A stretch of DNA of 64,000 nt, taken from Patescibacteria group bacterium (GTDB lineage Bacteria; Patescibacteriota; Microgenomatia; UBA1400; PJMF01). The stretch covers positions 9,092 through 73,091 of the forward strand of contig JBMORQ010000027.1 in the NCBI GenBank assembly GCA_049322575.1. Reading direction: 5' to 3'. Below the pieces are notes generated by a model. It was not told where the DNA came from, made no database searches, and saw only the letters and a list, made by a program, of their open reading frames with translations. Within the stretch, counting starts at the first letter, position 1. The number at the start of each line of letters is the position of its first letter. The translations under genes and the position numbers were made by a program. This document shows positions 1 through 64,000 of the stretch, in pieces.

Positions 1-3
1 ATC

Positions 4-414
4 TTGGTGGTTGGTAAACGTGAACTTGCCAATGGGGAAGTTGGTCTAATGGTTCGTCATTCCAAAGAAAAACTCTCACTTCAATTAGGTAAAGTGGTTG
101 AGCAAATGGCAGAAATTTTAGACAGAGTTCAATTAGAAATGTTCACAAAAGCCAAGGCCACTCAACAATCACTCGTCACCGAGGTTAATTCATATGATGA
201 ATTCAGAAAGGTGATGGAAGAGAAACGTGGCTTTATCAAAGCTCATTGGTGCGAACAGGCTGAATGCGAGGCTCAAATTAAAGAAGAAACAAAAGCATCG
301 ACCCGTTGTTTGCCTTTTATTGATAACCAAGGCCAGGTTGAAGAAAGCGATGGCAAATGTGTCAAATGTGGTGCTCCGTCTAAGCATCGTTGGTTATTTG
401 CTTTGGCATACTAA
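4..414 (+). CDS. proS: Prolyl-tRNA synthetase, C-terminal fragment. Archaeal/eukaryal-type ProRS zinc-binding C-terminal domain, truncated at the window start.
   Basis: The Cys-rich C-terminus (CEQAEC...CVKCG) ends in the conserved terminal Tyr (...LFALAY*) typical of archaeal-type ProRS. The ORF runs in-frame off the 5' edge of the window. Confidence 0.7.
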   Translation: MVVGKRELANGEVGLMVRHSKEKLSLQLGKVVEQMAEILDRVQLEMFTKAKATQQSLVTEVNSYDEFRKVMEEKRGFIKAHWCEQAECEAQIKEETKASTRCLPFIDNQGQVEESDGKCVKCGAPSKHRWLFALAY

Positions 415-435
415 ATTGAAGCAGCAACTGCTCAA

Positions 436-772
436 ATGCGTAAAGATTACAAAAATCTGGTTTTTACTGACCATGCCCTAGACAGGCTTACTTTGCGTCG
501 CCTTTCTAAAGAGCAAATCCATCAGGTAGTTAGTTCCTATCAAAAAAAAAATTAGACAAGACAACAATACCTTCAAGTTTATTAAAAACATATCAGGCCG
601 GAAAATCCACGTCATCGCCTCATGGTTAAAGAATGAAGGAAAATGGCTAGTTGTTTCTATTTGGGTAAGGGGGGAAGACGATCCTCAACCATTGATTTGG
701 CAGTTATTGACTCTACCGTTTAGGATTTTATGGTTCATCATTAAACACCTCATTTTTCTCATGAGGAAATAA
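436..772 (+). pseudogene. DUF4258-family (toxin-like) gene interrupted by a frameshift at a poly(A)10 tract.
   Basis: ORF 436..555 encodes MRKDYKNLVFTDHALDRLTLRRLSKEQIHQVVSSYQKKN*, which matches the DUF4258 N-terminal pattern (FTxHAxxRLxxRxIs). It stops right after A10 (542-551). The -1 frame then continues ...RKIHVIASWLKNEGKWLVVSIWVRGEDDP..., which looks like the DUF4258 C-terminal beta-strand region, to a stop at 770-772. A G6 tract lies at 669-674. Confidence 0.45.
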
Positions 773-1125
773 TTTTTTGTACGTATTAGTTACTTAATTG
801 CGGAAATTGCAAGAAATAATTAGACCTATATTGAAAATTTCAGTTAATCAACACGCAGATTATTACCCTCAGCATCAATCCTTTTTGGCTATGGGTTTTT
901 TCTGAGTCTTTTCGTATATTACTCATACATCCCGGTGAGGAGCCCACGGCGATCATCCTGGAAAAGCAATTTTTCATGGTTATCGCGGTGGGTATTTTTT
1001 TTTGGCAAAAACAACTCAAACACCGGAAACAAACCAATTGTAAAGTGCTTTTAACAAAAAGCAATTAAAAAAACCTCCGCTGATTGGAGTCTTCCCTCTG
1101 AACCCCTCAGAAAATTTTTTTCCGT

Positions 1126-1131
1126 TATAAT
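1126..1131 (+). promoter_or_regulatory. -10 box (TATAAT) 8 nt upstream of the ATG of the DHH gene. A leaderless transcript is predicted.
   Basis: cgTTATAATgagctccaATG, with no Shine-Dalgarno sequence. The same arrangement recurs at several other genes in the window. Confidence 0.4.
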
Positions 1132-1139
1132 GAGCTCCA

Positions 1140-2030
1140 ATGACAATACAACGCCCTTTAATCGTCACTCATCACGCTCCAGATTTGGACGCAATCACCT
1201 CCACTTGGTTGCTCAAGCGCTTCCATGGCCAAGATTTCGCCGATGCCAAGATTGCCTTCGTTAACCCAGGAGACAAGATCGAGCTTGAAGAAGCCGAAAA
1301 ACACCAGGCACAACTCCATGAGGTGGTCTATGTCGATACCGGCTTAGGTAAATTTGATCATCATCAACCAGAAAGAGCCAAACAAAATGTCTGTGCCACA
1401 ACTCTGGTTTTTGACTATCTTTGCCAGCTATATCCTGACTATGCTAATGATCAAGCACTCAAAGAACTAGTCGACTATGTAAATCAGATTGATCACTTTC
1501 AAGAAATTTCTTGGCCTGAATCGCAATCTGCGCGTTTCACCCTGACCATCAGCGAGCTAATTAGGGGACATGAATTCACCAACCCGCACGATGATGATTC
1601 TCAAATGAACTTTGGTTTTCAATGTTTGGATAATGCTTATGCTTCCCTGCGTCAACATGTCAAAGCCAAAGAGATCATTAAGAAAAAGGGCATAGAGTTT
1701 GAGTTGCCTGCCGGCAAATGTTTGGCGATCAAAACGAGAAATGACGATACCATCAAGTTGGCTCAAAAGCAGGGCTATGTATTGGTGATTCGCAAAGATC
1801 CAACCCAGGGCCATGTGCGAATCAAGGCCAGGCCCGACTCAGCAATCGATCTCTCGATTCTAGCACCCAAGATCATGTCTAAAGATAAAGTTGGCACCTG
1901 GTTCCTCCACGGTAGTGGCAAAATGCTGCTCAACAACTCAAAAAAACACCGAGGCCACACACCAAGCCCGCTAAAACTTGAACAAGTGGTAGAAATAATC
2001 AAGGAAACTTATGGAGAATCATCCAGCTAA
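1140..2030 (+). CDS. DHH-family phosphoesterase (NrnA-like nanoRNase / pAp phosphatase family).
   Basis: Motif I is HHAPDLDAITS (HxxPDxDxxxS). The DHH motif is GKFDHHQPE. The C-terminal DHHA1-like region contains HGSGK. Confidence 0.75.
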   Translation: MTIQRPLIVTHHAPDLDAITSTWLLKRFHGQDFADAKIAFVNPGDKIELEEAEKHQAQLHEVVYVDTGLGKFDHHQPERAKQNVCATTLVFDYLCQLYPDYANDQALKELVDYVNQIDHFQEISWPESQSARFTLTISELIRGHEFTNPHDDDSQMNFGFQCLDNAYASLRQHVKAKEIIKKKGIEFELPAGKCLAIKTRNDDTIKLAQKQGYVLVIRKDPTQGHVRIKARPDSAIDLSILAPKIMSKDKVGTWFLHGSGKMLLNNSKKHRGHTPSPLKLEQVVEIIKETYGESSS

Positions 2031-2511
2031 CGCAGTCCGAGATTGTATCTTTTGCAAAATTGTTGCGGGTGAAGTACCATCTCATAAAATTTGGCAAGAC
2101 GAAAAACATTTAGCCTTCTTGTCGATATTTCCTAATACACCAGGATTTACCGTTGTCATCCCCAAAGAACATTATAGTAGTTACGCCTTTGAACAAGATG
2201 ATAAAGTGCTCGCAGACTTAGTTTTGGCGACTAAAAAAGTTGCTAACATTTTGACCAGTTTTTTTGACGACACCAATCGCTGCGGCATGTTTTTTGAAGG
2301 TTTTGGCGTTGACCACTTGCACAGCAAACTCTTTCCCATGCACGGCATTGGCAAGGGCAAAGAGTGGAGGATGATGGAAAGTGGCTCGTTTAGACAATAT
2401 TTTGACAAATATCCTGGATATTTGTGTTCCAACGACTCAGAACGGGCTGATGATGATGAGTTGGCAGAGTTGGCAAGGAAAATTCGTCAAAAATCGAACC
2501 CTAATTTATAA
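2011..2511 (+). CDS. HIT-family (histidine triad-like) nucleotide hydrolase/transferase.
   Basis: N-terminus CIFCKIVAGEVPSHKIWQDEKHLAFLSIFPNTPGFTVVIPKEH is typical of HIT proteins. The His-triad region (VDHLHSKLF) is non-canonical. The gene overlaps the previous gene by 20 nt. Confidence 0.6.
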   Translation: MENHPANAVRDCIFCKIVAGEVPSHKIWQDEKHLAFLSIFPNTPGFTVVIPKEHYSSYAFEQDDKVLADLVLATKKVANILTSFFDDTNRCGMFFEGFGVDHLHSKLFPMHGIGKGKEWRMMESGSFRQYFDKYPGYLCSNDSERADDDELAELARKIRQKSNPNL

Positions 2512-2553
2512 CGATTTTTTTCAAAAAATATCGCAACATTTTTCCCAGAAAAT

Positions 2554-2563
2554 TTGATATAAT
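2554..2563 (+). promoter_or_regulatory. Extended -10 promoter element TTGATATAAT upstream of rpsU.
   Basis: TGnTATAAT consensus. An identical 10-mer occurs upstream of murE (12857-12866), ORF 27694 (27638-27647) and the 7TM gene (61881-61890). Confidence 0.45.
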
Positions 2564-2602
2564 CCAGATCATATTTAAGCAGGCAAATCGCCGACCGAGA
2601 TT

Positions 2603-2607
2603 GGAGG
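2603..2607 (+). promoter_or_regulatory. Shine-Dalgarno sequence (GGAGG) for rpsU, 9 nt before the TTG start.
   Basis: ttGGAGGtgttctccttTTG. This is one of the few clear SD sites in the window. Confidence 0.5.
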
Positions 2608-2616
2608 TGTTCTCCT

Positions 2617-2868
2617 TTGCCAGTCATAGTTAAAGCTAAGAAAAATCAAAGCACCAACGATGTTATCCGACAGTTCCGTAAACAAACGGCTACAGCTGAT
2701 ATTGTTCAAATTGTCAAAGATCGACGCTACTTTAAAAAACCATCTCAGGTTCGCGCTGAAAAAACTATCGAAATGAACCGCTTGCGCAAACGCGCCCGTT
2801 CCCTAAAGAGAATGAAGAATATTTCTCCCCAAGTTTTATCTCGCATCAACGAGAGATTGGGAAGTTAA
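2617..2868 (+). CDS. rpsU: 30S ribosomal protein S21.
   Basis: 83 aa and highly basic. MPVIVKAKKNQSTNDVIRQFRK...YFKKPSQVRAEK...RLRKRARSLKR matches the S21 pattern. TTG start with SD. Confidence 0.85.
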   Translation: MPVIVKAKKNQSTNDVIRQFRKQTATADIVQIVKDRRYFKKPSQVRAEKTIEMNRLRKRARSLKRMKNISPQVLSRINERLGS

Positions 2869-2894
2869 TTTTTCAACTTCGATTACAACAAAGA

Positions 2895-2925
2895 AAAACC
2901 CCGCGTAACAGCGGGGTTTTTGGTT
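2895..2925. terminator. Rho-independent terminator, bidirectional, between the convergent rpsU and ORF 2985..3527.
   Basis: A-run, stem ccccgc (2899-2904) / gcgggg (2911-2916), loop gtaaca, then a T-run (2917-2921). Confidence 0.7.
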
Positions 2926-2984
2926 TCTTTTATTTTTTGCTTTGGGTTGAACGATTTTGGTTTTAAGTTGGTCTCTAATCAAGG

Positions 2985-3527
2985 TTATTTTCTTGGCTTT
3001 ATTTTCGCCCTAATCGAAAACTCCCATTGATCGCCATCACTGGTATCAAAGCTGGTGGAGTTAGTTAAGCTATGGTAGTTCACCAAGTGGTTACTCAGAG
3101 TCTCTTCTATTTCTTTTTTCTGTTCGTTGATTTCTGCAATTTGCACTTTTAAATTAACAATTTGTGGATTGGATTGCATTTGTGAGCGACGCTCTTTGAC
3201 GGTGGCAGAGAATTGATCCAACTGAGTTTGAGCCTCAGCAAGCTGGGCGTCATTCTCAAAAACGCTTTTCAAGCTACTGCGCTTTTCTGCTATTTCCCTA
3301 TTTAATTTGGTTAGCTCCTCGGCGTGTTTTTCGATCAGGTTTTGCAGTGAGCCCAAAGTTTCAGCCAATTTGTCAGACTCAGCAACTTCCACATCATTGC
3401 TGGAGTCAACTTTTTCCGATTCTGCGGAAGTCGCATCGCCCATAACCTCGGCGGCCAACTCGTCCCCGCTTGGCAAGTCATCATTAGTTGCGACTGTGGT
3501 GGTTTTCATTTTTGCGTCATCACTCAT
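2985..3527 (-). CDS. Hypothetical acidic coiled-coil protein.
   Basis: 180-aa ORF. The N-terminus is acidic and low-complexity. The central region (LAETLGSLQNLIEKHAEELTKLNREIAEKRSSL...QLAEAQTQLDQF) has heptad-like periodicity. No recognisable catalytic motif. Confidence 0.55.
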   Translation of the reverse strand: MSDDAKMKTTTVATNDDLPSGDELAAEVMGDATSAESEKVDSSNDVEVAESDKLAETLGSLQNLIEKHAEELTKLNREIAEKRSSLKSVFENDAQLAEAQTQLDQFSATVKERRSQMQSNPQIVNLKVQIAEINEQKKEIEETLSNHLVNYHSLTNSTSFDTSDGDQWEFSIRAKIKPRK

Positions 3528-3638
3528 TTTGTCCTTTCATACTTCGATAAGTCGGTCCCAATGTAACGTATTTGTCAGGGAAACTCAAGGATCGACACAA
3601 AACCAAGGCTAAAAAAATTATGAGATTGTCTTAAAGTG

Positions 3639-3644
3639 TATAAT
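3639..3644 (+). promoter_or_regulatory. -10 box (TATAAT) placed to start rnpB transcription at or near the mature 5' end.
   Basis: gtgTATAATggcttgtgcgcaacc. The TATAAT is 4-6 nt before the P1 helix. Confidence 0.4.
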
Positions 3645-3648
3645 GGCT

Positions 3649-3971
3649 TGTGCGCAACCGGGTAATGGCTTTTGGTAGTGGCCTGCCACCATTCAAAAGA
3701 GGAAAGTCCGGACAGCAGAGCGAACGGTGCCTCGCGAAAGCGGGGGGTTCTCGTAAGAGAAGACAGTCTAGAGCAACAGAAACGATCCGAGTGGCGTCGG
3801 CTGAAACGACTAAGCGTCTGAGTATCTCGCAAGAGATGGCAATCCTCCCGGCTGCAACTGGCGATCTTGACCTTAATGGACTCGCTCCCTTTTCTCGCAA
3901 GAGGAGGTCATAATGACCAGGCATAGATAAATCATTGCTTAAACAGAATCCGGCTTATGAGTTGCGCACAA
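3649..3971 (+). ncRNA. rnpB: RNase P RNA (bacterial type, compact, about 322 nt).
   Basis: P1 helix tgtgcgcaac (3649-3658) pairs with gttgcgcaca (3961-3970). It contains the universal AGGAAAGUCCGGAC motif (P4 5' strand) and ACAGAAuCCGGCUUAU (P4 3' strand). It is a GC-rich island in an AT-rich genome. All overlapping ORFs (3575..3832, 3631..3924, 3650..3913) are spurious. Confidence 0.85.
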
Positions 3972-3983
3972 ATCTCTAACCGA

Positions 3984-3989
3984 TATAAT
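3984..3989 (+). promoter_or_regulatory. -10 box (TATAAT) 8 nt upstream of the ATG at 3998. A leaderless transcript is predicted.
   Basis: cgaTATAATgtctttatATG. Confidence 0.4.
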
Positions 3990-3997
3990 GTCTTTAT

Positions 3998-4684
3998 ATG
4001 CAATCACAAGTTTTTGACTCAGTTTCGTATGTTCTTGCCCAAACCATAGCTAACTTTGCCTATTTTCTCCCAAGAATCACCGGGGCTTTACTTGCTTTGG
4101 TCATAGGTATAGTAGTTGCAAAAATTATTAGACGGTTGTTGACCCAATTGCTCGACAGCATTAGCTTTTCCAAATTTATCAATAAAACACCTTTGCAATT
4201 TGCCTTCAACAACGAAGTTGGTAAAAAAGCTGAGGAAGTCCTGGCAGGGATTGTATATTGGCTGGTGATGCTGGTAGTTATTCAAACTACAGTCTCGATC
4301 TTGGGTATCACTGCCCTCTCTAGTGTTCTAGAAAAACTGTTGGCTTACATCCCCAGGGTCTTGTCAGCTGCATTAATATTTGCATTAGGAGTCTTGCTGG
4401 CAGGGTGGGTGGAGAGTGCTGTTAAAAGTATCGCCCGCACCTTTGACGCATCAACAGCCCGCCTCTTGGGAAAATTCTCCAGCTATATGGTTGTGATTAT
4501 CGTCGCCCTGGCTTCCTTGGCTGAGCTAGGTATTGCCAGCAACTTTATCAACATGATTTTCTTTGGCCTGATTGCTGCTGTTTCCTTGGCTGGTGGCCTT
4601 GCCATCGGTTTGGGTAGCAAAGATCTAGTCAGCCAACTTTTATCAGACTGGTACAAAAGAAACAAGAAGGCCGGCAAAAAATAG
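3998..4684 (+). CDS. Integral membrane protein with repeated conserved TM-helix units (MscS-associated TM-helix-repeat-like). Function unknown.
   Basis: 228 aa with multiple hydrophobic helices (e.g. ITGALLALVIGIVVAKIIRRLL and LSAALIFALGVLLAGWVESAVKSI). Basic C-terminus. Confidence 0.6.
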   Translation: MQSQVFDSVSYVLAQTIANFAYFLPRITGALLALVIGIVVAKIIRRLLTQLLDSISFSKFINKTPLQFAFNNEVGKKAEEVLAGIVYWLVMLVVIQTTVSILGITALSSVLEKLLAYIPRVLSAALIFALGVLLAGWVESAVKSIARTFDASTARLLGKFSSYMVVIIVALASLAELGIASNFINMIFFGLIAAVSLAGGLAIGLGSKDLVSQLLSDWYKRNKKAGKK

Positions 4685-4687
4685 TCT

Positions 4688-5449
4688 ATGACCGGTTTCC
4701 AAGCAATCATTCTAGGGTTGGTGCAAGGTCTAACCGAATTTCTACCTGTTTCCAGTTCGGGGCACCTAGTGATTTTCCAAAATCTGTTTGGCATCGATGA
4801 GCCCACCATTACCTTTGATATTTTTCTGCACTTATCCACACTTGCAGCAATTTTGGTGTTTCTGCGCAAACGCATCATTAAGATACGATTCGAGACACTT
4901 TTTCTGGTTGCTGTCGGCACTGTTCCAGCAATTATCCTAGGTCTACTACTCAACGATTATCTCGAGCTACTTTTCAGTTCAAGCAAGCTGGTTGGAATCA
5001 CTCTGCTGGTTACAGCTGCGATTAACTTTGCCTCAGATAAATTACTTAATCGAGAAGGACAAAAAAGGGAAATAGATGAACTTAGCTGGAAAAATGCATT
5101 GGTAATAGGCACTTTCCAAGCCTTAGCAATCACGCCGGGAATCTCTCGATCGGGCTCGACTCTCTTGGGCGGCCTGTGGCAGAAACTTAAGAAAGAGGAC
5201 GCTTTCGAGTTTTCGTTCCTGTTAGCGATTCCAGCAATTCTTGGCGCCACACTACTACAAATTATTAAAATAATCACTGACAACAACATTGATATTGATC
5301 CTACTAATTTTTTTCTGGGCGGTATTACGGCTTTTTTAAGTGGACTCGCCAGCCTAATAGTCTTCAGAATTATCATAGCCAAAGCTAAACTTGATGTTTT
5401 TGCAATTTATTGTTTGATCGTAGGCGCACTCACACTCATCTTTCTTTAA
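4688..5449 (+). CDS. uppP: Undecaprenyl-diphosphatase (UppP/BacA).
   Basis: Signature GLVQGLTEFLPVSSSGHLVI and downstream RSGSTL motif. Eight-TM profile. Starts 4 nt after the upstream gene. Confidence 0.9.
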   Translation: MTGFQAIILGLVQGLTEFLPVSSSGHLVIFQNLFGIDEPTITFDIFLHLSTLAAILVFLRKRIIKIRFETLFLVAVGTVPAIILGLLLNDYLELLFSSSKLVGITLLVTAAINFASDKLLNREGQKREIDELSWKNALVIGTFQALAITPGISRSGSTLLGGLWQKLKKEDAFEFSFLLAIPAILGATLLQIIKIITDNNIDIDPTNFFLGGITAFLSGLASLIVFRIIIAKAKLDVFAIYCLIVGALTLIFL

Positions 5450-5469
5450 ATTTTGACCAAGACTTTGAT

Positions 5470-7020
5470 TTAGTCAGAGATGGGCGATTGTACGTACTGA
5501 AGTGCTTCTGCCACCTGTTGGTAATGTACATTTGTTTGACAATCCAAATCGGCAATCGTCCGGGAAATTGCGAGAACCCTGGTGGATTGTTTGGTATTCA
5601 GCGCTAACTTAACGGCAGCGTTTCGTAATAACTTTTCTGCCTCATGAGTGACTTTGAATTCTCTTATTAGTTGGGATGAGCTAAAAAGTCCCTCAGTATT
5701 CGAGATCGCCGACCAAAGACTACGCCGCCTCAAGTAGGCCCGAGCAATGTTCTCCCGGTCCAAATAACTGCCTGTTTGAGCTTGTCCCTGACTACAAGAC
5801 GGCCCTGCCAACTTACCAGCTGCCTCTAAAAACGGAGAGTGCGCTGTTAGTTCACCGAACATTTCAATCCGCTCTTCGAAAAGTGTCTGAAGTTTTCGCT
5901 GATGAATCATCCTTTGATTCTTAGAGCAGCTACAGACCTCTGATGTCTGATGACTTTTACCGCAAGGACATATTTTTGCCGAAACGATTATTTGATAATT
6001 CGCTTCAAAAACTCTAGCTTGGTCATTATTTGAGAATCGAGAAGGACAACTATGGCTCCAAATTCTATCAATTGTTTTTTTGGCAAACTCAGAGCCGTTC
6101 TCTAAATAGAGCAAACCATGATGTGCCAAAGAGGCAATAGGCACCGAGCCATAGCCAGACTTTCTACCGAATATCTCTGAACAAGTCGTCTCCGGACCAA
6201 TCTTGACTACCGGCCTCCCAGAGTAGGAATTTTTTTCTCTGGCTAAGAATTGTCGATCTGATCCCTGATCATCCAGAGAAACATACTCCTGCTCTAAGGT
6301 GGGTAGGATCGAAATAGCAATTTTGGCTAAAACATACTTCAATATCTCGTCCTGTCCAAATACCAGCAGAGAAAAACCGCCTACAGCGGCAATCGTGAAA
6401 AGCCGCTTGCTTCTTTCCTCGCCAGCGATGTCTCCAAACGTCATTTGTCTGACATTCCTAACACCGACAGAAGGAGTTTGAGATTTGCTCACAGACTCAC
6501 TCAACCGATCGGAGATTTTTGGTTCCTGCCTAAGCAACTCACTAACATGTCTAATTGGGTGAAGATTGACATATCTTACCAATCCAAGTGAGGAGAAGTC
6601 ATCAGCGGCTATATAAATTCTTTTATAACCCTTGTTTAAAAGACTCAATACTATACTCCGACAATTCTTGATGGACCTAACACTCCCGTCCAACGATAAC
6701 TCACCCAAAAAAACGCAATTTGACATTTGCCAACTACACAACCCATTAATCCTCAGTAAGCTTGCCGCAATGGCCAGCTCCAGATGACTAGACACTTTTG
6801 GCACGTCCATGGGCGCCAGATTAATAATCGTCTTGCGTTGTTTGATCTTGATGGCGCAGTTTTTAAACGCGGCCACGATCTTGGTGATTGACTCGTTGAC
6901 AATCCTGCTCGGTAAACCCACCACCTGGATTAATGGAATACCTGACACCTGCGTAACCTCTACTTGAATGATGATTGGTTGGGAATTACTGAAAATTACT
7001 GAAAATGTTTTAGCTATCAT
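5470..7020 (-). CDS. YifB/ComM-family Mg-chelatase-like AAA+ protein with degenerate Walker A and Walker B motifs.
   Basis: N-terminal Lon-protease-like domain (IINLAPMDVPKVSSHLELAIAASLL). The AAA+ core aligns to ComM, but the P-loop GPPGTGKT is replaced by FGQDEILKY. Walker B GVLFLDELPEF is replaced by GLLYLENGSEF. The Zn ribbon (ICPCGKS...CSCS) is retained. Confidence 0.75.
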   Translation of the reverse strand: MIAKTFSVIFSNSQPIIIQVEVTQVSGIPLIQVVGLPSRIVNESITKIVAAFKNCAIKIKQRKTIINLAPMDVPKVSSHLELAIAASLLRINGLCSWQMSNCVFLGELSLDGSVRSIKNCRSIVLSLLNKGYKRIYIAADDFSSLGLVRYVNLHPIRHVSELLRQEPKISDRLSESVSKSQTPSVGVRNVRQMTFGDIAGEERSKRLFTIAAVGGFSLLVFGQDEILKYVLAKIAISILPTLEQEYVSLDDQGSDRQFLAREKNSYSGRPVVKIGPETTCSEIFGRKSGYGSVPIASLAHHGLLYLENGSEFAKKTIDRIWSHSCPSRFSNNDQARVFEANYQIIVSAKICPCGKSHQTSEVCSCSKNQRMIHQRKLQTLFEERIEMFGELTAHSPFLEAAGKLAGPSCSQGQAQTGSYLDRENIARAYLRRRSLWSAISNTEGLFSSSQLIREFKVTHEAEKLLRNAAVKLALNTKQSTRVLAISRTIADLDCQTNVHYQQVAEALQYVQSPISD

Positions 7021-7310
7021 GCTTTGATCTTAACAATCAATCCTTACAAAAAGCGTAACTTTTCTGAAATTGAAAACGCAAACATCCCCAACTCCAACCA
7101 CCCCTGCCCTTACAGTATTTGCACGCTTAGAAGGTCAAAAACCACTCAGCTTGCCTAACCAAGCTAACTAAACCAAACAGCTCTGTCAGATAACTACCAG
7201 ATTTGTTTTTTCACGAGAAAATTTCTCTTGCGGTAATTCATTTTTTCCTAACTCAAGCACAACAAAAAACTCCTCAGGCACTATTACCGCAAACACATGC
7301 TCTGAAAAAA

Positions 7311-8228
7311 TTACTTAAAGGATTCTATAGCCAACAAACACGCCCCATACGCCGAAGTCCTGGTAGGAAAAACCGTCGACATTTCAGGAAAAAACTGCCT
7401 AACCCTACTCATTAACAAAGCACGAGCAGACATCTGATCCAATACTCCACCAACCATCACCAAATCTGCTTGCCGCTGCTGCAATTCCAACCTATCAGCC
7501 ACAGCCTTTACCATTAGAAAAAGTTCCTCAACTGCCTGGTTAATAATTTGTCGAGCTTTAACATCACCCTCTGACTCAGCCTCGAAACAGATTTTCGCCA
7601 AGCCCGCGATATCTTTTTTGGAAATCAGTGGTTCATATATTAAATTCTTCAAATTGCCAATCGAATTGACTTTAAAAGCCACTCGCACTTTTTCCTCAAG
7701 CTTGCTTTTTTCATCTCGACCATCGTAACTACGTAAAGCAGCGCGCAACGTCATAAGCCCGATTTCATATCCTGACCCCTCGTCGCTCAGCAGATAGTCC
7801 ATACCTCCAGCCTTGGCTGTCTGACCTCGATCGTTCTTGCCTAAACAATTTGAACCCGTGCCGGAAATCAAGACCAAAGCGTTAGCACTCTTGGTACCAG
7901 CCCTCATAGCAATCCAGCCATCGTTAACAATTTGACAATGATTGCCACACACTTTGGTGAGACCAGCTTGATAAAACTCTCTAGCCCGAATCGCATCTGC
8001 TTCTGTATCAAGACCCGATAGGCCGAAACAGGACATAAACTCACCGTCCGGATAAAGTCCCTGCAAAGTATCTATAGCTTGATATAACTCTTGACGCGTT
8101 TGAACCGCCTCAGCAAGCAGCATGTTGCTACTTCCAAAGACTCTCTGCAAGACAGGTTGACGGTTTTCGTCTAAAACCAAGAGTTCGGTTTTGCTTGCTC
8201 CACCATCGATTCCAATAAAAAATTTCAT
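7311..8228 (-). CDS. BadF/BadG/BcrA/BcrD-type ATPase; putative sugar (GlcNAc/glucose) kinase of the ASKHA superfamily.
   Basis: N-terminal phosphate-1 motif FIGIDGGASKTE. GTGSN and GG motifs are present (LISGTGSNCLG, VMVGGVL). Adjacent to glycogen-degrading enzymes. Confidence 0.7.
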   Translation of the reverse strand: MKFFIGIDGGASKTELLVLDENRQPVLQRVFGSSNMLLAEAVQTRQELYQAIDTLQGLYPDGEFMSCFGLSGLDTEADAIRAREFYQAGLTKVCGNHCQIVNDGWIAMRAGTKSANALVLISGTGSNCLGKNDRGQTAKAGGMDYLLSDEGSGYEIGLMTLRAALRSYDGRDEKSKLEEKVRVAFKVNSIGNLKNLIYEPLISKKDIAGLAKICFEAESEGDVKARQIINQAVEELFLMVKAVADRLELQQRQADLVMVGGVLDQMSARALLMSRVRQFFPEMSTVFPTRTSAYGACLLAIESFK

Positions 8229-8263
8229 CTTTTCCTTAAGCAGACTAACTAAACAGACCGTGG

Positions 8264-10273
8264 TTAAAGTTCCTTGGGTACCACCAACTCACCTTGGTTT
8301 TTGTTTTTCAGTTCGGTCTTCTTGCTTAGGTAGCTTAAAACTAATTCTATGTAAACTGCGTGACTCCAAACTAATGGAGTAGCCGAAAGCGACTTGCCTG
8401 TTTCTGGATTGAGCTGTTCGGCTAAAATGCCAGACGCATAAACGTGATTGGCTACCCATGCCAACACCTCTTCGACTGATTTTAAGTCATCGGTCGTCAC
8501 CTCTGACTTATGAAGCAATCTGAGTGCTTCCCACATAGTGGTGATAAACCAGGGGTTGGGCTTGGTGTTGTCGCGGAAATAATTATCATGCTCATAACGA
8601 ATCATGCCGCCCACTGTATCGGGATTAGTTAGTCGAGCCACCGACTGTTGTTGAGTCGAGATAAAAAGCGGATCATCCTGGCTCAAAACTTCGAAATACC
8701 ATAGACCAAAGAGCGAGCTTGCATCTACCACCAACTCCCGGGTGATTTTTTCGCCATCGACTTTGACGTAGCGTACGAATGACTTCATCTCTGGTTCATA
8801 CAAGGCATCAATCATGGCACGTTTTACTTCGTTAGCCGCCTGTTTGTAGGTACGCATGTGATTGCGCTTACCAAGCAGCTCGCTGAAGTTTGCAGCTGCC
8901 ATCAAGCCGGCATAAACAGCACAACAGGTATATGTAGAAACTCCGTGAACCTCTTCCCACAGATCGTATGACGAAAAAGGCAAGCCGGTTTTTTCGTCTC
9001 TAAAACTAACTAGAAACTCGGCAATTTTCTCAATCATCGGTTTGTAGAGAGTTTCAATAAACTCAAGATCCTTAGAGACCTGATAGTGTCTCCATAAGGC
9101 AACCAAAACAGCTGCGCTCTCGTCTTCCTGAATGGGCAACTGCAAAATTTTGTCCTTCAACCAGCGCTTCTGCTTAACCGATGAATGCCAAGTCGAACCC
9201 AAACTCTGGTCCGAATTAAAACGATGATGAAGATAACCGTCTGGATGTAAAACCTGACTACAGAAAACAAAAAAAGGCTTGGTCACCTCAGCATAGCCTG
9301 CCTGGTTAAGGATCGAAACAATAAAGGCAGCATCGCGAGGCCACATGTAGGTGTAGTCATCCTTGCCATACTCGATCATCTCACTGTCGGCCGAGGCAAT
9401 GATGCTACCGCGGTTATCGACATGAGCCCGCAAAACGAAGAGTGAAGTGTCGAAGAGCCGCTTTTGATCATCGGGCAAAGTTTCCACGGCGGGATCGCGC
9501 TTGGCTAACCAAGCATGCCAATACTCCTCGGTCGAGTGAATCATACCCTCGGGGGTTTTCTCCCTGACAAGCTGATTAAGCTCGTAAGATTCGGCTAAGG
9601 ATTTGCCCGCACATATCCAATAAAAAATCCTCGACTTGGACTTAACATCCACCCTGCTGTGAAAGGAAACCACACTATCAACACTGCCGTGCTCAACAGC
9701 ATTTTTGGTCAACTCGCCATCTTCAGCATCTCGAAAAGATCCCTCTTTGCCCTCGAAAGCATAAGCACCGACGGTGTAATCCGACATCGGTTGCCCGGTG
9801 TCGCTCAGACCATTAACGATAAATACTCGACGACCCTTATAATGAACAATGGCGTTGTGGGTGGGATCAAAAAAAGCGGTGTTGCGTTTTTTATTTTCTG
9901 CAATCCAAAAAATCTGGTGGAAAAATATCTTGACAGTCAAGGCACCTTCACTATGATTGTAAACGTCAACCTGGCGCAAAAACACGTTTTTTTCGTTATA
10001 AACAATATCCTCCATCACTATACTTACCTGGAGGGATTCATTTTTGCAAACCAAGTAACCAACCATCGTCTCCGGCTTATAGCCAACATTAATCTGCCAA
10101 CTGCCATCGTCTAACCAAGTAAAGTGATCATTAATCATCAAACCAATACGATGTTTTTGTCCGCTAACATGGTTCTCTAAACCAACAAATGGATAATGCA
10201 TGTCCCGCACAAACCCGTGTCTGTCTAGGGTGACCAAAAATTGACCGTTACCTAAAACAAGTGCTCTTGCCAT
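8264..10273 (-). CDS. Glycoside hydrolase family 15 (glucoamylase / glucodextranase-like).
   Basis: 669 aa. N-terminal beta-sandwich domain plus (alpha/alpha)6 catalytic domain. Conserved WEEVHG-type region (LWEEVHGVSTYT). SD GGAGG precedes the ATG. Confidence 0.8.
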   Translation of the reverse strand: MARALVLGNGQFLVTLDRHGFVRDMHYPFVGLENHVSGQKHRIGLMINDHFTWLDDGSWQINVGYKPETMVGYLVCKNESLQVSIVMEDIVYNEKNVFLRQVDVYNHSEGALTVKIFFHQIFWIAENKKRNTAFFDPTHNAIVHYKGRRVFIVNGLSDTGQPMSDYTVGAYAFEGKEGSFRDAEDGELTKNAVEHGSVDSVVSFHSRVDVKSKSRIFYWICAGKSLAESYELNQLVREKTPEGMIHSTEEYWHAWLAKRDPAVETLPDDQKRLFDTSLFVLRAHVDNRGSIIASADSEMIEYGKDDYTYMWPRDAAFIVSILNQAGYAEVTKPFFVFCSQVLHPDGYLHHRFNSDQSLGSTWHSSVKQKRWLKDKILQLPIQEDESAAVLVALWRHYQVSKDLEFIETLYKPMIEKIAEFLVSFRDEKTGLPFSSYDLWEEVHGVSTYTCCAVYAGLMAAANFSELLGKRNHMRTYKQAANEVKRAMIDALYEPEMKSFVRYVKVDGEKITRELVVDASSLFGLWYFEVLSQDDPLFISTQQQSVARLTNPDTVGGMIRYEHDNYFRDNTKPNPWFITTMWEALRLLHKSEVTTDDLKSVEEVLAWVANHVYASGILAEQLNPETGKSLSATPLVWSHAVYIELVLSYLSKKTELKNKNQGELVVPKEL

Positions 10274-10282
10274 ATACCTCCA

Positions 10283-11515
10283 TCATAACAGCCGTTCACG
10301 AAGATCGGCTAGTACAAGCGAATAACGTCGATATGCTTCAAAAGGATCTTGATAGGGACTAAAATATGCATGGATGTCGCCATCAGCCGACCACTTAGTG
10401 CACATGTAATAAAAATGGTCGCTGGTTTGAAGACATCGCCAGTCAGCGATGATCATCTCATCTTGACTCGCCAAAACCTCATTCTCCAACTCATAAAGGG
10501 CCCGCAGACTATCCTTCTGCAAATCATTGCCCAACCAAGCCGTTAGATCACGATCTACATCGGCCCAAGAGATATAACGAGGCACGTCGTAAGCGGGTAG
10601 GGAATGTTGGTCCTCGATTGCACTGAAAATCTGGGTCGGTGTCACAAATCTATTCCACTTGCTTTGCAAAAACTCATAAACAAAATGACGGAAGAACTCA
10701 AAAATGCCTGTGTCGCTCCATTGATGCTCTCCAAAAGTCTCAAAATCCATAAAAAGGTTGATGATTTCCTCACTTTTATACGACTCTAACCAGTGCAGGT
10801 ATTTTTTAGCAGACAGAGGGTGAGACTGCCAGTTTTTATCACCAAAACGAAAGGCGATGTCATCCGATAATTCTGCGTGTTTCAAGAGCAAAGGCAGATG
10901 ACTGGGCGTGTAACTCACATAAACTTGGGTTTTTGGCCTTTTTCCAAGGTAAGGTTCAACAGCCTCGGTCAGCATGCCTTGAAAGCCCAACTCTGCGACA
11001 GATTCGGCAATTTGATTAGAATAAATCAACTCTGTGTTGCGGAAAACTTTTGGTTTTTGGCCGAAAAGCTGACCGATGAGCTGAGAATGTTTATCGACTT
11101 GAGCCACAAATTCTTCAGGGGAGTAAAGAAAAGCCAACGAATGGTAATAGGTTTCACTCAAAAACTCGACTTGGCCAGATTCCGCCAGCTTTTGCAGTAG
11201 TTCAATTACCTCGGGCTGATACGCTTCTGCCTGTTCCAGAAAAACTCCCGAGGCGGAGATGGCAAAACAAAACTCGGGCTGTTGCTCGACCAACTCAAGT
11301 AACAAACTCAACATCGGCAGATATGATTTGGCAGAGACTTTGCGAAAAATTGCACAATTTATGTCTTCGTTTAGCTGTTTTTCGGCCAGATGGTTGTCTA
11401 CTGACGAACTCTCTTTGTGAGAGAAGTATCCAGAGTGATTACCGAGCTCAAAAACCTGAAAATCTCTCAGGCGATAGGGCTGATGCAGCTGAAAATACAG
11501 GCAAACTTGTGGCAT
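10283..11515 (-). CDS. Glycoside hydrolase family 57 (alpha-amylase / 4-alpha-glucanotransferase / branching-enzyme family).
   Basis: N-terminus LYFQLHQPYRL is the GH57 HQP signature, followed by a TIM-like catalytic region with conserved Glu/Asp (FMDFETFGEH). Confidence 0.8.
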   Translation of the reverse strand: MPQVCLYFQLHQPYRLRDFQVFELGNHSGYFSHKESSSVDNHLAEKQLNEDINCAIFRKVSAKSYLPMLSLLLELVEQQPEFCFAISASGVFLEQAEAYQPEVIELLQKLAESGQVEFLSETYYHSLAFLYSPEEFVAQVDKHSQLIGQLFGQKPKVFRNTELIYSNQIAESVAELGFQGMLTEAVEPYLGKRPKTQVYVSYTPSHLPLLLKHAELSDDIAFRFGDKNWQSHPLSAKKYLHWLESYKSEEIINLFMDFETFGEHQWSDTGIFEFFRHFVYEFLQSKWNRFVTPTQIFSAIEDQHSLPAYDVPRYISWADVDRDLTAWLGNDLQKDSLRALYELENEVLASQDEMIIADWRCLQTSDHFYYMCTKWSADGDIHAYFSPYQDPFEAYRRYSLVLADLRERLL

Positions 11516-11541
11516 GAAATCAATTAATTGCTAAGAAACGA

Positions 11542-12765
11542 CTAATTACTAAGAAACGCCCGACGATAAACTTGGCGGATTCGAGCAGTTGCGCGATTCC
11601 ACTCCATCTTTTTGAGATCATTGAGTTGTCCAGCTGTAACTTCAGCGCGATAGCCTCGATCCTCAAGTAGTTCTACAACTTTCTTTGACATTAGCTCAAT
11701 ATCCCAAAAATCAACGGCGATGGCGGCGGGCATAACCTCGCTAACTCCAGAAGTCTTGGAAAGAACCACCGGGGTGTGACGTTGCGCTGCCTCAAGAGCA
11801 ACCAAACCAAATGGCTCAGAAACCGAGGGCATGATAAAGACATCGGCTCGATCAAGTAACTTTGCTTTCTGCTCATCGCGTACAAAACCACTAAACAAAA
11901 CCGTAGCCGAGAGCTTCTGTCCAGCAGTCTGAAAAAGCAGTTCATGGTAGAGGTGACCGGAACCAGCAATCACAAATAGGGTCTCCGGTATCATACTGAC
12001 CACCTTGCTTGCAGTTTTCAACAAATGATCAATTCCTTTTTGCATGGTTAAACGACCCATAAAAACCACCACCGGGCGTTTCTTGGCGAAACTCATTCTT
12101 TCCTCAGAGAAAGACGAGCCAATTTTCTCTATGCCATTGTGTACAACGTGAATGCGTGATTCATCGAGGTGATATTTCTCCACCAAAAGCCTCTTGGTGT
12201 AGTAACTAACGGCGATAATCTCATCTGCTAGCTTCAGCCCCTCTTGTTCAATCTTGGTAATGAAGGCACTACCATTTCCAGAGGGAACTCGGTCAAACTC
12301 AGTAGAATGGACATGAGCCACAAATGGCTTATTCATGTTTTTCTTAATCCTAGCAGCAGCTGGAAAAGACATCCAATCGTGGGCATGAACAACATCAAAA
12401 TCGTGCTTGATCTTCTTGGCTTTTTTCTCCACTATCTTGGCGTAATCGAAAACTTTTTGTTCAATCTCGCACCTATCCAGGGCTTCGAGATCAAAGGCAT
12501 CAATTTCTGACTTATCCAATTTGCGACGATTGCCAGGATGATAGGCATCAAAAGGGGGAGACTGCTTACTTTGCCAAGATTTATCATAACAGCCAATCAT
12601 TTTCATGTGGCCGACTTGACCGGCAAACTGATAGGGAAGGGTGAAATATATCTGAGTATTCTGACCAGCCAAGGCGGCAGTCATTCCCTGACAAGCAACA
12701 CCAAGACCACCACTGTTGTGTGGCGGATACTCCCAACCAATCATCAACACTCGGGGATGATCCAT
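11542..12765 (-). CDS. GT4/GT5 glycosyltransferase, probable glycogen (alpha-glucan) synthase.
   Basis: N-terminus VLMIGWEYPPHNSGGLGV (the E-x-P...GGLG of glycogen/starch synthases). GT-B C-terminal domain with the E-x7-E-like region (EPFGLVALEAA). Clustered with GH57 and GH15. Confidence 0.75.
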   Translation of the reverse strand: MDHPRVLMIGWEYPPHNSGGLGVACQGMTAALAGQNTQIYFTLPYQFAGQVGHMKMIGCYDKSWQSKQSPPFDAYHPGNRRKLDKSEIDAFDLEALDRCEIEQKVFDYAKIVEKKAKKIKHDFDVVHAHDWMSFPAAARIKKNMNKPFVAHVHSTEFDRVPSGNGSAFITKIEQEGLKLADEIIAVSYYTKRLLVEKYHLDESRIHVVHNGIEKIGSSFSEERMSFAKKRPVVVFMGRLTMQKGIDHLLKTASKVVSMIPETLFVIAGSGHLYHELLFQTAGQKLSATVLFSGFVRDEQKAKLLDRADVFIMPSVSEPFGLVALEAAQRHTPVVLSKTSGVSEVMPAAIAVDFWDIELMSKKVVELLEDRGYRAEVTAGQLNDLKKMEWNRATARIRQVYRRAFLSN

Positions 12766-12860
12766 CCTTGGTGATCCTACTAGTAATTATTATTTCTCAA
12801 CTTATCAGTTTACACGTTTTTGACCTCCTATTTCAATCAGATGTTTTAAGCTGATCTTGA

Positions 12861-12866
12861 TATAAT
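12861..12866 (+). promoter_or_regulatory. -10 box within TTGATATAAT, 7 nt upstream of the ATG at 12874. Suggests a leaderless murE beginning at 12874.
   Basis: cTTGATATAATgatttcgATG. The TATAAT overlaps the ORF-track start codon at 12865. Confidence 0.4.
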
Positions 12867-14103
12867 GATTTCGATGTTAAAAACTCTCCTATATTCGCTA
12901 AAAAAATACTATCATTTTTTTAAAACTGGTCTGATGCGGGGTTTACCTGCTGAGATTAAGAATGGTTTTCCGGCAAAAAAACTCAAAATTGTCTGCATCA
13001 CTGGTACCGACGGCAAGACAACTTCCTCGACCTTGCTCTACCACGTTCTCAAGTCAGCTGGCAAAAAGGTTGCTTTACTTTCAACAGTTGCAGCCTATTT
13101 CGGTGATCAGGAAATTGAAACCGGTCTGCACGTCACATCTCCCAGCCCCGACGCTTTGCACAAACTTATGAGAAAAATGGTTGATGAGGGAATCGAATAT
13201 CTGGTCTTGGAGTTTACTTCTCATGGAGCATACCAACAACGCCTGTGGGGTATTAAACCTCTAATCGCTGGTGTGACCAATGTTAATTATGAGCATCTTG
13301 ATTACCACCTCAATTACCAAAATTATCTTGAGGCGAAAGCCAGTTTCCTGAAAAAAGCTAAAACTATCGTTCTCAACCAAGACGACATGTCATTCTACCG
13401 ATTGCGCAAGTTGATATCAAACAAAAAACACAACTTTTTGTCATACTCTGCTGAGGAAAAACTAGCGCCAGTGATTAAAAAAGCGCTGCAACAACGTTTT
13501 TCTGAGCCGTTCAACCAAATGAACTCACGGCTGGTAACAAAAATGGCCTTAGAACTAGGCCTTACGGAAAAAGAAATTGCAGCCAGCATCGAATCCTTCC
13601 CAGGTGTTCCTGGAAGAATGCAGTTCATTAAAAACTCACGAGGTCTGAAAATTGTGGTAGATTTTGCTCATACACCGCAGGGCTTGGATGCAGCTTTACG
13701 GGCCATGCGCAAGATCATGAAAGAAGAACAAAGCCGAGGTCGCTTAATTGCCGTATATGGTTGCGCTGGCCTACGAGATCAGGTTAAACGTCCCACCATG
13801 GGAAAAATCGGCGTTGAACTGGCTGACCTAGTGATCTTCACCGCTGAGGATCCCAGAACAGAGAATGTTTGGTCGATTATTCGCCAGATGAAAGAGCAAT
13901 TAACTGAAGGTCACGATAAAATCGTTACTATCATCGATCGACAAAAGGCCATTGATTTCGCCATCAATCGTTTGGCAAAAAAAGGCGACTACATCGGCAT
14001 TTTTGGCAAGGGACCTGAAAAAAGCATGTGCTATGGCAAAATTGAGTATCCTTGGAGTGAAAGCCTAGCCGTGGAAAAAGCTCTACAAAACAAAAATAAT
14101 TAA
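12865..14103 (+). CDS. murE: UDP-N-acetylmuramoyl-L-alanyl-D-glutamate--2,6-diaminopimelate (or L-Lys) ligase MurE. The true start is probably ATG 12874.
   Basis: P-loop ITGTDGKTT. TSP..PDALHKLM motif. Mur-ligase middle domain (EFTSHGAYQQRLWG, NVNYEHLDYH). C-terminal domain. Short N-terminal domain. Confidence 0.85.
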   Translation: MISMLKTLLYSLKKYYHFFKTGLMRGLPAEIKNGFPAKKLKIVCITGTDGKTTSSTLLYHVLKSAGKKVALLSTVAAYFGDQEIETGLHVTSPSPDALHKLMRKMVDEGIEYLVLEFTSHGAYQQRLWGIKPLIAGVTNVNYEHLDYHLNYQNYLEAKASFLKKAKTIVLNQDDMSFYRLRKLISNKKHNFLSYSAEEKLAPVIKKALQQRFSEPFNQMNSRLVTKMALELGLTEKEIAASIESFPGVPGRMQFIKNSRGLKIVVDFAHTPQGLDAALRAMRKIMKEEQSRGRLIAVYGCAGLRDQVKRPTMGKIGVELADLVIFTAEDPRTENVWSIIRQMKEQLTEGHDKIVTIIDRQKAIDFAINRLAKKGDYIGIFGKGPEKSMCYGKIEYPWSESLAVEKALQNKNN

Positions 14104-14115
14104 GACAAGACCGAG

Positions 14116-15558
14116 ATGGAAAATATTAATATTTTTTTCAACTGGAAGAACTTTTATTTAGTCGGCATCAAAGGTGTGGCCATGACCTCGACCGCTCAAT
14201 TGCTGCTCGATGCTGGCAAGGGAGTCAGGGGCAGCGATGTCGCCGAAGACTTTGTCACCAAGGATCTCTTGGCCGATACTGGCATCATTGTTGATGTTGG
14301 TTTTGAGTCAGAGCTGCCAACCGGAACCGATTGTTTAATCTACACTAGCGCTCATGGCGGACCAAACAATCCCCAGGTTCTGCAGGCGCAAGCCTTGGGC
14401 ATTCCCTGTTTATCTCAGGCAGAAGCTCTATCAATCTTTTTTAACCAAAAGAAAGGAGTGGCTGTTTGTGGGGTAGGCGGAAAATCAACTGTCTCAGCTA
14501 TGATTGCTTGGATTTTGGAAAAAACTCGACAAAATCCTTCATATTCGGTGGGAGTGGGACGGATTCCTGGCTTGGCCCGCACCGGAAAATGGAACGAGGC
14601 AAGCGAATATTTTATTGCCGAAGCCGACGAGTACGTGACCAACCCTCAGGTCGGGTTATCGGGGCAACCAATCACCCCTCGGTTTTCCTTTTTGAAACCG
14701 TATCTAACAGTTTGCACCAACCTAAAGTTTGACCACCCTGATGTTTACCGCGATTTTGAGCATACAAAAGACGTCTTTACTGAGTTTTTTAGATCGACAA
14801 AAAACGGCGGCCAACTAATCATTAACGGCGACAACCCTGACTTGCGTCAAATTGCTCAAAAACTCGCTGAAAAAGGCTTACCTCATAACAGCTATGGAGA
14901 AAGCGAAAACTGCCACTATGTTTTACGTGACTATCAATCAACAAATGGCCGAACTTACGGCAAAATCTTTAAGGATAACCAATTAGTTGGGGAAATTTCC
15001 TTACAAATTCCTGGAAAATTCAATTTATTGAACGCTCTAGCTGCGGTTGTTTGCTCAATTAAACTAGGCACTTCAATTAATCAAAGTACCGAGGCATTGA
15101 AAACTTTTAATTCAACCATGAGGCGTTTTGAATTTGTGGGTGAAAATAACGGCGTCTTGTTTTATGACGACTATGCACATCATCCGCACGAAGTGGCAAG
15201 CTCAATCCAAGCTCTTAATGAGTGGTATCCCGATGCTAAAAAAGTCATTGCCTTCCAGTCTCACACCTATTCTCGTACCAAAAAACTCTTCGATGATTTT
15301 ATGGGAGCGTTTAAGAATGCCCAAAATATTGCCATGATTGAGATTTTTGCTTCGGCACGTGAAGGGCTTGACCCAACGGTATCGAGCGATCTGCTATGCC
15401 AAGCAATTAAAAACAAATGGCCCGAAAAAAACGTAGAAAATTTGAGAAGTCTAGAAAATTTGGCTGGTTTTTTTGCTAATTTAGAGCCAGGAAGCGTTGT
15501 TTTAACGGTTGGGGCAGGGGATATCTATCTTGTCTATGAAAAAATGGGCATGAGGTAA
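14116..15558 (+). CDS. murC: UDP-N-acetylmuramate--L-alanine ligase MurC.
   Basis: N-terminal YLVGIKGVAMTSTAQLLLDAGKGVRGSD (MurC Rossmann N-domain). P-loop GVGGKSTVSAMIA. DxYAHHP motif. Confidence 0.85.
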   Translation: MENINIFFNWKNFYLVGIKGVAMTSTAQLLLDAGKGVRGSDVAEDFVTKDLLADTGIIVDVGFESELPTGTDCLIYTSAHGGPNNPQVLQAQALGIPCLSQAEALSIFFNQKKGVAVCGVGGKSTVSAMIAWILEKTRQNPSYSVGVGRIPGLARTGKWNEASEYFIAEADEYVTNPQVGLSGQPITPRFSFLKPYLTVCTNLKFDHPDVYRDFEHTKDVFTEFFRSTKNGGQLIINGDNPDLRQIAQKLAEKGLPHNSYGESENCHYVLRDYQSTNGRTYGKIFKDNQLVGEISLQIPGKFNLLNALAAVVCSIKLGTSINQSTEALKTFNSTMRRFEFVGENNGVLFYDDYAHHPHEVASSIQALNEWYPDAKKVIAFQSHTYSRTKKLFDDFMGAFKNAQNIAMIEIFASAREGLDPTVSSDLLCQAIKNKWPEKNVENLRSLENLAGFFANLEPGSVVLTVGAGDIYLVYEKMGMR

Positions 15559-15715
15559 AAGTGATGCCCAAGGATTTTCAGCAAAAGGTGTTTTTTCGTG
15601 CCTGGGAGCTGAATAAGTCTGCAAAGGGCTGATAGACTTATAGCGAAATATGACTTTTCGATAGAGATGTTATTTGACTACTGGTCTAATAAGTAGCTGC
15701 AGACTTCGGGAAGAA

Positions 15716-15724
15716 TGTTATAAT
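15716..15724 (+). promoter_or_regulatory. Extended -10 (TGtTATAAT), putative promoter of the tRNA-Leu/tRNA-Pro transcription unit.
   Basis: gaaTGtTATAATcttgg, about 64 nt upstream of tRNA-Leu. Confidence 0.35.
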
Positions 15725-15787
15725 CTTGGTGTTATTTATGGCTATTGCTTGAAAGTGAAAACTTTAAGCTTGGTCAAAAAAACCATC

Positions 15788-15871
15788 GCCTCTGTGGTGG
15801 AATTGGTAGACGCGCGAGACTTAAAATCTCGTTCCGGCAACGGAGTGTGGGTTCGATTCCCACCGGAGGCA
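15788..15871 (+). tRNA. tRNA-Leu (anticodon UAA). Class II with a long variable arm. CCA not encoded.
   Basis: Acceptor gcctctg/cggaggc. Anticodon stem cgaga/tctcg with loop cTTAAaa. T-arm gtgggTTCGATTcccac. Confidence 0.9.
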
Positions 15872-15991
15872 CTTTCTAGTACTATTGTATATATGTATAT
15901 GTGTGCTAGAAGACAGCTCGGGAGACGGCGAGCAAAAATCGATGACAGCTGATTGTTGTAAACAATAAGCCAGTCGACACAAATTAAGAAA

Positions 15992-16065
15992 CGGAGAATA
16001 GCTCAGATGGCTAGAGCGCACGGTTTGGGACCGTGAGGTCGCAGGTTCGAGTCCTGTTTCTCCGA
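15992..16065 (+). tRNA. tRNA-Pro (anticodon UGG).
   Basis: Acceptor cggagaa/ttctccg. D-arm tagctcagatggctagagc. Anticodon stem cacgg/ccgtg with loop ttTGGga. T-loop TTCGAGT. Confidence 0.9.
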
Positions 16066-16071
16066 CACATA

Positions 16072-16101
16072 AGAAAATCCGGCACACGCCGGATTTTTTT
16101 A
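16072..16101 (+). terminator. Rho-independent terminator after tRNA-Pro.
   Basis: Stem atccggc (16077-16083) / gccggat (16088-16094), loop acac, followed by T7. Confidence 0.7.
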
Positions 16102-16266
16102 TGTATTTCGACAGGACGACTTGCACCCGATCAAGCGAAATCAGAAAAATAAGATAGCTTGAGCCTGACGAGGGTGAGTCCTGTTTCCAAATTACTTCTC
16201 AGACTTCGATCAAGGATGAGCCTATTTTGTAGTAGAATTGTGTAAATCCTATGTGAAAGTCAGTTA

Positions 16267-16947
16267 ATGAAAACAAAACAATCATCATTAAAACTTAACA
16301 GGCTTCCATCCATAATTTTCCTGACAACCATAGTTTTTTTCGCTTTCGTTTTTGTTGGAACTATTTATTTTAAAATATTTAAAAGCAATACCGCTCTACA
16401 ACCAAAGATCGCCGATAACCAAGAGTGGATTAATAAAAATCAACACGACTTTACGCTGATTTTTGTTGATATGTTTGATCAGGCAAAACAGTGTTCTGAA
16501 AAGGGCAACATTCCACACATTTTTTCGGACTATCTTGATAATTGTGATGGATTAATCCGCTCGCGACTTGATTCATTTAATTCTCTCCTAAGCATTGATA
16601 CAGCCACTGCTACAGAATCACGGAAACCAATTTATTTCATTCGCCTGAATGAAGGTGGATATATTGAAAAACTATTTCAGTCAGGAGTTTATTATCAAGA
16701 TAAAATTGACAATTCAAATGATCTAAAAATAAAATATGTTTTAGAGGGTAAAAAAAGTCCACATCCATTCCCCATGTTTACTTGTGATGGCGGAGACGAC
16801 CTTCCTTGTAACTGGCTGCCTCTAAAAATGATTCTTCCAGACAGACGACTATTAAAGGATTTTTATTCTGAAATCGAGCTAATTTATCCAATTAAAAATG
16901 AATCAGGAGAAATAATTGGTGCGGTCGTCATTTTATACGCTGATTAA
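16267..16947 (+). CDS. Hypothetical membrane-anchored protein (N-terminal TM helix, extracytoplasmic domain).
   Basis: 226-aa ORF, AT-rich. N-terminal TM helix IIFLTTIVFFAFVFVGTIYF. No recognisable domain. Confidence 0.5.
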   Translation: MKTKQSSLKLNRLPSIIFLTTIVFFAFVFVGTIYFKIFKSNTALQPKIADNQEWINKNQHDFTLIFVDMFDQAKQCSEKGNIPHIFSDYLDNCDGLIRSRLDSFNSLLSIDTATATESRKPIYFIRLNEGGYIEKLFQSGVYYQDKIDNSNDLKIKYVLEGKKSPHPFPMFTCDGGDDLPCNWLPLKMILPDRRLLKDFYSEIELIYPIKNESGEIIGAVVILYAD

Positions 16948-17026
16948 AATCAATTATTGTTAAAAATTGCTGCAAAACCTCCAAATCCCTCAACAATTAT
17001 TTAAATTTTCCTGCTAGAATACACAC

Positions 17027-17893
17027 ATGACAGGAATAATTGGTGCGATTATTGGTGCGACTGGTTTCGGCACAGCCAATATCGTTATCAAAAAATCACT
17101 TTCAACATTAACCATCCCTCAAACACTCATGATGTCGACACTGTCTGGCATCTTTTTTTTGACAATCTTCGCTTTGCTTTCTCATGGATTTGCTGATATT
17201 ACTTTATCAACTTTTCTGGCAGCTATAGCTTTAGCCGGTGGCGAAACCTGTTTATATCTAATTCTCTACAAAACCTTTGATGTGAGTAACGTGACGGTAG
17301 CCGCTGCCGTTTCAGGCACTTATCCACTACTTTCTACACTTGTTACAGCTTTGTTGTTCTCTGAGTTTCCCTCACAAAGCCGACTGTTTTTCATCTTTTT
17401 ACTTGTTGTGGGCGGTATTGTCACCAGCATCGATTGGAACGGTGTTTTCAAAAATGGCTTCGATAAAAAGGACTTAGTGAAGGGTTTTGGTTGGATTGTG
17501 GCCACAACTTTTATTCATGCCTTATACTTTCCTCTTCTGGGCGGTTTTACGGCCAATGGTGCGTGGCAAACCAAACTACTTTTAATAAAAATCGTGTCGG
17601 CGATCTTGTTGTTCATAGTGTTTTTCGTGATAAGAAAGCAAAGCGTTTTGCCTTCAAAAGACAGAATGCCTTTCACTTCTTTGCTTGGATTGTTAGAAGT
17701 AATTGGATGGGCAGGGTATAGCTGGGCCAGCAATAGCACAGATGAACAAAAGGCCGTATTAATAGCCGCGCTCAATTCATCATCGTTGGTCACCGCAATC
17801 TTGGCATATTTCTTTCTCAACGAAAAACTGTCAAAATTCCAATATCTTGGAATAATCATGATCATAGTTAGTCTTACTGGACTATCGTTTTAA
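17027..17893 (+). CDS. EamA/DMT-superfamily transporter.
   Basis: 288 aa, about 10 TM helices in two repeated halves. No soluble domains. Confidence 0.7.
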   Translation: MTGIIGAIIGATGFGTANIVIKKSLSTLTIPQTLMMSTLSGIFFLTIFALLSHGFADITLSTFLAAIALAGGETCLYLILYKTFDVSNVTVAAAVSGTYPLLSTLVTALLFSEFPSQSRLFFIFLLVVGGIVTSIDWNGVFKNGFDKKDLVKGFGWIVATTFIHALYFPLLGGFTANGAWQTKLLLIKIVSAILLFIVFFVIRKQSVLPSKDRMPFTSLLGLLEVIGWAGYSWASNSTDEQKAVLIAALNSSSLVTAILAYFFLNEKLSKFQYLGIIMIIVSLTGLSF

Positions 17894-17895
17894 AT

Positions 17896-18999
17896 TTGAA
17901 AGATAAAATGCAACATCAAGATATTCACCCAACAAACCAGCACTCAGTAAAAAATACTAGCTCCACACCGGTTCATAAAGCTCACCAAACTCCCTTAAAC
18001 CTCAATTCAGAAAATTCTTTCATGACAAAAACAAAAGCTTTCTTGGGCGAGTTACTGGAAAAAATTGGCAGTAATCAAGTCGCTGTAATAATCGTCTCTG
18101 TTATCTTTTTTGTTTTAATCATGTCCGCAGCTGTTTTTGCCATGAAATCATCAGATAAAACAACTCGGCCAGAACAATCAACCAATTCATCCGAAAAGAA
18201 ACCGTCAAAACTCAGTTCGTTACTTGGCAAACTCGATTCTGATAAAAAGGTTAGTCCTTCTCCAAGTAACACCGTTGCACCTGTTCCCAGTGACAAACCA
18301 ACTCCCACTGCAACAACTGGCCCCAGCAAAACCCCAACTCCAAAACCGACAGCCAAGCCTTCCAGCACCCCAACCCCACTGCCGACTAACACCCCGGCTC
18401 CAACCTACACACCTGCGCCCACCAGAACACCTAACCCACCAAGAACCAGAATCTCCTTTCCCACAAATGGGCAAGTAATTACTGCTAACGAAGTTAATCA
18501 CACCATCTGCATCGTGGACGTTCCCGATGGTGGAGATTTTACTGGAGCAACCAAGAGAACCAACATTGATAACGCTGGTTGGTCAGCCTATCAAGGGCCA
18601 AGCACGACTTGCCCCACCTTAACTGATGGCAGTCACAGCATCGCTATTCAGTTTAAGAACCAATATGGCGAGGAAGGCAATGTCGCCAGTGTTAGCTACA
18701 CCTACAAATACGAAAATCCTAATCAGTGCACCGACACAGATGGCGGCCAAGTTTTTGAAACTGCCGGCACAACTGCCGGTGGAAGCTCAAAACTCTGCCC
18801 CGAAAACAACTGCGCCACTTTCTGCCCTGGTACGAGCTGTACCGACAGTTGTGGTTCCTACATTAATGGCAGCCTTCGTAGCACAACCGAGGGCGAGTAT
18901 GTCATTGAGTGGTTTTGCAACAATGGCGGTTTAACCTACAACGTCAGAATGTGCGACAGCCGAAGATGCGAAAACGGGGCCTGTCAGCCTGTTCACTAA
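17896..18999 (+). CDS. Secreted, membrane-anchored protein with a Pro/Thr-rich linker and a C-terminal Cys-rich domain (about 16 Cys).
   Basis: TM anchor (VAVIIVSVIFFVLIMSAAVFA). PT-rich linker (TPTATTGPSKTPTPKPTAKPSSTPTPLPTNTPAPTYTPAPTRTPNPP). C-terminal domain rich in Cys/Gly/Thr/Asn (CPENNCATFCPGTSCTDSCGS...CDSRRCENGACQP). Confidence 0.65.
   Translation: MKDKMQHQDIHPTNQHSVKNTSSTPVHKAHQTPLNLNSENSFMTKTKAFLGELLEKIGSNQVAVIIVSVIFFVLIMSAAVFAMKSSDKTTRPEQSTNSSEKKPSKLSSLLGKLDSDKKVSPSPSNTVAPVPSDKPTPTATTGPSKTPTPKPTAKPSSTPTPLPTNTPAPTYTPAPTRTPNPPRTRISFPTNGQVITANEVNHTICIVDVPDGGDFTGATKRTNIDNAGWSAYQGPSTTCPTLTDGSHSIAIQFKNQYGEEGNVASVSYTYKYENPNQCTDTDGGQVFETAGTTAGGSSKLCPENNCATFCPGTSCTDSCGSYINGSLRSTTEGEYVIEWFCNNGGLTYNVRMCDSRRCENGACQPVH
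18280..18450 (+). repeat. Low-complexity Pro/Thr-rich coding repeat (PT linker) inside ORF 17896..18999.
   Basis: Degenerate (P-T/A/S)n units. Antisense ORFs here (18075..18392, 18220..18501, 18224..18478) are artefacts of this composition. Confidence 0.5.
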
Positions 19000-19019
19000 C
19001 TAACCGACATTAACCACGT

Positions 19020-19413
19020 TTATTCTAACTGGCCGATTTTGAAACTCTGCAGGTATTCCTGTGCTTTAGGAGAGTGGTCGTTACCCGTACCCGGCTTGGT
19101 ATGAAAGATCCCAGAGGCATCTTTGCCACAGCCCTCGAGAATTGCTTCACCACCGGGGTGTTTGGCCGCTGCGATATATGATGTCACGTCATAGACATTA
19201 CCATCAACGGCAAACCAACAATCCTCTGGGGAAGCATGCTGGGAAATTTCATCTAAGCTGATTGTTTTTGACTGTTGTTCTGGGTTGTTTGATTCTACGG
19301 AGGTAGGTTGAGCTGGCTCCTTTGCCGAATTGCTGACTGGCGCAGAAGAATTGTTCAGGCTACATCCAGCCAAAACCAAACTTGTAAATAAGAGTAGAGA
19401 AAAAGTTTTTTTC
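19020..19413 (-). CDS. Cytochrome b5-like heme-binding-domain lipoprotein. GTG start at 19413 is preferred over the ATG at 19493.
   Basis: Lipoprotein signal VKKTFSLLLFTSLVLAGCS (lipobox LAGC), preceded by an AAAGG SD. C-terminal cyt-b5 fold with the HPGG motif (AAKHPGGEAILEGCGKDASGIFH). Confidence 0.6.
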
Positions 19414-19543
19414 ACAGAAACCTTTCTGTTTTGTATTGGAGAACAATTCTGTCTTACAAAGGCGAAAATGACAACATTGAAAAAATGATACATAGTAATA
19501 CTTAATAGACTTACTGCCTGAAATGTAGTTCAATAAAAAAAGT

Positions 19544-19822
19544 ATGAAGTTTAATCCCATAATCAGTAGAATTTCCTCTGGTTTTAAGAGCGCTAGTACC
19601 GGAAGTAGGATCAAGACAACCATAAGCTCAGAGGTAAGACAGCAACAAAACCAACAGTTACAATCTCAGCTCAATCAAGCAGTCGTCGAGCGAAGAAAAC
19701 TGGCTGCTGCTGAATTTGTAAATCCAGATCCATTGAAGAGCAATTTTAGACAAAGAGGTGAAATACTTGCCAGAAAAATTGCTGATTTACAGGCAAAAGC
19801 TAATGCTGAGACCAAAATTTAA
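19544..19822 (+). CDS. Hypothetical small Gln-rich protein.
   Basis: 92-aa ORF between the cyt-b5 and VKOR genes. No motif, so coding status is uncertain. Confidence 0.35.
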   Translation: MKFNPIISRISSGFKSASTGSRIKTTISSEVRQQQNQQLQSQLNQAVVERRKLAAAEFVNPDPLKSNFRQRGEILARKIADLQAKANAETKI

Positions 19823-19823
19823 C

Positions 19824-20240
19824 TTAAACTTTCTCTTCCGGTTTCTTCAACCAGACCAGTGACAAAACAAACACAATCAGCATAATAATTTGACACATCA
19901 CACAAACCGGACAAATAACACGCTCAACGAAAATCTCCAAAATGGTCAACCTTAAGCAGAAAAGCATACCAAAAGCTGTCATACCCACGGCCATTTTTTT
20001 ACTCTTAAAGAGGGTTGAAAGAAAAATCACCATATAGCCGATTAGGCCAATTATAGCCACTAGTACGCCAAAAACAGTTGCCAGAGCACCTTTGGTGATG
20101 GGTTCGCAGTTGACAGTCTCACTTATGTTGCAGATGCCCAATGTCTGGGATGTCATATATTCGTAAAGTAGGTAAGTGGCCAAGCCAACACCTATAATAG
20201 ATAAAAACATGATAATTTGGCGAATGAGTTTTTCTTTCAT
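19824..20240 (-). CDS. Vitamin K epoxide reductase (VKOR)-family membrane protein, standalone with no fused thioredoxin domain.
   Basis: Loop Cys pair (GICNISETVNC) and TM CxxC active site (ICPVCVMC). About 4 TM helices. Start moved to the internal Met (MKEKLIRQ...) to avoid overlap with recQ. Confidence 0.65.
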   Translation of the reverse strand: MKEKLIRQIIMFLSIIGVGLATYLLYEYMTSQTLGICNISETVNCEPITKGALATVFGVLVAIIGLIGYMVIFLSTLFKSKKMAVGMTAFGMLFCLRLTILEIFVERVICPVCVMCQIIMLIVFVLSLVWLKKPEEKV

Positions 20241-20297
20241 ACGGTTTTTTGTAAGGATAAGTTGATAAGCTACGCTAAACATAGCAAAAAAAACTCA

Positions 20298-21737
20298 ATG
20301 ATTCCAGAGTCTACTTTAAAAACATTTTTTGGCTTTCAAGATTTTAGACACGGTCAAAAGGAGATTGTCGATTCAATTTTGTCTGGCAAAGACACTCTGG
20401 CACTTTTGCCAACAGGTGGAGGTAAGTCAATTTGCTTCCAAGTGCCTGGACTGATTATGAAAAATCTTTCACTTGTTGTGTCACCGCTTATTTCGTTGAT
20501 GATTGATCAAGTACACAATCTTCAAAAAAGAAATATCCCAACATCTTGTATTCATAGCGGTCTAGACAAAGAACAACTAAAAAAGATCTTTTCCGAAATA
20601 TTATCTAATAAATACAAATTTGTTTATGTCTCGCCTGAAAGATTGGCTAATGATAAATTTCTGCGATTATGTCAGCAAATAACAATTTCTCAATTAGTTA
20701 TTGATGAGGCGCACTGTATCTCGATGTGGGGTAATGATTTTAGGCCGAGTTATAAAAGAATTCCTGAGTTTGTCAGCAAATTAGAAAATAGGCCAGTAAT
20801 GTCGGCTTTTACCGCTACAGCTACCAGAAAAGTGGTTAATGATATTGCTTCCTCACTTCAATTAAATAAACCAGCAATTTTTTATAACAGTTTCTCAAGA
20901 AAAAACCTTAATATTTGTGTTTATAGATGCGCCAGCCACAATCAAAAGATTTTGGCACTCATTTATCTATTACAAAAACATTTTGGTCAGTCAGGAATCA
21001 TCTACACAGCTACCAGAGAAGACACCAAGCAAGTTGTAGATATCGTTAGAAAATTTTCCTGGAATGAAAAATTGAGTAAGATAAAAATTGAGTATTATCA
21101 TGGAGCACTTAGTGCAGAGAGAAGGAAAAAAGTTCAAGAATTATTTCTTTGCAAAAAGCTACAAGTAATTTCCACTACTAATGCGTTCGGTATGGGTATA
21201 GATCAACCTGATATCCGCTTCATTATCCATTATCAAATTCCCGGTAATTTGGAAAATTATTACCAAGAAATTGGGCGAGCGGGAAGAGATGGCAATGATT
21301 CTCGATGCTATTTACTATTTTTTCCTTACGACGTAACAATTCAACAGGAAATGATTAACTCGAATAAAAAAATAACAATTGCTAGAAAAAACTACCTGTT
21401 TAACCAATTAAAGCAAATGATTTATTATGCCGAAAATAAACAATGCCTTCATCGATTCATTCTTAAATACTTCGGTGAACACTCGACAGCAAACTGTGAA
21501 ATACGCTGTAATCACTGTACAAAAGAAAGGCATCTCAAAATCAATTTTGAGCAAGATTCATTTCCGGAAATAACACATAACCCTTCTCTCAACCTGCCCA
21601 ATCTCACTGAAGAACAGCTAATTTATTGCCAACTACTTCAACCTAAAAAACTAGAGCATTTTTTAACCATCCCAGGTATTGGCGCAGCTTGGAGGCAAGT
21701 TTGGCTAAGCTCATCCAGAGAAAACATGGTAGAATAG
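20298..21737 (+). CDS. recQ: RecQ-family ATP-dependent DNA helicase (helicase core plus Zn-binding RQC, no HRDC).
   Basis: FGFQDFRHGQKEIV, LALLPTGGGKS, DEAHCISMWGNDFRP (DEAH box), helicase motifs to QEIGRAGRDG. Zn-binding Cys cluster (CLHRF...CEIRCNHC). Start adjusted to MIPEST... Confidence 0.85.
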   Translation: MIPESTLKTFFGFQDFRHGQKEIVDSILSGKDTLALLPTGGGKSICFQVPGLIMKNLSLVVSPLISLMIDQVHNLQKRNIPTSCIHSGLDKEQLKKIFSEILSNKYKFVYVSPERLANDKFLRLCQQITISQLVIDEAHCISMWGNDFRPSYKRIPEFVSKLENRPVMSAFTATATRKVVNDIASSLQLNKPAIFYNSFSRKNLNICVYRCASHNQKILALIYLLQKHFGQSGIIYTATREDTKQVVDIVRKFSWNEKLSKIKIEYYHGALSAERRKKVQELFLCKKLQVISTTNAFGMGIDQPDIRFIIHYQIPGNLENYYQEIGRAGRDGNDSRCYLLFFPYDVTIQQEMINSNKKITIARKNYLFNQLKQMIYYAENKQCLHRFILKYFGEHSTANCEIRCNHCTKERHLKINFEQDSFPEITHNPSLNLPNLTEEQLIYCQLLQPKKLEHFLTIPGIGAAWRQVWLSSSRENMVE

Positions 21738-21746
21738 CAGACTATC

Positions 21747-22106
21747 ATGATGACAATCGACGAACTCGTAAAAGAGTACAAAAAAATCAGCAATTTTCTA
21801 AACACCCGTTGGCCATTGAAAGACGGTCAGCAACGAATCTTTGCACGAACCATGAAGATTGTTGAGGAACTGGGTGAATTGGCAGACGAAATTCTAACCA
21901 GCATGAATCTGCAAAGAAATTCCAAGATCGAAAAATTTTCTAGAGAAAATATTGAAGATGAATTTGCAGACGTTTTGGCATCATTAATTCTTCTCGCCAA
22001 CGAGATGGACATTGATGTTGAAGCAGTCATGAAAAAGAAAATTAAGTTCACTCGCGAGAGATTTGAAATGGGTAGGGATGATGAGACTGATTTGAAATTA
22101 AGCTAA
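21747..22106 (+). CDS. MazG-like nucleoside-triphosphate pyrophosphohydrolase (all-alpha NTP-PPase).
   Basis: EELGELADEIL and EFADVLASLILLANEMDID are the MazG/dUTPase-like EExxE...D metal-binding helices. Confidence 0.7.
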   Translation: MMTIDELVKEYKKISNFLNTRWPLKDGQQRIFARTMKIVEELGELADEILTSMNLQRNSKIEKFSRENIEDEFADVLASLILLANEMDIDVEAVMKKKIKFTRERFEMGRDDETDLKLS

Positions 22107-22157
22107 ACATCACTAAACTTTTTAGCGCAATTATAATTCGCCAAAAACCCACTTCAA

Positions 22158-22790
22158 TTAATTAAAGCTAAAAATTTCAGTCAGAGAATCGATTAAATCT
22201 TTTTCGAATTGTTGGTCCCACTTTTGGATATCCTGATTAATTTTGCTGGTATCGTTTAACTGACAACTAGACCACAAACCACGTCGGCTATTCCTAGCAT
22301 TTTCTTCAGCCAATCGCAGCTCTTCTTGCTTTTTAACATCTGGTGGATAGGACCGAGCAAAGGCATATCCTTCCTCAACGAGTTTTTTGTTGACAAGAAC
22401 ATCTCCGAGCCAAACATAACGAAGAAGTCTGCCATATCTGTCTGTTTCGCTGGTGTCTTTTTCTAAACTAACAGTTTGTCCAGCAACTATATCTTCATTC
22501 GCCTTAGACGCTTCCTTGCCAAAGCACTCCACTCCAACTCTGGGGTCCTTCGTCTCTGGGGTATCTATGCCGATATACCTAACTTTTCTGCCATCAAAAA
22601 GCTGTATGGTATCACCATCAACAATTTTCTCGACCACCACTATTTCCAAACCATCTTCAGTCACCTCTCCCAAAACCTTTTTTCCTTCAGAAAAGTCTCC
22701 AGAGAAGATCTGATAGAGCGCACTAATAAATAGAACTAACAGGGAGAGAATACTTAGCTGTTTCTTGTTGAGCTTTTTTAATTTCACCAA
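22158..22790 (-). CDS. Secreted/membrane-anchored thermonuclease (staphylococcal nuclease, SNase-like).
   Basis: N-terminal TM helix. SNase core VDGDTIQL...RKVRYIGIDTPE...GQTVSLEKD...DRYGRLLRYVWL...Y. Confidence 0.8.
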   Translation of the reverse strand: MVKLKKLNKKQLSILSLLVLFISALYQIFSGDFSEGKKVLGEVTEDGLEIVVVEKIVDGDTIQLFDGRKVRYIGIDTPETKDPRVGVECFGKEASKANEDIVAGQTVSLEKDTSETDRYGRLLRYVWLGDVLVNKKLVEEGYAFARSYPPDVKKQEELRLAEENARNSRRGLWSSCQLNDTSKINQDIQKWDQQFEKDLIDSLTEIFSFN

Positions 22791-22883
22791 CTCAGAGTAG
22801 CTTAAAAAATGAACTTGAGCTAGTAGTGATTTGTCAACCTTTTTAGCGTCAACTAATCAAATAATCTCCATCAAACTTCACCC

Positions 22884-24731
22884 TTAAATGGACAAGTGCT
22901 GATAAAGATCGCCATCTTTAAAACCACGTGATCGGTAATATTCTTTGGTACCAATTGCTGAAATGACTGCTAAATTACAAAATCCATGCTTCTTTGATTC
23001 TTCAATTGCATGCTCAATTAGTTTTTTTCCTAATCCAATATGTTGTGCTTTATCGGCTTGATGGTTACCCAAACTGGTTAGCACTCCGTAAACATGAATC
23101 TCACGAATAATTGCAGAGTTTTTCAACTCCTCTATAAAACCATCGGTCTTTGGCAAACTGAGTCTAAGAAAACCAAGAAGTTTTTCCTGTGATCTAGTAA
23201 TGGTTGGCACCGTAAACTGCATAAAAATCTCTTTACTAACTGAAGTTTGATACTCAATTTGGCTATAGTTGATTTTTTCCATATTAAACTGCTCTCGTCG
23301 GATTTCTCGCGCCCGAATGTCCTGAGAGTCTTTACCCAATTGAAGTAGCTGCTTGTCAGCAATTTGTCTAAAATTTGTTTTTTTGTTACCCACCACGATA
23401 TCTTGCGAAGGGATATCTCGTACAATTCTAGTTAAACGACAATAGGGAGGAGTTAGCAACATTACCTCGGTCAAAACGGCTAGAAGTTCATCATCAGAAT
23501 ATGGTTTCCATAATCCTTTTTGGTAATATTGCATCAACTCGGCACTTTGAATGAGCGAACAGGGATAAACTTTTAATTCATCTGGACAAAAATCTGGATC
23601 CTCAAAGAGTCTTTTAAAATCTTCGATGTCGTTTTTTACTGATGAGCCATACAAATTAGCCATCCAGTGTGCATGAATCTTGAAACCAGCTTGTCTCAAC
23701 AAGGCAAATGCTCTACGAGTAGCAGCCACATCGTGCCCGCGATGATTTTTAAGTAGCACCTCATCATTCATGCTCTGGACGCCAATTTGCGTCTTGGTGC
23801 ATCCCAGGCGACGAATTCTCATAACTTCTACCTCAGAAATATTGTCTGGTCGAGTTTCTACTACCAAACCTACGTTGCGCACTTTTGACGTTTCATTGAA
23901 TTTCTGCTGTTCTTCAAGCTCTTGCCAAGTTGACTGTTGCCACTCATCTAAACCAAGTTTTTTCTCTGGAGCGACGTATAGTTCAGAAATAACCTGGTTG
24001 TAGGTTTTGGCAAGTTCTAATCCATCAAGTTGCTCACCAACTGTATTTTTTTGGTTGATTTCTGGCCTGTTCGTTAGGGCGAAGTGCTGATTTTCTTCTA
24101 AAAGATTAATCCTAGATTCATAGGCATTTTCGATTTTTTGTCTATCGTCATCTGACTCACCGTCAATTTTTCTGCCAAAATCATTTAAAGCTCTAAAACA
24201 CTCTTTTATAAACCAAATTTGGTATTTTTCAGGATAAAAGGACCAGGTTCCACCCAAAATGATTAGCTCGACTTTATCGATTTCATGGCCCATGCTGTAA
24301 AGAGCATCAAGACGATTATATGTTTGAAGATAGGGATCGAAAGAATTGCGCTCGGCACGCTGAGCACCGGGCTCGTTGCTGAGATAACTCTTGGGCATAC
24401 GAACATCGCTGGGACAAAAAATACATTTTCCAGGACAAGGAAATGGCTTGGTCAAAACCGTGACTGGAGCAACCCCCGATGAAGTACGAACCGGTTTCAT
24501 TTGTAGTTGCTTTATTACGCGCTGATCATATTTTCCGCATATTCCCGCATCTGTCATTTTTTTGTATGCCTCTATCAACTCAGTTTTTGCAAAAATTCCG
24601 CCAGTTTTTTTTGGGTAACATTTGATCAATTTGACCAAAGCTAATTTTGACAAAGGCATTGAAGCTTGCAACTCAGAAAATAGTTGCTTCAATTGGTCGA
24701 GATGTTGTTTATAATCAAAGCTTGTTGACAT
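22884..24731 (-). CDS. elp3: Elp3-family radical-SAM/GNAT enzyme (elongator catalytic-subunit homologue; tRNA wobble uridine cm5U synthase).
   Basis: Radical-SAM cluster FPCPGKCIFCPSD matches the Elp3 CPxGKC(I/V)(Y/F)CP motif. C-terminal GNAT domain (REIHVYGVLTSLG...QHIGLGKKLIEHAIEESKKHGFCNLAVISAIGTKEYYRSRGF) parallels Elp3 (RELHVYG...QHQGFG...ISGVGTRNYYRK). Leaderless: TATAAT is 8 nt upstream of the ATG. Confidence 0.85.
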   Translation of the reverse strand: MSTSFDYKQHLDQLKQLFSELQASMPLSKLALVKLIKCYPKKTGGIFAKTELIEAYKKMTDAGICGKYDQRVIKQLQMKPVRTSSGVAPVTVLTKPFPCPGKCIFCPSDVRMPKSYLSNEPGAQRAERNSFDPYLQTYNRLDALYSMGHEIDKVELIILGGTWSFYPEKYQIWFIKECFRALNDFGRKIDGESDDDRQKIENAYESRINLLEENQHFALTNRPEINQKNTVGEQLDGLELAKTYNQVISELYVAPEKKLGLDEWQQSTWQELEEQQKFNETSKVRNVGLVVETRPDNISEVEVMRIRRLGCTKTQIGVQSMNDEVLLKNHRGHDVAATRRAFALLRQAGFKIHAHWMANLYGSSVKNDIEDFKRLFEDPDFCPDELKVYPCSLIQSAELMQYYQKGLWKPYSDDELLAVLTEVMLLTPPYCRLTRIVRDIPSQDIVVGNKKTNFRQIADKQLLQLGKDSQDIRAREIRREQFNMEKINYSQIEYQTSVSKEIFMQFTVPTITRSQEKLLGFLRLSLPKTDGFIEELKNSAIIREIHVYGVLTSLGNHQADKAQHIGLGKKLIEHAIEESKKHGFCNLAVISAIGTKEYYRSRGFKDGDLYQHLSI

Positions 24732-24739
24732 CAAGGTCT

Positions 24740-24745
24740 ATTATA
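24740..24745 (-). promoter_or_regulatory. -10 box (TATAAT on the minus strand) 8 nt upstream of the elp3 ATG. A leaderless transcript is predicted.
   Basis: Minus-strand reading gcagTTATAATagaccttgATG. Confidence 0.4.
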
Positions 24746-24773
24746 ACTGCTAAATGTCAGTCTCCCTAACCAG

Positions 24774-25550
24774 ATGAAAAAACAAACCATTCTACAACTC
24801 AATCAACTAAACAAAGATTTCTATAACAAAATTTCTAAAGAATTCAGCCAAACCAGAAGCTACTATTGGAACGGCTGGCATAAACTCTCTCAGTTTTTGA
24901 GAGAAGAGTTGAGCCAACACACCCAGCCAACTATCCTCGACCTGGGTTGCGGCAATGGTCGGTTTGCTGAGTTTCTACAGGAAATTCTTAACGGCAAAAA
25001 ATTCAGTTACGTTGGTTGTGATAATAGCGAAAAACTTTTGAGTATCGCCCAAGAAAAAATCACCCTGATTATCGATGACGCTGAGCTTAAAAAACTCGAT
25101 CTTGTTAAAACCACTCTTGATGATTCTCTTCAAGAAAAACTTAATCACAAACGCTATCACTTGATTACGCTTTTTGGCGTGATGCATCACATTCCTTCGG
25201 CCGATCTTAGAATCTCTTTGTTGCAACAATTGTCACACTTGCTTAACCACAACGGTTTAATTATTTTTACTGCCTGGCAATTTCAAAACGACCAACGGGT
25301 TTTTGAACGACAATCTCCACCCAACAAAATCGGTTTGGATGAAAGTGACCTAGAGGCTGGTGATTACATTTTAGATTGGCGCAAGGGCAAAGTCGCTTAT
25401 CGCTACTGCCACCAAACGGACCACAGGGAACTTGAAAATATCATCGCTCAATCAAACATGGACTTGGTTGATCAATTTTATGCCGATGGGAAAACAGATC
25501 AGCTAAATTTTTATGTTATCTTGAGAAAGAAAGCTGTGGAAGATGTCTAG
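24774..25550 (+). CDS. Trm9/ALKBH8-like SAM-dependent tRNA (mcm5U-type) methyltransferase.
   Basis: FYNKISKEFSQTRSYYWNGW matches the Trm9 signature (HFSQTRYKPWP). SAM motif I is ILDLGCGNGR. VMHHIPS and IIFTAWQFQ parallel the Trm9 VVHHWST and ALIYCWALEQ. Divergently adjacent to elp3. Confidence 0.65.
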   Translation: MKKQTILQLNQLNKDFYNKISKEFSQTRSYYWNGWHKLSQFLREELSQHTQPTILDLGCGNGRFAEFLQEILNGKKFSYVGCDNSEKLLSIAQEKITLIIDDAELKKLDLVKTTLDDSLQEKLNHKRYHLITLFGVMHHIPSADLRISLLQQLSHLLNHNGLIIFTAWQFQNDQRVFERQSPPNKIGLDESDLEAGDYILDWRKGKVAYRYCHQTDHRELENIIAQSNMDLVDQFYADGKTDQLNFYVILRKKAVEDV

Positions 25551-25712
25551 GTAGCCGTTCTTTTAGAATTTCGGCATGACAAAAGCGGCATATGTTAAAT
25601 TTGCCTTACAAAACTAAGCCAAGTAGCATAAATCAGGAAAATTTGTTAAAATTGTAGCTCTTGTTCTTTTAAATTAAGCATATTTGCTGACTGGCTTTGT
25701 CAGTCACACAAT

Positions 25713-25783
25713 TGCCCGATCGTCTAATGGCAGGACAGAGGCCTTTGAAGCCTTTAATCCAGGTTCGAATCCTAGTCGGGCAT
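25713..25783 (+). tRNA. tRNA-Gln (anticodon UUG).
   Basis: Acceptor tgcccga/tcgggca. Anticodon stem gaggc/gcctt with loop ctTTGaa. T-loop TTCGAAT (one C-A mismatch in the T-stem). Confidence 0.8.
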
Positions 25784-25874
25784 CACGTTTTTTTCAGATG
25801 TTTTTATTGTATAAATCATCAAATTTAACTTTTTCCCTTTATCATTTCTTATAAAAGTCATTAGAATAATTGAT

Positions 25875-26696
25875 ATGTGTGAAGATAATGCTTTTAGATC
25901 GTATAGCAAATCATTTGAGCCAAATCCGACTGGAAATCCAAGAAGACCGGAACAATTTTCTAACGAAGTTAAAATATACTTCCTTGGTGTACCGATAAAT
26001 TCAGAGCTAGAAGATCCTACACGAATGAGAGAGTTTGAAAACTTACTTGAAAGAGCGAGAGCTGACCGTTGGCAGATTTATGCAACCTCAGTTCCTGATT
26101 ATTTTGAAATGCTCACTCCAGATGGATGGAATCAATTTGAACGAACTGGTCAGCACCTCTGTGTTTTACGACCCCAGTCTCACCAACCAAGCGGGTGGAA
26201 TGAAATCGCCAGCTCAGTTATGCAAATTGCAGACAACGCCACACAACCGATAGTTTTACTCAGACCTGGCAATCCATTGCTCGGTGATAAATTAACCGAG
26301 ATATTCATTGGTCAATTTGTTAATACTCCAAAACAAATTGAAATTTTAGAGGCAAAATCAGGACCTGATATTGTCGGTGATTTTGCCGAAAAAATGATGG
26401 GATTAAAAAACAGTAGACGCTTTCATATTGACGGTCCACATGCTTTATTGCTTACTGATAGCGAATCATTAATAGGATCTTTAATAATAATTCGAAGCCT
26501 AGATAGAATCTATACAGATGGCAATCTTTTTAAAGATGTTTTACAAAAACTAATAGATCTAAGTTTGGGAGATAAGCAAGTTTTTATTAAAAGTCAGAAA
26601 ACTAGTGGAGAAATTTTAACTGTTCTAAATCTACTAAAAGAAATAGATCGTTTTAAACCCAAAGACCATTACACTTTAGTCGTTAATAATTTATAA
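25875..26696 (+). CDS. Hypothetical protein, orphan ORF adjacent to tRNA-Gln.
   Basis: 273 aa with no recognisable motif. TAGAAT -10 lies 7 nt upstream of the ATG (leaderless). AT-rich flanks. Confidence 0.55.
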   Translation: MCEDNAFRSYSKSFEPNPTGNPRRPEQFSNEVKIYFLGVPINSELEDPTRMREFENLLERARADRWQIYATSVPDYFEMLTPDGWNQFERTGQHLCVLRPQSHQPSGWNEIASSVMQIADNATQPIVLLRPGNPLLGDKLTEIFIGQFVNTPKQIEILEAKSGPDIVGDFAEKMMGLKNSRRFHIDGPHALLLTDSESLIGSLIIIRSLDRIYTDGNLFKDVLQKLIDLSLGDKQVFIKSQKTSGEILTVLNLLKEIDRFKPKDHYTLVVNNL

Positions 26697-26830
26697 CCAA
26701 CTTGAACTCATAGACATCCCATGGGCCAACTCTCCACCAACAAACCATTCGAAACTGAAGTACGTTTTTTATCAATCATGTAGATCACTTTAAAAGTGGA
26801 GAATGCATTTCCCACAACACCTCTTGCAAG

Positions 26831-27538
26831 TCAAACCTCAAAAAATTTCCCGTCATAATTTAAAAAGCGACCATTGAGTTCCTCGCGCCAGTTTTGGCTA
26901 ATGCCAATGATGTATTTTGCCTGATCGAAAGGTGTTTGTTGACCCTGCGGGTTCATGTCAGTTTTAACCATACCAGGATGGACAGCATAAATCTTGACAT
27001 TTGCGGGCAAGTCTCGTGTCAAACAATAAGTCATCATATTGAGTCCGGCTTTGCTGGCTCGATAGCCATAGTTGGCCGTGGAACCAGGCTCGTCCTTGAT
27101 CGACGAACGACACGACGAAATATTAATCACAAAAGCTGGCTCTGGGGTTAACAAGGGCAAAAATCCTTTAACCATCATGGCTGGCGCAACCGTATTAACG
27201 TTAAACATTTTTAAGAGCAGTTGACGATCCAACGAAGCTAAGTCGCAAACCATTTTTTTGTTGCCGTTGGTGGCTGTATCTTTGTTTAAACCGGCATTGT
27301 TAACCAAATAATCCAAATGGTCGGTAAGCGAGACAACCTCAGAAAAGGCTTGCTGAATCGAGGAATCATCGGTAACATCCAATTTAATTGCCACCAAATC
27401 GGGATGAGCCGATAGTTGCTGATCCAGTTTAGCAGGGTCGCGCACTCCAATAAAAACCTGAAAACCCTGTTGCAAAAAGTTTTCAGCAAAACCACGGCCC
27501 AAACCTCGACCGCCTCCGGTAATAAAAGCTGTTCTCAT
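26831..27538 (-). CDS. Short-chain dehydrogenase/reductase (SDR) family oxidoreductase.
   Basis: TGGGRGLG (NAD(P)-binding), NNAG, catalytic YRASKAGL (YxxxK). Confidence 0.85.
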   Translation of the reverse strand: MRTAFITGGGRGLGRGFAENFLQQGFQVFIGVRDPAKLDQQLSAHPDLVAIKLDVTDDSSIQQAFSEVVSLTDHLDYLVNNAGLNKDTATNGNKKMVCDLASLDRQLLLKMFNVNTVAPAMMVKGFLPLLTPEPAFVINISSCRSSIKDEPGSTANYGYRASKAGLNMMTYCLTRDLPANVKIYAVHPGMVKTDMNPQGQQTPFDQAKYIIGISQNWREELNGRFLNYDGKFFEV

Positions 27539-27637
27539 TTTTTCCTTTAACTAGACTTGTTGTGAAATACCATTTATATTAAAAATCATTCGAGTGCAAG
27601 TCAGAATTGATCTAATTAGCAGTTTAGCGTAAAAATG

Positions 27638-27647
27638 TTGATATAAT
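27638..27647 (+). promoter_or_regulatory. Extended -10 TTGATATAAT upstream of ORF 27694.
   Basis: Third copy of the exact 10-mer in this window. Confidence 0.4.
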
Positions 27648-27693
27648 CAAATTGAAAAATTTATAAAACAAAAAACTAATTACCAAGGAAAAT

Positions 27694-27996
27694 ATGGATA
27701 AAGAAACTTCAATTAATCACGCAACAATCGAAAAAACTGATAATCAAACTGTCATCGACTTGTCAGACCAAGACATCATTATTGGCAGAGAAGGTGTTTT
27801 TTTTGGCAAAAAGATAATCGACAAAGAAATAGTCAGAACTCTTATCCTAAAAGCACTTGAAGCTGCTAAGAACGGCGTGCACCTACCTATGGACGAAAAA
27901 GGTAATCATATCCTAATAATTGATAACGTTACGTACATTGGAATCGGATATAGAGACTGGCACACCTTAGTAGATTTCGCCAATGAGAACAGCTAA
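27694..27996 (+). CDS. Hypothetical protein.
   Basis: 100-aa ORF immediately upstream of the cyclophilin gene (3-nt gap). No motif recognised. Confidence 0.45.
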   Translation: MDKETSINHATIEKTDNQTVIDLSDQDIIIGREGVFFGKKIIDKEIVRTLILKALEAAKNGVHLPMDEKGNHILIIDNVTYIGIGYRDWHTLVDFANENS

Positions 27997-27998
27997 AT

Positions 27999-28700
27999 AT
28001 GCCCAAACAACTCCAAATTATTATTGCCACTACCTTAATACTAATTGTCGGAGCAGCCATTATCACCAAACTAAATCCTCGGCCCATCTCTCTTAAATCA
28101 CCCAATCCAAACCTTGTTCAAAATACAAATAACCAAGTAAAGGAACCAATGACAGACTCGTTACAAAATCCTACCGCTCGACCATCTCAAAAAGCAGGTC
28201 CTCCGGCGATGCAGATTGATCAGAGCAAAAAATACTCAGCGGTGTTAGAAACCTCGGCCGGTACAATAGTGATCAGCCTTAATGCAGCTCAGACTCCGAT
28301 TACCGTCAATAATTTTGTGTCTTTGGCCCGCGAGGGTTTTTATGACAACACAATCTTTCATCGAACCATCAAAGATTTTATGATTCAGGGTGGTGATCCA
28401 CAGGGCAATGGAACTGGCGGCCCCGGGTATCGCTTCAACGACGAGCCTTTCCAGGGGGAATACACCAGAGGTACAGTCGCCATGGCCAACGCCGGTCCCA
28501 ACACCAATGGTAGTCAATTCTTCATTATGCATGCCGATTATGCTTTGCCCAAAAATTACGTAATTTTTGGCAAGGTGGAGAAGGGTTTGGAAACGGTTGA
28601 TACTATCGCCAACGCTCCAGTTGTGCGAGGTGCTTCTGGTGAATTATCAAAACCGGCCCAAGCCGTGACTGTCAAAAGTGTTACAATTGTAGAAGAATAG
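27999..28700 (+). CDS. ppiB: Peptidyl-prolyl cis-trans isomerase, cyclophilin type, membrane-anchored.
   Basis: N-terminal TM helix. Cyclophilin core FHRTIKDFMIQGGDPQGNGTGGPGY...GTVAMANAGPNTNGSQFFI. Confidence 0.9.
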   Translation: MPKQLQIIIATTLILIVGAAIITKLNPRPISLKSPNPNLVQNTNNQVKEPMTDSLQNPTARPSQKAGPPAMQIDQSKKYSAVLETSAGTIVISLNAAQTPITVNNFVSLAREGFYDNTIFHRTIKDFMIQGGDPQGNGTGGPGYRFNDEPFQGEYTRGTVAMANAGPNTNGSQFFIMHADYALPKNYVIFGKVEKGLETVDTIANAPVVRGASGELSKPAQAVTVKSVTIVEE

Positions 28701-28734
28701 ATTTTGGTCACAAAATAGACTTCAAAACGAGAAA

Positions 28735-28774
28735 CAAAAAAGGCTGGTCTGATTTACATCAGCCAGCCTTTTTA
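28735..28774. terminator. Rho-independent bidirectional terminator between the convergent ppi and Lys-rich genes.
   Basis: A-run, stem aggctgg...ccagcct with inner ctgat/atcag arms, then T5. Confidence 0.65.
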
Positions 28775-28789
28775 CTATCTAAAAATATT

Positions 28790-29068
28790 TTATTTTTTGC
28801 TCTGAGTTTTTTTCTTAAGTTTAGCTGCTACTTTTTTTGCTTTGACAGTAGCTTTTTTGGCAACTTTCTTGGCCTCAACTTGTGCTTTCTTCATTGCCTT
28901 TTTAGGATTTTTTTTGATCTCAGTGCCAACTTTCTTAGCCTTTTTTGCAGCAGCTACTGCAACTTTTTTGGTTTTGTCACGATTTTCCTTTTTGGAAAGG
29001 AATAGCGCAGCAGCACCAGCTGCCAACCCAACCACAAATGATAATAATCCCGATGATTTTTTTGCCAT
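28790..29068 (-). CDS. Small membrane-anchored Lys/Ala-rich protein (histone H1 C-terminal-tail-like / AKKA-repeat).
   Basis: 92 aa. TM helix LLSFVVGLAAGAAALFL, then KKVAVAAAKKAKKVGTEIKK...AKKVAKKATVKAKKVAAKLKKK. Confidence 0.55.
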   Translation of the reverse strand: MAKKSSGLLSFVVGLAAGAAALFLSKKENRDKTKKVAVAAAKKAKKVGTEIKKNPKKAMKKAQVEAKKVAKKATVKAKKVAAKLKKKTQSKK

Positions 29069-29150
29069 AAAAAAGCCCTCCTATTCTTTCTAGATAATAG
29101 TATCTAGATTTTTTGGAGGGCTGTCAAGTCAGTGCTTAATTTGAAGCGAT

Positions 29151-30581
29151 TTATTTTATCTTCACCACAGACATGGTGTTAGTTAAACCCGGCTCTGCCC
29201 AATACTTCCCTAAAACAACAATCACAGTCTGTCCAGATTCAACAATTCCTTTTTCTTTCAAAAGATTAATCATTTTGTCATTCAGTACTAAGTCACAACC
29301 TTTTTTCAGGTCCAACATAAAAGGATCAACACCATACATCAACGACATGGAACCATAAGCCTTAAGATTGCTAGTGACTCCTTTAATCTTAACTCTGGGA
29401 CGGAAACGACTTAGCAAACGAGCCGTCTTACCAGTTTCACTTAAACACACCACTGAAGCAATTTCTTCGGCACGGTGTTTTAGCATATATGCCACCGCAT
29501 GCGTGATACTGGCTGAGTCGCTATCATCTGACCAATCCTCAATATCTGATTCAATGTACTGTTCGTTAAAAGCAGCAATTTTCGCCTGGGTGGCAACTGC
29601 GCGGACAGGGTATTTACCGATAGTGGTTTCTTCCGAAAGCATAACTGCGCTAGTATTATCATAAATGGCGTTAGCAATGTCTGTGACTTCGGCACGTGTT
29701 GGGCGTGGACTCTCAACCATCGATTTAAGCATCTGAGTTGCTGTAATAACCGGCTTACCAGCGAAACGACACTTTGTGATTATCAGTTTCTGCCAGAAGG
29801 CCAACTGTTCAAAAGGCACCTCCACTGCCAAATCACCACGTGCTACCATAACGGCATCACTTGCCGCGATAATCTCGTCGAGATTATCAATAGCTGCTTG
29901 ATTTTCAATTTTTGCAACTACCTGCGCATTGATACCACGCTTTTTTAGTTCACCTCGCAAAATCTCGATATCTTTACTGTCCCGAACAAATGAAAGACCA
30001 ACAAAATCGATCGCATCACCCTCGGCACCATCGAGTTGAGCCAAGTCAGCGGGAATGATCGAAGGCATATCAATAGTAATACCTGGTGTATTCATGGTTT
30101 TGCGGTGTTTAACACAAAAGTCACTCAAGGCTTTGGCCACAAAATGATCTTTGCTTTTTTCAATGATTTCAAATTCACAGGCACCATCGTCAAGTAGAAT
30201 GAAGTTGCCAACTTGAAGGGTCTCGACAACGTTTTGTGGAATCAAAACCATTTTGTCGTCACTCCGAGAATCGTCGAAGGTAAAAATGGCAACATCATCC
30301 TTTTTCATATCGAAAGCCTGTTCTCCAGGAAGATTGATACGAATTTCAGGACCTTGTAGATCAAGCAAAACACCAATAGAAACACCCATTTCTTTCGCAA
30401 CCTTTTTGATACGATGAATTCTTTCTTGGTGCCATTCTGGAGTACCATGCTTGGTGTTGAAACGAGCCACATTCATGCCCGCCTCGATCAACTCTTTCAT
30501 GATTTCTTCAGTTTCCGTTGCTGGACCAATGGTTGCAACAATTTTTGTGAATTTCTGCATTCTTCCCTTCAGTTTTTGCAC
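29151..30581 (-). CDS. pyk: Pyruvate kinase.
   Basis: KIVATIGPATETEE...MNVARFNTKHGT...LLDLQGPEIR and the full PK barrel and C-domain. SD GAGGTG is upstream. The real start may be the internal Met (MQKFTKIV). Confidence 0.9.
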   Translation of the reverse strand: MQKLKGRMQKFTKIVATIGPATETEEIMKELIEAGMNVARFNTKHGTPEWHQERIHRIKKVAKEMGVSIGVLLDLQGPEIRINLPGEQAFDMKKDDVAIFTFDDSRSDDKMVLIPQNVVETLQVGNFILLDDGACEFEIIEKSKDHFVAKALSDFCVKHRKTMNTPGITIDMPSIIPADLAQLDGAEGDAIDFVGLSFVRDSKDIEILRGELKKRGINAQVVAKIENQAAIDNLDEIIAASDAVMVARGDLAVEVPFEQLAFWQKLIITKCRFAGKPVITATQMLKSMVESPRPTRAEVTDIANAIYDNTSAVMLSEETTIGKYPVRAVATQAKIAAFNEQYIESDIEDWSDDSDSASITHAVAYMLKHRAEEIASVVCLSETGKTARLLSRFRPRVKIKGVTSNLKAYGSMSLMYGVDPFMLDLKKGCDLVLNDKMINLLKEKGIVESGQTVIVVLGKYWAEPGLTNTMSVVKIK

Positions 30582-30715
30582 CTCGATGCAAATTACATAT
30601 TATCCGAAAGCTAAATTGTAACTCAAAGCCAACTATTTTTATATAGAACAATTAACTACCCACCCAAAACAGTTCCAATTGAATTCCTGTGGAATAGGAT
30701 TATGTAGTTAAAAGC

Positions 30716-32146
30716 TCATTTTTTTAAAAGAATGATTTGTAGTTTTTCTGTGCAGTGGTATTCCTCCCCAACCGAGGATTGCCCAAAAAGAGTCAACTCA
30801 TTGTAAGCAGTTTTGCCATGTTCATATTTTGAGTCATCCACCACCACCGCCATTTGTCGGCTTTGATCTTGATTGTCCTCAATATTCAACACTTTACAAC
30901 CGGCCTCACGCATTAAGAAACGATGCTCAGGGGCATTGTGGTAGGGGAGAATACCAGATTGCATGCTGACATACAGTGGTTGCCGGTTTTTGTCACAAAA
31001 ATCCCGATAACAAGTTTGCATATCAGCCACTGTGCGACGAGCTGGCAAAAAATATCGTTTAGTAAAAATCGGCAAAAGCCACAAAAGCGACAAAAGTGCA
31101 ACAAATAGCACAAGCTGCAACGGCAGCAAAGCCATAGTCATAATTAATAGACTCATCAAGCCAAAAATATAGTGTGATTCAATATTGAAAGGCAAAATAA
31201 AAGTTAAGACAAAGCAAATTAATGAAGCCAATGACAGAGAAAGTAAAGACCTGAATTGAGCGTGTTGTTTCCTTTTCCAATAAATCTGCAATCCAACAAC
31301 GATTAAAGCCATTAGCAACAAAGAAATTACCACCCCGACCCAACCTTTATAACCGACCAAATATCCCTCCAATGTCATCATTTTTCCCCAGAAACCAATG
31401 TCTACTTGCATAAGCGTTTGTCCCTCAATTAGCAACTTGGTTAAAACAAATTTATGTCTAAGCTCAAAAAATATAGTTGGCAAATTTAGCAACAAACCCG
31501 CCACTGAAGTTGCCACAACAACCAACCAGGTTTTTTTGCGCCAAAAAAACATCCCGACTAAAAAGAGCGACGCAACTGCCGGCAAAGCAGAATAATTAAA
31601 AGAAATAGCCGCTGCAACTCCCAGAGAGAAAGCCGTCAAATTTTTCCAATTCAACTGATGCCTCATCTCCAAAAAGGCAAAGCTAGCGATAATCATAAAT
31701 AGCAAGACAAAAGATGGATTCCAAACAAATCGATGTTGAATAATTGCTTGCGGTTGAAGAGTAACCAGCAATCCAACCAACCACAAACTCACCAACTTAG
31801 TCTTATCATTTCTATAAATCCAAATGCCAAAAAGAAAGGCGAGCAAATAACAAAAAATCACAGTGTAAATTGAAGAAAAAGCCGAATGATTTGTTAACAA
31901 GAAAGCTGGAAACAGCAGATAAAAATAAAAAGCACTTTGATTGAAGGAAAAAGCGCTGGTTTGTGGTCCAAGTAAAGGTGGCTTGCCAGATTCGTACCAA
32001 TCTAACAAGACCGAGAAATCTCGGCCCATGTCGTTGAAGAAGAGTAGGGAGGTATGAATGCTATAAAGGCGAAAAACAAGGAAAACTGCAATAGGTAATA
32101 CGAATAGTAGTAATTTCCAATTATTGACGACTAATCTCATAACCAT
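30716..32146 (-). CDS. Polytopic membrane protein, putative GT-C-fold glycosyltransferase.
   Basis: 476 aa, more than 10 TM helices. Possible first-loop acidic motif FNDMGRD. C-terminal soluble domain. Confidence 0.55.
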   Translation of the reverse strand: MVMRLVVNNWKLLLFVLPIAVFLVFRLYSIHTSLLFFNDMGRDFSVLLDWYESGKPPLLGPQTSAFSFNQSAFYFYLLFPAFLLTNHSAFSSIYTVIFCYLLAFLFGIWIYRNDKTKLVSLWLVGLLVTLQPQAIIQHRFVWNPSFVLLFMIIASFAFLEMRHQLNWKNLTAFSLGVAAAISFNYSALPAVASLFLVGMFFWRKKTWLVVVATSVAGLLLNLPTIFFELRHKFVLTKLLIEGQTLMQVDIGFWGKMMTLEGYLVGYKGWVGVVISLLLMALIVVGLQIYWKRKQHAQFRSLLSLSLASLICFVLTFILPFNIESHYIFGLMSLLIMTMALLPLQLVLFVALLSLLWLLPIFTKRYFLPARRTVADMQTCYRDFCDKNRQPLYVSMQSGILPYHNAPEHRFLMREAGCKVLNIEDNQDQSRQMAVVVDDSKYEHGKTAYNELTLFGQSSVGEEYHCTEKLQIILLKK

Positions 32147-32210
32147 AAATTATATCCGGGATCCAAACCAACTGCTAGCCTTTGGTCAACTCATATGAAA
32201 CAATAAACTC

Positions 32211-33509
32211 GTGAGAACTATTGCGCAAAGAATTCTAAAATCAGAGGGACTAATACAATCTGCACAGATGGTCGTGGGTAACAACCTAGCAACCTTAATA
32301 TCTGCTGTTGCGCTCATCATGATTTCTCGTCTACTTGGACCAAGCATGTTTGGCGAATTTAGCGTGGGAATTTCTATAGCCATGATTTGGACAAGGTTTG
32401 TCGACTTGGGGATATCGACTGCCTTAATAAAACGAGCTTCTGAATCAACTGATCAGAAAAGAGTTAATGACTTATTTTCATTTACTATCAAAACCAAAAT
32501 GATAACTGCTGTGATCATGACGCTCATTGGCTTATTTGTTGTTAACCAAATAATGAACTTGATTGAGATAGGTGAAGAAAAAATTGTATATATGGGGATA
32601 ATTCTCAGTCTTGCTACGGTTGCCTATGACCAGTTAATTGTGATGCTCCAATCTCTAGGAAGGTTTTCGCAAGCAATTGTTGTCAATTTCTTTCAAGCAT
32701 CTCTCAAGCTCGCATCAGTTGCGGTTTTCTTTTTCACAAATATCTCCAATCCATTTCTGATCTTTTTGGTCTTCGCCGGCATACCCATCGTGCCAACTTT
32801 GTTCTCAAAAATGTTTATTCCCTCGTGGATAAAAATTGATTTATCAATACAAAATAAAGAAGTGAGCAAATTGATAATTTCTCTTGTTAAACACACCTCC
32901 ATTGGCATAATAGCTCTGGCTTTAATCGAGAATGTCAGTATCATTTTTGTGCGTGGTTTTATGGACGCCTATGATGCCGGCCTATTGGCTGGCGTAAGCC
33001 GTATCTCTACTTTTCTGCTTTTAGTGGCTGGCTCCCTAGGAAATGTCTTATTCGTGAGAGTGGCTAAATATAAAACAAAACAACACATTCTAGCCTATAC
33101 AAAAAAGGCCACGTTGTTTACGTTCCTAATATTAGTGTCTTTCATCACTTTTATCCCGTTCAGCAAGTTAATGATTCTTTATACTATTGGACCAGAATAC
33201 CTTAGTGGCAACCCGATTTTATTAATCTTAGCTGGGGCTTCTTTTATCAGCATCGCCACAGTACCACTATCAGCACTTTTTTATAGTTTCGAAAAGCCAA
33301 CGTTCTTCTCAGTTACGGGAGTAATCCAAGCTATTATCATCATTGGGGGAAACTGGATGTTTGTGCCTCAATATGGCCTGGTTGCTTCAGCCCTTGCAAC
33401 TCTCACCTCCCGCGTTGTAATGTTCTTTATGATCTCAATTTGGGGACTATCATTAGTCCGTCAAAAGTTTCTCTCTAAAAAACCGATCAAAAACCACCTA
33501 GCGCCTTAA
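32211..33509 (+). CDS. Polysaccharide biosynthesis protein / Wzx-like flippase (MOP superfamily).
   Basis: 432 aa, about 12 TM helices. N-terminal region typical of oligosaccharide-unit flippases. Confidence 0.65.
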   Translation: MRTIAQRILKSEGLIQSAQMVVGNNLATLISAVALIMISRLLGPSMFGEFSVGISIAMIWTRFVDLGISTALIKRASESTDQKRVNDLFSFTIKTKMITAVIMTLIGLFVVNQIMNLIEIGEEKIVYMGIILSLATVAYDQLIVMLQSLGRFSQAIVVNFFQASLKLASVAVFFFTNISNPFLIFLVFAGIPIVPTLFSKMFIPSWIKIDLSIQNKEVSKLIISLVKHTSIGIIALALIENVSIIFVRGFMDAYDAGLLAGVSRISTFLLLVAGSLGNVLFVRVAKYKTKQHILAYTKKATLFTFLILVSFITFIPFSKLMILYTIGPEYLSGNPILLILAGASFISIATVPLSALFYSFEKPTFFSVTGVIQAIIIIGGNWMFVPQYGLVASALATLTSRVVMFFMISIWGLSLVRQKFLSKKPIKNHLAP

Positions 33510-34341
33510 AGATTCCCGAAATATTTCTCATTCTTTCGATACAAATCGCTGGAAAATTCCGGATGATTTTTTTCCATCCCCAATTTCTGATGATTACTAA
33601 ACACCAGTTTTTAAAATCAAGCCAGCGTTTTTTGACCGATTCAATATTCATTGTTTGATGTCCTAAGTGAATTACTTCGACAGTCGGATCAACAATGTTT
33701 ATAAAACCAGCTTTTCTCAGACGGAGAGATAAGTCAACGTCTTCAAGATAACTTGTAAATAACTCAGCAAACAAGCCAACTTTTGACAAGGCATAGCGAG
33801 AATAAATAACACAAGCACCGTTAGTTGCATCAACTTCAACAGCTGTAGATGGTTTTTGAGTGATACATCTAGCTTTTCCTTTGTCCTCGATTTTGATACC
33901 AGCGGATTCTATAGTACCGTTTAGATCCACTATTAGTGGATTAATTGAACCAACTTTTCTAGGATCTTTATTCTTTGTTAAGTCTACTGACCAACCACTT
34001 TTTAAAATAACATCATCATTGACCGTACCGACCCACTCCCCAGAGCTTAAACGAAAACCTGTGTTAACAGTATCTGCAAAGCCCTTGTTTTGCTTGATCG
34101 GCACAAAACGTACCGAGGGATACTTGCATCGATATTCTTTTAGAGACTCATTGGTAACAGAGCTAGATACAATTATCAGTTCAGTTTTTTCTGATATTAA
34201 GTCAATGTTGTTAATTAAAAACTGATCGAGCAGGTGTTTGTGAAGGTTGGGGACGGTTATACTAATGATTTTTGATACAACTACCTCATCAATGGAAGAG
34301 TGTCGTCTCATATTATCTTCCAAGTCCTGAGTTTTTTGCAT
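33487..34341 (-). CDS. Glycosyltransferase family 2 (GT-A fold).
   Basis: DxD-type motifs (TVNDDV, EDVDLSLR). Confidence 0.75.
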   Translation of the reverse strand: MQKTQDLEDNMRRHSSIDEVVVSKIISITVPNLHKHLLDQFLINNIDLISEKTELIIVSSSVTNESLKEYRCKYPSVRFVPIKQNKGFADTVNTGFRLSSGEWVGTVNDDVILKSGWSVDLTKNKDPRKVGSINPLIVDLNGTIESAGIKIEDKGKARCITQKPSTAVEVDATNGACVIYSRYALSKVGLFAELFTSYLEDVDLSLRLRKAGFINIVDPTVEVIHLGHQTMNIESVKKRWLDFKNWCLVIIRNWGWKKIIRNFPAICIERMRNISGIFKALGGF

Positions 34342-34347
34342 AACAAT

Positions 34348-35637
34348 TCATTTAACAAAACGTTTCATGAAGTTGTCCAACAGATGACTAATACCTTTTT
34401 CAGGTGGAGTTTCATGCTGCAGGTTTGTTAGAAGCTCATAAGTTTTGTAACTTAAGTATCTAGCCTCATTTGCTGTCTGCTGTAAATTTGCGATCAGTCT
34501 CTCGTTTCTCTTAACACTAGCAATCGTTTCCACCCAACTAGAGTCATCTCGTGGTTCACTAATGCTATTCATCTTTGAACAAAAACAGTCCACTGCGTCG
34601 CCATCCAGATTGTAATAAACTTTTTTTGATACGACTTGCCAAGCCTGCTCATATTTTTTCTTGTCTGTTTTAATATCTGAAATCATTCCATTTAGCTCGC
34701 TAATGTTAGTGTCATCGATATGGACTGAAAGTTTAAAAACTTCATCGATTAATTTGTAAAATTGCAAATTTTTCTGATTGATTAGAAAGATGAGAGGTTT
34801 CTTAGTCAGCAGCGCCTCAAAAGTCATACTACTAACATCCAAGAAGAAGGCATCACTACCTCTTAATAGTTCCAGATTGTTGACACTACCCTCGAATGAT
34901 CCACCGTAAACAACAATATTCGATCTGGACTGGCTCAATTCTCGATATAAATCTACTATGTATTGAGGAGTGCTACCATGCAGTTTCACGATAAGTAAAA
35001 AGTCTGAATCGATATTTTTAGCAACTTCCAAACCAAGTGAGTCAACTGTTGTGTCACCAAAAAATGTCGGGAAATATGTAAAAACTTTTTTATATTTTCC
35101 TGGATAGAAAGATTTTATTTTGCGCTTGGCACTACTTACATCTTTGTCAGACGTATTAATAACATCATCGTTTTTTGTCTGACCGATTTGCCATAGTTTC
35201 CGGCTATCAACAGCCCGTTCGAGCAATAGTGACTCCTGATGTGGTCCGAGCGACGTAATGAAATCATAGCAGTTAAGCAAGGCGACTCTAGATGGTAAAA
35301 ACCAGCCAGTTTTCAAGCTTATACCATGAAACAACATAACCTTTTTCAGTGAGTAGAGAGCAGGAACAATATTATAAGACTCGAAAAAAAATATCCATCC
35401 GCTACGTCTGTTCAGAAAATCAATGGTCAAAGGAATATTGTGAGGCATGAACTCTGAGTTGTCGTCATCACCTACCAAACGATCCAACATCATGACTGGC
35501 AGTCCCACTTTCTTACACTCGCTATACACTTGTTCAGTCACCACCACGAAAGTGCCGCCTAATCTTCTATACAGCGGGAGTGCTTGCGATAAGTGGTGAA
35601 AAACATTACCTAAGAAAAAGTATATTTCCTCTTTCAT
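34348..35637 (-). CDS. TagF/TagB-like CDP-polyol:polyol-phosphate phosphotransferase (teichoic-acid-type polymerase/primase family).
   Basis: 429-aa GT-B-like protein. C-terminal half has the TagF-type arrangement (FYPGKYKKVFTYFPTF...KLHGS...). Translationally coupled (4-nt overlap) to the CDP-ribitol synthase gene. Confidence 0.55.
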   Translation of the reverse strand: MKEEIYFFLGNVFHHLSQALPLYRRLGGTFVVVTEQVYSECKKVGLPVMMLDRLVGDDDNSEFMPHNIPLTIDFLNRRSGWIFFFESYNIVPALYSLKKVMLFHGISLKTGWFLPSRVALLNCYDFITSLGPHQESLLLERAVDSRKLWQIGQTKNDDVINTSDKDVSSAKRKIKSFYPGKYKKVFTYFPTFFGDTTVDSLGLEVAKNIDSDFLLIVKLHGSTPQYIVDLYRELSQSRSNIVVYGGSFEGSVNNLELLRGSDAFFLDVSSMTFEALLTKKPLIFLINQKNLQFYKLIDEVFKLSVHIDDTNISELNGMISDIKTDKKKYEQAWQVVSKKVYYNLDGDAVDCFCSKMNSISEPRDDSSWVETIASVKRNERLIANLQQTANEARYLSYKTYELLTNLQHETPPEKGISHLLDNFMKRFVK

Positions 35638-36983
35638 TCTTTCCTTATATCAATAACTTGTCCAGTAACTTGAGAAAAAAGCACAGAAAGAGATTGCTCA
35701 GCAACAGTCTCGGCATCAAGCAATAGTTTCTTGTCCTCATTGGGAAAATTCTTTTGCCTCATCGGTGTGTCGGTCCTTGAAGGACAAATAATATTGACGT
35801 GAATATCGTCTTCATATAACTCATCAGCCAATGCTTGTACAAAGTTAACAAGAGCAGATTTTAAAGAGGAGTAAATTGCATATCCAGCGCGACCCCTAGT
35901 GTATGAGCTCGAGGAGAAAAACAATAAATGACCACCTCTGTTCAGGTAGTCGATGGCTGTCTTGGCTAGCATTATTGTTCCTGTGTAGTTGATGTTGACC
36001 TGTTCTCGAACTTCTTTTTCCTCCTGATCCTTAAAATTCTTATGTACCAAAATACCAGCGGTGATTATCACTGCATCAAACATACCCAATTTTTTGTGCA
36101 CACTCTCGAGAGCATGCTTAACTAATTGGCCATCACTAATATCGACACCATTTGATCTGGAAAAGCCACTCACTTTTGCTCCGTTTTCTTTACAAATATC
36201 ATAAATCGCCTTACCTATACCACTAGAATGACCGACAATAATAATTGTTTTATCCTGTAACAGTTCTTTACGTAAAGATCCAACATATGTTGATCGAAGC
36301 TGAAATATTTTGTCGGCAATGTGTATGTCTAAGGGGTAGGTGACCTTCATGTTCAAATCATCCCCCATTACGACATATACCTTCGATCCACAGTAACGAA
36401 TCACCAGGCCACAGTCATCCGTAACTGAGTAATCATTGTTTTCCTCAGCTAGCTGGTGAGCCTTCATAATTACGCGAAAAATGAAACCCTGTGGAGTTTG
36501 TCCCCTCATGTATGAAGAACGGTCAGGAATTTTTTCAATGTATCTATCCTTAACTTTTATCAGGGTATCGGCGGATGGAATTGCCACATCAACCGCTTCA
36601 TTGGCATCCAGGGCAGCGATCATTTCGTTGATGATTCTCTCAGATACGAAGGGCCTAACAGCATCATGTATCAGCACATAATCATCCGGAGATGCATTGA
36701 GAGATCTAAGAGCAATTTTTGATGACTCCTGGCGCGTAGACCCTCCAACCACAACTCTTATCCTTTGTAAGCCTTTTTCTCTGATGAATGACCTCACAAA
36801 ACCTTCATTCTCTGCATCGGTTACCAATACAACATCGTCGATCTGAGAGTGCCCAAGGAAAGCCTTAAGAGTGTGGAAAAATATTGGCTCTCCAGCCAGC
36901 TTGATGTACTGCTTGAAGGTTCCTTCTGACTTAAAACGTCCTCCTGATCCAGCCGAAAGTATTATTGCGTGAATTTTCATCAT
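35634..36983 (-). CDS. Bifunctional CDP-ribitol synthase-like enzyme: N-terminal IspD/TarI-type cytidylyltransferase fused to a C-terminal TarJ-type SDR reductase.
   Basis: N-terminus IHAIILSAGSGGRF is an IspD/TarI-like nucleotidyltransferase motif. C-terminal SDR has GHSSGIGKA (TGxxxGxG-like) and YxxxK (YSSLKSAL). Start is set at the internal Met; TAAAAT -10 lies 7 nt upstream. Confidence 0.7.
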   Translation of the reverse strand: MMKIHAIILSAGSGGRFKSEGTFKQYIKLAGEPIFFHTLKAFLGHSQIDDVVLVTDAENEGFVRSFIREKGLQRIRVVVGGSTRQESSKIALRSLNASPDDYVLIHDAVRPFVSERIINEMIAALDANEAVDVAIPSADTLIKVKDRYIEKIPDRSSYMRGQTPQGFIFRVIMKAHQLAEENNDYSVTDDCGLVIRYCGSKVYVVMGDDLNMKVTYPLDIHIADKIFQLRSTYVGSLRKELLQDKTIIIVGHSSGIGKAIYDICKENGAKVSGFSRSNGVDISDGQLVKHALESVHKKLGMFDAVIITAGILVHKNFKDQEEKEVREQVNINYTGTIMLAKTAIDYLNRGGHLLFFSSSSYTRGRAGYAIYSSLKSALVNFVQALADELYEDDIHVNIICPSRTDTPMRQKNFPNEDKKLLLDAETVAEQSLSVLFSQVTGQVIDIRKE

Positions 36984-37136
36984 TTTTTCAATTTTTAAAA
37001 CTAAATCATGGTAGCATATAGCAATCTCAAAACGAAATGACCTGTTTAGAGTCCAACAAAACAAATTAGAGGTTGCCAAATCAAGCTAACAATCTTTCAA
37101 CCAACTGCTAAGATTGCTTTTTTGATATATTAATCT

Positions 37137-38264
37137 TTAGCTACTTGAATGAATCGTCTCCCGCTCTAGTAGATGTTCAATTTGCTCCTCTGTTAAGGTG
37201 ATAAACTCCGATGGTCTCACTGACCGATCGTCTATGGTAAAGGCACTGGCATAAGGCTTGCCAAATTTTATCCCATCGAATGGAACCCCATGTCTCCGTA
37301 GCCAAGATAAGGTAACTGCCCCAACATCCTTTACAACTGAAGACTCATCATTGTTATGAGTCTTCATCCTTCGTGCTGTATGAAGAACAATTGTGTACCC
37401 CAACTCCTTATACTGTCTGAGTTTGTTTATTACAGCGGTGTTTGGTCGTTTTTTATTATATTTCGTGGTAGTATTGTCTTCAATCGTTATTGTGTTGTCT
37501 ATGTCAACAACCAAGGTTTTGTTTAACAAATTATCCCTTTTCATCTTTTTGTTACTAGTTCTCCAATAGCGTGATATTTGCTCTGGGGTTCCCATGGGTT
37601 TAAATAATTTTAAACGATCAATAACAACCCGATATCCATCATGGATATAGTCCATGTATAAGGGTGCAACAAAAAACTCATTGTTAACAGGACGCTCCAA
37701 TGCTCTTTTAGCATAGCTAAAAAAAAGCTCAGAATCTCTGAAAAAGTAGAATCCAACCGTTGCCCATGGAGAGATCCTCTTTTTCTCTTGGATGCTTATC
37801 ACTTCGTCTTTTCTATTTATCTTGCAGAAAGACCATGCGTCACCTGGTTGGCGCGAACATGGAATTATGCCCTCAATAGCTTTATCACTCATTAAATTTA
37901 TCAGAGTCGGACTCTGGAAATAGCTATCACAGTTATATATTGCTACTGAGTTTGATTTATTCATAAATTTTTCAACAACAACGGCCGTTTCCAATTGCCC
38001 CCTGGTTTGACCCATCAGCTCTATCCACTTCACATCATTAAATGGCAGCGAATCCTCGACTCTCTGCTGAAGTTTCCTCTTAATCTGATGGGATTTTTGC
38101 GAAATGATAAATAACTCATCATCGTGAAAAATTGGCAAAGACTCAATAGACCATTCAAGCAATGATTTGCCTCGCAAATTTATAAGTGGCTTGTGCAAAT
38201 GAGGTATCAATTTTTTAAATCTAGTACCTTCTCCAGCTGCACATAAAATGTATGTCACAGCCAT
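37137..38264 (-). CDS. Sugar-phosphate nucleotidyltransferase (LicC/MurU-like NTP-transferase) fused to a HAD-family phosphatase domain.
   Basis: N-terminus ILCAAGEGTRF is the G-x-G-T-R NTP_transferase signature. The C-terminal domain starts VVDIDNTIT (HAD DxDxT motif). Confidence 0.65.
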   Translation of the reverse strand: MAVTYILCAAGEGTRFKKLIPHLHKPLINLRGKSLLEWSIESLPIFHDDELFIISQKSHQIKRKLQQRVEDSLPFNDVKWIELMGQTRGQLETAVVVEKFMNKSNSVAIYNCDSYFQSPTLINLMSDKAIEGIIPCSRQPGDAWSFCKINRKDEVISIQEKKRISPWATVGFYFFRDSELFFSYAKRALERPVNNEFFVAPLYMDYIHDGYRVVIDRLKLFKPMGTPEQISRYWRTSNKKMKRDNLLNKTLVVDIDNTITIEDNTTTKYNKKRPNTAVINKLRQYKELGYTIVLHTARRMKTHNNDESSVVKDVGAVTLSWLRRHGVPFDGIKFGKPYASAFTIDDRSVRPSEFITLTEEQIEHLLERETIHSSS

Positions 38265-39736
38265 TTCATTCCTTTCTTGAACAAGTGCATGGCTTGAACA
38301 AATTGAGCTGACATGTGAGATAAACTATCTTGATGTAGAGGAATCATGCTTAAAAATAAAGTCGCTTCGAGAAGCCGTAGCTCTCTGATACTAATCCCAT
38401 TTTTTTCGACAAATTTGGTAAAAATCGAAGCTACCTCAAAATCTTGGAATTCTGGTTTGTTAAAATGCAAAGCAATTCCTTGTTGATCAAGTTGTAAAGT
38501 AAACATATCTGACATGATGTAATCATAGTTGCCAAGAAATGAATGAGATAGTTTGCAAATGTCATATATCTGTGGACGATAGGTCTCATCGATAGATTTG
38601 TTCCAGCCTCTTGGATCAATTAGCTTGAGTTGTTTTGACGCTGTGTCAAACATAATATTTGAGGCACATAGATCTCCATGAGAGAAATGTAATTCATTTC
38701 TACTTTTTTTCTTTACAATTTTCTCAACCGAGAAAAGAAGTTGGTCACAAAAATCATCGTAAGAACCAAAACCCTCAAGTTTTGCCAAAATCTCCAAACG
38801 ATCAATCTCCATCAATTTTTTTGTTTCTTGGATTCTTTTTCTTACTTTATCAACAAATAAAGAATGCATTTGCTCCCTGTAAACAACCCCATCAACCTTT
38901 TTTTTCGGAGCTGTGTCAAGACAATCTTGTATTTTTTCTAGAAAGTCTCTAAAGACTTCCTCTTTTTGAAAAGACCCATTTTTGAACAACACTGCTGCAT
39001 CAAAGGAGAAAATTTTTTCAACCTGATACGAAGCAGTTTGAGAGTCTTTGTAAAACACTCCCACATGAGGAAAAAAAGGTCTCAGTGAAGCAGGCACATT
39101 GGAAAGAAAGTTATACTCTGCCTCCATTTTATCAGTCTTAAATGATTGTTTTACAAAATAATAACAATTATCCACAGAAATGCTATTAAAATATCTTTTA
39201 TCGAGGTTCTGATTGAAAAGTAATATCGAATCAGTTGGATTCTCTAAATCCAACATCGATTGAGTTAAATCAACATCTATTGATTCTCTTTGTAAATCTA
39301 CCAATAGCATCTCATCGGAGTCTCTCTTTCTCAGAACTTCGAGATAGGGTACCGAAAAGATATATGGTTCTTCTAACCTCATCAGCTCATTTTTAAAAAA
39401 GGTTTTCTCGCTAATAGCAGCGGCTTTTTTTATTGCAAATTTTATTTTGTTCTCTCCGATGGGAAAAAAACGAGCGCTGTAATATATTAAGTTTGTATTT
39501 GATAAATCACCCTGGTAAATGAAACCATCGCTGATCGATTTATAGAGTTCCTTCCAGGTTACAACCTTGTCTGTCGTTAGTACAACATTGCGAGCTTCGA
39601 TGCCAAGTTTATCGATCAGGGTTTCAACATATTTTTTCTTACCTAATACTATCTCTGAATAGTTACTTACCCCAAGTTTACCTGATAAAAAGGAATTTGT
39701 AGAAAAACTTGTATTAATTATGTAAATTGTGTTCAT
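38255..39736 (-). CDS. APH/choline-kinase-fold small-molecule kinase (LicA/AmgK-like) with a long N-terminal extension.
   Basis: The C-terminal region has the Brenner motif HGDLCASNIMFD and downstream IDPRG. The N-terminal roughly 250 aa are of unknown fold. Confidence 0.6.
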   Translation of the reverse strand: MNTIYIINTSFSTNSFLSGKLGVSNYSEIVLGKKKYVETLIDKLGIEARNVVLTTDKVVTWKELYKSISDGFIYQGDLSNTNLIYYSARFFPIGENKIKFAIKKAAAISEKTFFKNELMRLEEPYIFSVPYLEVLRKRDSDEMLLVDLQRESIDVDLTQSMLDLENPTDSILLFNQNLDKRYFNSISVDNCYYFVKQSFKTDKMEAEYNFLSNVPASLRPFFPHVGVFYKDSQTASYQVEKIFSFDAAVLFKNGSFQKEEVFRDFLEKIQDCLDTAPKKKVDGVVYREQMHSLFVDKVRKRIQETKKLMEIDRLEILAKLEGFGSYDDFCDQLLFSVEKIVKKKSRNELHFSHGDLCASNIMFDTASKQLKLIDPRGWNKSIDETYRPQIYDICKLSHSFLGNYDYIMSDMFTLQLDQQGIALHFNKPEFQDFEVASIFTKFVEKNGISIRELRLLEATLFLSMIPLHQDSLSHMSAQFVQAMHLFKKGMKWL

Positions 39737-40610
39737 GACGATTCAGCTTTTGAATATTTCTTGTAAAGAATACTATAAGTATGCAGAAACAGATAAAAAC
39801 GAAAGCATAATAGATCGAACTGTATTGATTATTATACTGCAAACCAAAGTTATTGATAACATTGTCCAATACAAAAGGGTATGCCTGATCAATTCCCGTT
39901 GACGTGATGGTCATCACAGCATATAACTCAGTAACCCAGCCTAAAACGGTTAAAGAAAGCATTAAAAAAATCTTTTCCGCACTATTAATCCCTATTTCTT
40001 TAAATATCTTTTGTAAATGGCTAATTGCCAAAACAAGGTAATATGACAAACTTGAATGCTTTTTTCCTACCATATAAATCAAAAAGATTGAGAGTATCTT
40101 GGGCAATAAAACAATACCAAACCAAATAAATACTCCCAACAAAAGAGAAATTGTAGAGTTGGCTCTTAACGTACTCGTGCTCCCCGTGACAGCTTGTAAA
40201 AACAGGGGCGGTAACAGGATGATAAGATCGAAAAAACGGATGTAAATCATTACAGCAATAGTCTTCAAAAGGCAACTTTTGCAGTAACTACTAACTAATG
40301 CGACTAGACCAAAGTCTTTAATTAAGGGAAGCGTTACGTTGCCAAAAGAAGCTGACACAAACTGAAAAAAGATGATATTTTTTAGACCAACCCCTCTTAC
40401 TCCCATCAGCAACCAAATCCTTGCGGCACGAAACACGTGCGACAACAGATACAACAAAACAGAAAAGAACAATAGTTTAAAATTTGATTGGTTAACATTG
40501 AGCAATAAGTAGAAGATTGCCCACAAAAAATATACCGACAACAAAATCATCAAAAGTGGATGGGAGTTGGAACCATTGCGCTTGTGATCAGACATAGTAT
40601 TACTGTTCAT
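39714..40610 (-). CDS. Polytopic membrane protein, UPF0104 / lysylphosphatidylglycerol-synthase-TM-like (flippase-like).
   Basis: 298 aa, about 8 TM helices. Of the type commonly encoded next to DPM1-like GT2 enzymes. Overlaps both neighbours. Confidence 0.5.
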   Translation of the reverse strand: MNSNTMSDHKRNGSNSHPLLMILLSVYFLWAIFYLLLNVNQSNFKLLFFSVLLYLLSHVFRAARIWLLMGVRGVGLKNIIFFQFVSASFGNVTLPLIKDFGLVALVSSYCKSCLLKTIAVMIYIRFFDLIILLPPLFLQAVTGSTSTLRANSTISLLLGVFIWFGIVLLPKILSIFLIYMVGKKHSSLSYYLVLAISHLQKIFKEIGINSAEKIFLMLSLTVLGWVTELYAVMTITSTGIDQAYPFVLDNVINNFGLQYNNQYSSIYYAFVFICFCILIVFFTRNIQKLNRHEHNLHN

Positions 40611-41403
40611 AAACTAGGATTGAAAAATATTGCTTTAACGGTTTACCATTCATTTTTGGAAAGATATCAGAAGGCGCGACAAAATATCGAGCGAACAAAC
40701 CGAGAATATGCATACCCTGCTTAATTACTTTGGCATTACTGACTTGATCATCCTCTCTCCAAGTTATCGGGAAGAAAGCGAATACTGATTTTGTGTATAT
40801 TGTGAACAACAACAAATATACATTAAACGTCAAATCATCGGGAAAATAGTCAAAACGGCACTTCTTAAGAAATGTCACTTTATACATGTTTAATCCAGAT
40901 CCTGTATCGGTGATTTTTGATTGTGTAACCATAGAACACACTAAGTTAACAAGATAATTCCCATAAATTCGATATCTTGAATAACCACTTACGACTGACC
41001 GTTTATCAAACCTCGAACCGAGTAATGATGAAAAATTTCGATAAGATCCATCTGAGAGAATACTCAGAAGATCTTCAATATCAGCCTGATCGTCACCATG
41101 CAGAGTTATCAAATAGTCGTAGTTATTGTTAATTGCATAGTTAAAAGCCACCTTATGTGAGCCACCCAAATTGTAATTTGCGTTGTTCTGTAAAACTGCA
41201 ACTGGTTTTTTTAGATTTCTTGCAGACCTTATGGCTGCTGGGAGAGTCTTGTCTTGGCTCCTGTTCTCTACGATTAATATACCAGAAAGATAACTAAGTG
41301 CCCTACTAGATGACAACTTCTTTAACACTCTCACAATTTGTGTTTCGCAATTGTAAGCAGGGATGAACAATAGAATTGAGTCTTTTTTTTCTTTACTTTT
41401 CAT
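40600..41403 (-). CDS. Glycosyltransferase family 2, polyprenyl-phosphate sugar synthase (DPM1-like).
   Basis: ILLFIPAYNCETQI...D-x-D (LHGDDQAD). Start adjusted to the internal Met to remove a 200-nt overlap. Confidence 0.7.
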   Translation of the reverse strand: MKSKEKKDSILLFIPAYNCETQIVRVLKKLSSSRALSYLSGILIVENRSQDKTLPAAIRSARNLKKPVAVLQNNANYNLGGSHKVAFNYAINNNYDYLITLHGDDQADIEDLLSILSDGSYRNFSSLLGSRFDKRSVVSGYSRYRIYGNYLVNLVCSMVTQSKITDTGSGLNMYKVTFLKKCRFDYFPDDLTFNVYLLLFTIYTKSVFAFFPITWREDDQVSNAKVIKQGMHILGLFARYFVAPSDIFPKMNGKPLKQYFSILVYEQ

Positions 41404-42850
41404 CTCTATATTCCTTAACAGTGAATAGTTCTCCTTGTTTCCAGGTGCAGAATGGTAAAGAAACCACATCATTTTCATCTTTCGGGAGTCGTATTTGATT
41501 ATCCAACTCCGATGGTTTCCAAGGCATTGATAATACTCTTGCATGACCTTCTTGAAGAACAACAGAAAAAACTGGCCAAGTCCATAACCACTCATAACGA
41601 TTCTCGCTTAGAGTATCCAAATTAATCCTAGTTGTTTTATCTGCATTCAAGATTTGCTCGGTCGAAGACACGTAAAATCTTCTCCATCTGATGTTGTGAG
41701 ACATTTGCCAAAAACTGTGGAACAGTAGCATGATCGATAACACAAAAATGATTTGAGTATTGTGCACATATTTTGCGAAAAATTTCCTTGGCAAAAATAC
41801 TAATAGAGAAATAATAACTGATGCAACTGTAATCAGCACTCTCAAATCAAACTCACTTTGAGGAAACTGTCCATGTCTTGAAACCATGATGCACAAATGA
41901 ATTGTAAAAATCGGCACAAGCAGCAATGGAAGAATCAAATCAATAACAAACTTTCTCACTCTCATCTGCCGCTTCGTCTTTAACATCCGATTAATTATTA
42001 CGAAAAGGGCAACAAAAAAACCAAAGACAGAATATAGCAGGTTTGTTCTCTTCAAGTAGTAATCGAATGCGCCCATAATTTGAAATATTAAATTAATATA
42101 TCCTGAAGTCTGAGTTGCCACTGGATGTGAGACACCCCACCAAAAAGAATATGTCATTACACCCGCATATGTTGAAGCCAACAAAAGAAAGAATTTGTCT
42201 CTCTTCTTCAGATATCTAAAAATTGAATGAAGTGCGAATACCGGCGCAATGAATAAAGCCGTTTCATGACTTCTGAAAAGCAGCAATGAGAAAGAAAACA
42301 AAGGTATTCTTACGTCGTGGCCGGAATCAAGCATTATCGTGCAAGCAACTACCAATGATAGTATCGCAAAAAAACCAATAGCTGGATTAATGATGAATAT
42401 TGTGGAGGGGATAATAAAAACAATAAACAAAAAGAGGATTGCCAATGCCTCACCATACAACCTTTTTTTCGCCAAAAAAAACGTCGCGAAAAAAACCAAA
42501 AGAAATGGAAGAATAAAAACAGCTCCATCATACAGATAACCAAGCTCAGCATATCCAGTGATACCAAAAAATCTTCCCAGATTCATAGGAAACTGGTTTA
42601 TCAGATTAACAAAAAGTCTCTGGTGCTTTCCATCATCACTAAAGCCGTTGACTAAAGCGCTGACAAAAAAGAAAGAGCCGTCAGCATACATCGCTCTGTG
42701 TACAATTGTCGAGTGAAGTAATGAAATGAGATACAAAAGAGACGAGAATGCAAACAATCCAACGGTGGAAAAGTACACTCCCTGGGCGAGCAGACCCTCT
42801 CTTGAACCGAGGAATTGAGAAATTTTTTTCATAAAAAAAACAAATCTCAT
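41393..42850 (-). CDS. Large polytopic membrane protein, putative GT-C-type glycosyltransferase / polysaccharide polymerase.
   Basis: 485 aa, more than 12 TM helices. Confidence 0.5.
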   Translation of the reverse strand: MRFVFFMKKISQFLGSREGLLAQGVYFSTVGLFAFSSLLYLISLLHSTIVHRAMYADGSFFFVSALVNGFSDDGKHQRLFVNLINQFPMNLGRFFGITGYAELGYLYDGAVFILPFLLVFFATFFLAKKRLYGEALAILFLFIVFIIPSTIFIINPAIGFFAILSLVVACTIMLDSGHDVRIPLFSFSLLLFRSHETALFIAPVFALHSIFRYLKKRDKFFLLLASTYAGVMTYSFWWGVSHPVATQTSGYINLIFQIMGAFDYYLKRTNLLYSVFGFFVALFVIINRMLKTKRQMRVRKFVIDLILPLLLVPIFTIHLCIMVSRHGQFPQSEFDLRVLITVASVIISLLVFLPRKFFAKYVHNTQIIFVLSIMLLFHSFWQMSHNIRWRRFYVSSTEQILNADKTTRINLDTLSENRYEWLWTWPVFSVVLQEGHARVLSMPWKPSELDNQIRLPKDENDVVSLPFCTWKQGELFTVKEYRDEK

Positions 42851-45198
42851 TATGCGTGATTAATAACGTTTGCAATGATCTCGCCGTAATTTCGCGCAAC
42901 CTTGCTCCAACTACAGTGCTGTTCAAAATATTTTAGGCCATTATGTGACAGAGTTTTACGTAAAAAACTGCCACTAATCATCTGTTTGAAAACTTTAACT
43001 GGATCTCTTTCATCGATTATAAGAACCTCTTTTCCCGCTACTAAGTTCCAGCCTCTAACACCATCCTTATTCGCAATAATGGGTAAGCCGTACGATAGAT
43101 AGTCTGCAACTTTGACACTCGATCCACCCCCTCCCTTTGTTAGAGAAATAGCGATATCTGAACAAGAAAATATAATTTTTTTTGTTGTCTCGTTGACTAC
43201 TCCGGCAAAATGAACATTTTCCGGTTTATCACCAGAGTAAACAGTGCCAGCTCGACCAACAACCACAAAATCAATCTCAGGTAATTTTGGTGCTAGTGTA
43301 TTGCACAAATACTTCAGCCCCAACATATTGGGCATGTGGTCGCTTGCAATGAATACACAAACAAATTTTTTACCAAATAATTTCGTCTTCCATTTGCGCC
43401 TCAAAGCATTTTGTATATTTGAGTCTTCTTCCTTTGAAAAACCATTATTTACTACATATACGGATCCATTCAATTTTGAAAAATACTCCTTATCTTTTTG
43501 ACTTACACATACCACAGCTTCAGAATTTCTGGCTGCACTGTTTTCAAGTTTCTGCACCATTTTCAGCAAATTATCTTTAAAAGGGTGTGCCTCAAATATC
43601 TTTTCCTTTAGTTGATATTCACAATTGTGGCTCTCAAGAATAATTTTTTTATTAAGTTTTTCCGCTATGGGATATAAGTAGGGGTGACTAATTATTACTA
43701 ACTTTGCATAAATGGAGAGATCTCTTGCAAACTGCATATATAGTTTGTTTTTCTTAGCCATAAAAGAACTGACAACATCTGCAACACTCACATTAGCAAG
43801 GTTTCCATACCTTTCATCGTAGGAAATATGCTCCAGTGTCTTGGGAATACTTATTTCAATGAAATTATCATTTATGTATTTTTTCCTTAAAATCCCACGG
43901 TCGTTAAAACATAAATAAATGATTTTAAATCTATTTCCAGCTGAAAGGGCAGAGTAGAGACCATTGATCCTTGAAGCTCCTCCGTTGTTTGGGTTGGAAA
44001 TACTAAAATCATTTAGCACCAAAAGTGTCTCTCTATTATCATCCCTTTTTACTTGATTGATTTGCTCTCTTGCAAATTTTGCAATACTTCTCCAGGAAAA
44101 ATTCTTCCTGACATAATCCGATCCTAATTTGGATATATGCTTCTTAAGATCTTTGTTTTGTATCAAGCTTCTCAGATCCTCTGCAAAGTTTTTTTGATCT
44201 GAAACTACCACATGCTGACCACTTGTTAAATCCAACCCCCTCGCACCGCACTTAGTTGTGACGGTTGGTATACCCAAGGCTAAGTACTCAATCATTTTTA
44301 AATTGGTTCCTGATCCGTGAAACATAGGATTAATGGCAACATCAGTAGTTGCCAATAACTCATCTTTTCTGTCCTGATCAACTTCCCCTTCTAAAATTAC
44401 GTTTGGTGCCTTTTTCTTTATTGCACTACAACATAAGCCAGCAATCCGAAAGACGCAGTCTGTAAGAGATGGTGCCAGTTTTTCATTAATGAAGAGAACA
44501 GCCTCTAAGTTTGGTGGGTGGGCACTTCCAATAAAAAGGACCTCATTTCGTCGGACATCTCTTTTTCTATTTCCGTATTCGGCATCGTCAAAACCATTCT
44601 TAACCAAAACAATTCTTTTTTCATCTATTTCATACTCACGTAGAAAGCCATTTTTTTCCTCTTCAGAAATGGCAAAAACTAAATCTGATTCTTTAACTAA
44701 AACCCTCTCTAAAGACTCAACATAAGCCATACAGCGAATATCTTTCAATAAATAGCTAGCCATCTCTTTCTCTAGATTATAGCTATTGTAAATATGAAGC
44801 TTGGTGTCTATACCAAGAAACACATCAAAATCTGACATATAAGGCGAGTCATGAATAATGATGTTTGATTTGCTGTATAGTCTAAGAAATATTTCAAAAT
44901 ACTCATCATAGTAGTGCGCACTCAAGGCGCTTGAAATGCCAGACAATTCTTTACCAGCTTTCTTCTGAAAAAAATAGTTATAGATCTTTAAGAAATAGCT
45001 ATTCTGAGGAACCTTGTATTCCCTAAAATGCTCAGAATACTTTTCTCGCTTGGTTTTTTTATGGCTATGGGTATAGGAAAGAAGGGTGACATCGTAATAA
45101 CTACTCAAATACTTATAAAAATAGTAGTAACGAATCTCGCCTCCACTAGTTGGTGGCAACCTTGTCGAATAGTAGTTGATCACAAGAAGTTTTTTCAC
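42850..45198 (-). CDS. Tandem-domain GT-B glycosyltransferase (two GT4-like modules).
   Basis: 782 aa. Two successive Rossmann GT-B halves with E-x7-E-like regions (VAINPMFHGSGTNLKMIEYLALG; SLTKGGGGSSVKVADYLSYG). Confidence 0.7.
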   Translation of the reverse strand: MKKLLVINYYSTRLPPTSGGEIRYYYFYKYLSSYYDVTLLSYTHSHKKTKREKYSEHFREYKVPQNSYFLKIYNYFFQKKAGKELSGISSALSAHYYDEYFEIFLRLYSKSNIIIHDSPYMSDFDVFLGIDTKLHIYNSYNLEKEMASYLLKDIRCMAYVESLERVLVKESDLVFAISEEEKNGFLREYEIDEKRIVLVKNGFDDAEYGNRKRDVRRNEVLFIGSAHPPNLEAVLFINEKLAPSLTDCVFRIAGLCCSAIKKKAPNVILEGEVDQDRKDELLATTDVAINPMFHGSGTNLKMIEYLALGIPTVTTKCGARGLDLTSGQHVVVSDQKNFAEDLRSLIQNKDLKKHISKLGSDYVRKNFSWRSIAKFAREQINQVKRDDNRETLLVLNDFSISNPNNGGASRINGLYSALSAGNRFKIIYLCFNDRGILRKKYINDNFIEISIPKTLEHISYDERYGNLANVSVADVVSSFMAKKNKLYMQFARDLSIYAKLVIISHPYLYPIAEKLNKKIILESHNCEYQLKEKIFEAHPFKDNLLKMVQKLENSAARNSEAVVCVSQKDKEYFSKLNGSVYVVNNGFSKEEDSNIQNALRRKWKTKLFGKKFVCVFIASDHMPNMLGLKYLCNTLAPKLPEIDFVVVGRAGTVYSGDKPENVHFAGVVNETTKKIIFSCSDIAISLTKGGGGSSVKVADYLSYGLPIIANKDGVRGWNLVAGKEVLIIDERDPVKVFKQMISGSFLRKTLSHNGLKYFEQHCSWSKVARNYGEIIANVINHA

Positions 45199-45725
45199 TT
45201 TGAATTGACTAGTACATTGCTCTTTTTGGTTCCTCTAAATATCTTCCTTTGCAACCAACCAAAAAAATAATGAGTGAAACTTGATAATTTTACTACACCA
45301 TTTTTTTTCCCCAAATTTTCAGCTGATAATAAACTCTTGATTAAAAAAACTTGTGGATGGTATTCTCTGTAGAACATTGACTGCATAACTTTTTCCGACA
45401 CGTCCTTTGGCATGCTCTTTCCATATATATATGAATAAACTTTTTTCGGAAAGGAAATTGGATCACTATTTAAAAGTTCCTCAACATCGATTCTTTTTCT
45501 ATTTGTTCTAGAAAAATGATAGCGGATAATTTTATCAACTGTTTTTTTCACTTTGATGTGAATTGTTGACAAATAATAAATGAGACATTCGTATGTCAAC
45601 TCATTACTTTTTTTCTCAATAGCATTACTAGCAAAAACCTTTTCATCCACGTAATCAACCAGGTCAAAAATCTTTTCGTCATTTTTTCTATTTAAATCTT
45701 GAAGAGCGGTCTCAATTTTTGTCAT
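45195..45725 (-). CDS. Hypothetical protein.
   Basis: 176-aa ORF coupled to the GT4 genes. No motif recognised. Confidence 0.45.
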   Translation of the reverse strand: MTKIETALQDLNRKNDEKIFDLVDYVDEKVFASNAIEKKSNELTYECLIYYLSTIHIKVKKTVDKIIRYHFSRTNRKRIDVEELLNSDPISFPKKVYSYIYGKSMPKDVSEKVMQSMFYREYHPQVFLIKSLLSAENLGKKNGVVKLSSFTHYFFGWLQRKIFRGTKKSNVLVNSK

Positions 45726-45770
45726 GAGCTATTAAATTATGGTTGGCACAAATTACGAAAATACAAATTA

Positions 45771-46967
45771 TTAACAATTTTGCACGCTAGTAAGAAATAC
45801 TTTAGCACATTTTGAAAAATTATATGAATCAAGAATGTCATATTGCTTGTAGATGATTTTCTCAAGCATGGACGGATCATCGAGAATTCTTACTATATGA
45901 GCAAAGATGTCATTTTCCGAAGACACGGCCATGTCATTCTTAAGAATGCTATAGTTAAATGGAGATTCTTCGTGAGACAAAACCAGACAACCATGAAAAA
46001 TCGCCTCGAAGTTTACAATTCCCAGGCTTTCTTCTTTTGATGGATTGATAAAAACATCTATGTTCTGAAAAACTCCTGCCTTTTCATCCGTCGAAAAATT
46101 ATAGACAAACTCTGTCTGAGAAAATGATTTTCTCATTTCTTGTTGAATTTCAAGGTATGTATTTGTCTTAACTCCAGCCAATACTAATCGTAATTTCACG
46201 CCCTTGTTCGAGAAGATTTTTTTGTATTTTCTAAAAAAATTTGAAATCAATTCCAAATTTTTCCTTCTCGTTATCTGTCCGACATAGCCAATGGTAAACG
46301 TTTTGTTTGAAAAATTGTTTATTCTGCGCTTGATAACAGAAGCAATCTTCCTTTTTTGCTGATCAACATCTTTTAATTTATAGGGAGAAAAGGATAAATG
46401 CACAATTTTTCCGCTGGAAACTTTATATGTTGATTTCAATTCTCGTTGTTCTTTTTCTGACAAAACGAGTATTTTGCTGGATAAATCGAGTGTTTTTTGA
46501 AACAAATAGTTACCATTGTAGTAAGAAACGTTGTGGTAAGCGGGAAGCGCCACTAGCTTTTTGTGAAACTTTTTGGCAAAACACGCCGCATCAACAAACA
46601 ATCTTGTAGGCATCCCAGCAGCTATTATGAGATCTGAGCTGCGAATGATGTCACAAGCCTTGTCTGAATAAGACAAAATTGGACCAAAATACCACGGAGA
46701 AAAAATTGAAAACTTTCTCACAAGATTACCAAACAACTTATTAGCTATCTTTTGTTGAGTTTTTTTAATCGGTAGTCTGATTACATTTTTTTCATACCTG
46801 TTGATCGGTACGAAGTTTGAAAAAGTTTTGTAGCTATCAAGAGTCTCACCTTGTCCAGTGATAACAACCACCTCATGATCTGCCAACATCTCCACCAGCT
46901 GCTGTGACAGGTACTCAAGTCCGCCTTTTGCTGGCGGATAGCAATGTACAAAATATACTATCTTCAT
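45771..46967 (-). CDS. Glycosyltransferase family 4.
   Basis: N-terminus KIVYFVHCYPPAKGGLEY. GT-B C-terminal domain (FINPSKEESLGIVNFEAIFHGCLVL). Confidence 0.8.
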   Translation of the reverse strand: MKIVYFVHCYPPAKGGLEYLSQQLVEMLADHEVVVITGQGETLDSYKTFSNFVPINRYEKNVIRLPIKKTQQKIANKLFGNLVRKFSIFSPWYFGPILSYSDKACDIIRSSDLIIAAGMPTRLFVDAACFAKKFHKKLVALPAYHNVSYYNGNYLFQKTLDLSSKILVLSEKEQRELKSTYKVSSGKIVHLSFSPYKLKDVDQQKRKIASVIKRRINNFSNKTFTIGYVGQITRRKNLELISNFFRKYKKIFSNKGVKLRLVLAGVKTNTYLEIQQEMRKSFSQTEFVYNFSTDEKAGVFQNIDVFINPSKEESLGIVNFEAIFHGCLVLSHEESPFNYSILKNDMAVSSENDIFAHIVRILDDPSMLEKIIYKQYDILDSYNFSKCAKVFLTSVQNC

Positions 46968-47019
46968 GATAAAAAAGCTTTGTTTTTATTATGGTCTTGT
47001 CTGGGTATACCCTACGAAC

Positions 47020-47769
47020 CTATGTCTTCACAGACACTTGCTTTAAATACACATCTACCACATCCTTACTTTCTCCCCATCCCTTCATGATCGAGTTCTC
47101 GATATACATCGCCTTGTCTGTAAATTTCATCACTGCATCCAAGGAATGGCTAACCAGCACAATGGTGACTCGCTTTCTCTTGAACTCGGCCAGTCTATCA
47201 AAACACTTGCGTTGAAACGCCTCATCACCAACTGCCAAAATTTCGTCAATCAGTAAGATTTCTGGGTTGCTGTGAACCGCCACAGCAAAAGCTAGCCGTA
47301 AATACATGCCTGATGAATAATGCTTAATCGGTTGATCTATAAAATCCCAGATATCAGCAAAGTCAACTATATCATTAACTTTGCTCTTAATTTCCTCGCG
47401 GGTCATACCGAGAATTACACCGTTCAAGAAAATATTTTCACGGCCAGTCAGCTCAGGATGAAATCCGGCACCGAGCTCTATTAGTGGAGCTATCCGACCA
47501 TTCATCTTGATCGAACCATTAGTTGGCTTAGTCACTCCGGCCATCAGTTTAAGTAGGGTTGACTTACCTGACCCATTTGGACCGATTATGCCGATTGTTT
47601 CGCCTTTTTTTACCTCAAAACTAACGTCATTCAATGCCCAGAATGACTCAATCGTTCTTTGCCCACCGAATAAAGCAGGGAGCAATTCTTTAAAAGTTCT
47701 CTGCTTCTGCTTGTGAAAGAGCTTCCACACATGGTCAACGGTAATGGCAACTTCAGACGACATCTGCAA
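47020..47769 (-). CDS. ABC transporter ATP-binding protein, TagH/Wzt/KpsT-type polysaccharide/teichoic-acid exporter.
   Basis: Walker A GIIGPNGSGKST, signature YSSGMYLRLAFA, Walker B LLIDEIL. Confidence 0.85.
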   Translation of the reverse strand: MQMSSEVAITVDHVWKLFHKQKQRTFKELLPALFGGQRTIESFWALNDVSFEVKKGETIGIIGPNGSGKSTLLKLMAGVTKPTNGSIKMNGRIAPLIELGAGFHPELTGRENIFLNGVILGMTREEIKSKVNDIVDFADIWDFIDQPIKHYSSGMYLRLAFAVAVHSNPEILLIDEILAVGDEAFQRKCFDRLAEFKRKRVTIVLVSHSLDAVMKFTDKAMYIENSIMKGWGESKDVVDVYLKQVSVKT

Positions 47770-48532
47770 AAACCCCCTCTAGTTTTTTGAACAATTTATA
47801 ACTGACAATGAGAAAGATCATCGATAGAAGGAGAGCTATACCCAAGCTTCCTAGGTTGGGGAAGCCACCTCCTAAGATTGTTTGGCGATAAGCGTTAATA
47901 ATCACAGCCATGGGATTTAGCTGAAATATCCAGCGATAATTTGCTGGAAACATTTCCACAGGATAGATAACTGGGGTCAAGTACATCCAAACTAATAGCG
48001 CCAAATTCAATAAATACTGGATGTCACGATAAAATAGGTTTGCTGCCGCCAGAAAGAGCGACACACCGTAGGTAAAGATAGTCTGGATGATAAAGATCGG
48101 AAAAAACCACAAGATATTCCAAGTCAAGGGAATTCGGAAAAATATCATGAAGACCACAAAAATCAGTGAGGCCAAAAAGAAATCGATAATCTTGGCCAAA
48201 ATGGTACTGACCACGAAGACCTCCCGCGGAAAATAGATTTTTGTCAACAACCCTGCGTTGCCCACCAACGCAGTGGTGCTAGCAGCTAAAGAGTTGGTAA
48301 AAAGGGTCCAGGGAAGCAGGCCCGCATACAGAAAAATCGGATACGGCACACCAAGATCGCTGACCCTAAGAAGCTGAGAGAAAACAAAAGCCATAACCAA
48401 CATTTGGAAAAGTGGATTGAGCATTACCCAGGCATAGCCCAGAACCGACTGTTTATACCTCTGCTTAACTTCCCTCAAAGTTAGCTCAGAAATCAGCTCG
48501 TAGTAGTCACGAAATATTGACAACATTTTCAT
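47753..48532 (-). CDS. ABC-2-type transporter permease (TagG/Wzm-like).
   Basis: 259 aa, 6 TM helices, ABC-2 family. Overlaps the ATPase gene by 17 nt. Confidence 0.8.
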   Translation of the reverse strand: MKMLSIFRDYYELISELTLREVKQRYKQSVLGYAWVMLNPLFQMLVMAFVFSQLLRVSDLGVPYPIFLYAGLLPWTLFTNSLAASTTALVGNAGLLTKIYFPREVFVVSTILAKIIDFFLASLIFVVFMIFFRIPLTWNILWFFPIFIIQTIFTYGVSLFLAAANLFYRDIQYLLNLALLVWMYLTPVIYPVEMFPANYRWIFQLNPMAVIINAYRQTILGGGFPNLGSLGIALLLSMIFLIVSYKLFKKLEGVFADVV

Positions 48533-48767
48533 AGATCGGTTTTATCTTATCACGGTTGGGTTCCCATCCCGAGTGGATCTTGAGATATTTACCAAAATCA
48601 TCTAATTGTATCAGCTTTCAAAGACATCCTAGTCGTCAGTTGATTACGACTGTTGGTTTCACCTAGAACCAAACAGACAACGAAAGCCATGATAAAAATT
48701 AATACATTTACTTTGAGAATGCAAACTAAACTTTGTCGAAAAAGACGTAATACCACTTAATGATTGC

Positions 48768-50588
48768 TTAGTCTACACACCTCTCTCTAATCACCAACCA
48801 ATTTGGCATGATTAATTCTTCAGTAATATAAACATCAAAACTCTTTACTGGAGGAGCAAAACGATCTTCAGAGTATACATAAGAATTTGGCTCTACAATT
48901 TGCCTGCTGATAATATTATTAGCAGTAATAATCATAGAGTTTGGTTCTTTAAGATAACAAATAGCATTTTCATTTTCTACATCTTTTATTAGAATCTTGC
49001 CAATTTTTCTATGTGAATCATCGGCTTTTTGCCAACTATTCGGATCAATTTGTAAATACCAAGCCAAAAAAATTGCAGGATCAGTTGGTGCATTAATCAC
49101 ATAAACAACTTGCTCTGGATTTTTTGTGATAGAGTCACCAATAAAGTTTGCGAGCTGTTTAATGTTATTCTGAAAAGCTAGTCCAGATTCCTCTGGAAAA
49201 AATATTAAATAGTCACGCCAATACAATGCCGTGTTGAAAAGTAAGACTGATAGCGTAAACGTTATGGTTAGTTTCTTGATTAAAGATACTTTAGTCAACT
49301 GAATTAGATAGAAAACACCAACCGCCACAAAATAAACAATTGGCACGACCATCTGCAAAGTTCTGCCGGAGTGCGGGATATCGGTCGTTAACGCCGCTGC
49401 CAAAGGCGAAATCAACAACCATGAAATCATAAAAATAGAAAAATCGTCTGGGCGGCGAATTTTTTTTACCGCTCCTGCTATAAAAAATGGAATGAAAATT
49501 AACAACAAATTGCCGTATTTAGAAAAAGCATGCCTCGGCGAGAGATTGTCATCAAAAAACAAAAAGCCTGAAGAGAAATGTAACAAATAACCCTTAGCAA
49601 AATTATTACCGATCACTACAAGCTTGTTATTTAAAATTCTCAAGATCGGCAAACCGGAAACAGAACTCCGAAAATAGATTTCATTAACATTCTCAGTAAT
49701 TTTCACTTTATCAATTGCCAAAACACTTATTGCACGCGAACCCGCTGAATTGAAGAAGGTTAAATATGCAAAAACTATTGCTGAAAGGCCAAAAAAAACA
49801 ACCACCCACATTTCTTTTACCAAAAATGTTTTGAAAGGTTTTTTCTTTAGAAAATTCTTTAAAAATAGAAAAGATAAATATAAACCGGAAAAAACTGGTA
49901 GCAGCAATCTTTCGGCATTATAGGTATACATGCTCACCAGTAACAAAATCATACCAAGAGTTTTGAATAACCATTTTTTCTGTACGAAAAATGCCAAACC
50001 AATCATTAAAAATGAAAATCCTACGATTGGATCCATGGCAATCCTCGAATAATGGACATGCCAGGGGCTGATGGTCAAAAGAAACATCATCGCAAGCGAC
50101 AGCCATTTATCTTTTGTTTTGCTAAAAACGAAGACACCTAAAGCAATTATTGAAGTCATACCCAGTAATGAGGTAGGGAAGCGCACGGCAAAAGTTGTTA
50201 AACCGAAAAACCAAAAAGAAATAATTTGCAGATATGACAAGAGAGCTGGTTTGTAGTCACCAAAAGCTTTTAGAAAAGGTGGCCAAGAAACGCCCCACTC
50301 ATCTTTTCCCGTCTCTTTTAAACTATAAGCGTTATAAGCGTACGAAACCTCGTCCCAGTTTAAGCCGCGCGGAATTTCACTGAGTTTGTAGAAGCGGAAG
50401 CAGAGGGCTAAAAATAAAACCAATAAAACAAACAAAGCGAAAAGATACTTTTCGAAGCGCAAGAGAAGTGACTTACTTGTTTTTTGCCTCATGAAAAATA
50501 TTCTGACACAATTTCTTTTCATAACAAGGGTTGTGTAAAAATCTTTGGATATAAAACCGAAAAATTCATTTTTTCCTCGTTTAAACAT
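48768..50588 (-). CDS. GT-C-fold glycosyltransferase of the PMT/ArnT (GT39/GT83-like) family. The start is probably the internal Met at 50492.
   Basis: First-loop DE motif (LNWDEVSYAYNAYSL). More than 10 TM helices. C-terminal extracytoplasmic domain. Confidence 0.65.
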   Translation of the reverse strand: MFKRGKNEFFGFISKDFYTTLVMKRNCVRIFFMRQKTSKSLLLRFEKYLFALFVLLVLFLALCFRFYKLSEIPRGLNWDEVSYAYNAYSLKETGKDEWGVSWPPFLKAFGDYKPALLSYLQIISFWFFGLTTFAVRFPTSLLGMTSIIALGVFVFSKTKDKWLSLAMMFLLTISPWHVHYSRIAMDPIVGFSFLMIGLAFFVQKKWLFKTLGMILLLVSMYTYNAERLLLPVFSGLYLSFLFLKNFLKKKPFKTFLVKEMWVVVFFGLSAIVFAYLTFFNSAGSRAISVLAIDKVKITENVNEIYFRSSVSGLPILRILNNKLVVIGNNFAKGYLLHFSSGFLFFDDNLSPRHAFSKYGNLLLIFIPFFIAGAVKKIRRPDDFSIFMISWLLISPLAAALTTDIPHSGRTLQMVVPIVYFVAVGVFYLIQLTKVSLIKKLTITFTLSVLLFNTALYWRDYLIFFPEESGLAFQNNIKQLANFIGDSITKNPEQVVYVINAPTDPAIFLAWYLQIDPNSWQKADDSHRKIGKILIKDVENENAICYLKEPNSMIITANNIISRQIVEPNSYVYSEDRFAPPVKSFDVYITEELIMPNWLVIRERCVD

Positions 50589-50606
50589 CCGGCAAAAAAT
50601 GCCAAA

Positions 50607-51467
50607 TCAAACAAACAAAAGTAGTAATCCGGCAGTCACTCCAAATATTCCGATCATTTTCTTTAAGTTCAACTCATCTTTAAAGAAAAAAGGAGATAGC
50701 AGAGTCAATAAAGAAATTGAGGCAGCATTTGTGGCATTCACAAAACCAACATTAGCTGCCAAATTGAATCCTACTTGCATAAAATATGCATAACTTGAAC
50801 CAAAAACACCAATCATTAGTAGTGTGATAATTTGATCTTTCGAGAGTAGTTTCCATTCTATTTTTTTGTACTTAATTTCTCCAAGAATCAACATCGTCAC
50901 AATAATCATGGATATGATTAGTCTTGTTAGAATCGGAACACCCATGTTTAGAAGATATTTAGAGCTTAAGGCCAAAAAACCCCAGCAGAAAAATGCAGCT
51001 ATTGTGTAGGGCAACCACACCCTATTTGAATTTGCTCTATTTTTATCTCTCTCGATCGTAATTAGGGCAGAGAACAAGACAATTAGTGCTATCGCAATCA
51101 CTGACCTCACAGACAACGGTGAAGAAAATAGAAAAATTGAGGCAACTGCCGTAAACACAACATAACTTTTTGAAATAATAAGACTATATCCAGGATTTGG
51201 TGAATACTCGATTCCTTTTAGGGAAAAAGTATTTCCTAGATAACTGAAAAATATTGCTTGAATTACGATTAATATATACTCGTTGTGCTCGAGTGCAAAA
51301 CTCGTTTTGGTTCTAACCGCTAATAAGATATAAACAATCACTGGTATTAGAAACATGGCCAGATTGTTTAATTGTTGAGGAGTCTTGAGCGCATTGCTTT
51401 TCCTTACGCACAGATACAAAGCTACCGAACTAACAAACATAATCAAACTGGCAATAATCCAATTCAT
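50607..51467 (-). CDS. Polytopic membrane protein (DMT-like), function unknown.
   Basis: 286 aa, about 9-10 TM helices. Confidence 0.5.
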   Translation of the reverse strand: MNWIIASLIMFVSSVALYLCVRKSNALKTPQQLNNLAMFLIPVIVYILLAVRTKTSFALEHNEYILIVIQAIFFSYLGNTFSLKGIEYSPNPGYSLIISKSYVVFTAVASIFLFSSPLSVRSVIAIALIVLFSALITIERDKNRANSNRVWLPYTIAAFFCWGFLALSSKYLLNMGVPILTRLIISMIIVTMLILGEIKYKKIEWKLLSKDQIITLLMIGVFGSSYAYFMQVGFNLAANVGFVNATNAASISLLTLLSPFFFKDELNLKKMIGIFGVTAGLLLLFV

Positions 51468-51526
51468 AGTTTTTTATTCCGCACCCCGACGACCAAAGGA
51501 ATTAGGAGTTTTCAAACAAAGTAATG

Positions 51527-51601
51527 GGTGGCTGACCGGGATCGAACCGGCCACCTCCGCTTCCACAGAGCGGCGCTCTAACCGAATGAGCTACAGCCAC
51601 C
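51527..51601 (-). tRNA. tRNA-His (anticodon GUG) with an encoded G-1.
   Basis: Minus-strand reading g-gtggctg ta gctc attcggtta gagc g ccgct ctGTGga agcgg aggtg gccgg ttcgatc ccggt cagccac c. G-1 pairs with discriminator C73, the tRNA-His identity element. Confidence 0.85.
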
Positions 51602-51756
51602 ATGTTGTTAAAGAAAGACTGGGTGAAATAGATTGATTGCTAAAATTTATTTCACGTCAAGTTAACGAGTTCATCGAAGCTAGGGCCAAAATCCCTTCCA
51701 ATTTAACAAAAGAAGCAGAACTAGACTCGATGCAAAGTTAACGTGACTATTATAAA

Positions 51757-52443
51757 CTAATCTTTCCTGTCTGGCAAAGATTGCAGAAGCTGGGTTAGTT
51801 TGGGTAAGTACTTTATCTGTTCCCATGCCATTCGGTTGAGGTGATCAAGGTCACTGTGGACAGCAACTCCAGGAACAGCCCTAAACATCTCAATGTCACT
51901 CTCGCCATCACCTACCACAATCACATCATCTTTGGTCAACTCTCGCTCTTCCATGAATGATTGAAGCTGTCTGAGCTTATGGCCCGCTTCATCCTTATCA
52001 TATTTGAAATCAATCCAGTTTTCATTATCATCAAATACGAAAATTGAATTGGCATACCAGTGTTTTATAGCCAAACGCTCTGCTACTGTTTCCACAAAAA
52101 TATCTATCGAACTTGAGATCAAAGCCACTTCGTAGCCAAGATCTTGAAGTTCGTTGATTGTTGCAACGGCATCGCCACGCAATTCAATCGTGAAAAACAA
52201 ATCGAGCAAGTCTTCTTTGCTGATAACTTTGTGGTACTTTTTCCAGATCGCAAAGAGACCATCCCGCATCTCTTTCCAGTCGATTGAACCAGATTTGTAT
52301 GCGGTATATAGTCTGGCATGCTCACTAGTATCAGCACCTAAAACTTCAGTCAAAACGTACCAAGAATTGCTAAGAGTAATCGTTTTATCAACGTCAAAAA
52401 TAACAACCTTGGGTTTTTGTGTGGGGATCATCATTGTCAGCAT
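51757..52443 (-). CDS. HAD-superfamily hydrolase (HAD-IB / phosphoserine-phosphatase-like).
   Basis: Motif I VVIFDVDKTIT (DxDxT). Later motifs ISSS... and GDGESD. Confidence 0.8.
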   Translation of the reverse strand: MLTMMIPTQKPKVVIFDVDKTITLSNSWYVLTEVLGADTSEHARLYTAYKSGSIDWKEMRDGLFAIWKKYHKVISKEDLLDLFFTIELRGDAVATINELQDLGYEVALISSSIDIFVETVAERLAIKHWYANSIFVFDDNENWIDFKYDKDEAGHKLRQLQSFMEERELTKDDVIVVGDGESDIEMFRAVPGVAVHSDLDHLNRMAWEQIKYLPKLTQLLQSLPDRKD

Positions 52444-52600
52444 CCTTTCAGCGTGTTTGGGCTATACAGAGTTCCTACGTAATTCATTGCCTATACAAAA
52501 ACGCGGGAGGCCTGATGGTTAAAAAGCAAGCCCCCCATCTTCGTTGGTGAGGCTTTCATAACTCTTTCTCCAAGAGATTTTTAAATTGCCGATAATTACG

Positions 52601-52674
52601 TGCGCCAAGCTGGATTTGAACCAGCGACCTACCGCTTAGAAGGCGGTTGCTCTATCCAACTGAGCTATTGGCGC
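52601..52674 (-). tRNA. tRNA-Arg (anticodon UCU).
   Basis: Minus-strand reading gcgccaa ta gctc agttggata gagc a accgc ctTCTaa gcggt aggtc gctgg ttcaaat ccagc ttggcgc a. Confidence 0.85.
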
Positions 52675-52951
52675 TCTTGTGGATAACTAACCACCGTATT
52701 CTCTCAAAAAAACCAGTTTTTGACCAGAACATGACGATGATATGTACTAATACGCAATATGGCAATCTGTAGGGGTTACTCATTGCTTATACCACCAGGC
52801 ATAGACAGAGGAAACTCAGCAATAAGCACCAGTTATTTATCTGAGTTACTGTAAAGTCAGATCAACTAGTTGAAATAGTATGCTCTGGTGTCTCATTATC
52901 AACTCAACCGAAGACTATCATCTATACAACCCCCCTCAAGCGGCTAGCGAG

Positions 52952-52957
52952 TATAAT
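52952..52957 (+). promoter_or_regulatory. -10 box (gTATAATag) 9 nt upstream of the uvrB ATG at 52967.
   Basis: cgagTATAATagaggattcATG. Supports the shorter uvrB start. Confidence 0.4.
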
Positions 52958-52966
52958 AGAGGATTC

Positions 52967-55276
52967 ATGAAATTCAAGTTGCAAGCCCCCCACCAACCAA
53001 CAGGAGATCAGCCGCGTGCCATTAAGCAATTAACTGAAGGATTGTTGAATGAGGCCAAATATCAGACATTACTTGGAGTGACCGGTTCAGGTAAAACTTT
53101 TACTATGGCCAACCTTATTGAGAATGTTCAAAAACCCACTTTGGTGATCGCTCACAACAAAACTCTAGCGGCTCAACTCTACCAAGAATTCAGGGATTAT
53201 TTCCCAGAAAATGCCGTCAATTATTTTGTTTCCTACTACGACTACTACCAACCTGAAGCGTATATTCCAAGCACCGATACATACATTGAAAAAGAAGCAC
53301 AAATTAATGATGAAATAGATAAGTTGCGCCTTGCCGCAACAACCAATCTTTTGACAAGACCTGACGTCATCATTGTTGCCTCAGTTTCTTGTATTTATAA
53401 CCTTGGCTCGCCTCACGAATACGACCGATATTTACTTGAAATCTCCGTGGGAGACATGATCGAGCGCCGAGCTTTTGTAGATCAGCTCGCCAATTTGCAA
53501 TATGAGCGTTCGGATTTAGAGCTGAGACGCGGCACTTTCAGAATTAAGGGAGATATAATTCAAATTTGGCCAGCGTATGAGGACATGGCTCTAAAGATTG
53601 ATACTTTGGAGAACCGGATCACTTCAATTAATCAAATCGATCCTATAAGCGGTTTAATTAATCAAAGTGAACACCAAAGTCGTTTTGAGCATCCCTCAAA
53701 ATCACAAAGTTATATCGTTTTCCCAGCTAAACACCACGTGATTGACCCTTCAACCCTCCAAAGCGGTCTAGCAGCAATTAGAAACGATTTGGAGAGACGC
53801 ATCAATGAACTCAATACACAAAACAAACAACTTGAGGCGTATCGCTTAAAACAAAAAGTTAATTACGACATTGAAATGATAGAGCAATTTGGATTTGTTG
53901 CTGGAATCGAAAACTACTCTCGCTATTTCGATGGTCGCAAGCCAGGACAACCACCATACACCTTGCTTGACTATTTAGCACTAAATGCAAAAAAGTTTCA
54001 AACCGACTCGTTTTTGACTTTCATCGATGAAAGCCACATAACAGTCCCTCAAATCAGAGGTATGTATCGAGGTGATCAGTCGCGAAAAGCAACTCTAATT
54101 GACTATGGTTTTCGACTACCTAGTGCCATAGATAATCGCCCACTTCAATTCAGTGAATTCTTAGAAAGAAACAACCAAACGATCTATGTTTCAGCAACTC
54201 CGAACGAATGGGAGATCGAACAATCTAAAGGAAAAGTAATAGAACAATTGATTCGACCAACCGGCTTAACAGATCCAACCATTGAAATTCGACCAACTAC
54301 CAATCAAATAGAAGACCTAGTAATCGAGGTTATTAAAAGAAAAACCCTTGGTCAAAGAACCTTGGTGACAACTCTAACCAAGAAAATGGCCGAAACCTTA
54401 ACGGACTATTTAAATGATAAAACTAAGATTGATCAACTGATTACGAGTCATAAACAAAAACTCAATGACTTTGACTTTGAATATTCCTCAAGAATTATTG
54501 GGTCAGAAAGAGATTATTTACCCATGGAAAATATGGAAATTGGCCCGATTCAGAATAGTATATTCACTTCGTCGCGTATCGACTCAATCGTAGGGGACCT
54601 AGATCCAGATCAACTTTATCCCAAAGTCGCTTACCTACATTCAGATATTGAGACGCTGGAAAGATCGGACATTCTCGATGATCTTAGACTTGGAAAATAT
54701 GATGTTTTGGTTGGTATCAACCTTCTCAGAGAGGGACTTGATCTTCCCGAGGTTACATTGGTGGCAATCTTGGATGCGGATAAAGAGGGTTTTCTAAGAT
54801 CGGCCACTTCGATGATTCAAACAATCGGTCGCGCAGCGCGTCATATCGAAGGAAAGGCTCTCTTGTATGCTGACAAGCTCACAATTTCCATAAAGCAGGC
54901 AATTGAGGAAACACAGCGGAGAAGGCGCATTCAAGTTAAATATAACACCGAACACGGTATCAATCCCAAAACGATCAATAAACCAATCCGTGCCAAACTC
55001 TTTCTGAGGGATGAGGTCACTGATGATGACGGCATTTACTCGGCGAAATCAAAAAACAAAAAGACCCTCTTTGAAAGCCAAGAATCAGGCTTGGTAATTC
55101 AATTAAACAAACAACGAGCAATTGATCTAACAAAGCTTAATCCTGAGTCATTAACGCCTTCTGACAGAAATAAATTGAGTAAAGTACTGCGACGCCGCAT
55201 GACTAGAGCTGCCAATGAACTTGATTTTGAACTAGCAGCCATCTTGCGAGACCACATTCACAGACTTGAGGACTAA
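52967..55276 (+). CDS. uvrB: Excinuclease ABC subunit B, with an insertion of about 70 aa in helicase domain 2.
   Basis: PTGDQPRAIKQL, GVTGSGKTFTMA (Walker A), beta-hairpin region, YLHSDI...LVGINLLREGLDLPEV, C-terminal UVR domain (ELDFELAAILRDHIHRL). Start adjusted to MKFKLQAPHQ. Confidence 0.9.
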   Translation: MKFKLQAPHQPTGDQPRAIKQLTEGLLNEAKYQTLLGVTGSGKTFTMANLIENVQKPTLVIAHNKTLAAQLYQEFRDYFPENAVNYFVSYYDYYQPEAYIPSTDTYIEKEAQINDEIDKLRLAATTNLLTRPDVIIVASVSCIYNLGSPHEYDRYLLEISVGDMIERRAFVDQLANLQYERSDLELRRGTFRIKGDIIQIWPAYEDMALKIDTLENRITSINQIDPISGLINQSEHQSRFEHPSKSQSYIVFPAKHHVIDPSTLQSGLAAIRNDLERRINELNTQNKQLEAYRLKQKVNYDIEMIEQFGFVAGIENYSRYFDGRKPGQPPYTLLDYLALNAKKFQTDSFLTFIDESHITVPQIRGMYRGDQSRKATLIDYGFRLPSAIDNRPLQFSEFLERNNQTIYVSATPNEWEIEQSKGKVIEQLIRPTGLTDPTIEIRPTTNQIEDLVIEVIKRKTLGQRTLVTTLTKKMAETLTDYLNDKTKIDQLITSHKQKLNDFDFEYSSRIIGSERDYLPMENMEIGPIQNSIFTSSRIDSIVGDLDPDQLYPKVAYLHSDIETLERSDILDDLRLGKYDVLVGINLLREGLDLPEVTLVAILDADKEGFLRSATSMIQTIGRAARHIEGKALLYADKLTISIKQAIEETQRRRRIQVKYNTEHGINPKTINKPIRAKLFLRDEVTDDDGIYSAKSKNKKTLFESQESGLVIQLNKQRAIDLTKLNPESLTPSDRNKLSKVLRRRMTRAANELDFELAAILRDHIHRLED

Positions 55277-55409
55277 AATCGGGCCAACTGTCGCAAGACA
55301 AAACAGACTAACGGACGAACTTGTTGTTTACGGTTATAATAGTGGTTTACTTCTAGGCCAATGAACTAAAACCATATATTGATCAAAGCTTTCGGAATTA
55401 AACAATCAC

Positions 55410-58409
55410 ATGAAACAAACTACATCAGAAAAAACATCGATTGACTACATAATCATCAAGGGTGCTCGTGAGCATAACCTCAAAAATATCAATCTTTTAA
55501 TTCCAAAAAACAAATTTGTTGTTTTTACTGGTCTCTCTGGGAGTGGTAAAAGTTCCCTTGCATTTGATACTCTGTATGCCGAGGGACAAAGACGATATGT
55601 CGAGTCGTTAAGTTCATACGCGAGGCAATTTCTGGGTGTGATGAATAAACCAGAAATTGACCACATTGAAGGCTTGTCTCCGGCTATTTCCATCGACCAA
55701 AAAACCACCTCTCATAATCCACGTTCAACTGTCGGTACCATCACGGAAATTTATGACTACTTACGGTTACTTTTTGCCAGAATTGGTCATCCTCATTGTC
55801 CGAACTGCGGTAGAGAGGTCTCAACTCAAAGTATTGACCAGATTGTGAGCAAGGTTTTGAGCGAGCTCAACCAAAGATCTTCGCAACAAGTCATCCGCCT
55901 CTCAGTTCTCTCGCCAATTGTGCGCAATCGCAAAGGTGAGTTTTCCGGACTCTTTACCAATCTAATCAAACAGGGCTATAGTCGCACTAGAATTGATGGC
56001 AAAATCTACGACATCAATAAGGATCTCTCACTCATCAAAACCAATAAGCATAATATTGATGTCTTAATTGATCGGATTACTACTAGCAACAAACAACTCG
56101 AAGATGAAAAAGAGTTTGAGGCTCTCAAATCAAGGATTACCCATTCCATCGAGGAGTCACTGAAACTAGCCGATGGCTTGTGTGTGGTAAGTTGGATCGA
56201 GGACCAAAGCTTCACTTTTCCCGAAAATCCAGAAGTATTTTCTGACCAACTCTATAGTGAAAAGCTAGCTTGTCCTAATTGTAATATTTCTATCAAAGAA
56301 CTTGAGCCAAGGCTATTCTCCTTTAACTCTCCTGATGGCGCCTGTGAAACCTGCAACGGCTTAGGTTCGATTTTGAAAATTGATCCCAACAAAATTCTGG
56401 CTAAAAGTCTCACTCTGAGTGAGGGGGCGATTGTTCCTTTTGCCAGAGTGCTGGGTAATGACAGCTGGTGGTCGAGATTAGTTCAAGTCGTGGTAGAAGA
56501 AGCGGGCTATGATTTTCGCAAAACGCCTTTCATGGAAATGTCGACAGATTTTCAGGATGTCTTGCTACATGGCTCGGATAAGGTCTACAAGATTGTTGGT
56601 ACCAATCGTTTTGGCAAGGAAACCGTTGTTCACAACACTTTTGAAGGTTTCATTTCGAATTTAGAAAGGCGCTACCATGAAACCGACAGCAGCTTCATTC
56701 GCAATGAAATTGAACAGTATATGCAGCGTGAGATTTGCGGCACCTGTAACGGTGCTAGGCTTAAAAAAGAGGCATTGGGAGTCACCATTGACCAACAAAA
56801 CATTAACGATATTACCAACCTTCCTGTTAAAAAATCGTTGGCTTGGAGCAAGGAGTTGGTTTCAAAAAATAACCTTAATGCCATTGAAAAACAGGTTGCT
56901 ATGCCAGTTATTAAAGAAATCCACTCCAGACTTGAATTTCTTTCTTCGGTAGGCTTAAACTACTTAACTCTACATCGTGAGGCATCAACATTGGCCGGCG
57001 GAGAAGCGCAACGTATCCGACTCGCATCACAAATCGGGACTGGTTTAACCGGCGTCTTGTATATCTTGGACGAACCAACTATCGGCTTACACCCCAGAGA
57101 CAACAATCAACTTATCGAAACTCTCAAGAGCCTTAGAAACAATGGTAACTCGGTGGTAGTGGTTGAGCATGATCGAGATGTGATGCTTGCCTCAGATTAC
57201 ATTTTTGATTTCGGACCCCTCGCTGGAAAAGATGGCGGTGAAGTGGTAGCAGAGGGCTCGCCACAACAAATCATGTCCGATCAAAAGTCGCTCACAGGCA
57301 AGTACTTGTCTCGAAAAAAAGATGTCAAAATCGACAAAAGAGAAACAAACAAAGAACCAAAGCTCGTTTCAATTGAAGAAACAGACGATTTAATTAATCA
57401 AAGAACTTCGATTGAAATCTATGGCGCTTCTCACCACAACCTTAAAAACATAGACGTAAGCTTTCCGCTCAGGTCACTAACATGTATCACCGGCATTTCT
57501 GGATCAGGCAAGTCTACTTTGCTTCACGATACCCTTTATTACAATTTGGCAAATAAACTTGAGAAAAAAATTGATAGGCGCCCCGGACATGTTGAAAGAA
57601 TTTCTATTCCTGACGAGATTAGTCGGGTTGCTTTAATTGACCAAAGTCCGATCGGTAAAACACCACGCTCCAATCCCGCAACCTATACCAAAATTTTTGA
57701 TCTCATCCGCAAGCTGTTTGCCTCAACAAAAGAATCGACCCTGCGAGGATTTAATCAAGGTCGTTTTAGTTTCAATGTTAAAGGAGGTCGTTGTGAAACC
57801 TGTCAGGGTGAGGGCCAAATAAAAATCGAAATGCAATTTTTACCCGACATCTATGTTGAATGTGATGTTTGTCACGGGAAAAGATACAACCAAGAAACTC
57901 TCCAGGTTCTCTATAAAGATAAGAATATTGCAGAAGTTCTGGAAATGACCGTAAGTGAAGCTCTAAAATTCTTCAGCAACAACGGTACCATCAACCAAAA
58001 ATTGCAGACACTTATCGATGTCGGCTTGGGCTACATTAAACTCGGACAACCAGCCCCGACGCTTAGTGGAGGTGAGGCGCAGAGAGTCAAACTCGCCAGA
58101 GAACTCAGCACTAGAACCCAACAACACGTAGTTTACCTACTAGACGAACCAACAACTGGTTTGCATTTTGCCGATGTGCAAAAACTACTGGAGGTATTAC
58201 ATCAGTTAGTTGAACAAAACAATACGGTCATTCTCATTGAGCACAACCTGGATATTATAAAAAACTGTAATTGGATCATAGATCTGGGTCCCGAGGGTGG
58301 AGAGTATGGTGGAGAAGTCATTGCGCAGGGTTCACCTCAGCAAATAGCAAATAATCCCGACTCATTTACTGGTTTCTATTTAAAAGAGGAGCTCAAACAG
58401 CTAAAATGA
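55410..58409 (+). CDS. uvrA: Excinuclease ABC subunit A.
   Basis: Two ABC modules (GLSGSGKSSL, GISGSGKSTL). LSGGEAQR signatures twice. Zn-finger Cys pairs (CPNC...C..C). Confidence 0.9.
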   Translation: MKQTTSEKTSIDYIIIKGAREHNLKNINLLIPKNKFVVFTGLSGSGKSSLAFDTLYAEGQRRYVESLSSYARQFLGVMNKPEIDHIEGLSPAISIDQKTTSHNPRSTVGTITEIYDYLRLLFARIGHPHCPNCGREVSTQSIDQIVSKVLSELNQRSSQQVIRLSVLSPIVRNRKGEFSGLFTNLIKQGYSRTRIDGKIYDINKDLSLIKTNKHNIDVLIDRITTSNKQLEDEKEFEALKSRITHSIEESLKLADGLCVVSWIEDQSFTFPENPEVFSDQLYSEKLACPNCNISIKELEPRLFSFNSPDGACETCNGLGSILKIDPNKILAKSLTLSEGAIVPFARVLGNDSWWSRLVQVVVEEAGYDFRKTPFMEMSTDFQDVLLHGSDKVYKIVGTNRFGKETVVHNTFEGFISNLERRYHETDSSFIRNEIEQYMQREICGTCNGARLKKEALGVTIDQQNINDITNLPVKKSLAWSKELVSKNNLNAIEKQVAMPVIKEIHSRLEFLSSVGLNYLTLHREASTLAGGEAQRIRLASQIGTGLTGVLYILDEPTIGLHPRDNNQLIETLKSLRNNGNSVVVVEHDRDVMLASDYIFDFGPLAGKDGGEVVAEGSPQQIMSDQKSLTGKYLSRKKDVKIDKRETNKEPKLVSIEETDDLINQRTSIEIYGASHHNLKNIDVSFPLRSLTCITGISGSGKSTLLHDTLYYNLANKLEKKIDRRPGHVERISIPDEISRVALIDQSPIGKTPRSNPATYTKIFDLIRKLFASTKESTLRGFNQGRFSFNVKGGRCETCQGEGQIKIEMQFLPDIYVECDVCHGKRYNQETLQVLYKDKNIAEVLEMTVSEALKFFSNNGTINQKLQTLIDVGLGYIKLGQPAPTLSGGEAQRVKLARELSTRTQQHVVYLLDEPTTGLHFADVQKLLEVLHQLVEQNNTVILIEHNLDIIKNCNWIIDLGPEGGEYGGEVIAQGSPQQIANNPDSFTGFYLKEELKQLK

Positions 58410-58413
58410 GCTT

Positions 58414-60321
58414 ATGAACACTGGTTTCTTTAAGAAATGTTTGATTCTTTTGATAGGTCTTCTCGCTCCTTTTACTAGCCAACCAATCCGTGCTGAAACG
58501 AAACATTTTGAGAGCTATCTAAACACTACATACTCGGTTAATGAAGATGGCTCAACATATGTTGAACATAATTTCCAAATCAAGAACTTAACACCAACTT
58601 TCTTTGTCAACAAATACGGTCTTCAATTAAGTTCTGGAAATATCGCTGATGTTCGTGTCACCAACGGCAATCAAGCTATTGATGCTGAAGTTGTTAACAC
58701 GGACAACAAAACAACTGTTGGCATTACTTTCCCAGACAAGGTTGTTGGTGAAGGGAAAATAAGACGCTTTACCATAAGTTACAAAAATGAGGATATTTCT
58801 CAAGTTTCTGGCCAAGTATTAGAAGTCAGCATCCCAAAATTAAACGATCCCACTGCTTACGATAAGTATGGTGTGACTCTAATCACTCCTTTGAAATTCG
58901 GCTATCCAAACCGTGTTACTCCTGAATCGTTTACCCAACAAATTGCCGGCAATAAGGTCGAGCTACACTTTAGTAATCTGGCCGGCCAAAGCATTTCCGC
59001 AATCTATGGTGAAAAACAAATCTTTGAACTCAAGCTTCGTTATATACTCGAAAACGATCGTAACCAACCTGTAATTAGCCAAATTACTTTACCTCCAGAT
59101 ACCTCCTTCCAAACAGTGCACTACCAAACTATCGAGCCAAAACCGCAAAAAATTGAGCTCGATAATGATGGTAATTGGATAGCCACTTACCAGTTGAACA
59201 ACAACTCCCAGGTTGAAATAAAGGCTCAAGCCAAAGTAATGCTTACGCTTGATCAAAATAAAGAAATACCTGTCTTTCTACCAACCGGAAACCACCTCAA
59301 AACCAAAGAATATTGGCCAGTTAAAAACCCCGACATCATCACTCTTGCAACTCAAAATCCCACTGCAGAGGACATCTATAATTTTACGTCCACTACACTT
59401 AGCTACACTACAGAGCCTCTATCAATTGATCTGAAACGTCTTGGTGCTCAAGCAGCAATCGAAAATCCCAGCAAGTCAACTTGCCAAGAATTCACTGATG
59501 TCTTCATAACATTGGCTAGAGCCAATGACATACCAGCTCGCCGTGCAACCGGCTTTGCCTATTCCGAAAATGAAAAGCTTCGTCCACTCAGTCTACCTGG
59601 TGACGTCCTGCATGCTTGGCCAGAATTTTTCGACCAAGAAAAGAAAGTATGGAGACCGATTGACCCCACCTGGGGAAATACAGCTGGCGGAGTAGATTAC
59701 TTCAACCAATTTGATCTAAACCACATAGTCTTCGCCTTTAATGGAGAATCAAGCGAACGACCCTACCCAGCCGGTTCATACCTGCAATCAGAGACACCCC
59801 AAAAAAACGTTGAGGTAACCTTTGCCAAAGATTTTCCAGAGACCCAAACCAAAATACTTGCCACTCTCAAGCCTCAGAAGATTGGTTTTATTGACTTTCC
59901 TGGAACATACCGTTTAGAACTGGAAAATGCTACGGGTCGCGCATGGTACAACCTTAATGTCAGTTATCGAACTGATGATCCAGAAACATTAATATCAACC
60001 CAAGAAAATCGGCAGCTCATTCTCCTGCCTTATCAAAAAATTGAAGTGCCTTTTAGGGTTTATAATAGGTCTTTGTCATCATCTTTTGACAAACAAATAC
60101 AAATCATCGTCGAAGTTGGTAAAAAAGATAGCTTAACTCATGACTTCCAAGTCAACTCAATCCCAGAATTCAACAGCCTCAACCAATATAAAGTCCTTTT
60201 CTCCCTCTTGGTCTCAGGAAGTATCATCGGCGCCCTTACAACCGGGAGTCTACTCGTTTTTAGACGCAGAAAACAAAATTCTCTACGTGGGAAAAGCCAA
60301 AAAACTGAGGAATCGACTTAG
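58414..60321 (+). CDS. Secreted transglutaminase-like (papain-fold) enzyme with signal peptide and C-terminal TM anchor.
   Basis: Signal peptide (LILLIGLLAPFTSQPIRA). Catalytic Cys in STCQEFTDVFITLARANDIPARRATGFAY. His in DVLHAWPEFF. Asp in RPIDPTWG. C-terminal TM helix plus basic tail. Starts 4 nt after uvrA. Confidence 0.7.
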   Translation: MNTGFFKKCLILLIGLLAPFTSQPIRAETKHFESYLNTTYSVNEDGSTYVEHNFQIKNLTPTFFVNKYGLQLSSGNIADVRVTNGNQAIDAEVVNTDNKTTVGITFPDKVVGEGKIRRFTISYKNEDISQVSGQVLEVSIPKLNDPTAYDKYGVTLITPLKFGYPNRVTPESFTQQIAGNKVELHFSNLAGQSISAIYGEKQIFELKLRYILENDRNQPVISQITLPPDTSFQTVHYQTIEPKPQKIELDNDGNWIATYQLNNNSQVEIKAQAKVMLTLDQNKEIPVFLPTGNHLKTKEYWPVKNPDIITLATQNPTAEDIYNFTSTTLSYTTEPLSIDLKRLGAQAAIENPSKSTCQEFTDVFITLARANDIPARRATGFAYSENEKLRPLSLPGDVLHAWPEFFDQEKKVWRPIDPTWGNTAGGVDYFNQFDLNHIVFAFNGESSERPYPAGSYLQSETPQKNVEVTFAKDFPETQTKILATLKPQKIGFIDFPGTYRLELENATGRAWYNLNVSYRTDDPETLISTQENRQLILLPYQKIEVPFRVYNRSLSSSFDKQIQIIVEVGKKDSLTHDFQVNSIPEFNSLNQYKVLFSLLVSGSIIGALTTGSLLVFRRRKQNSLRGKSQKTEEST

Positions 60322-61513
60322 AAACTATCTGCAGATCAAGGATCTATCTCCTCGCATCGCGAAGATGGTTAAACTCGCTGTTAAGCTCGAATATCAGATA
60401 CTTTCCAGCGAACTTGAGTCATTGCTAGTTGAAGCAGAACTTATCCGTACTCTGCAACCTCAATTTAACGTCCTACTAAAAGACGATAAATCATCACTAT
60501 ATATAGTAGTAACAAAGGAAGAGTTCCCCAAGATAGTGAAAACTCGTAAACGAGAACTTGTCAGAAAGAATATTTCTGGGCAGGTAATTGGTCCTTTTCC
60601 TAGTAGTTATAAGTTAAATGAGGTACTAAAAATTGTCAGACCAATTTTTAAGTGGTGCGATAAGAAAACAAGAGATAACCAAGCCTGTTTCTATCACCAT
60701 CTTGATCTTTGTTCTGGTGCCTGTGTCAGACAAATCACCCCTGAGGAGTACCAAGCAAATATTAAACAATTAGTATTATTTCTGCGCGGGAAGAAAAAGC
60801 TTGTATCAAATAATCTGAGAATGATGATGAAACAAGCCGCAAAAGAAGAAAAGTTTGAATTAGCGAACAGATACAAACAGATGATTCAATTAATTGAAGA
60901 GGTAACAAATCCAGAGTTTAGACTAAAGCCCGATTTAGCCTTACCAGTTTTCCAACTTAAACAAAAAGAAATTGGTTTGATCAATCTTTCACAGATGATG
61001 GGCACATATTTAAATAATCTACCACCAAATTATCCGCTTAACAGAATCGAAGGTTATGATGTCTCCAACATTCAGGGAACCAATGCTGCCGTCTCCATGG
61101 TTGTTTTTATAAATGGTCAACCGGAAAAGAAACTTTATCGTGTCTTCAATATCAGAACACTTAAAACCCCCAACGATTTTGCCATGCTTAAGGAAGCACT
61201 AATAAGACGTCAGAACCATCCAGAGTGGGGAAAACCTGACTTGATAATCATTGATGGGGGAAAGGGTCAACTCAAATCAGCACTTGCTGCCTGGAAGTGG
61301 CCTAATCCAGTTATCAGCATTGAAAAGCATCCGGATCGGCTAATTTTTCCACGAATTACCTCCATCGAGGGCAGGAAAACCAGCGATTATTCTGTTATCA
61401 AGCTTGAAAAAGAACACCCAGCACTAAAACTGGTTGCAAATGTACGCGACGAATCCCATCGCTTTGCAAAAAAACAACACATTAGATTAAGGACTAAGAA
61501 TCTGCTATCATGA
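60140..61513 (+). CDS. uvrC: Excinuclease ABC subunit C, short form: GIY-YIG, Cys-rich, UVR and RNase-H-like endonuclease domains, without the C-terminal (HhH)2 domain. Start uncertain.
   Basis: GIY-YIG (PGVYSFLDAENKILYVGKAKKLRNRLRNY), Cys cluster (HHLDLCSGAC), UVR helix (ELANRYKQMIQLIEEV), endonuclease domain (IEGYDVSNIQGTNAAVSMVVF), ends DESHRFAKK...*. 457 aa versus about 600 for canonical UvrC. The ATG at 60140 overlaps the upstream ORF by 182 nt. Confidence 0.8.
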   Translation: MTSKSTQSQNSTASTNIKSFSPSWSQEVSSAPLQPGVYSFLDAENKILYVGKAKKLRNRLRNYLQIKDLSPRIAKMVKLAVKLEYQILSSELESLLVEAELIRTLQPQFNVLLKDDKSSLYIVVTKEEFPKIVKTRKRELVRKNISGQVIGPFPSSYKLNEVLKIVRPIFKWCDKKTRDNQACFYHHLDLCSGACVRQITPEEYQANIKQLVLFLRGKKKLVSNNLRMMMKQAAKEEKFELANRYKQMIQLIEEVTNPEFRLKPDLALPVFQLKQKEIGLINLSQMMGTYLNNLPPNYPLNRIEGYDVSNIQGTNAAVSMVVFINGQPEKKLYRVFNIRTLKTPNDFAMLKEALIRRQNHPEWGKPDLIIIDGGKGQLKSALAAWKWPNPVISIEKHPDRLIFPRITSIEGRKTSDYSVIKLEKEHPALKLVANVRDESHRFAKKQHIRLRTKNLLS

Positions 61514-61517
61514 GGTT

Positions 61518-61874
61518 GTGAAAGCTATAATTCGAACAATTATTGCCATCGCCATCCTAGCCTGGATTTTGCCGACAGTTGATTATTTAAATTGGACAAC
61601 ACTCTTAATCGCCGGGGTGGTTTTAACCATTCTTCAAAGTGTGATTAAACCCATACTAAAATTATTTTTCTTGCCGGTCAATATTGTGACATTTGGGCTT
61701 TTTTCTTTAGTTATCAACGTGATAATAATCTGGTTGCTAACTTTTCTGGTTCCCGGAATGCGCATTGATAACATTGTGCTGTTTGGTGTACCTCTGAACA
61801 GTTTTTTCTCTTTGTTATTGGTTTCAAGTCTGATCAGCTTTCTACAATCGTTTATCAGGTTTTTTATCAAGTAA
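61518..61874 (+). CDS. DUF360 / phage-holin-family-4-like small membrane protein (4 TM).
   Basis: 118 aa, four hydrophobic helices. GTG start after GAGG. Confidence 0.55.
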   Translation: MKAIIRTIIAIAILAWILPTVDYLNWTTLLIAGVVLTILQSVIKPILKLFFLPVNIVTFGLFSLVINVIIIWLLTFLVPGMRIDNIVLFGVPLNSFFSLLLVSSLISFLQSFIRFFIK

Positions 61875-61884
61875 CAGAAATTGA

Positions 61885-61890
61885 TATAAT
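61885..61890 (+). promoter_or_regulatory. -10 box within TTGATATAAT, 8 nt upstream of the ATG at 61899. A leaderless transcript for the 7TM/ATP-grasp operon is predicted.
   Basis: aaaTTGATATAATagcgagttATG. Confidence 0.4.
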
Positions 61891-61898
61891 AGCGAGTT

Positions 61899-62888
61899 AT
61901 GAAAAAAATTGTCATAAGCCTCTTTTCACTACTGTTGTTTGGTATTGTCCTGGGAGTTACCTCTCCAGAACGATATCAAGCTGAGGCACAAGAAACAAAC
62001 GGCTCTATAGAAATTCTTGAGGTTTTTGATCAAGATGGCAACCTATTTGACTCTGCCACTGATAGCAGCGAAGCAACTAACACCGGCAAGCTCGCCTCAG
62101 TTTCAGCAGAGGTTGAACAGAAAATTCAAGAAAAAAAGGATAAAGACATTACAGACACTAGTGGAAAGCAAAAGGGCAAATTAGCGTCATACCTTGACGA
62201 ACACCCAACCGGACCACTTTCTTGGCACAATCCTCTGCAAGTTGCCATCCGTGCCGCCATTGAAAAAGGTCTACCTGCCAATATTATTGTTCTATTACTG
62301 ATGTTTCCGATCATCGCCTCAATTATTGCCGCCTCTAGACATGTGGTTGGACTCAAAGGATTTGGTATCTATATTCCCGCCGTTTTAGCCGTTGCTTTGG
62401 TTTCAACAGGCATTCTAACCGGTCTGACGATTTTCATTGTCGTTTTAGCTGCCGCAATAGCAACCAGAACGATCATTAGAAAATTTCGCATGCCATATTT
62501 GCCAAGAACAGCCATGTTGATGTGGGGTGTATCGATTGTTACCCTGCTAGTTTTAATCGGTTCGGTTATTATGATAGAGAACTCAACCCTTCTCACTATC
62601 AGCATCTTCCCTGTGCTTATCATTATTCTTTTAACAGAAAATTTTATAGAATCTCAACAATTTAACAGCCAAAAAGAGGCCATAAAACTAACTGTGGAGA
62701 CCATTTTCTTGTCAATTCTCTGTTCCATATTCATCAGTAACGAGACGCTCCAAAAGGTTGTCATCCTGCGTCCAGAATTAACTCTACTTTTAGTTGCCTT
62801 TATCAACTATGCCATCGGCAAATACTCTGGACTAAGATTTCTAGAATACCTACGTTTTAGAGAAATTCTTAATAACAACAATGAGTAA
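61899..62888 (+). CDS. Seven-TM membrane protein of the 7TM/ATP-grasp-associated family (7TM-ITG-like, but lacking the inactive transglutaminase domain).
   Basis: Signal/TM helix, about 110 aa low-complexity ectodomain, then seven hydrophobic helices. The stop overlaps the start of the ATP-grasp gene by 8 nt (ATGAGTAA). Confidence 0.65.
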   Translation: MKKIVISLFSLLLFGIVLGVTSPERYQAEAQETNGSIEILEVFDQDGNLFDSATDSSEATNTGKLASVSAEVEQKIQEKKDKDITDTSGKQKGKLASYLDEHPTGPLSWHNPLQVAIRAAIEKGLPANIIVLLLMFPIIASIIAASRHVVGLKGFGIYIPAVLAVALVSTGILTGLTIFIVVLAAAIATRTIIRKFRMPYLPRTAMLMWGVSIVTLLVLIGSVIMIENSTLLTISIFPVLIIILLTENFIESQQFNSQKEAIKLTVETIFLSILCSIFISNETLQKVVILRPELTLLLVAFINYAIGKYSGLRFLEYLRFREILNNNNE

Positions 62889-64000
62889 AGCATCTGAAAT
62901 CTTGGGCATGAATGCCCGAGAGCAATTCTATTCTCGCCTTAATTCCACTCAAGCAAAGAGTGTCTGCAAATCTAAGTTGGCTACAAAACTCCTGATGCAA
63001 AGTAGAGGTATTCCTACGGCAGAGTTTTATGGCATCTTTGCCTTACCAGAGGATGTGAACGGTTTCGATTGGCAAAGCCTTCAAAAAAACTTCGTTATTA
63101 AACCAACCAACGGTCACGCAGGTAAGGGTGTAGTGGCATTTAAAACCCAACACCCAACTAAAGCAAACACTTGGATTGATGCCATTGGAAGAGAGTGGTC
63201 CCTAGATGACATCAAACTGCACTGCTACGACATTCTGGAGGGTCAATACAGTACTCATGGCTCACAGCACAACGTTATCATTGAAGAACGTATTCCCATC
63301 CATCCTAAACTACTCAAATACACCTACAAGGGCACACCTGACGTCCGTGTGGTGGTGTATAACAATGTACCAGTCATGGCAAAACTCCGCTTGCCCACTA
63401 AAGAATCGGAGGGACGTGCCAATGTAACCCAAGGCGCCATCATGACAGGCATCGACATCGCCACTGGTGTTACTACCTATGCCGTAGCCCACAAAACTCA
63501 GATGATTAAATATTTGCCAGGAACAAAAAAGAAGCTTAATGGCATACTCATCCCTCAGTGGAACAGGGCGCTAAAAATCTCGGTAGAGGCTACAATGGCT
63601 GCCAATCTTATGTACTGCGGAGTCGACCTATTTTTTCACGAAGAAAAAGGACCGATGGTTGTGGAATTGAATGCTTTTCCGGGACTTTCGATCCAAGTAG
63701 CCAACAAGGCTGGCTTACGACGCAGGCTTTCTAGGGTTGAAGATCTCAATGTACTTAACGCAGAACATGGGGTAAGAATAGGCCAGGCACTTTTCGCGGA
63801 AAGTTTTTCCGACAAAATTACCGCTGAAGATGGCCTAACTATCATTTCAGCCAACGAGACAGTGAAAATTCAAGCCGAGAATAGACGTTCTATCGAGACC
63901 TTGGCACTAATCAACACTGGCCGTTATCGATCAGCTATATCAAGCAAGCTTGCTAGCGAAATTGGCCTGATTGATGTTGACGATTTGCTCTGGTTTCAAC
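62881..64000 (+). CDS. RimK-related ATP-grasp amidoligase (alpha-L-glutamate-ligase-like), 3'-partial; runs off the window edge.
   Basis: N-terminus ILGMNAREQFYSRLNSTQAKSVCKSKLATKLLMQSRGIPTAEFYGI. ATP-grasp motifs IKPTNGHAGKGV, VVVYNNVPVMAKLRLP, MYCGVDLFFHEEKGPMVVELNAFPGL. No stop codon before 64000. Confidence 0.75.
   Translation, partial: MSKASEILGMNAREQFYSRLNSTQAKSVCKSKLATKLLMQSRGIPTAEFYGIFALPEDVNGFDWQSLQKNFVIKPTNGHAGKGVVAFKTQHPTKANTWIDAIGREWSLDDIKLHCYDILEGQYSTHGSQHNVIIEERIPIHPKLLKYTYKGTPDVRVVVYNNVPVMAKLRLPTKESEGRANVTQGAIMTGIDIATGVTTYAVAHKTQMIKYLPGTKKKLNGILIPQWNRALKISVEATMAANLMYCGVDLFFHEEKGPMVVELNAFPGLSIQVANKAGLRRRLSRVEDLNVLNAEHGVRIGQALFAESFSDKITAEDGLTIISANETVKIQAENRRSIETLALINTGRYRSAISSKLASEIGLIDVDDLLWFQ

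Follow-up and report, generated by a model that had tools for sequence, protein, structure and literature searches.

Described systems with fructose-bearing glycans

Fructofuranose branches are found on the capsules of Escherichia coli K4, Pasteurella multocida types B and E, Haemophilus influenzae type e and Campylobacter jejuni HS:1, and the lipopolysaccharide (LPS) core of Vibrio cholerae contains fructose. In chondroitin engineering, KfoE is routinely deleted as "the fructosyltransferase". To our knowledge, an activated donor of fructose has not been described for fructose-bearing bacterial glycans, and the enzymology of the K4 and Pasteurella fructose-addition genes has never been worked out. 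A literature search on UDP-, CDP- or NDP-fructose and on fructose-2-phosphate found no bacterial donor pathway, and no open-access statement of fructose in the V. cholerae core was found.

The kfoE gene of E. coli K4 is genetically tied to the addition of β-fructofuranose to chondroitin, and its deletion leads to unfructosylated chondroitin (PMC7925653, PMC8858990). In P. multocida type B, BcbE, BcbF and BcbG are predicted to act in fructose side-chain addition; bcbE and bcbG mutants lose fructose, and bcbF mutants were unobtainable (PMC13552107). In C. jejuni, the capsule branches can consist of fructose, sorbose or xylulose (PMC9561416).

K4-type kps loci encode, in capsule region 2, a HAD phosphatase (126 aa), a 522-aa protein and a nucleotidyltransferase (NTase, 241 aa), and the 522-aa ORF is KfoE, as published kfoE deletion primers flank exactly that ORF. 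In the LPS core (wav) locus of V. cholerae, a HAD (PDB 1xpj), a 527-aa homologue of the kinase described below (HMM E-value 4e-62) and an NTase (PDB 4evw) are found together with WavE; 1xpj and 4evw are structural-genomics structures without assigned function. BcbF and EcbF from P. multocida types B and E define the NCBIfam family TIGR01689.

The two genes and the NTase::HAD fusion

The window analysed here is a 64,000-nucleotide stretch from a Patescibacteria metagenome-assembled genome (MAG). Two ORFs on the minus strand of its glycan island, both with ATG starts, encode a 493-aa kinase (38255..39736) and a 375-aa NTase::HAD fusion protein (37137..38264). A sequence-only reading had described these two overlapping ORFs and quoted the motifs FSHGDLCASNIMFD...KLIDPRG, CAAGEGTRF and VVDIDNTIT from their products; the ORFs, an overlap of 10 nt and all the motifs were recovered. 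At the junction, the kinase stop codon TGA lies at 38257-38255 and the ATG of the NTase::HAD gene at 38264-38262, with AAAGGA ahead of this ATG within the 3′ end of the kinase gene, an arrangement which suggests that the two genes are translationally coupled. A promoter and terminator scan of the glycan island gave no excess over shuffled sequences. The structure models of the two proteins are confident, with pLDDT values of 94.1 and 93.5.

The first 240 residues of the fusion protein (37545..38264, minus strand) form the NTase domain, with its G-x-G-T-R loop at 38220..38237. It matches Pfam NTP_transferase (PF00483) with 26.6 bits (cutoff 21.2) and NTP_transf_3 with 30.7 bits (cutoff 27), and residues A10, G11, G13, R15, K25 and D113 are invariant in a 58-sequence alignment of the fusion protein. 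The structure 4evw was found by sequence (3.7e-11) and also ranked first in Foldseek (1.1e-17), ahead of the RmlA family. The domain is thus a member of the sugar-1-phosphate nucleotidyltransferases (PF00483, RmlA/GlmU-like). It had been considered beforehand that the NTase might belong to the GlmU/RmlA clade with a dedicated kinase elsewhere; the fold is indeed RmlA-like, with 4evw as its best match, but the partner kinase is adjacent and apparently coupled.

Residues 246-372 (37149..37529, minus strand) form a cap-less (C0) HAD phosphatase domain of 125 aa of the EcbF/BcbF type. HAD motifs I-IV (DxDxT, T/S, K and DD) are conserved, motif I being DIDNT at 37491..37505; D254, D256, T258, R298, D345 and D346 are invariant in the same alignment and K336 is present in at least 90% of the sequences. 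A degenerate linker, a possibility raised beforehand for this domain, is ruled out by these intact motifs. The best NCBIfam match is TIGR01689 (EcbF-BcbF; 7.4e-31, profile positions 2-122 of 126), at 106.7 bits, which is under the curated subfamily cutoff of 162; the window domain thus differs from BcbF in scoring below the family threshold, and BcbE and BcbG were compared by description only. Among PDB entries, the HAD matches V. cholerae 1xpj (2.5e-23) and 9iqw, a "Capsule biosynthesis protein" (3.6e-7). Weak matches were obtained to HAD-IIIA (the GmhB class) in NCBIfam and to PNKP and lipin LNS2 in Pfam, and the window protein also has a weak HddC match.

A kinase-fold homologue of KfoE

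The C-terminal domain of the kinase protein (residues 176-493; 38255..39211, minus strand) is a small-molecule kinase of the APH/choline-kinase fold, the fold search on the predicted model revealing a bilobal kinase. The family is invisible to Pfam: Choline_kinase (PF01633) was sub-threshold with 22 bits against a cutoff of 29, APH (PF01636) gave no match, and KfoE has no Pfam match whatsoever. When the kinase sequence was searched against the PDB, noise alone was returned, and the fold search was needed for the assignment. The motif set, H-x-D-x4-N with a downstream metal-binding Asp equivalent to that of DFG, is complete and invariant in a 69-sequence alignment. It comprises H353, G354, D355 and N360 in the catalytic loop H353-N360 (38657..38680) and the metal-binding D374 (38615..38617); K196, K203 and E207 are likewise invariant. 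The catalytic Asp and Asn, on which the earlier assignment as a kinase hinged, are therefore kept.

KfoE matches the kinase-domain HMM built from the window relatives with an E-value of 6e-54, and BLAST aligns it to the window kinase with 27% identity over 319 aa (8e-24). By this kinase-domain homology, together with the adjoining BcbF-type HAD and 4evw-type NTase, the window kinase is a predicted member of the KfoE family. E. coli K4 has the same three functions in adjacent genes, and KfoE itself consists of a pseudo-NTase and an APH-fold kinase with the HGDLCFSN...DPRG motifs; the HAD and NTase of K4 are 39% and 31% identical to the window domains, whereas the kinase reaches only 27%. The V. 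cholerae trio is related to a similar degree (HAD 40%, kinase domain 28%, NTase 23%). The HAD and the NTase are fused in the ORF after the kinase in the window, but are separate genes in K4 (in the order HAD, kinase, NTase) and V. cholerae. Both of these systems also differ from the window in having no DPM1-like glycosyltransferase or flippase-like partner. Assembly of the K4 capsule takes place in the cytoplasm and follows an ABC-transporter pathway, and the V. cholerae trio lies amid heptosyl- and Kdo-transferases of cytoplasmic core assembly.

A five-gene cassette with a DPM1-like glycosyltransferase

The window pair is the final part of a cassette that consists of a DPM1-like family-2 glycosyltransferase (GT2), an MprF-flippase-like membrane protein, the kinase, the HAD and the NTase. 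Kinase relatives amount to 1739 protein clusters at E ≤ 1e-30 and occur in at least 426 species genomes. Among 80 genomes sampled across many phyla for loci that contain a kinase relative, 52 have all five genes within 5 kb, mostly in that order and on the same strand. The kinase, HAD and NTase genes are mutually adjacent in most of the 80 genomes, most commonly in the order kinase, HAD, NTase, and at least eight loci are without a nearby HAD. Fusions join the parts in several ways: NTase-HAD (69 proteins), HAD-NTase, HAD-GT2 (in locus L005 and probably also in L048 and L083), GT2-kinase (P0062), and 21 NTase-HAD-kinase triple fusions, from which the pseudo-NTase domain is absent. Since 52 of the 80 loci carry all five genes and fusions connect their products, the cassette is best read as one pathway. 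The earlier idea that kinase, NTase and HAD make up one sugar-activation route on two polypeptides is thus borne out by adjacency, by fusions of the three in each pairwise combination and by the triple fusions.

The first gene of the window cassette (40600..41403, minus strand) encodes a DPM1/GtrB-like GT2 of 267 aa that matches Pfam Glycos_transf_2. The ORF as called is 40600..41595, and the true start is probably M65, because homologues are 265-272 aa long and the longer ORF overlaps the upstream ORF by 200 nt. The window GT2 shares 50-55% identity with the GT2s encoded ahead of the kinase gene in loci L001 and L003; in 65 of 85 loci, the kinase has a GT2 of this family upstream, and identity across phyla is 36-49%. 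The window GT2 alone gave no match in the PDB, and a family profile was needed, whose top match was the Dol-P-Man synthase of Pyrococcus furiosus (5mlz, 1.6e-8), with ArnC and GtrB next; the profile also found non-lipid GT2 domains, those of chondroitin synthase and TarS. Like human DPM1, the window GT2 has no clear transmembrane segment.

Next to it, a polytopic membrane protein of 298 aa with about six hydrophobic segments (39714..40610, minus strand) represents a divergent LPG_synthase_TM (MprF flippase domain). It has no direct Pfam match, is 27% identical to its counterpart in locus L001 (E 1e-24), and aligns with the family that, in 74 of the 85 loci, is encoded immediately ahead of the kinase; PF03706 was matched by 24 of 33 aligned family members. 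Further away, the protein encoded at 48768..50588 (minus strand; Pfam PMT, 2.3e-8) is a PMT/ArnT-like GT-C membrane glycosyltransferase that may use the lipid-linked sugar on the extracytoplasmic side. In other cassette loci, GT87-type GT-C enzymes and GtrA proteins are close by. A lipid-linked step is suggested by the profile matches of the GT2 to Dol-P-Man synthase, ArnC and GtrB, by the GtrA, GT87 and PMT-like GT-C neighbours, and by the assignment of the membrane partner to LPG_synthase_TM.

The cassette resembles GtrA/GtrB/GtrV, DPM1-DPM3 and ArnC/ArnT in its GT2, putatively of the polyprenyl-phosphate type, with a small or polytopic membrane partner, its GtrA neighbours and its GT-C enzymes. 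Those systems use common NDP-sugars, whereas the cassette has a predicted, dedicated three-enzyme donor pathway in the operon, and its membrane partner is MprF-flippase-like, unlike theirs. Hundreds of genomes, spread over many phyla, link the trio to the GT2 and the flippase-like protein, unannotated and unrecognised by Pfam, and this assignment accounts for four consecutive genes in the glycan island of the Patescibacteria MAG. The sequence-only reading had passed over both cassette genes that lie upstream, had not recognised the N-terminal extension as a pseudo-NTase, and had missed the homology with KfoE, BcbF and the wav genes of V. cholerae.

Proposed pathway and the order of its steps

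We propose that the trio is a three-step NDP-sugar route, probably to NDP-fructofuranose, whose product would be used by the GT2 on polyprenyl phosphate for extracytoplasmic decoration; taken as a whole, we hold this to be reasonably probable. The two ORFs would supply three activities of one pathway that leads from a sugar phosphate of central metabolism to a nucleotide-activated sugar: the APH-fold kinase would phosphorylate the anomeric hydroxyl, the BcbF-type HAD would strip the metabolic phosphate, and the NTase would join the sugar-anomeric-phosphate to an NTP. The DPM1-like GT2, two genes upstream of the kinase, would then load the sugar onto polyprenyl phosphate, and the membrane protein would anchor the GT2, flip the lipid-linked product, or both. 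Finally, the GT-C enzyme may use the lipid-linked sugar to decorate a surface polymer, which is probably the ribitol-phosphate glycan to which the neighbouring IspD-SDR and TagF-like genes point.

The order of steps that we infer resembles that of ADP-heptose synthesis, from sugar phosphate to sugar bisphosphate, sugar-anomeric-phosphate and NDP-sugar. It is favoured by the dominant gene order kinase, HAD, NTase and by the HAD-IIIA (GmhB class) match of the HAD, and a toxic bisphosphate intermediate would fit the unobtainable bcbF mutants. The ADP-/GDP-heptose pathway (HldE or HddA, GmhB, HldC/HddC) likewise combines an anomeric kinase acting on a sugar phosphate with a HAD-IIIA phosphatase and an NTase; its kinases are of the PfkB or GHMP fold rather than APH, and the cassette, which is without a GmhA isomerase, is not a member. 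A close alternative is the order of the sequence-only reading, with the phosphatase first and the kinase second.

The HAD might instead act last, the kinase making a bisphosphate, the NTase a phosphate-bearing NDP-sugar, the GT2 transferring a phosphosugar and the HAD dephosphorylating the lipid- or glycan-linked product. Such an order has precedents in the trehalose-6-phosphate and sucrose-6-phosphate synthase/phosphatase pairs, in the conversion of mycobacterial DPPR to DPR and in Bcs3 CrpP. The HAD-GT2 fusions, as well as the cap-less architecture with weak matches to PNKP and lipin LNS2, phosphatases that act on macromolecules or lipids, would fit a late step on a linked sugar phosphate equally well. 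However, fusion of the HAD to the NTase, which occurs in both orders, or a position between the kinase and the NTase is far commoner; the cap-less KdsC and GmhB act on small sugar phosphates; and the triple fusions are soluble proteins that do not contain the GT2. We therefore regard a HAD-last order as unlikely.

The identity of the sugar

The substrate is suggested by which glycans carry the trio. Fructose is favoured because it is the only sugar common to the K4, V. cholerae and P. multocida glycans that has no known activation route, although we know of no glycan composition for any organism with the five-gene cassette. D-Fructofuranose is accordingly the leading candidate in this organism, at a little less than an even chance. 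With fructose, the route would run from Fru-6-P to Fru-2,6-P2, Fru-2-P and NDP-Fru. The complete version, in which the cassette makes NDP-β-D-fructofuranose via fructose-2,6-bisphosphate and fructose-2-phosphate and then a polyprenyl-phosphate-linked fructose donor for extracytoplasmic decoration, is put forward tentatively, and we consider it rather doubtful in all its details together. If true, it would fill a long-standing gap, the donor pathway for fructosyl residues in bacterial capsules and LPS, and lipid-linked ketose donors would have a wide distribution that takes in Patescibacteria, Lachnospiraceae, Proteobacteria and some giant viruses.

The specificity in the window could differ from that in K4 and V. 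cholerae, given that its kinase is only 27-28% and its NTase 23-31% identical to their counterparts. The same pathway logic might thus serve another ketose, such as sorbose, xylulose or sedoheptulose, or an aldose without a mutase route, to which the low identity of the kinase to KfoE (27%) and the ketose diversity of C. jejuni capsules (PMC9561416) lend some weight. Against this, HADs encoded in five-gene cassettes share 42-70% identity with that of V. cholerae (up to 70% for Roseibium), which argues for a single common phosphatase substrate, and the conservation of the GT2 across phyla (36-49%) also suggests one shared sugar. A different sugar is hence improbable in our view, and fructose is retained as the preferred substrate.

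Function of the KfoE-like protein

The N-terminal part of the kinase protein (residues 1-175; 39212..39736, minus strand) had been noted as an uncharacterised extension of about 250 aa, with structure prediction suggested for it; the extension exists but is only about 175 aa long, and structure prediction revealed a nucleotidyltransferase fold. As this fold has lost the G-x-G-T-R loop, the domain is a catalytically dead pseudo-NTase. An active second NTase was rejected for want of conserved residues.

NTases and GT-A glycosyltransferases belong to one fold class, and it is conceivable that this N-terminal domain, of the nucleotide-diphospho-sugar-transferase fold, is itself catalytic and makes the KfoE-like protein a glycosyl (fructosyl) transferase. 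This is what the literature name "fructosyltransferase", given after knockout phenotypes, implies (PMC7925653, PMC8858990, PMC10609508), and in P. multocida only BcbE, BcbF and BcbG have been assigned to fructose addition (PMC13552107). But a knockout cannot separate donor synthesis from transfer, and the window cassette has a GT2 of its own. Moreover, no residue of the N-terminal domain is invariant among the 69 homologues, in contrast to the full kinase set of the C-terminal domain; its closest structures in the fold search are NTases and not GT2 enzymes; and the triple fusions dispense with it altogether. A transferase role is therefore quite improbable. If the complete fructose pathway set out above is true, KfoE would be reassigned from "fructosyltransferase" to anomeric kinase. 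The KfoE family, a kinase with a dead NTase domain, would together with the HAD and the true NTase make up a concrete three-step pathway.

LicA/LicC and AmgK/MurU/MupP likewise pair an APH-fold kinase with a subsequent NTase, and in the latter system the HAD phosphatase MupP works ahead of the kinase. The affiliation to phosphocholine activation or to MurNAc/GlcNAc recycling raised earlier is very improbable and was dropped, because the family models failed (Choline_kinase sub-threshold as above; LicC 1jyk at E 0.079 only; MurU, NF045761, with 23.9 bits where 250 are required, and over the N-terminal loop only; no match to AmgK or LicC models) and because the genomic partners and the glycan-island context differ. 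The trio sits in LPS core and capsule loci, and the cassette is partnered by the flippase-like protein and a sugar-transferring GT2. It is never partnered by peptidoglycan-recycling genes or by LicD, which is absent from the glycan island of the window as well as from related loci.

The pseudo-NTase domain of the proposed kinase probably serves as a docking module for the true NTase or as its regulator. GMPPA/GMPPB provide a precedent for a dead NTase-fold module partnered with a true NTase, although the GDP-mannose-sensing pseudo-enzyme there is a subunit of its own, whereas here it is fused to the kinase. PDB 7d74 is among the Foldseek matches of the window NTase.

Gene order and domain structure of the kinase and NTase::HAD proteins

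The kinase gene (38255..39736, minus strand, 493 aa) and the gene for a nucleotidyltransferase fused to a HAD phosphatase (NTase::HAD; 37137..38264, minus strand, 375 aa) are both present in the ORF listing and overlap by 10 nt, which confirms the observation made in the sequence-only reading; every motif quoted there was found. The kinase stop codon TGA lies at 38257-38255 and the NTase::HAD ATG at 38264-38262, with AAAGGA just before it. A membrane-protein gene (39714..40610) overlaps the kinase gene by 23 nt and shares a further 11 nt with the ORF called for a GT2 glycosyltransferase (40600..41595). From these serial overlaps, all four genes look translationally coupled. An identical protein, ACOZAN_03270, is on deposit as a hypothetical protein encoded on a 190-kb contig of a "Patescibacteria group bacterium" MAG. 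The GT2 call also overlaps the upstream 485-aa ORF (41393..42850) by about 200 nt, and its true start is probably M65 at 41403, since the GT2 homologues are 265-272 aa long.

The catalytic domains of NTase::HAD are real and intact. The protein clears Pfam NTP_transferase and NTP_transf_3, and in NCBIfam residues 249-369 match TIGR01689 best ("EcbF-BcbF capsule biosynthesis phosphatase"), at 106.7 bits, under the cutoff of 162. In sequence searches against the PDB, the HAD domain matches 1xpj (2.5e-23), a hypothetical protein of V. cholerae, and the NTase domain matches 4evw, a V. cholerae NDP-sugar pyrophosphorylase (3.7e-11). The HAD is also matched at 3.6e-7 by 9iqw, a recent 134-aa structure named 'Capsule biosynthesis protein'. 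Among 58 homologues, A10, G11, G13, R15 and K25 of the NTase loop are invariant, together with D113; in the HAD domain D254, D256, T258, R298, D345 and D346 are invariant, and K336 is kept in at least 90%. The AlphaFold model has a pLDDT of 93.5, and Foldseek places 4evw at the top, followed by the RmlA family.

With sequence models, the kinase yields no more than a Choline_kinase/APH match below threshold around its catalytic loop, and its sequence search against the PDB returned no match. Its catalytic domain is likewise real and intact, with H353, G354, D355, N360, D374, K196, K203 and E207 invariant among 69 homologues. In residues 1-180 no position is invariant among the same homologues. 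This region had been described as an uncharacterised extension, a description that needs correction, as it is a domain of about 175 aa with an NTase fold. The G-x-G-T-R motif is missing from it, and hhalign places NTSF-STNSF under CAAGEGTRF, weakly (E 9e-4). Relatives of 540-560 aa form a graded series, in which P0119 retains an intact loop (AGRGSR) and the loops of P0113 and P0120 are degenerate; even these longer relatives have a true NTase as a separate adjoining gene (loci L006 and L058). We read the N-terminal domain as a pseudo-NTase, by which the kinase may dock onto the NTase; a comparable pairing of an inactive NTase paralogue with an active one is known from GMPPA/GMPPB.

A five-gene cassette across genomes

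The kinase family comprises 1739 clusters at E<=1e-30 in a full-library profile search. A survey that took a single genome from each species recovered at least 426 loci, 80 of which were taken for analysis and searched with HMMs purpose-built for the four domains. Culturable carriers of the cassette include Roseibium aggregatum IAM 12614, Pseudobutyrivibrio ruminis AD2017, Lacrimispora xylanisolvens DSM 3808, Bartonella choladocola and Limnohabitans sp. T6-20. The prevailing layout is kinase, HAD (about 130 aa) and NTase (about 245 aa), adjoining and on the same strand. In 74 of 85 loci the gene immediately preceding the kinase encodes a membrane protein (about 286 aa), and in 65 loci a GT2 of about 253 aa is encoded upstream of that membrane-protein gene; the complete five-gene set falls within 5 kb in 52 of the 80 genome loci. 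Within the membrane-protein family, PF03706 (LPG_synthase_TM) is matched by 24 of 33 sequences; the window member (39714..40610) has no direct PF03706 match, though it aligns with the family. The GT2 family is highly conserved: its members are 36-49% identical to the window GT2, the mean column identity is 56%, and its profile finds the Dol-P-Man synthase 5mlz first, then ArnC and GtrB. Nearby genes include GtrA, GT87 and PMT-like GT-C.

The gene order varies among individual loci: GT2, 289-aa membrane protein, kinase, NTase::HAD and GtrA in L001; the reversed fusion HAD::NTase, GT2 and kinase in L003; NTase, an LPG_synthase_TM protein, a HAD::GT2 fusion and kinase in L005; and kinase, a free-standing 120-aa HAD and NTase in L006. 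Fusions tie the functions of the kinase-HAD-NTase trio and the GT2 together. NTase-HAD fusions number 69 proteins and NTase-HAD-kinase triple fusions 21, the latter without the pseudo-NTase domain; HAD-NTase, HAD-GT2 and GT2-kinase (P0062) fusions also occur.

Some triple fusions (P0202-P0227, 605-640 aa) are AT-rich, and the gene context of P0227 is giant-virus-like, with DUF5755, Glyco_transf_90 and many ORFans. Indivirus ILV1 encodes a 635-aa relative (BFVD), and two-domain NTase-plus-kinase proteins are found in phages (Tenacibaculum phage PTm1, Bacillus phage G gp311 and RB69 ORF052c).

At least eight loci (among them L013, L026, L034, L035, L049, L060, L062 and L081) carry kinase and NTase with no HAD within 5 kb, and such HAD-less cassettes occur, for example, in Nitrospirillum, Azospirillum and Geomonas. 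In these either the phosphatase is encoded elsewhere or the pathway begins from the free sugar.

Relation to fructosylation loci

The name of TIGR01689 derives from P. multocida EcbF and BcbF. The type B capsule of P. multocida is a GlcNAc-ManNAcA polymer with side chains of fructose and glycine, and BcbE, BcbF and BcbG had earlier been predicted to act in fructose addition; fructose is lost in bcbE and bcbG mutants, and bcbF mutants were unobtainable (PMC13552107, 2026).

A V. cholerae HAD 98% identical to 1xpj led to the LPS core locus, with the order WaaA, HAD126, 527-aa protein, 247-aa protein and WavE. The 527-aa protein matches the kinase-domain HMM at 4e-62, and the 247-aa protein is the 4evw NTase. 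By blastn, this V. cholerae DNA matches 124 of 5426 complete E. coli genomes. The match falls in a group 2 capsule locus whose region 2 is of K4 type, in the order galE/kfoA, 546-aa ORF, 686-aa GT2 (kfoC), IS3, 477-aa ORF, HAD126, 522-aa ORF, 241-aa ORF, UDP-Glc dehydrogenase and 446-aa GT2. The kinase HMM finds the 522-aa protein at 6e-54, and this protein is 46% identical to the V. cholerae 527-aa protein; the NTase HMM finds the 241-aa protein at 4e-38. The 241-aa gene (L089:13820-14545, NZ_CP049197.1) is labelled 'glycosyltransferase family 2 protein' in RefSeq; its product has a MAGMSSRF...PK loop and is a 4evw-type nucleotidyltransferase, and the label is probably a misannotation. Identity to the V. 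cholerae HAD is 42-70% for HADs from five-gene cassettes and 40% for the window HAD, and the kinases of all locus types share 25-36% identity with one another.

Primers published for deleting kfoE (PMC7925653, Supplementary Table 3) have exact matches flanking the 522-aa ORF, and KfoE is therefore the kinase homologue. KfoE is universally called a "fructosyltransferase" because its deletion yields unfructosylated chondroitin (PMC7925653, PMC8858990), a name taken from knockout phenotypes only. The protein (L089:12255-13823) has no Pfam match and bears a complete APH-fold kinase catalytic set, which suggests that it is misnamed. Candidates for the actual fructosyltransferase are WavE (L087:12692-13615), which adjoins the trio in the V. 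cholerae cytoplasmic-assembly locus, and KfoD and KfoB (L089:10400-11833 and 5039-6679), which lie beside the E. coli K4 trio and have no Pfam match.

The window pair is a distant member of the KfoE / BcbF / 4evw gene set, a set known from genetics, not enzymology. It differs from that set in that its NTase and HAD are fused into one protein and its trio sits within a five-gene lipid-linked-sugar cassette, of which no description was found in the literature.

Proposed pathway and sugar

The sequence-only reading had proposed a single small-molecule activation route modelled on LicA/LicC or AmgK/MurU/MupP. The pathway logic of one sugar-activation route stands; the named analogues do not, since by Pfam, NCBIfam and PDB matches NTase::HAD and the kinase fit neither family. 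The working logic is like that of HldE/GmhB/HldC and of MupP/AmgK/MurU, the pair being a family member of neither.

The trio probably makes an NDP-sugar. The kinase would phosphorylate the anomeric hydroxyl, the HAD would strip the metabolic phosphate, and the NTase would form the NDP-sugar. Anomeric phosphorylation is carried out by several APH-fold sugar kinases, such as NahK, AmgK, MtnK and maltokinase. The GT2 could then put the sugar on polyprenyl phosphate, and the flippase-like membrane protein and a GT-C enzyme may finish the extracytoplasmic decoration, probably of the ribitol-phosphate-type polymer for which the neighbouring IspD::short-chain-dehydrogenase fusion and TagF-like gene would code.

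In what order would these steps proceed? We lean, tentatively, to the heptose-like order of kinase, HAD and NTase, because it is the prevailing gene order, because the phosphatase would then act solely on a dedicated intermediate, and because a toxic bisphosphate would be in keeping with bcbF mutants being reported as unobtainable. The HAD::GT2 fusions suggest instead that the HAD acts late, and the phosphatase-first order of the sequence-only reading is a further alternative.

The trio-bearing glycoconjugates are the K4 capsule, the P. multocida B/E capsule (via BcbF) and the V. cholerae core, whose published structures contain fructose. To our knowledge, fructose is the only sugar common to these three glycans that has no known activation route, and it is proposed for that reason; for the window organism its chance of being the sugar comes close to even. 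The unexplained fructosylation of several capsules and LPS cores hereby becomes a set of direct enzyme assays.

The surrounding glycan island

Adjoining the pair is an IspD::short-chain-dehydrogenase fusion (35634..37079, minus strand; an ORF of 481 aa that probably starts at the MMKIH methionines), resembling bifunctional CDP-ribitol synthases (Bcs1, TarI-TarJ), followed by a TagF-like glycerol/ribitol-phosphotransferase (34348..35637, minus strand). Together, these genes hint that this Patescibacteria MAG encodes a polymer resembling teichoic acid.

Three ORFs inside or beside the island, 41393..42850 (485 aa), 30716..32146 (476 aa) and 45195..45725 (176 aa), have no Pfam or NCBIfam match. 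A 782-aa protein (42850..45198) has GT4 matches mainly over residues 14-376 and a weak, sub-threshold match at 702-773, the remainder being unassigned. The G+C content of the island (36001..48000) is 0.34-0.39, with a minimum of 0.345 at 38-40 kb, against 0.41-0.46 in the first 20 kb, which is compatible with horizontal acquisition.

Follow-up and report, generated by a model that had tools for sequence, protein, structure and literature searches.

TgpA of P. aeruginosa (PA2873; PDB 6g49/6g4h), a protein with six predicted transmembrane (TM) helices, contains a periplasmic domain that displays transglutaminase activity in vitro (PMC3507681). In the rloABC system, the secreted peptidase RloA works with RloB and RloC and affects osmotic tolerance, cell shape and antibiotic resistance (PMC12239564). 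With respect to gene overlaps, those of more than 60 bp between co-directional genes have been regarded as annotation errors (PMC2478687). The locus described here, from a Patescibacteria group bacterium, encodes a transglutaminase-like (TGase-like) protein and contains an overlap with uvrC that exceeds the 60-bp limit proposed in that study. The gene product is, with good confidence, a lineage-specific surface enzyme of Microgenomates-type Patescibacteria that would act on the cell envelope and whose gene is held in place by the dual-coding overlap.

The analysed stretch of DNA, referred to as the window, comprises 64,000 nt of assembly GCA_049322575.1 (contig JBMORQ010000027.1, positions 9,092-73,091, forward strand). 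The relevant genes and segments, in window coordinates, are as follows.

52880..55276, + strand: uvrB (Pfam UvrB, UvrB_inter, Helicase_C, UVR); the true start is probably ATG 52967
55410..58409, + strand: uvrA (Pfam UvrA_inter, UvrA_DNA-bind, ABC_tran)
58414..60321, + strand: TGase-like gene, open reading frame (635 aa; stop codon included)
60140..61513, + strand: uvrC (457 aa; Pfam GIY-YIG, UVR, UvrC_RNaseH_dom)
60140..60321, + strand: dual-coding segment shared by the TGase-like gene (its 3' end) and uvrC (its 5' end); relative to the former, uvrC is read in the +1 frame
60242-60460, + strand: GIY-YIG domain of uvrC, aa 35-107
61518..61874, + strand: PF04020 (Phage_holin_4_2/DUF360-type) protein with four TM helices (Pfam E=1e-20)
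61899..62888, + strand: 7TM_transglut (RloB-like) protein that lacks the inactive-transglutaminase domain (PF14402, E=1e-23)
62881..64000, + strand: ATPgrasp_ST/alpha-L-glutamate-ligase-like (RloC/RimK-like) protein (PF14397, E=5e-59; TIGR02291)

The uvrA stop codon (TGA, 58407-58409) is followed by the spacer GCTT and then by the ATG of the TGase-like gene at 58414. The order uvrB-uvrA-TGase-uvrC-PF04020-7TM-ATPgrasp recurs across 80 related loci, and independent gene calls agree with it. Most of the related loci keep uvrB 5' of uvrA, and the median gap between uvrA and the TGase-like gene is 42 nt. The PF04020 gene begins 4 nt after uvrC and lies downstream in 59 of 63 related loci; at one locus (L053) the TGase-like gene has no uvr neighbours and the PF04020 gene still follows it. 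The first 8 nt of the ATP-grasp gene lie within the 7TM gene, and its 3' end is beyond the window. The full protein has 427 aa, and two relatives (L081 and L001) show the full-length ATP-grasp protein followed by a MATCAP gene. A scan of the locus for promoters and terminators yielded no more sites than shuffled sequence did, with no terminator between uvrA and the TGase-like gene, and says little either way.

The original prediction, which had the 4-nt gap after uvrA right, regarded the presence of a surface enzyme in a uvr cluster as an odd embedding; it is instead the conserved norm of the lineage (78/78 loci). A lack of linkage between the homologues and uvrA or the 7TM/ATP-grasp genes would have spoken against the prediction, but this is not the pattern: about 90% of related loci have a same-strand uvrA 5' of the TGase-like gene, and of the 63 loci with enough downstream sequence, 47 have the 7TM/ATP-grasp pair 3' of it, with the ATP-grasp gene within 4.5 kb.

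The TGase-like product matches, at 100% identity, a protein from an NCBI MAG that is annotated as 'transglutaminase-like domain-containing protein [Patescibacteria group bacterium]'. Its parts are arranged as follows.

58414..58494, + strand: predicted Sec signal peptide, aa 1-27, ending in PIRA ahead of ET (alignment and model)
58507..59253, + strand: N-terminal β-rich ectodomain region, aa 32-280
59287..59742, + strand: transglutaminase/papain-like catalytic core, aa 292-443
59482-59484, 59611-59613 and 59662-59664, + strand: codons of the triad residues Cys357, His400 and Asp417, respectively
59809..60156, + strand: C-terminal β-sandwich domain, aa 466-581
60187..60261, + strand: C-terminal TM anchor, aa 592-616, YKVLFSLLVSGSIIGALTTGSLLVF (model helix from residue 589)
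60262..60321, + strand: basic cytoplasmic tail (RRRKQNSLRGKSQKTEEST) and stop codon (from the open reading frame)

Judged by eye, the N-terminus, MNTGFFKKCLILLIGLLAPFTSQPIRA followed by ET, has the look of a signal peptide, and the model places a helix at residues 3-20 with a low-pLDDT linker after it at residues 25-27. It has a basic n-region, a hydrophobic core and an (I/V)xA-type site, the last of which is kept in a 33-sequence alignment (A1). At the opposite end of the protein, RRRK directly follows the TM helix of residues 592-616, and a hydrophobic 19-mer followed by at least two Lys/Arg residues occurs in 76 of 79 homologous loci, the window included. The tail differs in length among homologues, and its commonest ending, RRKR and stop, lies 35 nt past the first base of the uvrC PGVY motif. 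Since the anchor and tail are also present in the TGase-like protein of L053, where uvrC is not adjacent, the anchor is a real protein feature. In alignment A1 the TM helix is not preceded by an LPXTG-like motif, which led to the rejection of a sortase-type sorting signal. Pfam searches at E<=10 with the first 316 and the last 217 aa returned only sub-threshold noise, and an NCBIfam search with the protein gave no match.

The catalytic core is matched by Pfam Transglut_core (PF01841) over aa 317-418 with E=5e-13 (49.7 bits vs a cut-off of 23), and the same domain is annotated on every TGase-like homologue among the 120 matches listed. Cys357 (in STCQEF), His400 (LHAWPEF) and Asp417 (IDPTW) are invariant across a 33-sequence alignment; in a set of 199 homologues the cysteine is retained in 198, and the histidine and aspartate in all 199. 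An alignment with P. aeruginosa TgpA (6g49) pairs each of the three with the corresponding Cys, His or Asp. In the AlphaFold model (pLDDT 84), Cys357 forms the N-terminus of helix 357-370, His400 the start of strand 400-407, and Asp417 follows directly after strand 412-415. The modelled triad residues thus sit where the transglutaminase fold puts them, and the predicted three-dimensional fold is of the transglutaminase/papain-like type.

An intact Cys-His-Asp core had been anticipated, with a profile search and a structure prediction proposed as checks, and both agree with it. The signal peptide and C-terminal TM anchor that were anticipated together with the core likewise hold as predictions, by inspection, alignment and model helices. 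The family is large, with 1346 homologues found and 1004 clusters (50% identity, E<=1e-30), nearly all of 600-650 aa, and the named homologues encountered all come from Patescibacteria. A literature search on the family in these bacteria and on gene overlaps at uvrC returned no relevant paper from the searchable library. The protein is probably an active surface enzyme of the transglutaminase fold. Its likeliest identity is that of a cysteine peptidase or transamidase that works on the envelope from outside the cytoplasm.

In the uvrC frame, a TAA codon lies two codons 5' of ATG 60140, and this ATG is the sole ATG, GTG or TTG between that stop and the PGVY motif at 60242. Measured from ATG 60140 to position 60321, the overlap is 182 nt long, exactly as the original prediction had it. 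An overlap of at least 80 nt is unavoidable for any start, because the GIY-YIG motif PGVY of uvrC falls within it. The window overlap holds the PGVY and LYVGKAK..R motifs of uvrC in one frame, and the TM helix and RRK tail of the TGase-like protein in the other. The frame-shifted LYVGKAK motif resembles the TGase-like tail of the window.

Conservation of the overlap was examined in 78 related Patescibacteria loci that have both genes and in the window, 79 loci in all, with the TGase stop of each locus computed from the start of its open reading frame. An overlapping uvrC follows the TGase-like gene at all 79 (78/78 relatives and the window), and the relative frame is +1 at 78 (77/78 relatives). 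The minimum overlap ranges from 35 to 266 nt. In 71 of the 79 loci the first PGVY base is followed 32-191 nt later by the TGase stop, and the full range of this distance is -31 to +191. At 78 loci an in-frame ATG is present 10-60 codons 5' of PGVY with an open uvrC frame, and a Shine-Dalgarno-like motif is absent before most uvrC starts. Elsewhere in uvrC, 8.1% of the codons in the TGase-phase frame are stops, yet this frame is open through the overlap at 79/79 loci, so the overlap is not due to chance; the loci (80) are phylogenetically related, and binomial and run-length statistics overstate their independence.

Codon choice points in the same direction. In overlapped loci the proline of PGVY is encoded by CCG in 58 of 68 cases vs a 13% background, and the glycine by GGA in 59 of 70 vs 27%. 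This bias is seen only where the genes overlap at PGVY and therefore argues for selection on both frames. The alternate frame of PGVY(W)F encodes only G/R/W, S/G/R/C, L/I/V, L and V, which amounts to a ready-made membrane-helix sequence. The overlap is retained across many candidate-phylum-level groups with proteins that are 33-50% identical. It shows conserved residues of both products, a conserved phase and signs of double constraint in the sequence, as a genuine long co-directional overlap should. On this comparative evidence, the dual-coding segment is old and is kept in every examined related locus that has both genes.

Public gene calls place the uvrC start later. For the window organism, NCBI lists uvrC as a 408-aa 'hypothetical protein' and Logan as a 382-aa fragment, both without the GIY-YIG domain, and one of three JGI calls checked in relatives shortens uvrC to 317 aa (L084). 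Such calls would suit an artefact, in which uvrC starts after the TGase stop, or in which a sequencing or assembly frameshift lengthens the TGase reading frame. This explanation is highly improbable. The shortened calls drop the conserved GIY-YIG motifs PGVY...LYVGKAK that Pfam recognises in the full reading frame, whereas two JGI calls annotate overlaps (137 and 59 nt) with GIY-YIG present. Moreover, the overlap appears in 79 independent assemblies, in the same phase in all but one, the PGVY codon bias is confined to overlapped loci, and the TM anchor and basic tail that the overlap encodes are conserved protein features.

The short calls have a likely origin in annotation practice. Prodigal limits same-strand overlaps to 60 bp. 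In this lineage the 60-bp rule fails, and uvrC is consequently called short, without its GIY-YIG nuclease domain; the full 457-aa UvrC is absent from a collection of 15 billion proteins. Metabolic and repair inventories of candidate phyla that are built from such calls will understate excision repair.

The conserved location between uvrA and uvrC raises the question of a role in repair. The eukaryotic repair proteins Rad4/XPC reportedly carry a transglutaminase fold, and their transglutaminase-fold domain is inactive. By this reasoning the TGase-like protein would be a cytoplasmic or membrane-associated accessory of excision repair, or it would be joined to UvrC by a programmed +1 frameshift that tethers UvrC to the membrane. 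Such a fusion is topologically possible, since the frame of uvrC is +1 and the prediction puts the TGase tail in the cytoplasm. Nevertheless, a repair accessory or frameshift fusion of this kind is scarcely credible. The predicted signal peptide and single C-terminal anchor put the catalytic domain outside the cell, and the triad is intact, unlike that of Rad4/XPC; a DNA-repair role by analogy to Rad4/XPC was rejected on these grounds. The in-frame ATG that uvrC keeps for itself in 78/79 loci argues against a fusion, and the variable position of the TGase stop (-31 to +191 nt relative to uvrC) is a poor fit to a fixed frameshift site. Nor does the protein group with UvrABC: Transglut_core is its sole recognised domain, its predicted location is extracytoplasmic, and the gene occurs at L053 without uvr neighbours.

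The shared segment might also serve as a lineage-wide coupling device, through control of the uvrC start, a +1 fusion or both, by which UvrC dosage is tied to the envelope enzyme. Ribosomes translating the TM anchor would then set the usage of the Shine-Dalgarno-less uvrC start, and some might shift into the +1 frame to yield a membrane-tethered TGase-UvrC fusion. We regard such coupling as unlikely.

The downstream genes suggest a different kind of partnership. The TGase-like protein could be the extracytoplasmic partner of the 7TM_transglut protein, the RimK/RloC-like ATP-grasp protein and the MATCAP-like peptidase, processing or cross-linking a product that is made by the ATP-grasp enzyme and handled by the 7TM protein. 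It would act either as an active, detached counterpart of the inactive domain of RloB, the 'split 7TM-ITG' of the original prediction, or as a stand-in for the secreted RloA. In the window the TGase-like and Rlo-like genes form one co-directional, tightly spaced array, which recurs at the 47 related loci, and none of the 7TM proteins of the clade among the 120 matches listed has an inactive-transglutaminase domain (283-394 aa, PF14402 only). The P. aeruginosa rlo operon needs the secreted RloA peptidase, which counters the products of RloB and RloC (PMC12239564). The only retropepsin-like sequence in the clade is a weak one, a domain at the C-terminus of the cytoplasmic ATP-grasp protein in which Asp is mostly replaced by Asn; the structure prediction of this protein has pLDDT <50 in the presumed retropepsin-like domain, and a PDB profile search with the domain gave chance-level matches only.

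Several observations make this partnership a minority reading, doubtful rather than implausible. The TGase core matches PF01841 only, with no match to PF14400 (Transglut_i_TM) even at E<=10, and its triad is complete, not degenerate. With the NCBIfam RloB model, only the 7TM protein gives a match (model positions 315-507 of 508), and the TGase-like protein gives none at E<=0.01. With 635 aa and several domains, the TGase-like protein does not resemble the inactive-transglutaminase domain in architecture, and it has one TM helix, the PF14402 module being a separate gene rather than a fused part. The TGase-like and 7TM genes are never adjacent, since uvrC and the PF04020 gene always lie between them. 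A comparative check of whether the TGase-like gene always accompanies the 7TM/ATP-grasp pair gave a divided answer: the pair is nearby in 47 of 63 loci, and the other 16 have TGase-uvrC but no such pair within 10 kb. The split 7TM-ITG version of the proposal finds no support, with neither a PF14400 or RloB match nor adjacency, and the TGase-like gene persists where the pair is missing nearby. The proximity at 47/63 loci leaves room for a functional tie to the 7TM/ATP-grasp/MATCAP module.

For the favoured reading, that of an envelope-acting surface enzyme, the following sequence of events may be envisaged. The TGase-like protein would be exported via its Sec signal peptide and would expose, outside the membrane, a ribophorin-I/M1-N-like β domain, the transglutaminase/papain-fold core and the β-sandwich, while the single C-terminal TM helix and the basic cytoplasmic tail would keep it in the membrane. 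With an active Cys357-His400-Asp417 triad, the enzyme would react with a peptide or amide in the envelope to give a thioester-linked acyl-enzyme. The acyl-enzyme would then be hydrolysed (peptidase, isopeptidase or deamidase activity) or passed to an amine (cross-linking). This chemistry is proposed by analogy, because TgpA, PeiW/PeiP, LapG and WbmE, extracytoplasmic proteins of the same fold from bacteria and archaea, work in this manner.

The gene belongs to a compact, co-directional and presumably co-transcribed array, uvrB-uvrA-TGase-uvrC-PF04020-(7TM-ATPgrasp-MATCAP). The last ~60 codons of the TGase-like gene, for the end of the β-sandwich, the TM anchor and the RRK tail, double in the +1 frame as the first ~60 codons of uvrC, a segment that includes the catalytic GIY-YIG tyrosines. 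Separation of the two genes would damage both, and the surface enzyme would for this reason be fixed inside the repair cluster without a role in repair. UvrC synthesis would initiate at an internal start within the translated TGase-like gene, usually without a Shine-Dalgarno motif, and such a start probably keeps its level low.

A TM anchor and a nuclease active site are placed in one stretch of DNA, for proteins that are only 33-50% identical among relatives. Two conserved constraints in the same stretch make the locus a useful case for how dual coding arises and persists. If both frames are translated, this would be, even without coupling, among the longest and most deeply conserved co-directional dual-coding segments that join two domain-defined genes in bacteria, at odds with the '60-bp rule' that gene callers apply. 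The size of the family, the putatively active surface enzyme and the poorly understood nature of envelope and host attachment together make the protein a sensible biochemical target.

Compared with described same-strand, different-frame overlaps, that of holD/rimI also involves two conserved genes and is shorter than 60 bp (PMC2478687), and the overlap of Thermus rnpA/rpmH is nested (PMC9841429). The latter genes share a start region, whereas the TGase-like and uvrC starts are ~1.7 kb apart; unlike both, the present overlap links a membrane anchor with the N-terminal catalytic part of a nuclease. Among proteins, TgpA resembles the TGase-like protein over ~75 core residues only. It has six predicted TM helices rather than one, and lacks the ribophorin-I-like N-domain, the C-terminal β-sandwich, the single C-terminal anchor and the uvr context. 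Of the 3isr-type bacterial 'transglutaminase-like putative cysteine proteases', the Cytophaga hutchinsonii protein of the 3isr structure has 293 aa and 17% identity to the TGase-like protein; it is biochemically uncharacterised, and its solved chain has no TM anchor. The pseudomurein endoisopeptidases PeiW/PeiP, the adhesin protease LapG and the deamidase WbmE carry other accessory domains and come from unrelated lineages; they have no such C-terminal TM anchor and none is linked to uvr genes. The likeness to rloABC lies in the downstream genes, one of which corresponds to the 7TM portion of RloB and another to the RloC/RimK-like ATP-grasp protein. No secreted RloA is seen here, a MATCAP-like peptidase follows the ATP-grasp gene, and two genes separate the TGase-like and 7TM genes. 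Finally, RloB carries a fused inactive transglutaminase domain, whereas the 7TM protein of the window has none and the TGase-like protein is separate and apparently active.

The gene for the transglutaminase-like (TGase-like) protein shares nucleotides with uvrC in the window:

58414..60321, + strand, TGase-like gene, ORF of 635 aa
60140..61513, + strand, uvrC, ORF of 457 aa

The uvrA stop codon (TGA) ends at 58409 and is separated by a 4-nt spacer, GCTT, from the TGase-like ATG at 58414. In the uvrC frame a TAA lies two codons 5' of ATG 60140, and no further ATG, GTG or TTG occurs between this TAA and PGVY, a conserved motif of the UvrC GIY-YIG nuclease domain with its first base at 60242. 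With this start and the TGase-like stop at 60319-60321, the overlap amounts to 182 nt. The shared stretch measures at least 80 nt even with an unconventional uvrC start, because PGVY...LYVGKAKKLRNRL is encoded 5' of the TGase-like stop. Pfam GIY-YIG matches residues 35-107 of the full uvrC ORF; two tyrosines and an arginine of this motif are reportedly catalytic in UvrC, as ascribed to Truglio et al., 2005.

The window was compared with 80 loci drawn from species-representative genomes, whose TGase-like proteins are 33-47% identical to that of the window, and its seven neighbouring proteins were placed in them by tblastn; for the overlap figures, each TGase-like stop was computed from its own ORF. 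The original prediction held that the 3' end of the gene overlaps uvrC, and this is borne out more strongly than supposed: the TGase-like ORF runs into uvrC in 78/78 related loci with both genes and in the window (79/79 in all), with uvrC in the +1 frame relative to the TGase-like gene in 78 of the 79. The TGase-like stop falls 32-191 nt past the first PGVY base in 71 loci, most commonly 35 nt past it, where the protein ends in ...GSLLVFRRKR; in eight divergent loci it falls 4-31 nt before PGVY, yet beyond the last possible uvrC start by 35-59 nt. Counted from whichever start codon lies closest to PGVY, the minimum overlap is 35-266 nt, with a median of 74 nt. Throughout the remainder of uvrC the TGase-phase frame contains 8.1% stop codons per codon, and open runs through the overlap are therefore unexpected by chance. 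A hydrophobic 19-mer followed by at least two Lys or Arg residues ends the TGase-like protein in 76/79 loci and maps, at median, from -40 to +16 nt around the first PGVY base. The PGVY proline is encoded by CCG in 58/68 overlapped loci, as against 13% elsewhere in the same uvrC genes, and the glycine by GGA in 59/70, as against 27%. The favoured third bases are exactly those that yield Gly-Ser in the TGase frame, and the eight loci without overlap at PGVY show no such CCG/GGA preference. Judged by sequence, the overlap is conserved and both of its frames are constrained. The mutual relatedness of the loci causes the nominal probabilities of these comparisons to be overstated, but the pattern is consistent.

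An open uvrC frame with an in-frame ATG 10-60 codons before PGVY was found in 78/79 loci, the nearest such ATG lying at a median of 33 codons upstream. Most of these candidate starts have no Shine-Dalgarno-like motif within 20 nt on the 5' side; the stretch before the window's own start is 60115-60139. The predicted N-terminal extension of UvrC is Ser/Thr/Gln-rich and longer than that of model bacteria, which comprises ~15-20 residues. An internal start of this kind, inside a translated gene, would yield little UvrC, which would fit the low UvrC levels of E. coli.

The overlap also accounts for public uvrC calls that are too short. The NCBI call (MFZ5376675.1) is a 408-aa 'hypothetical protein' that begins at a GTG within LYVGKAK, another conserved motif of the nuclease domain; the Logan call on the window's own contig (L081 9952-11100) has 382 aa and one made by JGI for a relative (L084 8213-9166) has 317 aa, and all three are without the GIY-YIG domain. 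Two other JGI calls retain the domain together with overlaps of 137 and 59 nt. A collection of 15 billion proteins does not contain the exact 457-aa UvrC; the window's own TGase-like protein is present in NCBI. The dual-coding junction and the resulting mis-annotation are directly testable.

The TGase-like protein matches Transglut_core (PF01841) at residues 317-418 with E=5e-13, well over the curated Pfam cut-off, and outside that stretch the chain is matched by no Pfam or NCBIfam model. In an alignment of 33 homologues (40-50% identity), Cys357, His400 and Asp417 do not vary, nor do many adjoining residues; across 199 homologues the three residues are present in 198, 199 and 199, respectively. 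An AlphaFold model built on the 33-homologue alignment (mean pLDDT 84, pTM 0.74) displays the following elements:

aa 3-20, helix
aa 32-280, beta-rich domains
aa 292-443, alpha/beta core
aa 466-581, beta-sandwich
from aa 589, long helix

In the model, Cys357 starts helix 357-370, His400 starts strand 400-407 and Asp417 follows strand 412-415, a predicted placing that is as expected for the papain/transglutaminase fold. Basic residues, a hydrophobic stretch and PIRA|ET make up the N-terminus, a pattern that is conserved in the alignment and looks like a cleavable Sec signal. A 25-residue hydrophobic helix (592-616) followed by RRRK forms the C-terminus. From these features an outward-facing catalytic part with a C-terminal anchor is predicted. 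Domain match, conserved triad and predicted topology thus agree with the active surface enzyme that had been proposed. Such an exported, membrane-tethered thiol enzyme would attack a peptide or amide bond in some envelope component to form an acyl-enzyme, and this intermediate would then be either hydrolysed or passed to an amine.

A word-indexed search with the TGase-like protein returned 1346 homologues. Among the 120 listed, lengths are mostly 610-690 aa (range 566-718), PF01841 is the sole domain, and those named by source are nearly all Patescibacteria, Pacebacteria, Woesebacteria or Microgenomates. In an exhaustive profile search of 1.84 billion representatives, 1004 clusters reached E<=1e-30, almost all of them full length. 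By these searches the family is large and uniform. No experimentally studied member was found in the literature searched; within a known superfamily, the enzyme represents an uncharacterised variant specific to its lineage.

The placement in the uvr cluster had been regarded as odd; it recurs across related loci. uvrC lies 3' of the TGase-like gene wherever sequence is available, except in L053, and uvrA lies 5', in the same orientation, in ~90% of the loci whose sequence reaches far enough, at a median gap of 42 nt, with insertions of >500 nt in 15 loci. A PF04020 membrane-protein gene follows uvrC in 59/63 loci. The order uvrB, uvrA, TGase-like, uvrC, PF04020, 7TM_transglut, ATPgrasp_ST, MATCAP was found on four further contigs by independent gene calls with Pfam labels, in which PF04020 is uncalled on L081. 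From uvrB to ATP-grasp the successive gaps in the window are 133, 4, -182, 4, 24 and -8 nt, the last being the overlap of the ATP-grasp ATG with the 7TM gene end (62881-62888), and no terminator was predicted between these genes; the run is consistent with one long operon.

The PF04020 (Phage_holin_4_2/DUF360) four-TM gene, at 61518-61874 in the window, begins 4 nt after uvrC and is nearly as conserved a neighbour as uvrC. Related locus L001 carries, between these two genes, a 100-aa ORF (13083-13385) that does not occur in the window and has no significant Pfam match. Many array-bearing contigs (L002, L004-L006, L012, L046 and others) are titled 'uncultured Pseudomonadales bacterium', 'Vitreimonas sp.' or 'Methylococcaceae bacterium', which look like taxonomic mislabels of assemblies.

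Presumably, the position within the uvr array reflects history first and lock-in afterwards. Once the anchor-coding end shared nucleotides with the essential 5' start of uvrC, rearrangements that separate the two would harm both genes. Such lock-in would explain a TGase-uvrC link in all loci but one, whereas uvrA and the 7TM/ATP-grasp genes are linked more loosely. The exception, L053 (9938-12948), is the only related locus whose TGase-like gene lacks adjoining uvrA and uvrC. Its protein still ends with a TM helix and basic tail, which shows that the anchor belongs to the protein itself and does not merely result from reading through uvrC. A ~690-nt stretch without an ORF of at least 90 aa, ending in short tandem repeats (acctgat, cacctag), parts this gene from the PF04020 gene and may be what is left of a lost uvrC.

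The downstream module comprises:

61899-64000 and beyond, + strand, 7TM_transglut then ATP-grasp, with MATCAP next (also L081 11486-14706 and L001 13883-17067)
~63760-64000 (aa 295-373; P0387 aa 295-427), + strand, retropepsin-like end of ATP-grasp, weak profile matches

The ATP-grasp protein is a TIGR02291/ATPgrasp_ST ligase of 427 aa, followed 3' by a MATCAP (PF08014, DUF1704-type) metallopeptidase gene; the pairing of ligase and MATCAP carboxypeptidase recalls the tubulin tyrosination enzymes. The C-terminal ~130 residues of the ligase give weak, sub-threshold matches to retropepsin families (best E 7.6e-4), with gag-asp_proteas in 8/11 members and Asp_protease_2 in 6/11; most members carry INTGR (Asp to Asn) as the motif, and some carry MDTGR. 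These features point to a RimB/RloA-like domain that is fused and mostly inactive, over which the AlphaFold model is too poor to assess a retropepsin fold.

The rlo system of P. aeruginosa comprises RloA, a retropepsin-like peptidase that is secreted; RloB, in which seven TM helices are joined to an inactive transglutaminase; and RloC, an ATP-grasp of the cytoplasm. Deleting rloB or rloC rescues the loss of RloA (PMC12239564). The downstream genes of the window correspond to rloBC, but the module is without a secreted RloA. The match of the window 7TM protein to the RloB model is confined to the membrane part (positions 315-507 of 508), and 120/120 of the listed 7TM relatives are likewise 7TM-only, without the inactive domain. 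The main rival reading makes the TGase-like enzyme a functional partner of this module, standing in for the dead domain of RloB or for RloA; what speaks for it is solely the proximity of the genes, and we consider it unlikely. The literal 'split' 7TM-ITG system originally envisaged fares poorly, since the TGase-like core has no sequence relation to the inactive domain and a very unlike architecture, and the TGase-like and 7TM genes are never adjacent. A further point against a split is that the pair is not a constant companion: it lies downstream in 47/63 loci and is absent within 10 kb in the other 16, which are mostly more divergent, several being named Woesebacteria or Chisholmbacteria.

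Shared nucleotides with uvrC, the preferred account of the gene's position, have few parallels. One study held co-directional overlaps of more than 60 bp to be annotation errors, and the longest genuine case in it, holD/rimI, is <60 bp (PMC2478687), as compared with 182 nt in the window; rnpA/rpmH of Thermus is a known nested out-of-frame pair (PMC9841429). The TGase-like/uvrC junction adds another real exception; overlaps of this kind are known but rare, and this one is unusually long and deeply conserved.

Follow-up and report, generated by a model that had tools for sequence, protein, structure and literature searches.

Systems that join a seven-helix membrane protein (7TM) to an ATP-grasp ligase were reportedly first predicted in the amidoligase paper of Iyer et al. 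from 2009. The RloABC system of Pseudomonas aeruginosa has been examined genetically and biochemically (Lormand et al., mBio, 2025, PMC12239564), which corrects the view of the first-pass annotation of this DNA that such systems are experimentally uncharacterised. In pathogens, the Rlo system influences biofilm, cell shape and the tolerance of antibiotics and of hypo-osmotic conditions, and 96% of RloB matches are found in Proteobacteria (PMC12239564). Canonical copies of RloABC also turned up in this analysis, in Legionella adelaidensis and Aeromonas caviae (L085, L086). In the RimK/RimB system, poly-Glu is handled by a cytoplasmic ATP-grasp ligase and a cytoplasmic peptidase element, and poly-Glu is a ligand and cleavage substrate of both RloA and RimB (PMC12239564). 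On the eukaryotic side, human MATCAP and the TMCPs act as carboxypeptidases on C-terminal Tyr/Glu and as deglutamylases (PMC10499314).

The window, i.e. the whole 64,000-nucleotide stretch of Patescibacteria DNA analysed here, contains a variant of the Pseudomonas Rlo system that is new in its Patescibacteria form (Table 1). Patescibacteria are mostly uncultured. As in RloABC, a PF14402 7TM gene lies directly upstream of, and is start/stop-coupled to, a cytoplasmic ligase that belongs to ATPgrasp_ST and resembles TIGR02291 below the cut-off of that model, and a retropepsin-like element of the DUF785 lineage accompanies the pair. The membrane protein, however, lacks the inactive transglutaminase ectodomain of the ~508 aa RloB. 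No secreted RloA is present, the retropepsin-like domain being fused to the ligase with its Asp lost, and the third gene instead encodes a predicted cytoplasmic MATCAP-type metallocarboxypeptidase. The 7TM protein has a Glu-terminated tail, whereas the two canonical RloB proteins examined, whose eraser is a periplasmic endopeptidase, have C-termini that are not acidic, and the host belongs to the Patescibacteria whereas RloB matches are mainly proteobacterial (PMC12239564). As the window ends within the ligase gene, a contig identical to it (L001, 0 mismatches over 12,102 nt) was used to extend the locus past position 64000.

Table 1 Features of the module and its upstream neighbours, in window positions
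Feature	Position	Strand	Size or residues	Match or basis
Secreted, C-terminally anchored transglutaminase-like protein gene	58414..60321	+		Transglut_core, E 5.2e-13
Small 4-TM protein gene between uvrC and 7TM gene	61518..61874	+		PF04020, E 1.1e-20
7TM membrane protein gene	61899..62888	+	329 aa	PF14402, E 1.4e-23, aa 130-323
Cytoplasmic C-terminal tail of 7TM protein: helix G-K/R-Y-x-G-L-R-x-x-E-x-x-R-F, then ...REILNNNNE	62826..62885	+		Predicted docking/acceptor site
Overlap of 7TM stop and ligase start (ATGAGTAA)	62881..62888	+	8 nt	Read from sequence
Ligase gene, cut by window end	62881..64000 (full end at window-equivalent 64164)	+	427 aa full length	
ATP-grasp catalytic domain	62917..63741	+	aa 13-287	PF14397, E 5.5e-59
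Start of retropepsin-like domain, cut by window end	63838..64000	+	aa ~320-427	
NTGR motif replacing catalytic DTGA	63913..63924	+	Asn345	Orthologue alignment
MATCAP-like Zn-carboxypeptidase (predicted), beyond window	64187..65119 (window-equivalent; L001 12289..13221)		310 aa	PF08014, E 2.1e-22

The 7TM protein is a member of the Pfam family 7TM_transglut (PF14402; 84.1 bits in a Pfam profile search, where the cut-off is 25) without a transglutaminase domain. No transglutaminase match was obtained in its reading frame in the Pfam search, PF14402 being confined to aa 130-323, and the NCBIfam RloB model NF052267 aligned only over model positions 315-507 of 508, which correspond to the 7TM part, and reached 58 bits where the cut-off is 900. 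Hydropathy and an AF2 model agree on an N-terminal signal/anchor helix at aa 2-20, disorder from aa 22 to 65 and three short ecto-helices, so that the N-terminal 126 aa consist of disorder and short helices where an inactive transglutaminase would be expected, followed by seven TM helices (aa ~127-309) and, at the C-terminus, an amphipathic helix. This short form is not peculiar to the window, as the best 120 homologues have 283-394 aa and PF14402 as their sole domain, and all 80 measurable orthologues reach at most 366 aa. The reading frame, its seven helices and its lack of a transglutaminase fold had all been proposed in the first-pass annotation and are borne out, and membership in PF14402 speaks against an unrelated transporter family.

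The ATG of the ligase lies at 62881 and the TAA of the 7TM gene at 62886..62888; the overlap of 8 nt that had been claimed can thus be read directly and, on the letters alone, indicates translational coupling. Across loci the distance between the two genes stays between -41 and +36 nt in 79 of 80 cases. The ligase itself groups with the RloC/TIGR02291-type subfamily and not with housekeeping RimK, GshB or CphA: PF14397 (ATPgrasp_ST) was matched with 200 bits (cut-off 31.4), and the top NCBIfam match was TIGR02291 'alpha-L-glutamate ligase-like' (226.6 bits, under its cut-off of 314.2), while canonical RimK (TIGR00768) gave 58.8 bits (cut-off 143.4) and the CphA and GshB models scored far lower than PF14397 and TIGR02291. 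The earlier assignment to the 'alpha-L-glutamate ligase-related' group is thereby upheld, and the C-terminal extension expected past the window was recovered on L001, where the ligase runs to its full length. Homologues are abundant (1966 at E<=1e-10, the best 120 of them having 411-434 aa), and identities of 60-72% are kept across many Patescibacteria species. Residues K74, R156, R179, N181, D249, E262 and N264 are invariant in 78 of 78 orthologues and, by analogy, probably make up the ATP/Mg-binding set. The E-values of the domain matches in the 7TM protein, the ligase and the upstream transglutaminase are all far beyond chance.

Gene order is equally well conserved. Among 80 species-level genomes, the 7TM gene stands immediately 5' of the ligase in every one, and a MATCAP gene is next in 63. 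The 7TM-ligase-MATCAP triad is also found in places other than beside uvr genes, and in a remote lineage that recodes TGA, and the three-gene module conserved across Patescibacteria is real. These patterns bear on the ordinary alternative that the ligase modifies ribosomal protein S6 in the manner of RimK and that the 7TM gene is merely adjacent, which would fit the weak RimK-family similarity (PF08443 E 2e-11, TIGR00768 58.8 bits) but is extremely improbable with a RimK score well under its cut-off, a best match to the RloC-type family, a 7TM gene adjoining and often overlapping the ligase start in all 80 genomes, and an extra RimK-family ligase, in addition to the module ligase, in some loci (L080). 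In the same way the system differs from RimK/RimB, in that its ligase remains below the RimK cut-off, has an obligatory membrane partner and carries a protease-like domain that is fused and inactive.

The C-terminal domain of the ligase has a retropepsin fold as in the DUF785/PF05618 (RimB/RloA) type; in the Pfam search, the PF05618 model itself found no match in it and only weak gag-asp_proteas matches were obtained. In the alignment of 78 ligase orthologues, the column of residue 345 holds N in 59, K in 10, H in 3, S in 1 and D in 5 sequences, next to a T346 that is present in all 78. Judged by this alignment, the catalytic Asp of the fused domain in the window is lost. The second signature of the fold is kept, with a C-terminal G-R-D/N-type motif (G415 in 78/78, R416 in 76/78 and D418 in 77/78), which we take to be the equivalent of the GRD/N motif of retroviral proteases. 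As the same D-to-N change inactivates RloA, where D48N served as the catalytically dead control in the RloABC study (PMC12239564), the fused domain is read as dead.

A protease had been guessed as the third partner, and it was found in both forms, as the ligase-fused retropepsin-like domain without its Asp and, on the extended contig, as a Zn-peptidase gene (PF08014, MATCAP/DUF1704) directly downstream of the ligase. The NTGR domain is the sole retropepsin-like element of L001, in which an RloA-type secreted retropepsin gene is absent. The downstream protein is a full-length homologue of the catalytic domain of eukaryotic MATCAP/TMCP1-2 (KIAA0895L, KIAA0895). It matches human MATCAP (7z5g) with E 3.6e-34 over the entire catalytic domain, is ~32% identical to it when counted on the printed alignment, and aligns with residues 144-461 of the human chain 7z6s_C, with no counterpart to the N-terminal part of that construct of 471 residues. 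The blocks HEIxTHYLR, TEEGLA and KRGxTDTSxPG are common to both proteins, and HEIQTH lines up with the human HEIGTH, the position that is mutated to HQIGTH in 7z6s_C. HExxxH is found in 60 of 60 full-length MATCAP-like orthologues. The EEG motif, which provides the third metal ligand in MATCAP/TMCP (PMC10499314), occurs in 59 of 63 orthologue reading frames, with TEEGLA in the protein of this locus as in human. A search for a hydrophobic segment in this protein returned none.

Other peptidases can occupy the same slot. In L009, L011, L055 and L056 a stand-alone DTGA gene, read as an active retropepsin, takes the place of MATCAP; PF05618 was confirmed for L009, L011 and L056, and the assignment of L055 comes from reading its sequence. 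A strict coupling of Asp loss in the fused domain to the presence of MATCAP was considered and rejected, as L081 combines a DTGA fused domain with MATCAP and as five loci whose fused domain is inactive lack any nearby peptidase gene.

The transglutaminase-like gene upstream of the module is real, keeps its triad (Cys357/His400/Asp417) in 53-55 of 55 orthologues and looks active by its residues, but its proposed role as a substitute for the domain missing from the 7TM protein is unsupported. It occurs only together with uvrA and uvrC (58 loci), physically overlaps uvrC, and is missing wherever the module occupies another context; because of this restriction, membership in the module was rejected as unsupported. 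It has no match to the RloB model. The small PF04020 gene has the same position in 63 of 81 loci, a set that practically coincides with the uvr-context loci. Neighbours of the module include uvr genes, mnmA, RmuC and pilins. PADLOC defence models gave no match to the five proteins at E <= 0.001, and matches in a promoter/terminator scan were no more frequent than the shuffled expectation.

The paradigm of a RimK acceptor is a C-terminus of the ribosomal protein S6 type, ending in Glu-Glu. The tail of the 7TM protein, which would be on the cytoplasmic side following the positive-inside rule, resembles such an end. G311, L312, R313, E316, R319 and F320 of its helix are invariant in the orthologue alignment. 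The last residue is E in 57 of 79 orthologues (72%), 38 of which (48% of all) end in EE, compared with 11.7% and 1.6% among 247 control genes from the same loci that are likewise tightly trailed by a downstream gene. Tail length varies between 6 and ~30 residues, and the terminal Glu is nevertheless retained. Many EEEE tails have a coding sequence of the GAAGAGGAA type, which could double as the ribosome-binding site of the ligase, and GAG accounts for 39% of terminal Glu codons versus 28% of other Glu codons. A Shine-Dalgarno constraint may therefore contribute to GAGGA-containing tails; as a sole explanation it was rejected because coupled controls seldom end in E or EE. Glu-ended tails were found in 51 of 63 loci with MATCAP versus 3 of 12 without, an association that fades when relatives are collapsed (p = 0.0035 for clusters of 80% identity and 0.06 for 70%, with no significance left at 65%). 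The remaining 28% of tails have no final Glu, 12 MATCAP-bearing loci among them. The 7TM protein's own Glu-ended tail would seem the likeliest acceptor of the ligase.

Starting from what can be observed directly, namely domain identities, motifs that are intact or lost, conserved gene order, the alternation of peptidase types and Glu-terminated tails, the module may be read as a membrane-tethered system in which writer, reader-like domain and eraser build and trim short acidic peptide tails, to which a probability of roughly 0.45 is given. The cytoplasmic RloC/RimK-like ligase would act as the writer and extend a free C-terminal carboxylate, at the expense of ATP, by amino acids, most probably glutamate in alpha linkage. 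Translational coupling would keep the ligase in a fixed ratio to the 7TM protein, on whose conserved cytoplasmic helix it would sit and whose Glu-ended tail it would most likely accept as substrate. The retropepsin-like domain without Asp would bind the acidic tail, much as poly-Glu is held by the active RloA and RimB, and the cytoplasmic MATCAP-type Zn-carboxypeptidase encoded downstream would strip the added C-terminal residues. By analogy with the role of Rlo in hypo-osmotic tolerance and cell shape, the state of the tail could adjust an activity of the 7TM protein that is related to the envelope.

Alternatively, the module could function in Rlo-like export, with free poly-Glu or another acidic peptide made in the cytoplasm and passed or displayed by the 7TM protein, while the MATCAP-like enzyme limits or recycles it and the tail serves as docking site or pseudo-substrate. 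When the periplasmic RloA proteases of P. aeruginosa are lost, additional loss of rloB or rloC acts as a suppressor, which implies that the products of these two genes make something in need of cleavage outside the cytoplasm, and the periplasmic location of the eraser likewise suggests an exported product and not a modified cytoplasmic tail (PMC12239564). RimK is capable of synthesising free poly-alpha-glutamate (PMC12239564), PF14402 is common to RloB and the 7TM protein, and about a quarter of the 7TM tails are not acidic. Export is judged rather unlikely. In the Patescibacteria form, with all enzymes predicted to be cytoplasmic, a strict carboxypeptidase as predicted eraser and a 7TM tail ending in Glu, the tail is a concrete acceptor candidate that is cheap to test. 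Much less probable than export is a ligase acting on an envelope molecule other than a protein, for instance a glycopolymer or lipid-linked precursor handled by the 7TM protein. The name of PF14397, 'sugar-transfer associated ATP-grasp', derives from members linked to sugar transferases, and mutants of Rlo and of inactive transglutaminases show envelope, cell-shape and vesicle phenotypes (PMC12239564; PMC12096838), but no glycosyltransferase or polysaccharide gene is linked to the module in 80 loci and its conserved partners are peptidases, which act on peptide bonds.

Tail building and trimming by writer, reader and eraser also invites a comparison with tubulin, where TTL/TTLL and MATCAP likewise appear to pair an ATP-grasp writer with a MATCAP eraser on an acidic C-terminal tail (PMC10499314). 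The target must differ as there is no tubulin here, and the ligase lies outside the TTL family (PF03133 E ~0.1). A bacterial 'tail code', in which the Glu tail of the 7TM protein is reversibly extended by the ligase, read by the dead retropepsin and trimmed by the MATCAP-type enzyme, is a doubtful but specific form of this reading. If it were true, the pairing of ligase and MATCAP in the tubulin code would predate its use on tubulin, as a bacterial operon, and the trimming enzyme would be a prokaryotic protein closely related to the tubulin detyrosinase/deglutamylase of eukaryotes. That an ATP-grasp operon contains a full-length human MATCAP homologue bears on the origin of tubulin tail-modifying enzymes; in the literature searched, which did not cover Iyer et al. 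2009, no paper was found that links a MATCAP homologue with an ATP-grasp ligase operon.

For Rlo and other 7TM/ATP-grasp systems the substrate is still not identified (PMC12239564). The Patescibacteria variant is highly conserved among species with very small genomes and offers a cleaner configuration. Its operon slot also provides a natural series, from an active fused retropepsin, through an inactive fused domain with MATCAP, to an inactive fused domain with a stand-alone active retropepsin, which illustrates the displacement of one peptidase type by another. The QEGLA proteins (TIGR02421) share the Pfam family PF08014 with the MATCAP-like protein, which differs from them in scoring 78 bits against the TIGR02421 cut-off of 338.65 and in having TEEGLA as in eukaryotes. 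In Photobacterium damselae at low salinity, a QEGLA gene and the GshB-annotated ATP-grasp gene with the preceding locus tag were induced 27-fold and 38-fold (PMC10308900).

The gene for the 7TM protein ends in a TAA codon that overlaps the ATG of the ATP-grasp ligase gene by 8 nt, as the first-pass annotation had read from the sequence. Its description of the 7TM protein was also accurate: the layout read from hydropathy matches that of an AlphaFold2 model (pLDDT 71.7), with an N-terminal signal/anchor helix, an ectodomain with a disordered stretch (aa 22-65) and three short helices, seven TM helices and a C-terminal amphipathic helix. The transglutaminase domain reported missing is indeed absent, as the Pfam match to 7TM_transglut (PF14402, E 1.4e-23) is restricted to aa 130-323 and the NCBIfam model of RloB, which describes an 'inactive transglutaminase fused to 7TM' protein, aligns solely via positions 315-507 of 508, its 7TM part. 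One public contig, L001 (Logan SRR32167786), encodes this exact 7TM protein; over the 12,102 bases that it has in common with the window there is no difference, and it runs 2.7 kb beyond. There the ligase reaches 427 aa, with the C-terminal extension (aa ~312-427) that had been expected past the window end. The anticipated protease partner downstream proved to be of the Zn-peptidase type, a MATCAP-family gene (PF08014, formerly DUF1704; 310-311 aa) that starts 19-22 nt past the ligase stop and is followed by mnmA, while the retropepsin-like domain also considered is the ligase extension itself, with its Asp lost. At NCBI the exact three proteins come from a Patescibacteria MAG and are named '7TM domain-containing protein', 'sugar-transfer associated ATP-grasp domain-containing protein' and 'tyrosine/phenylalanine carboxypeptidase domain-containing protein'.

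Features of the window and of related loci (coordinates refer to the window unless another contig is named)
Feature	Location	Strand	Remarks
Transglutaminase-like gene	58414..60321	+	Secreted, C-terminally anchored; Transglut_core domain, conserved Cys-His-Asp triad
Overlap of this gene with uvrC	60140..60321		Includes coding for the C-terminal membrane anchor
Small 4-TM protein gene, PF04020 ('phage holin superfamily IV')	61518..61874	+	Between uvrC and 7TM gene, 63/81 loci
7TM protein gene	61899..62888	+	329 aa; stop TAA 62886..62888
Ligase gene	from 62881		ORF open at window end
Stand-alone DTGA gene replacing MATCAP, region	L009 8286..9717
Stand-alone DTGA gene replacing MATCAP, region	L011 8287..9708
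Stand-alone DTGA gene replacing MATCAP, region	L055 8282..9635
Stand-alone DTGA gene replacing MATCAP, region	L056 4535..4894
7TM gene of L082	224..1765		In-frame TGA aligned with a conserved Gly (VVG)
Archaeal relative of the ligase ATP-grasp domain (H3)	Halobacterium sp. DL1 plasmid CP007061.1 106170..107024		31% identity, E 5e-34

With one genome taken per species, 329 genomes encode a relative of the ligase, and in the best 80 of these loci the 7TM gene lies directly 5' of the ligase gene in every case (spacing -41 to +36 nt in 79), so that the synteny of the pair is conserved throughout. None of the measurable 7TM orthologues exceeds 366 aa, and thus none has a transglutaminase domain. 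A MATCAP gene follows the ligase in 63 of the 80 loci, mostly at -35 to +25 nt. Four loci (L009, L011, L055 and L056) have this slot filled by a small separate gene encoding a DTGA motif, while the surrounding gene order is otherwise unchanged; three of these genes are PF05618 retropepsins by Pfam, and that of L055 was judged from sequence alone. A second ATP-grasp gene follows the DTGA gene in all but L056, and that of L009 is similar to the ATP-grasp portion of cyanophycin synthetase (partial match to TIGR02068, 254 bits). Among the most divergent loci, L080 combines a DTGA-bearing fused domain with a RimK-family ligase, L081 has DTGA in the fused domain together with MATCAP, and several others contain the 7TM-ligase pair alone, adjoining RmuC. 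As the pair is constant and the peptidase varies, the core of the module is 7TM protein plus ligase with an interchangeable peptidase element. The alternation argues strongly, on comparative grounds, for equivalent roles of MATCAP-type and retropepsin-type peptidases in this module. The triad also occurs in unrelated genomic contexts (L083) and in L082, from a lineage in which TGA serves as a sense codon and the ligase has no fused domain. The aligned Gly suggests that TGA means Gly in this lineage, which would make it a code-25-like group of Patescibacteria; with the codon translated, the 7TM protein includes an N-terminal ectodomain of ~300 aa that matches no Pfam family. Many loci (L003, L007, L010 and L013 among them) have a Patescibacteria-type gene order and 60-69% identical proteins yet are titled 'uncultured Pseudomonadales', 'Vitreimonas sp.' or 'candidate division TM6', which are probably taxonomic mislabels.

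The ligase matches ATPgrasp_ST (PF14397, E 5.5e-59). Its best NCBIfam score is with TIGR02291, 'alpha-L-glutamate ligase-like protein' (226.6 bits, under the 314.2 cut-off), whereas RimK (58.8 bits), cyanophycin synthetase and GshB all fall far below, which agrees with its earlier assignment to this subfamily rather than to the housekeeping enzymes. The C-terminal extension is kept in length and sequence in the best 120 homologues (411-434 aa, 60-72% identical). Sequence searches hardly recognised it: among 18 members, 11 had weak Pfam matches to gag-asp_proteas. A profile of the domain, run against 1.8 billion representative proteins, led to a family with the consensus ...AKIDTGA...LIGRRDL, the retropepsin signature. 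In the window's ligase this reads ALINTGR (Asn345). Across 78 full-length orthologues the catalytic Asp column holds N in 59, K in 10, H in 3, S in 1 and D in 5, while the neighbouring Thr and a distal Gly-Arg-x-Asp are essentially invariant; D48N is the substitution of the catalytically dead RloA control of Lormand et al. (PMC12239564). Of 13 representative ATPgrasp_ST ligases that carry this domain and have 400 aa or more, 10 have Asp (full DTGA in 8), 2 Asn and 1 Ala; the fusion is therefore widespread and the loss specific to the window's clade. As the most divergent ligases (L080, L081) also retain a canonical KIDTGAW at aa ~345, the fused domain was probably active ancestrally. A PDB match of aa 312-427 to homeodomains (Engrailed-2, CDX-1; E 0.1; alignment A2) was dismissed as chance, the predicted fold being an all-beta retropepsin; it arises from an LGL..x..LLWFQ stretch resembling the homeodomain WFQN helix.

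Human MATCAP/KIAA0895L, a tubulin-tail carboxypeptidase, has a crystallised catalytic domain with which the MATCAP-like protein aligns from end to end (aa 9-309, E 3.6e-34). The bacterial protein scores only 78 bits on TIGR02421, the proteobacterial QEGLA model. Three blocks common to the bacterial and human proteins (HEIQTHYLRSMNNKNQPW vs HEIGTHYLRGVNNARQPW, TEEGLANLH vs TEEGLASLH, and RKKRGLTDTSQPGGFTKDIVYLEG vs RAKRGQTDTSLPGCFSKDQVYLDG) contain the HExxxH motif and EEG third metal ligand defined for TMCP1/MATCAP, which takes C-terminal Tyr and Glu off tubulin tails and shortens polyglutamate chains (PMC10499314). HExxxH is present in every full-length orthologue and EEG in nearly all. No signal peptide or other hydrophobic segment was found in the orthologues, and the enzyme is thus predicted to be cytoplasmic.

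In all 7TM orthologues a G-K/R-Y-x-G-L-R-x-x-E-x-x-R-F helix past TM7 leads into a tail of 6 to ~30 residues, placed by the positive-inside rule in the cytoplasm, the same compartment as ligase and MATCAP. Glu is the last residue in 57 of 79 proteins, with Glu-Glu in 38 (e.g. IIEEEE, NSQEEE, DDQSE, PGLEE and ETEE; NNNNE in the window). GAGGA recurs in many of the EEEE tails, and terminal Glu codons are GAG somewhat more often than other Glu codons (39% vs 28%). Constraint from a ribosome-binding site is nevertheless insufficient as the sole cause, because 247 other genes of the same loci, tightly followed by a downstream gene, seldom end in E (11.7%) or EE (1.6%). Glu-terminated tails accompany MATCAP in 51 of 63 loci vs 3 of 12 without it (Fisher p = 3e-4), an association that weakens when relatives are collapsed (p = 0.0035 at 80% identity, 0.06 at 70%, not significant at 65%). 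The tail of the MATCAP-bearing, TGA-recoding L082 lineage ends in ...HLQEE; two canonical RloB proteins, one each from Legionella and Aeromonas and both paired with a periplasmic endopeptidase, have ...AKARS and ...PGKDK as their C-termini. The acceptor of RimK on ribosomal protein S6 is likewise a Glu-Glu C-terminus, and the substrate of MATCAP is an acidic tail.

The best reading of the module is a membrane-tethered writer/reader/eraser system. The analysis establishes the identity of the domains, the state of their motifs, the gene order, the alternation of peptidases and the make-up of the tails; we infer the added residue, acceptor, binding role and physiological output. The ligase would extend a C-terminal carboxylate, most likely that of the 7TM partner's tail, by residues that are probably alpha-linked Glu, and MATCAP would trim the tail back. 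The dead retropepsin domain may bind the acidic tail, by analogy with active RloA and RimB, which hold poly-Glu via conserved Lys and Arg residues (PMC12239564). Alternatively, and as the main rival, a free acidic peptide could be passed to or through the 7TM protein in an Rlo-like export, which P. aeruginosa genetics favours but which fits poorly with a module whose peptidase elements are all predicted to be cytoplasmic. Modification of a glycopolymer or plain S6 modification by the ligase is poorly supported.

The locus is not categorically new. Models in Pfam and NCBIfam cover all parts, the 7TM/ATP-grasp/retropepsin association was reportedly predicted in 2009, and RloABC is a known system of this kind. 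The first-pass interpretation is supported in its core, although its statement that such systems are uncharacterised no longer holds for RloABC, studied genetically and biochemically in 2025 (PMC12239564); for the substrate, the locus supplies a concrete hypothesis. RloABC has a transglutaminase ectodomain on its 7TM protein and a secreted active retropepsin, both lacking here, and a ligase of the TIGR02291 type, below whose cut-off the window's ligase scores. As several defining features are missing, the locus is a relative of RloABC rather than a member. Four points appear to be new: the fused retropepsin domain is inactivated throughout the clade, the third gene is regularly a MATCAP-type carboxypeptidase, the 7TM tails terminate in Glu, and the module is broadly distributed and well conserved in Patescibacteria. 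In the literature searched, no paper ties MATCAP/KIAA0895 to ATP-grasp ligases or treats prokaryotic homologues; the locus places a close homologue of a human tubulin-modifying enzyme in a bacterial operon. In one transcriptome study, a proteobacterial DUF1704 (QEGLA) gene was co-induced at low salinity with an ATP-grasp gene annotated as GshB, whose locus tag directly precedes its own (PMC10308900), a response that echoes the osmotic phenotype of Rlo.

The upstream transglutaminase-like enzyme noted earlier is real, secreted and conserved in its triad; a role as stand-in for the domain missing from the 7TM protein is not supported. It lies beside the module in 58 loci, all of which also have uvrA and uvrC, and is missing wherever the module has another genomic context. 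Its 3' end overlaps the uvrC 5' end out of frame in 54 of 54 loci examined. Because of this restricted context and the overlap, it cannot be treated as an in-trans replacement. Judged across these loci, the overlap is unusually long and conserved, with the UvrC PGVY motif 31-190 nt within the transglutaminase ORF in all 54. The small PF04020 protein is unlikely to be a phage holin, since it is conserved in a housekeeping context. The automatic gene call on L001 sidesteps the overlap by a late uvrC start, whereby part of the GIY-YIG domain is lost.
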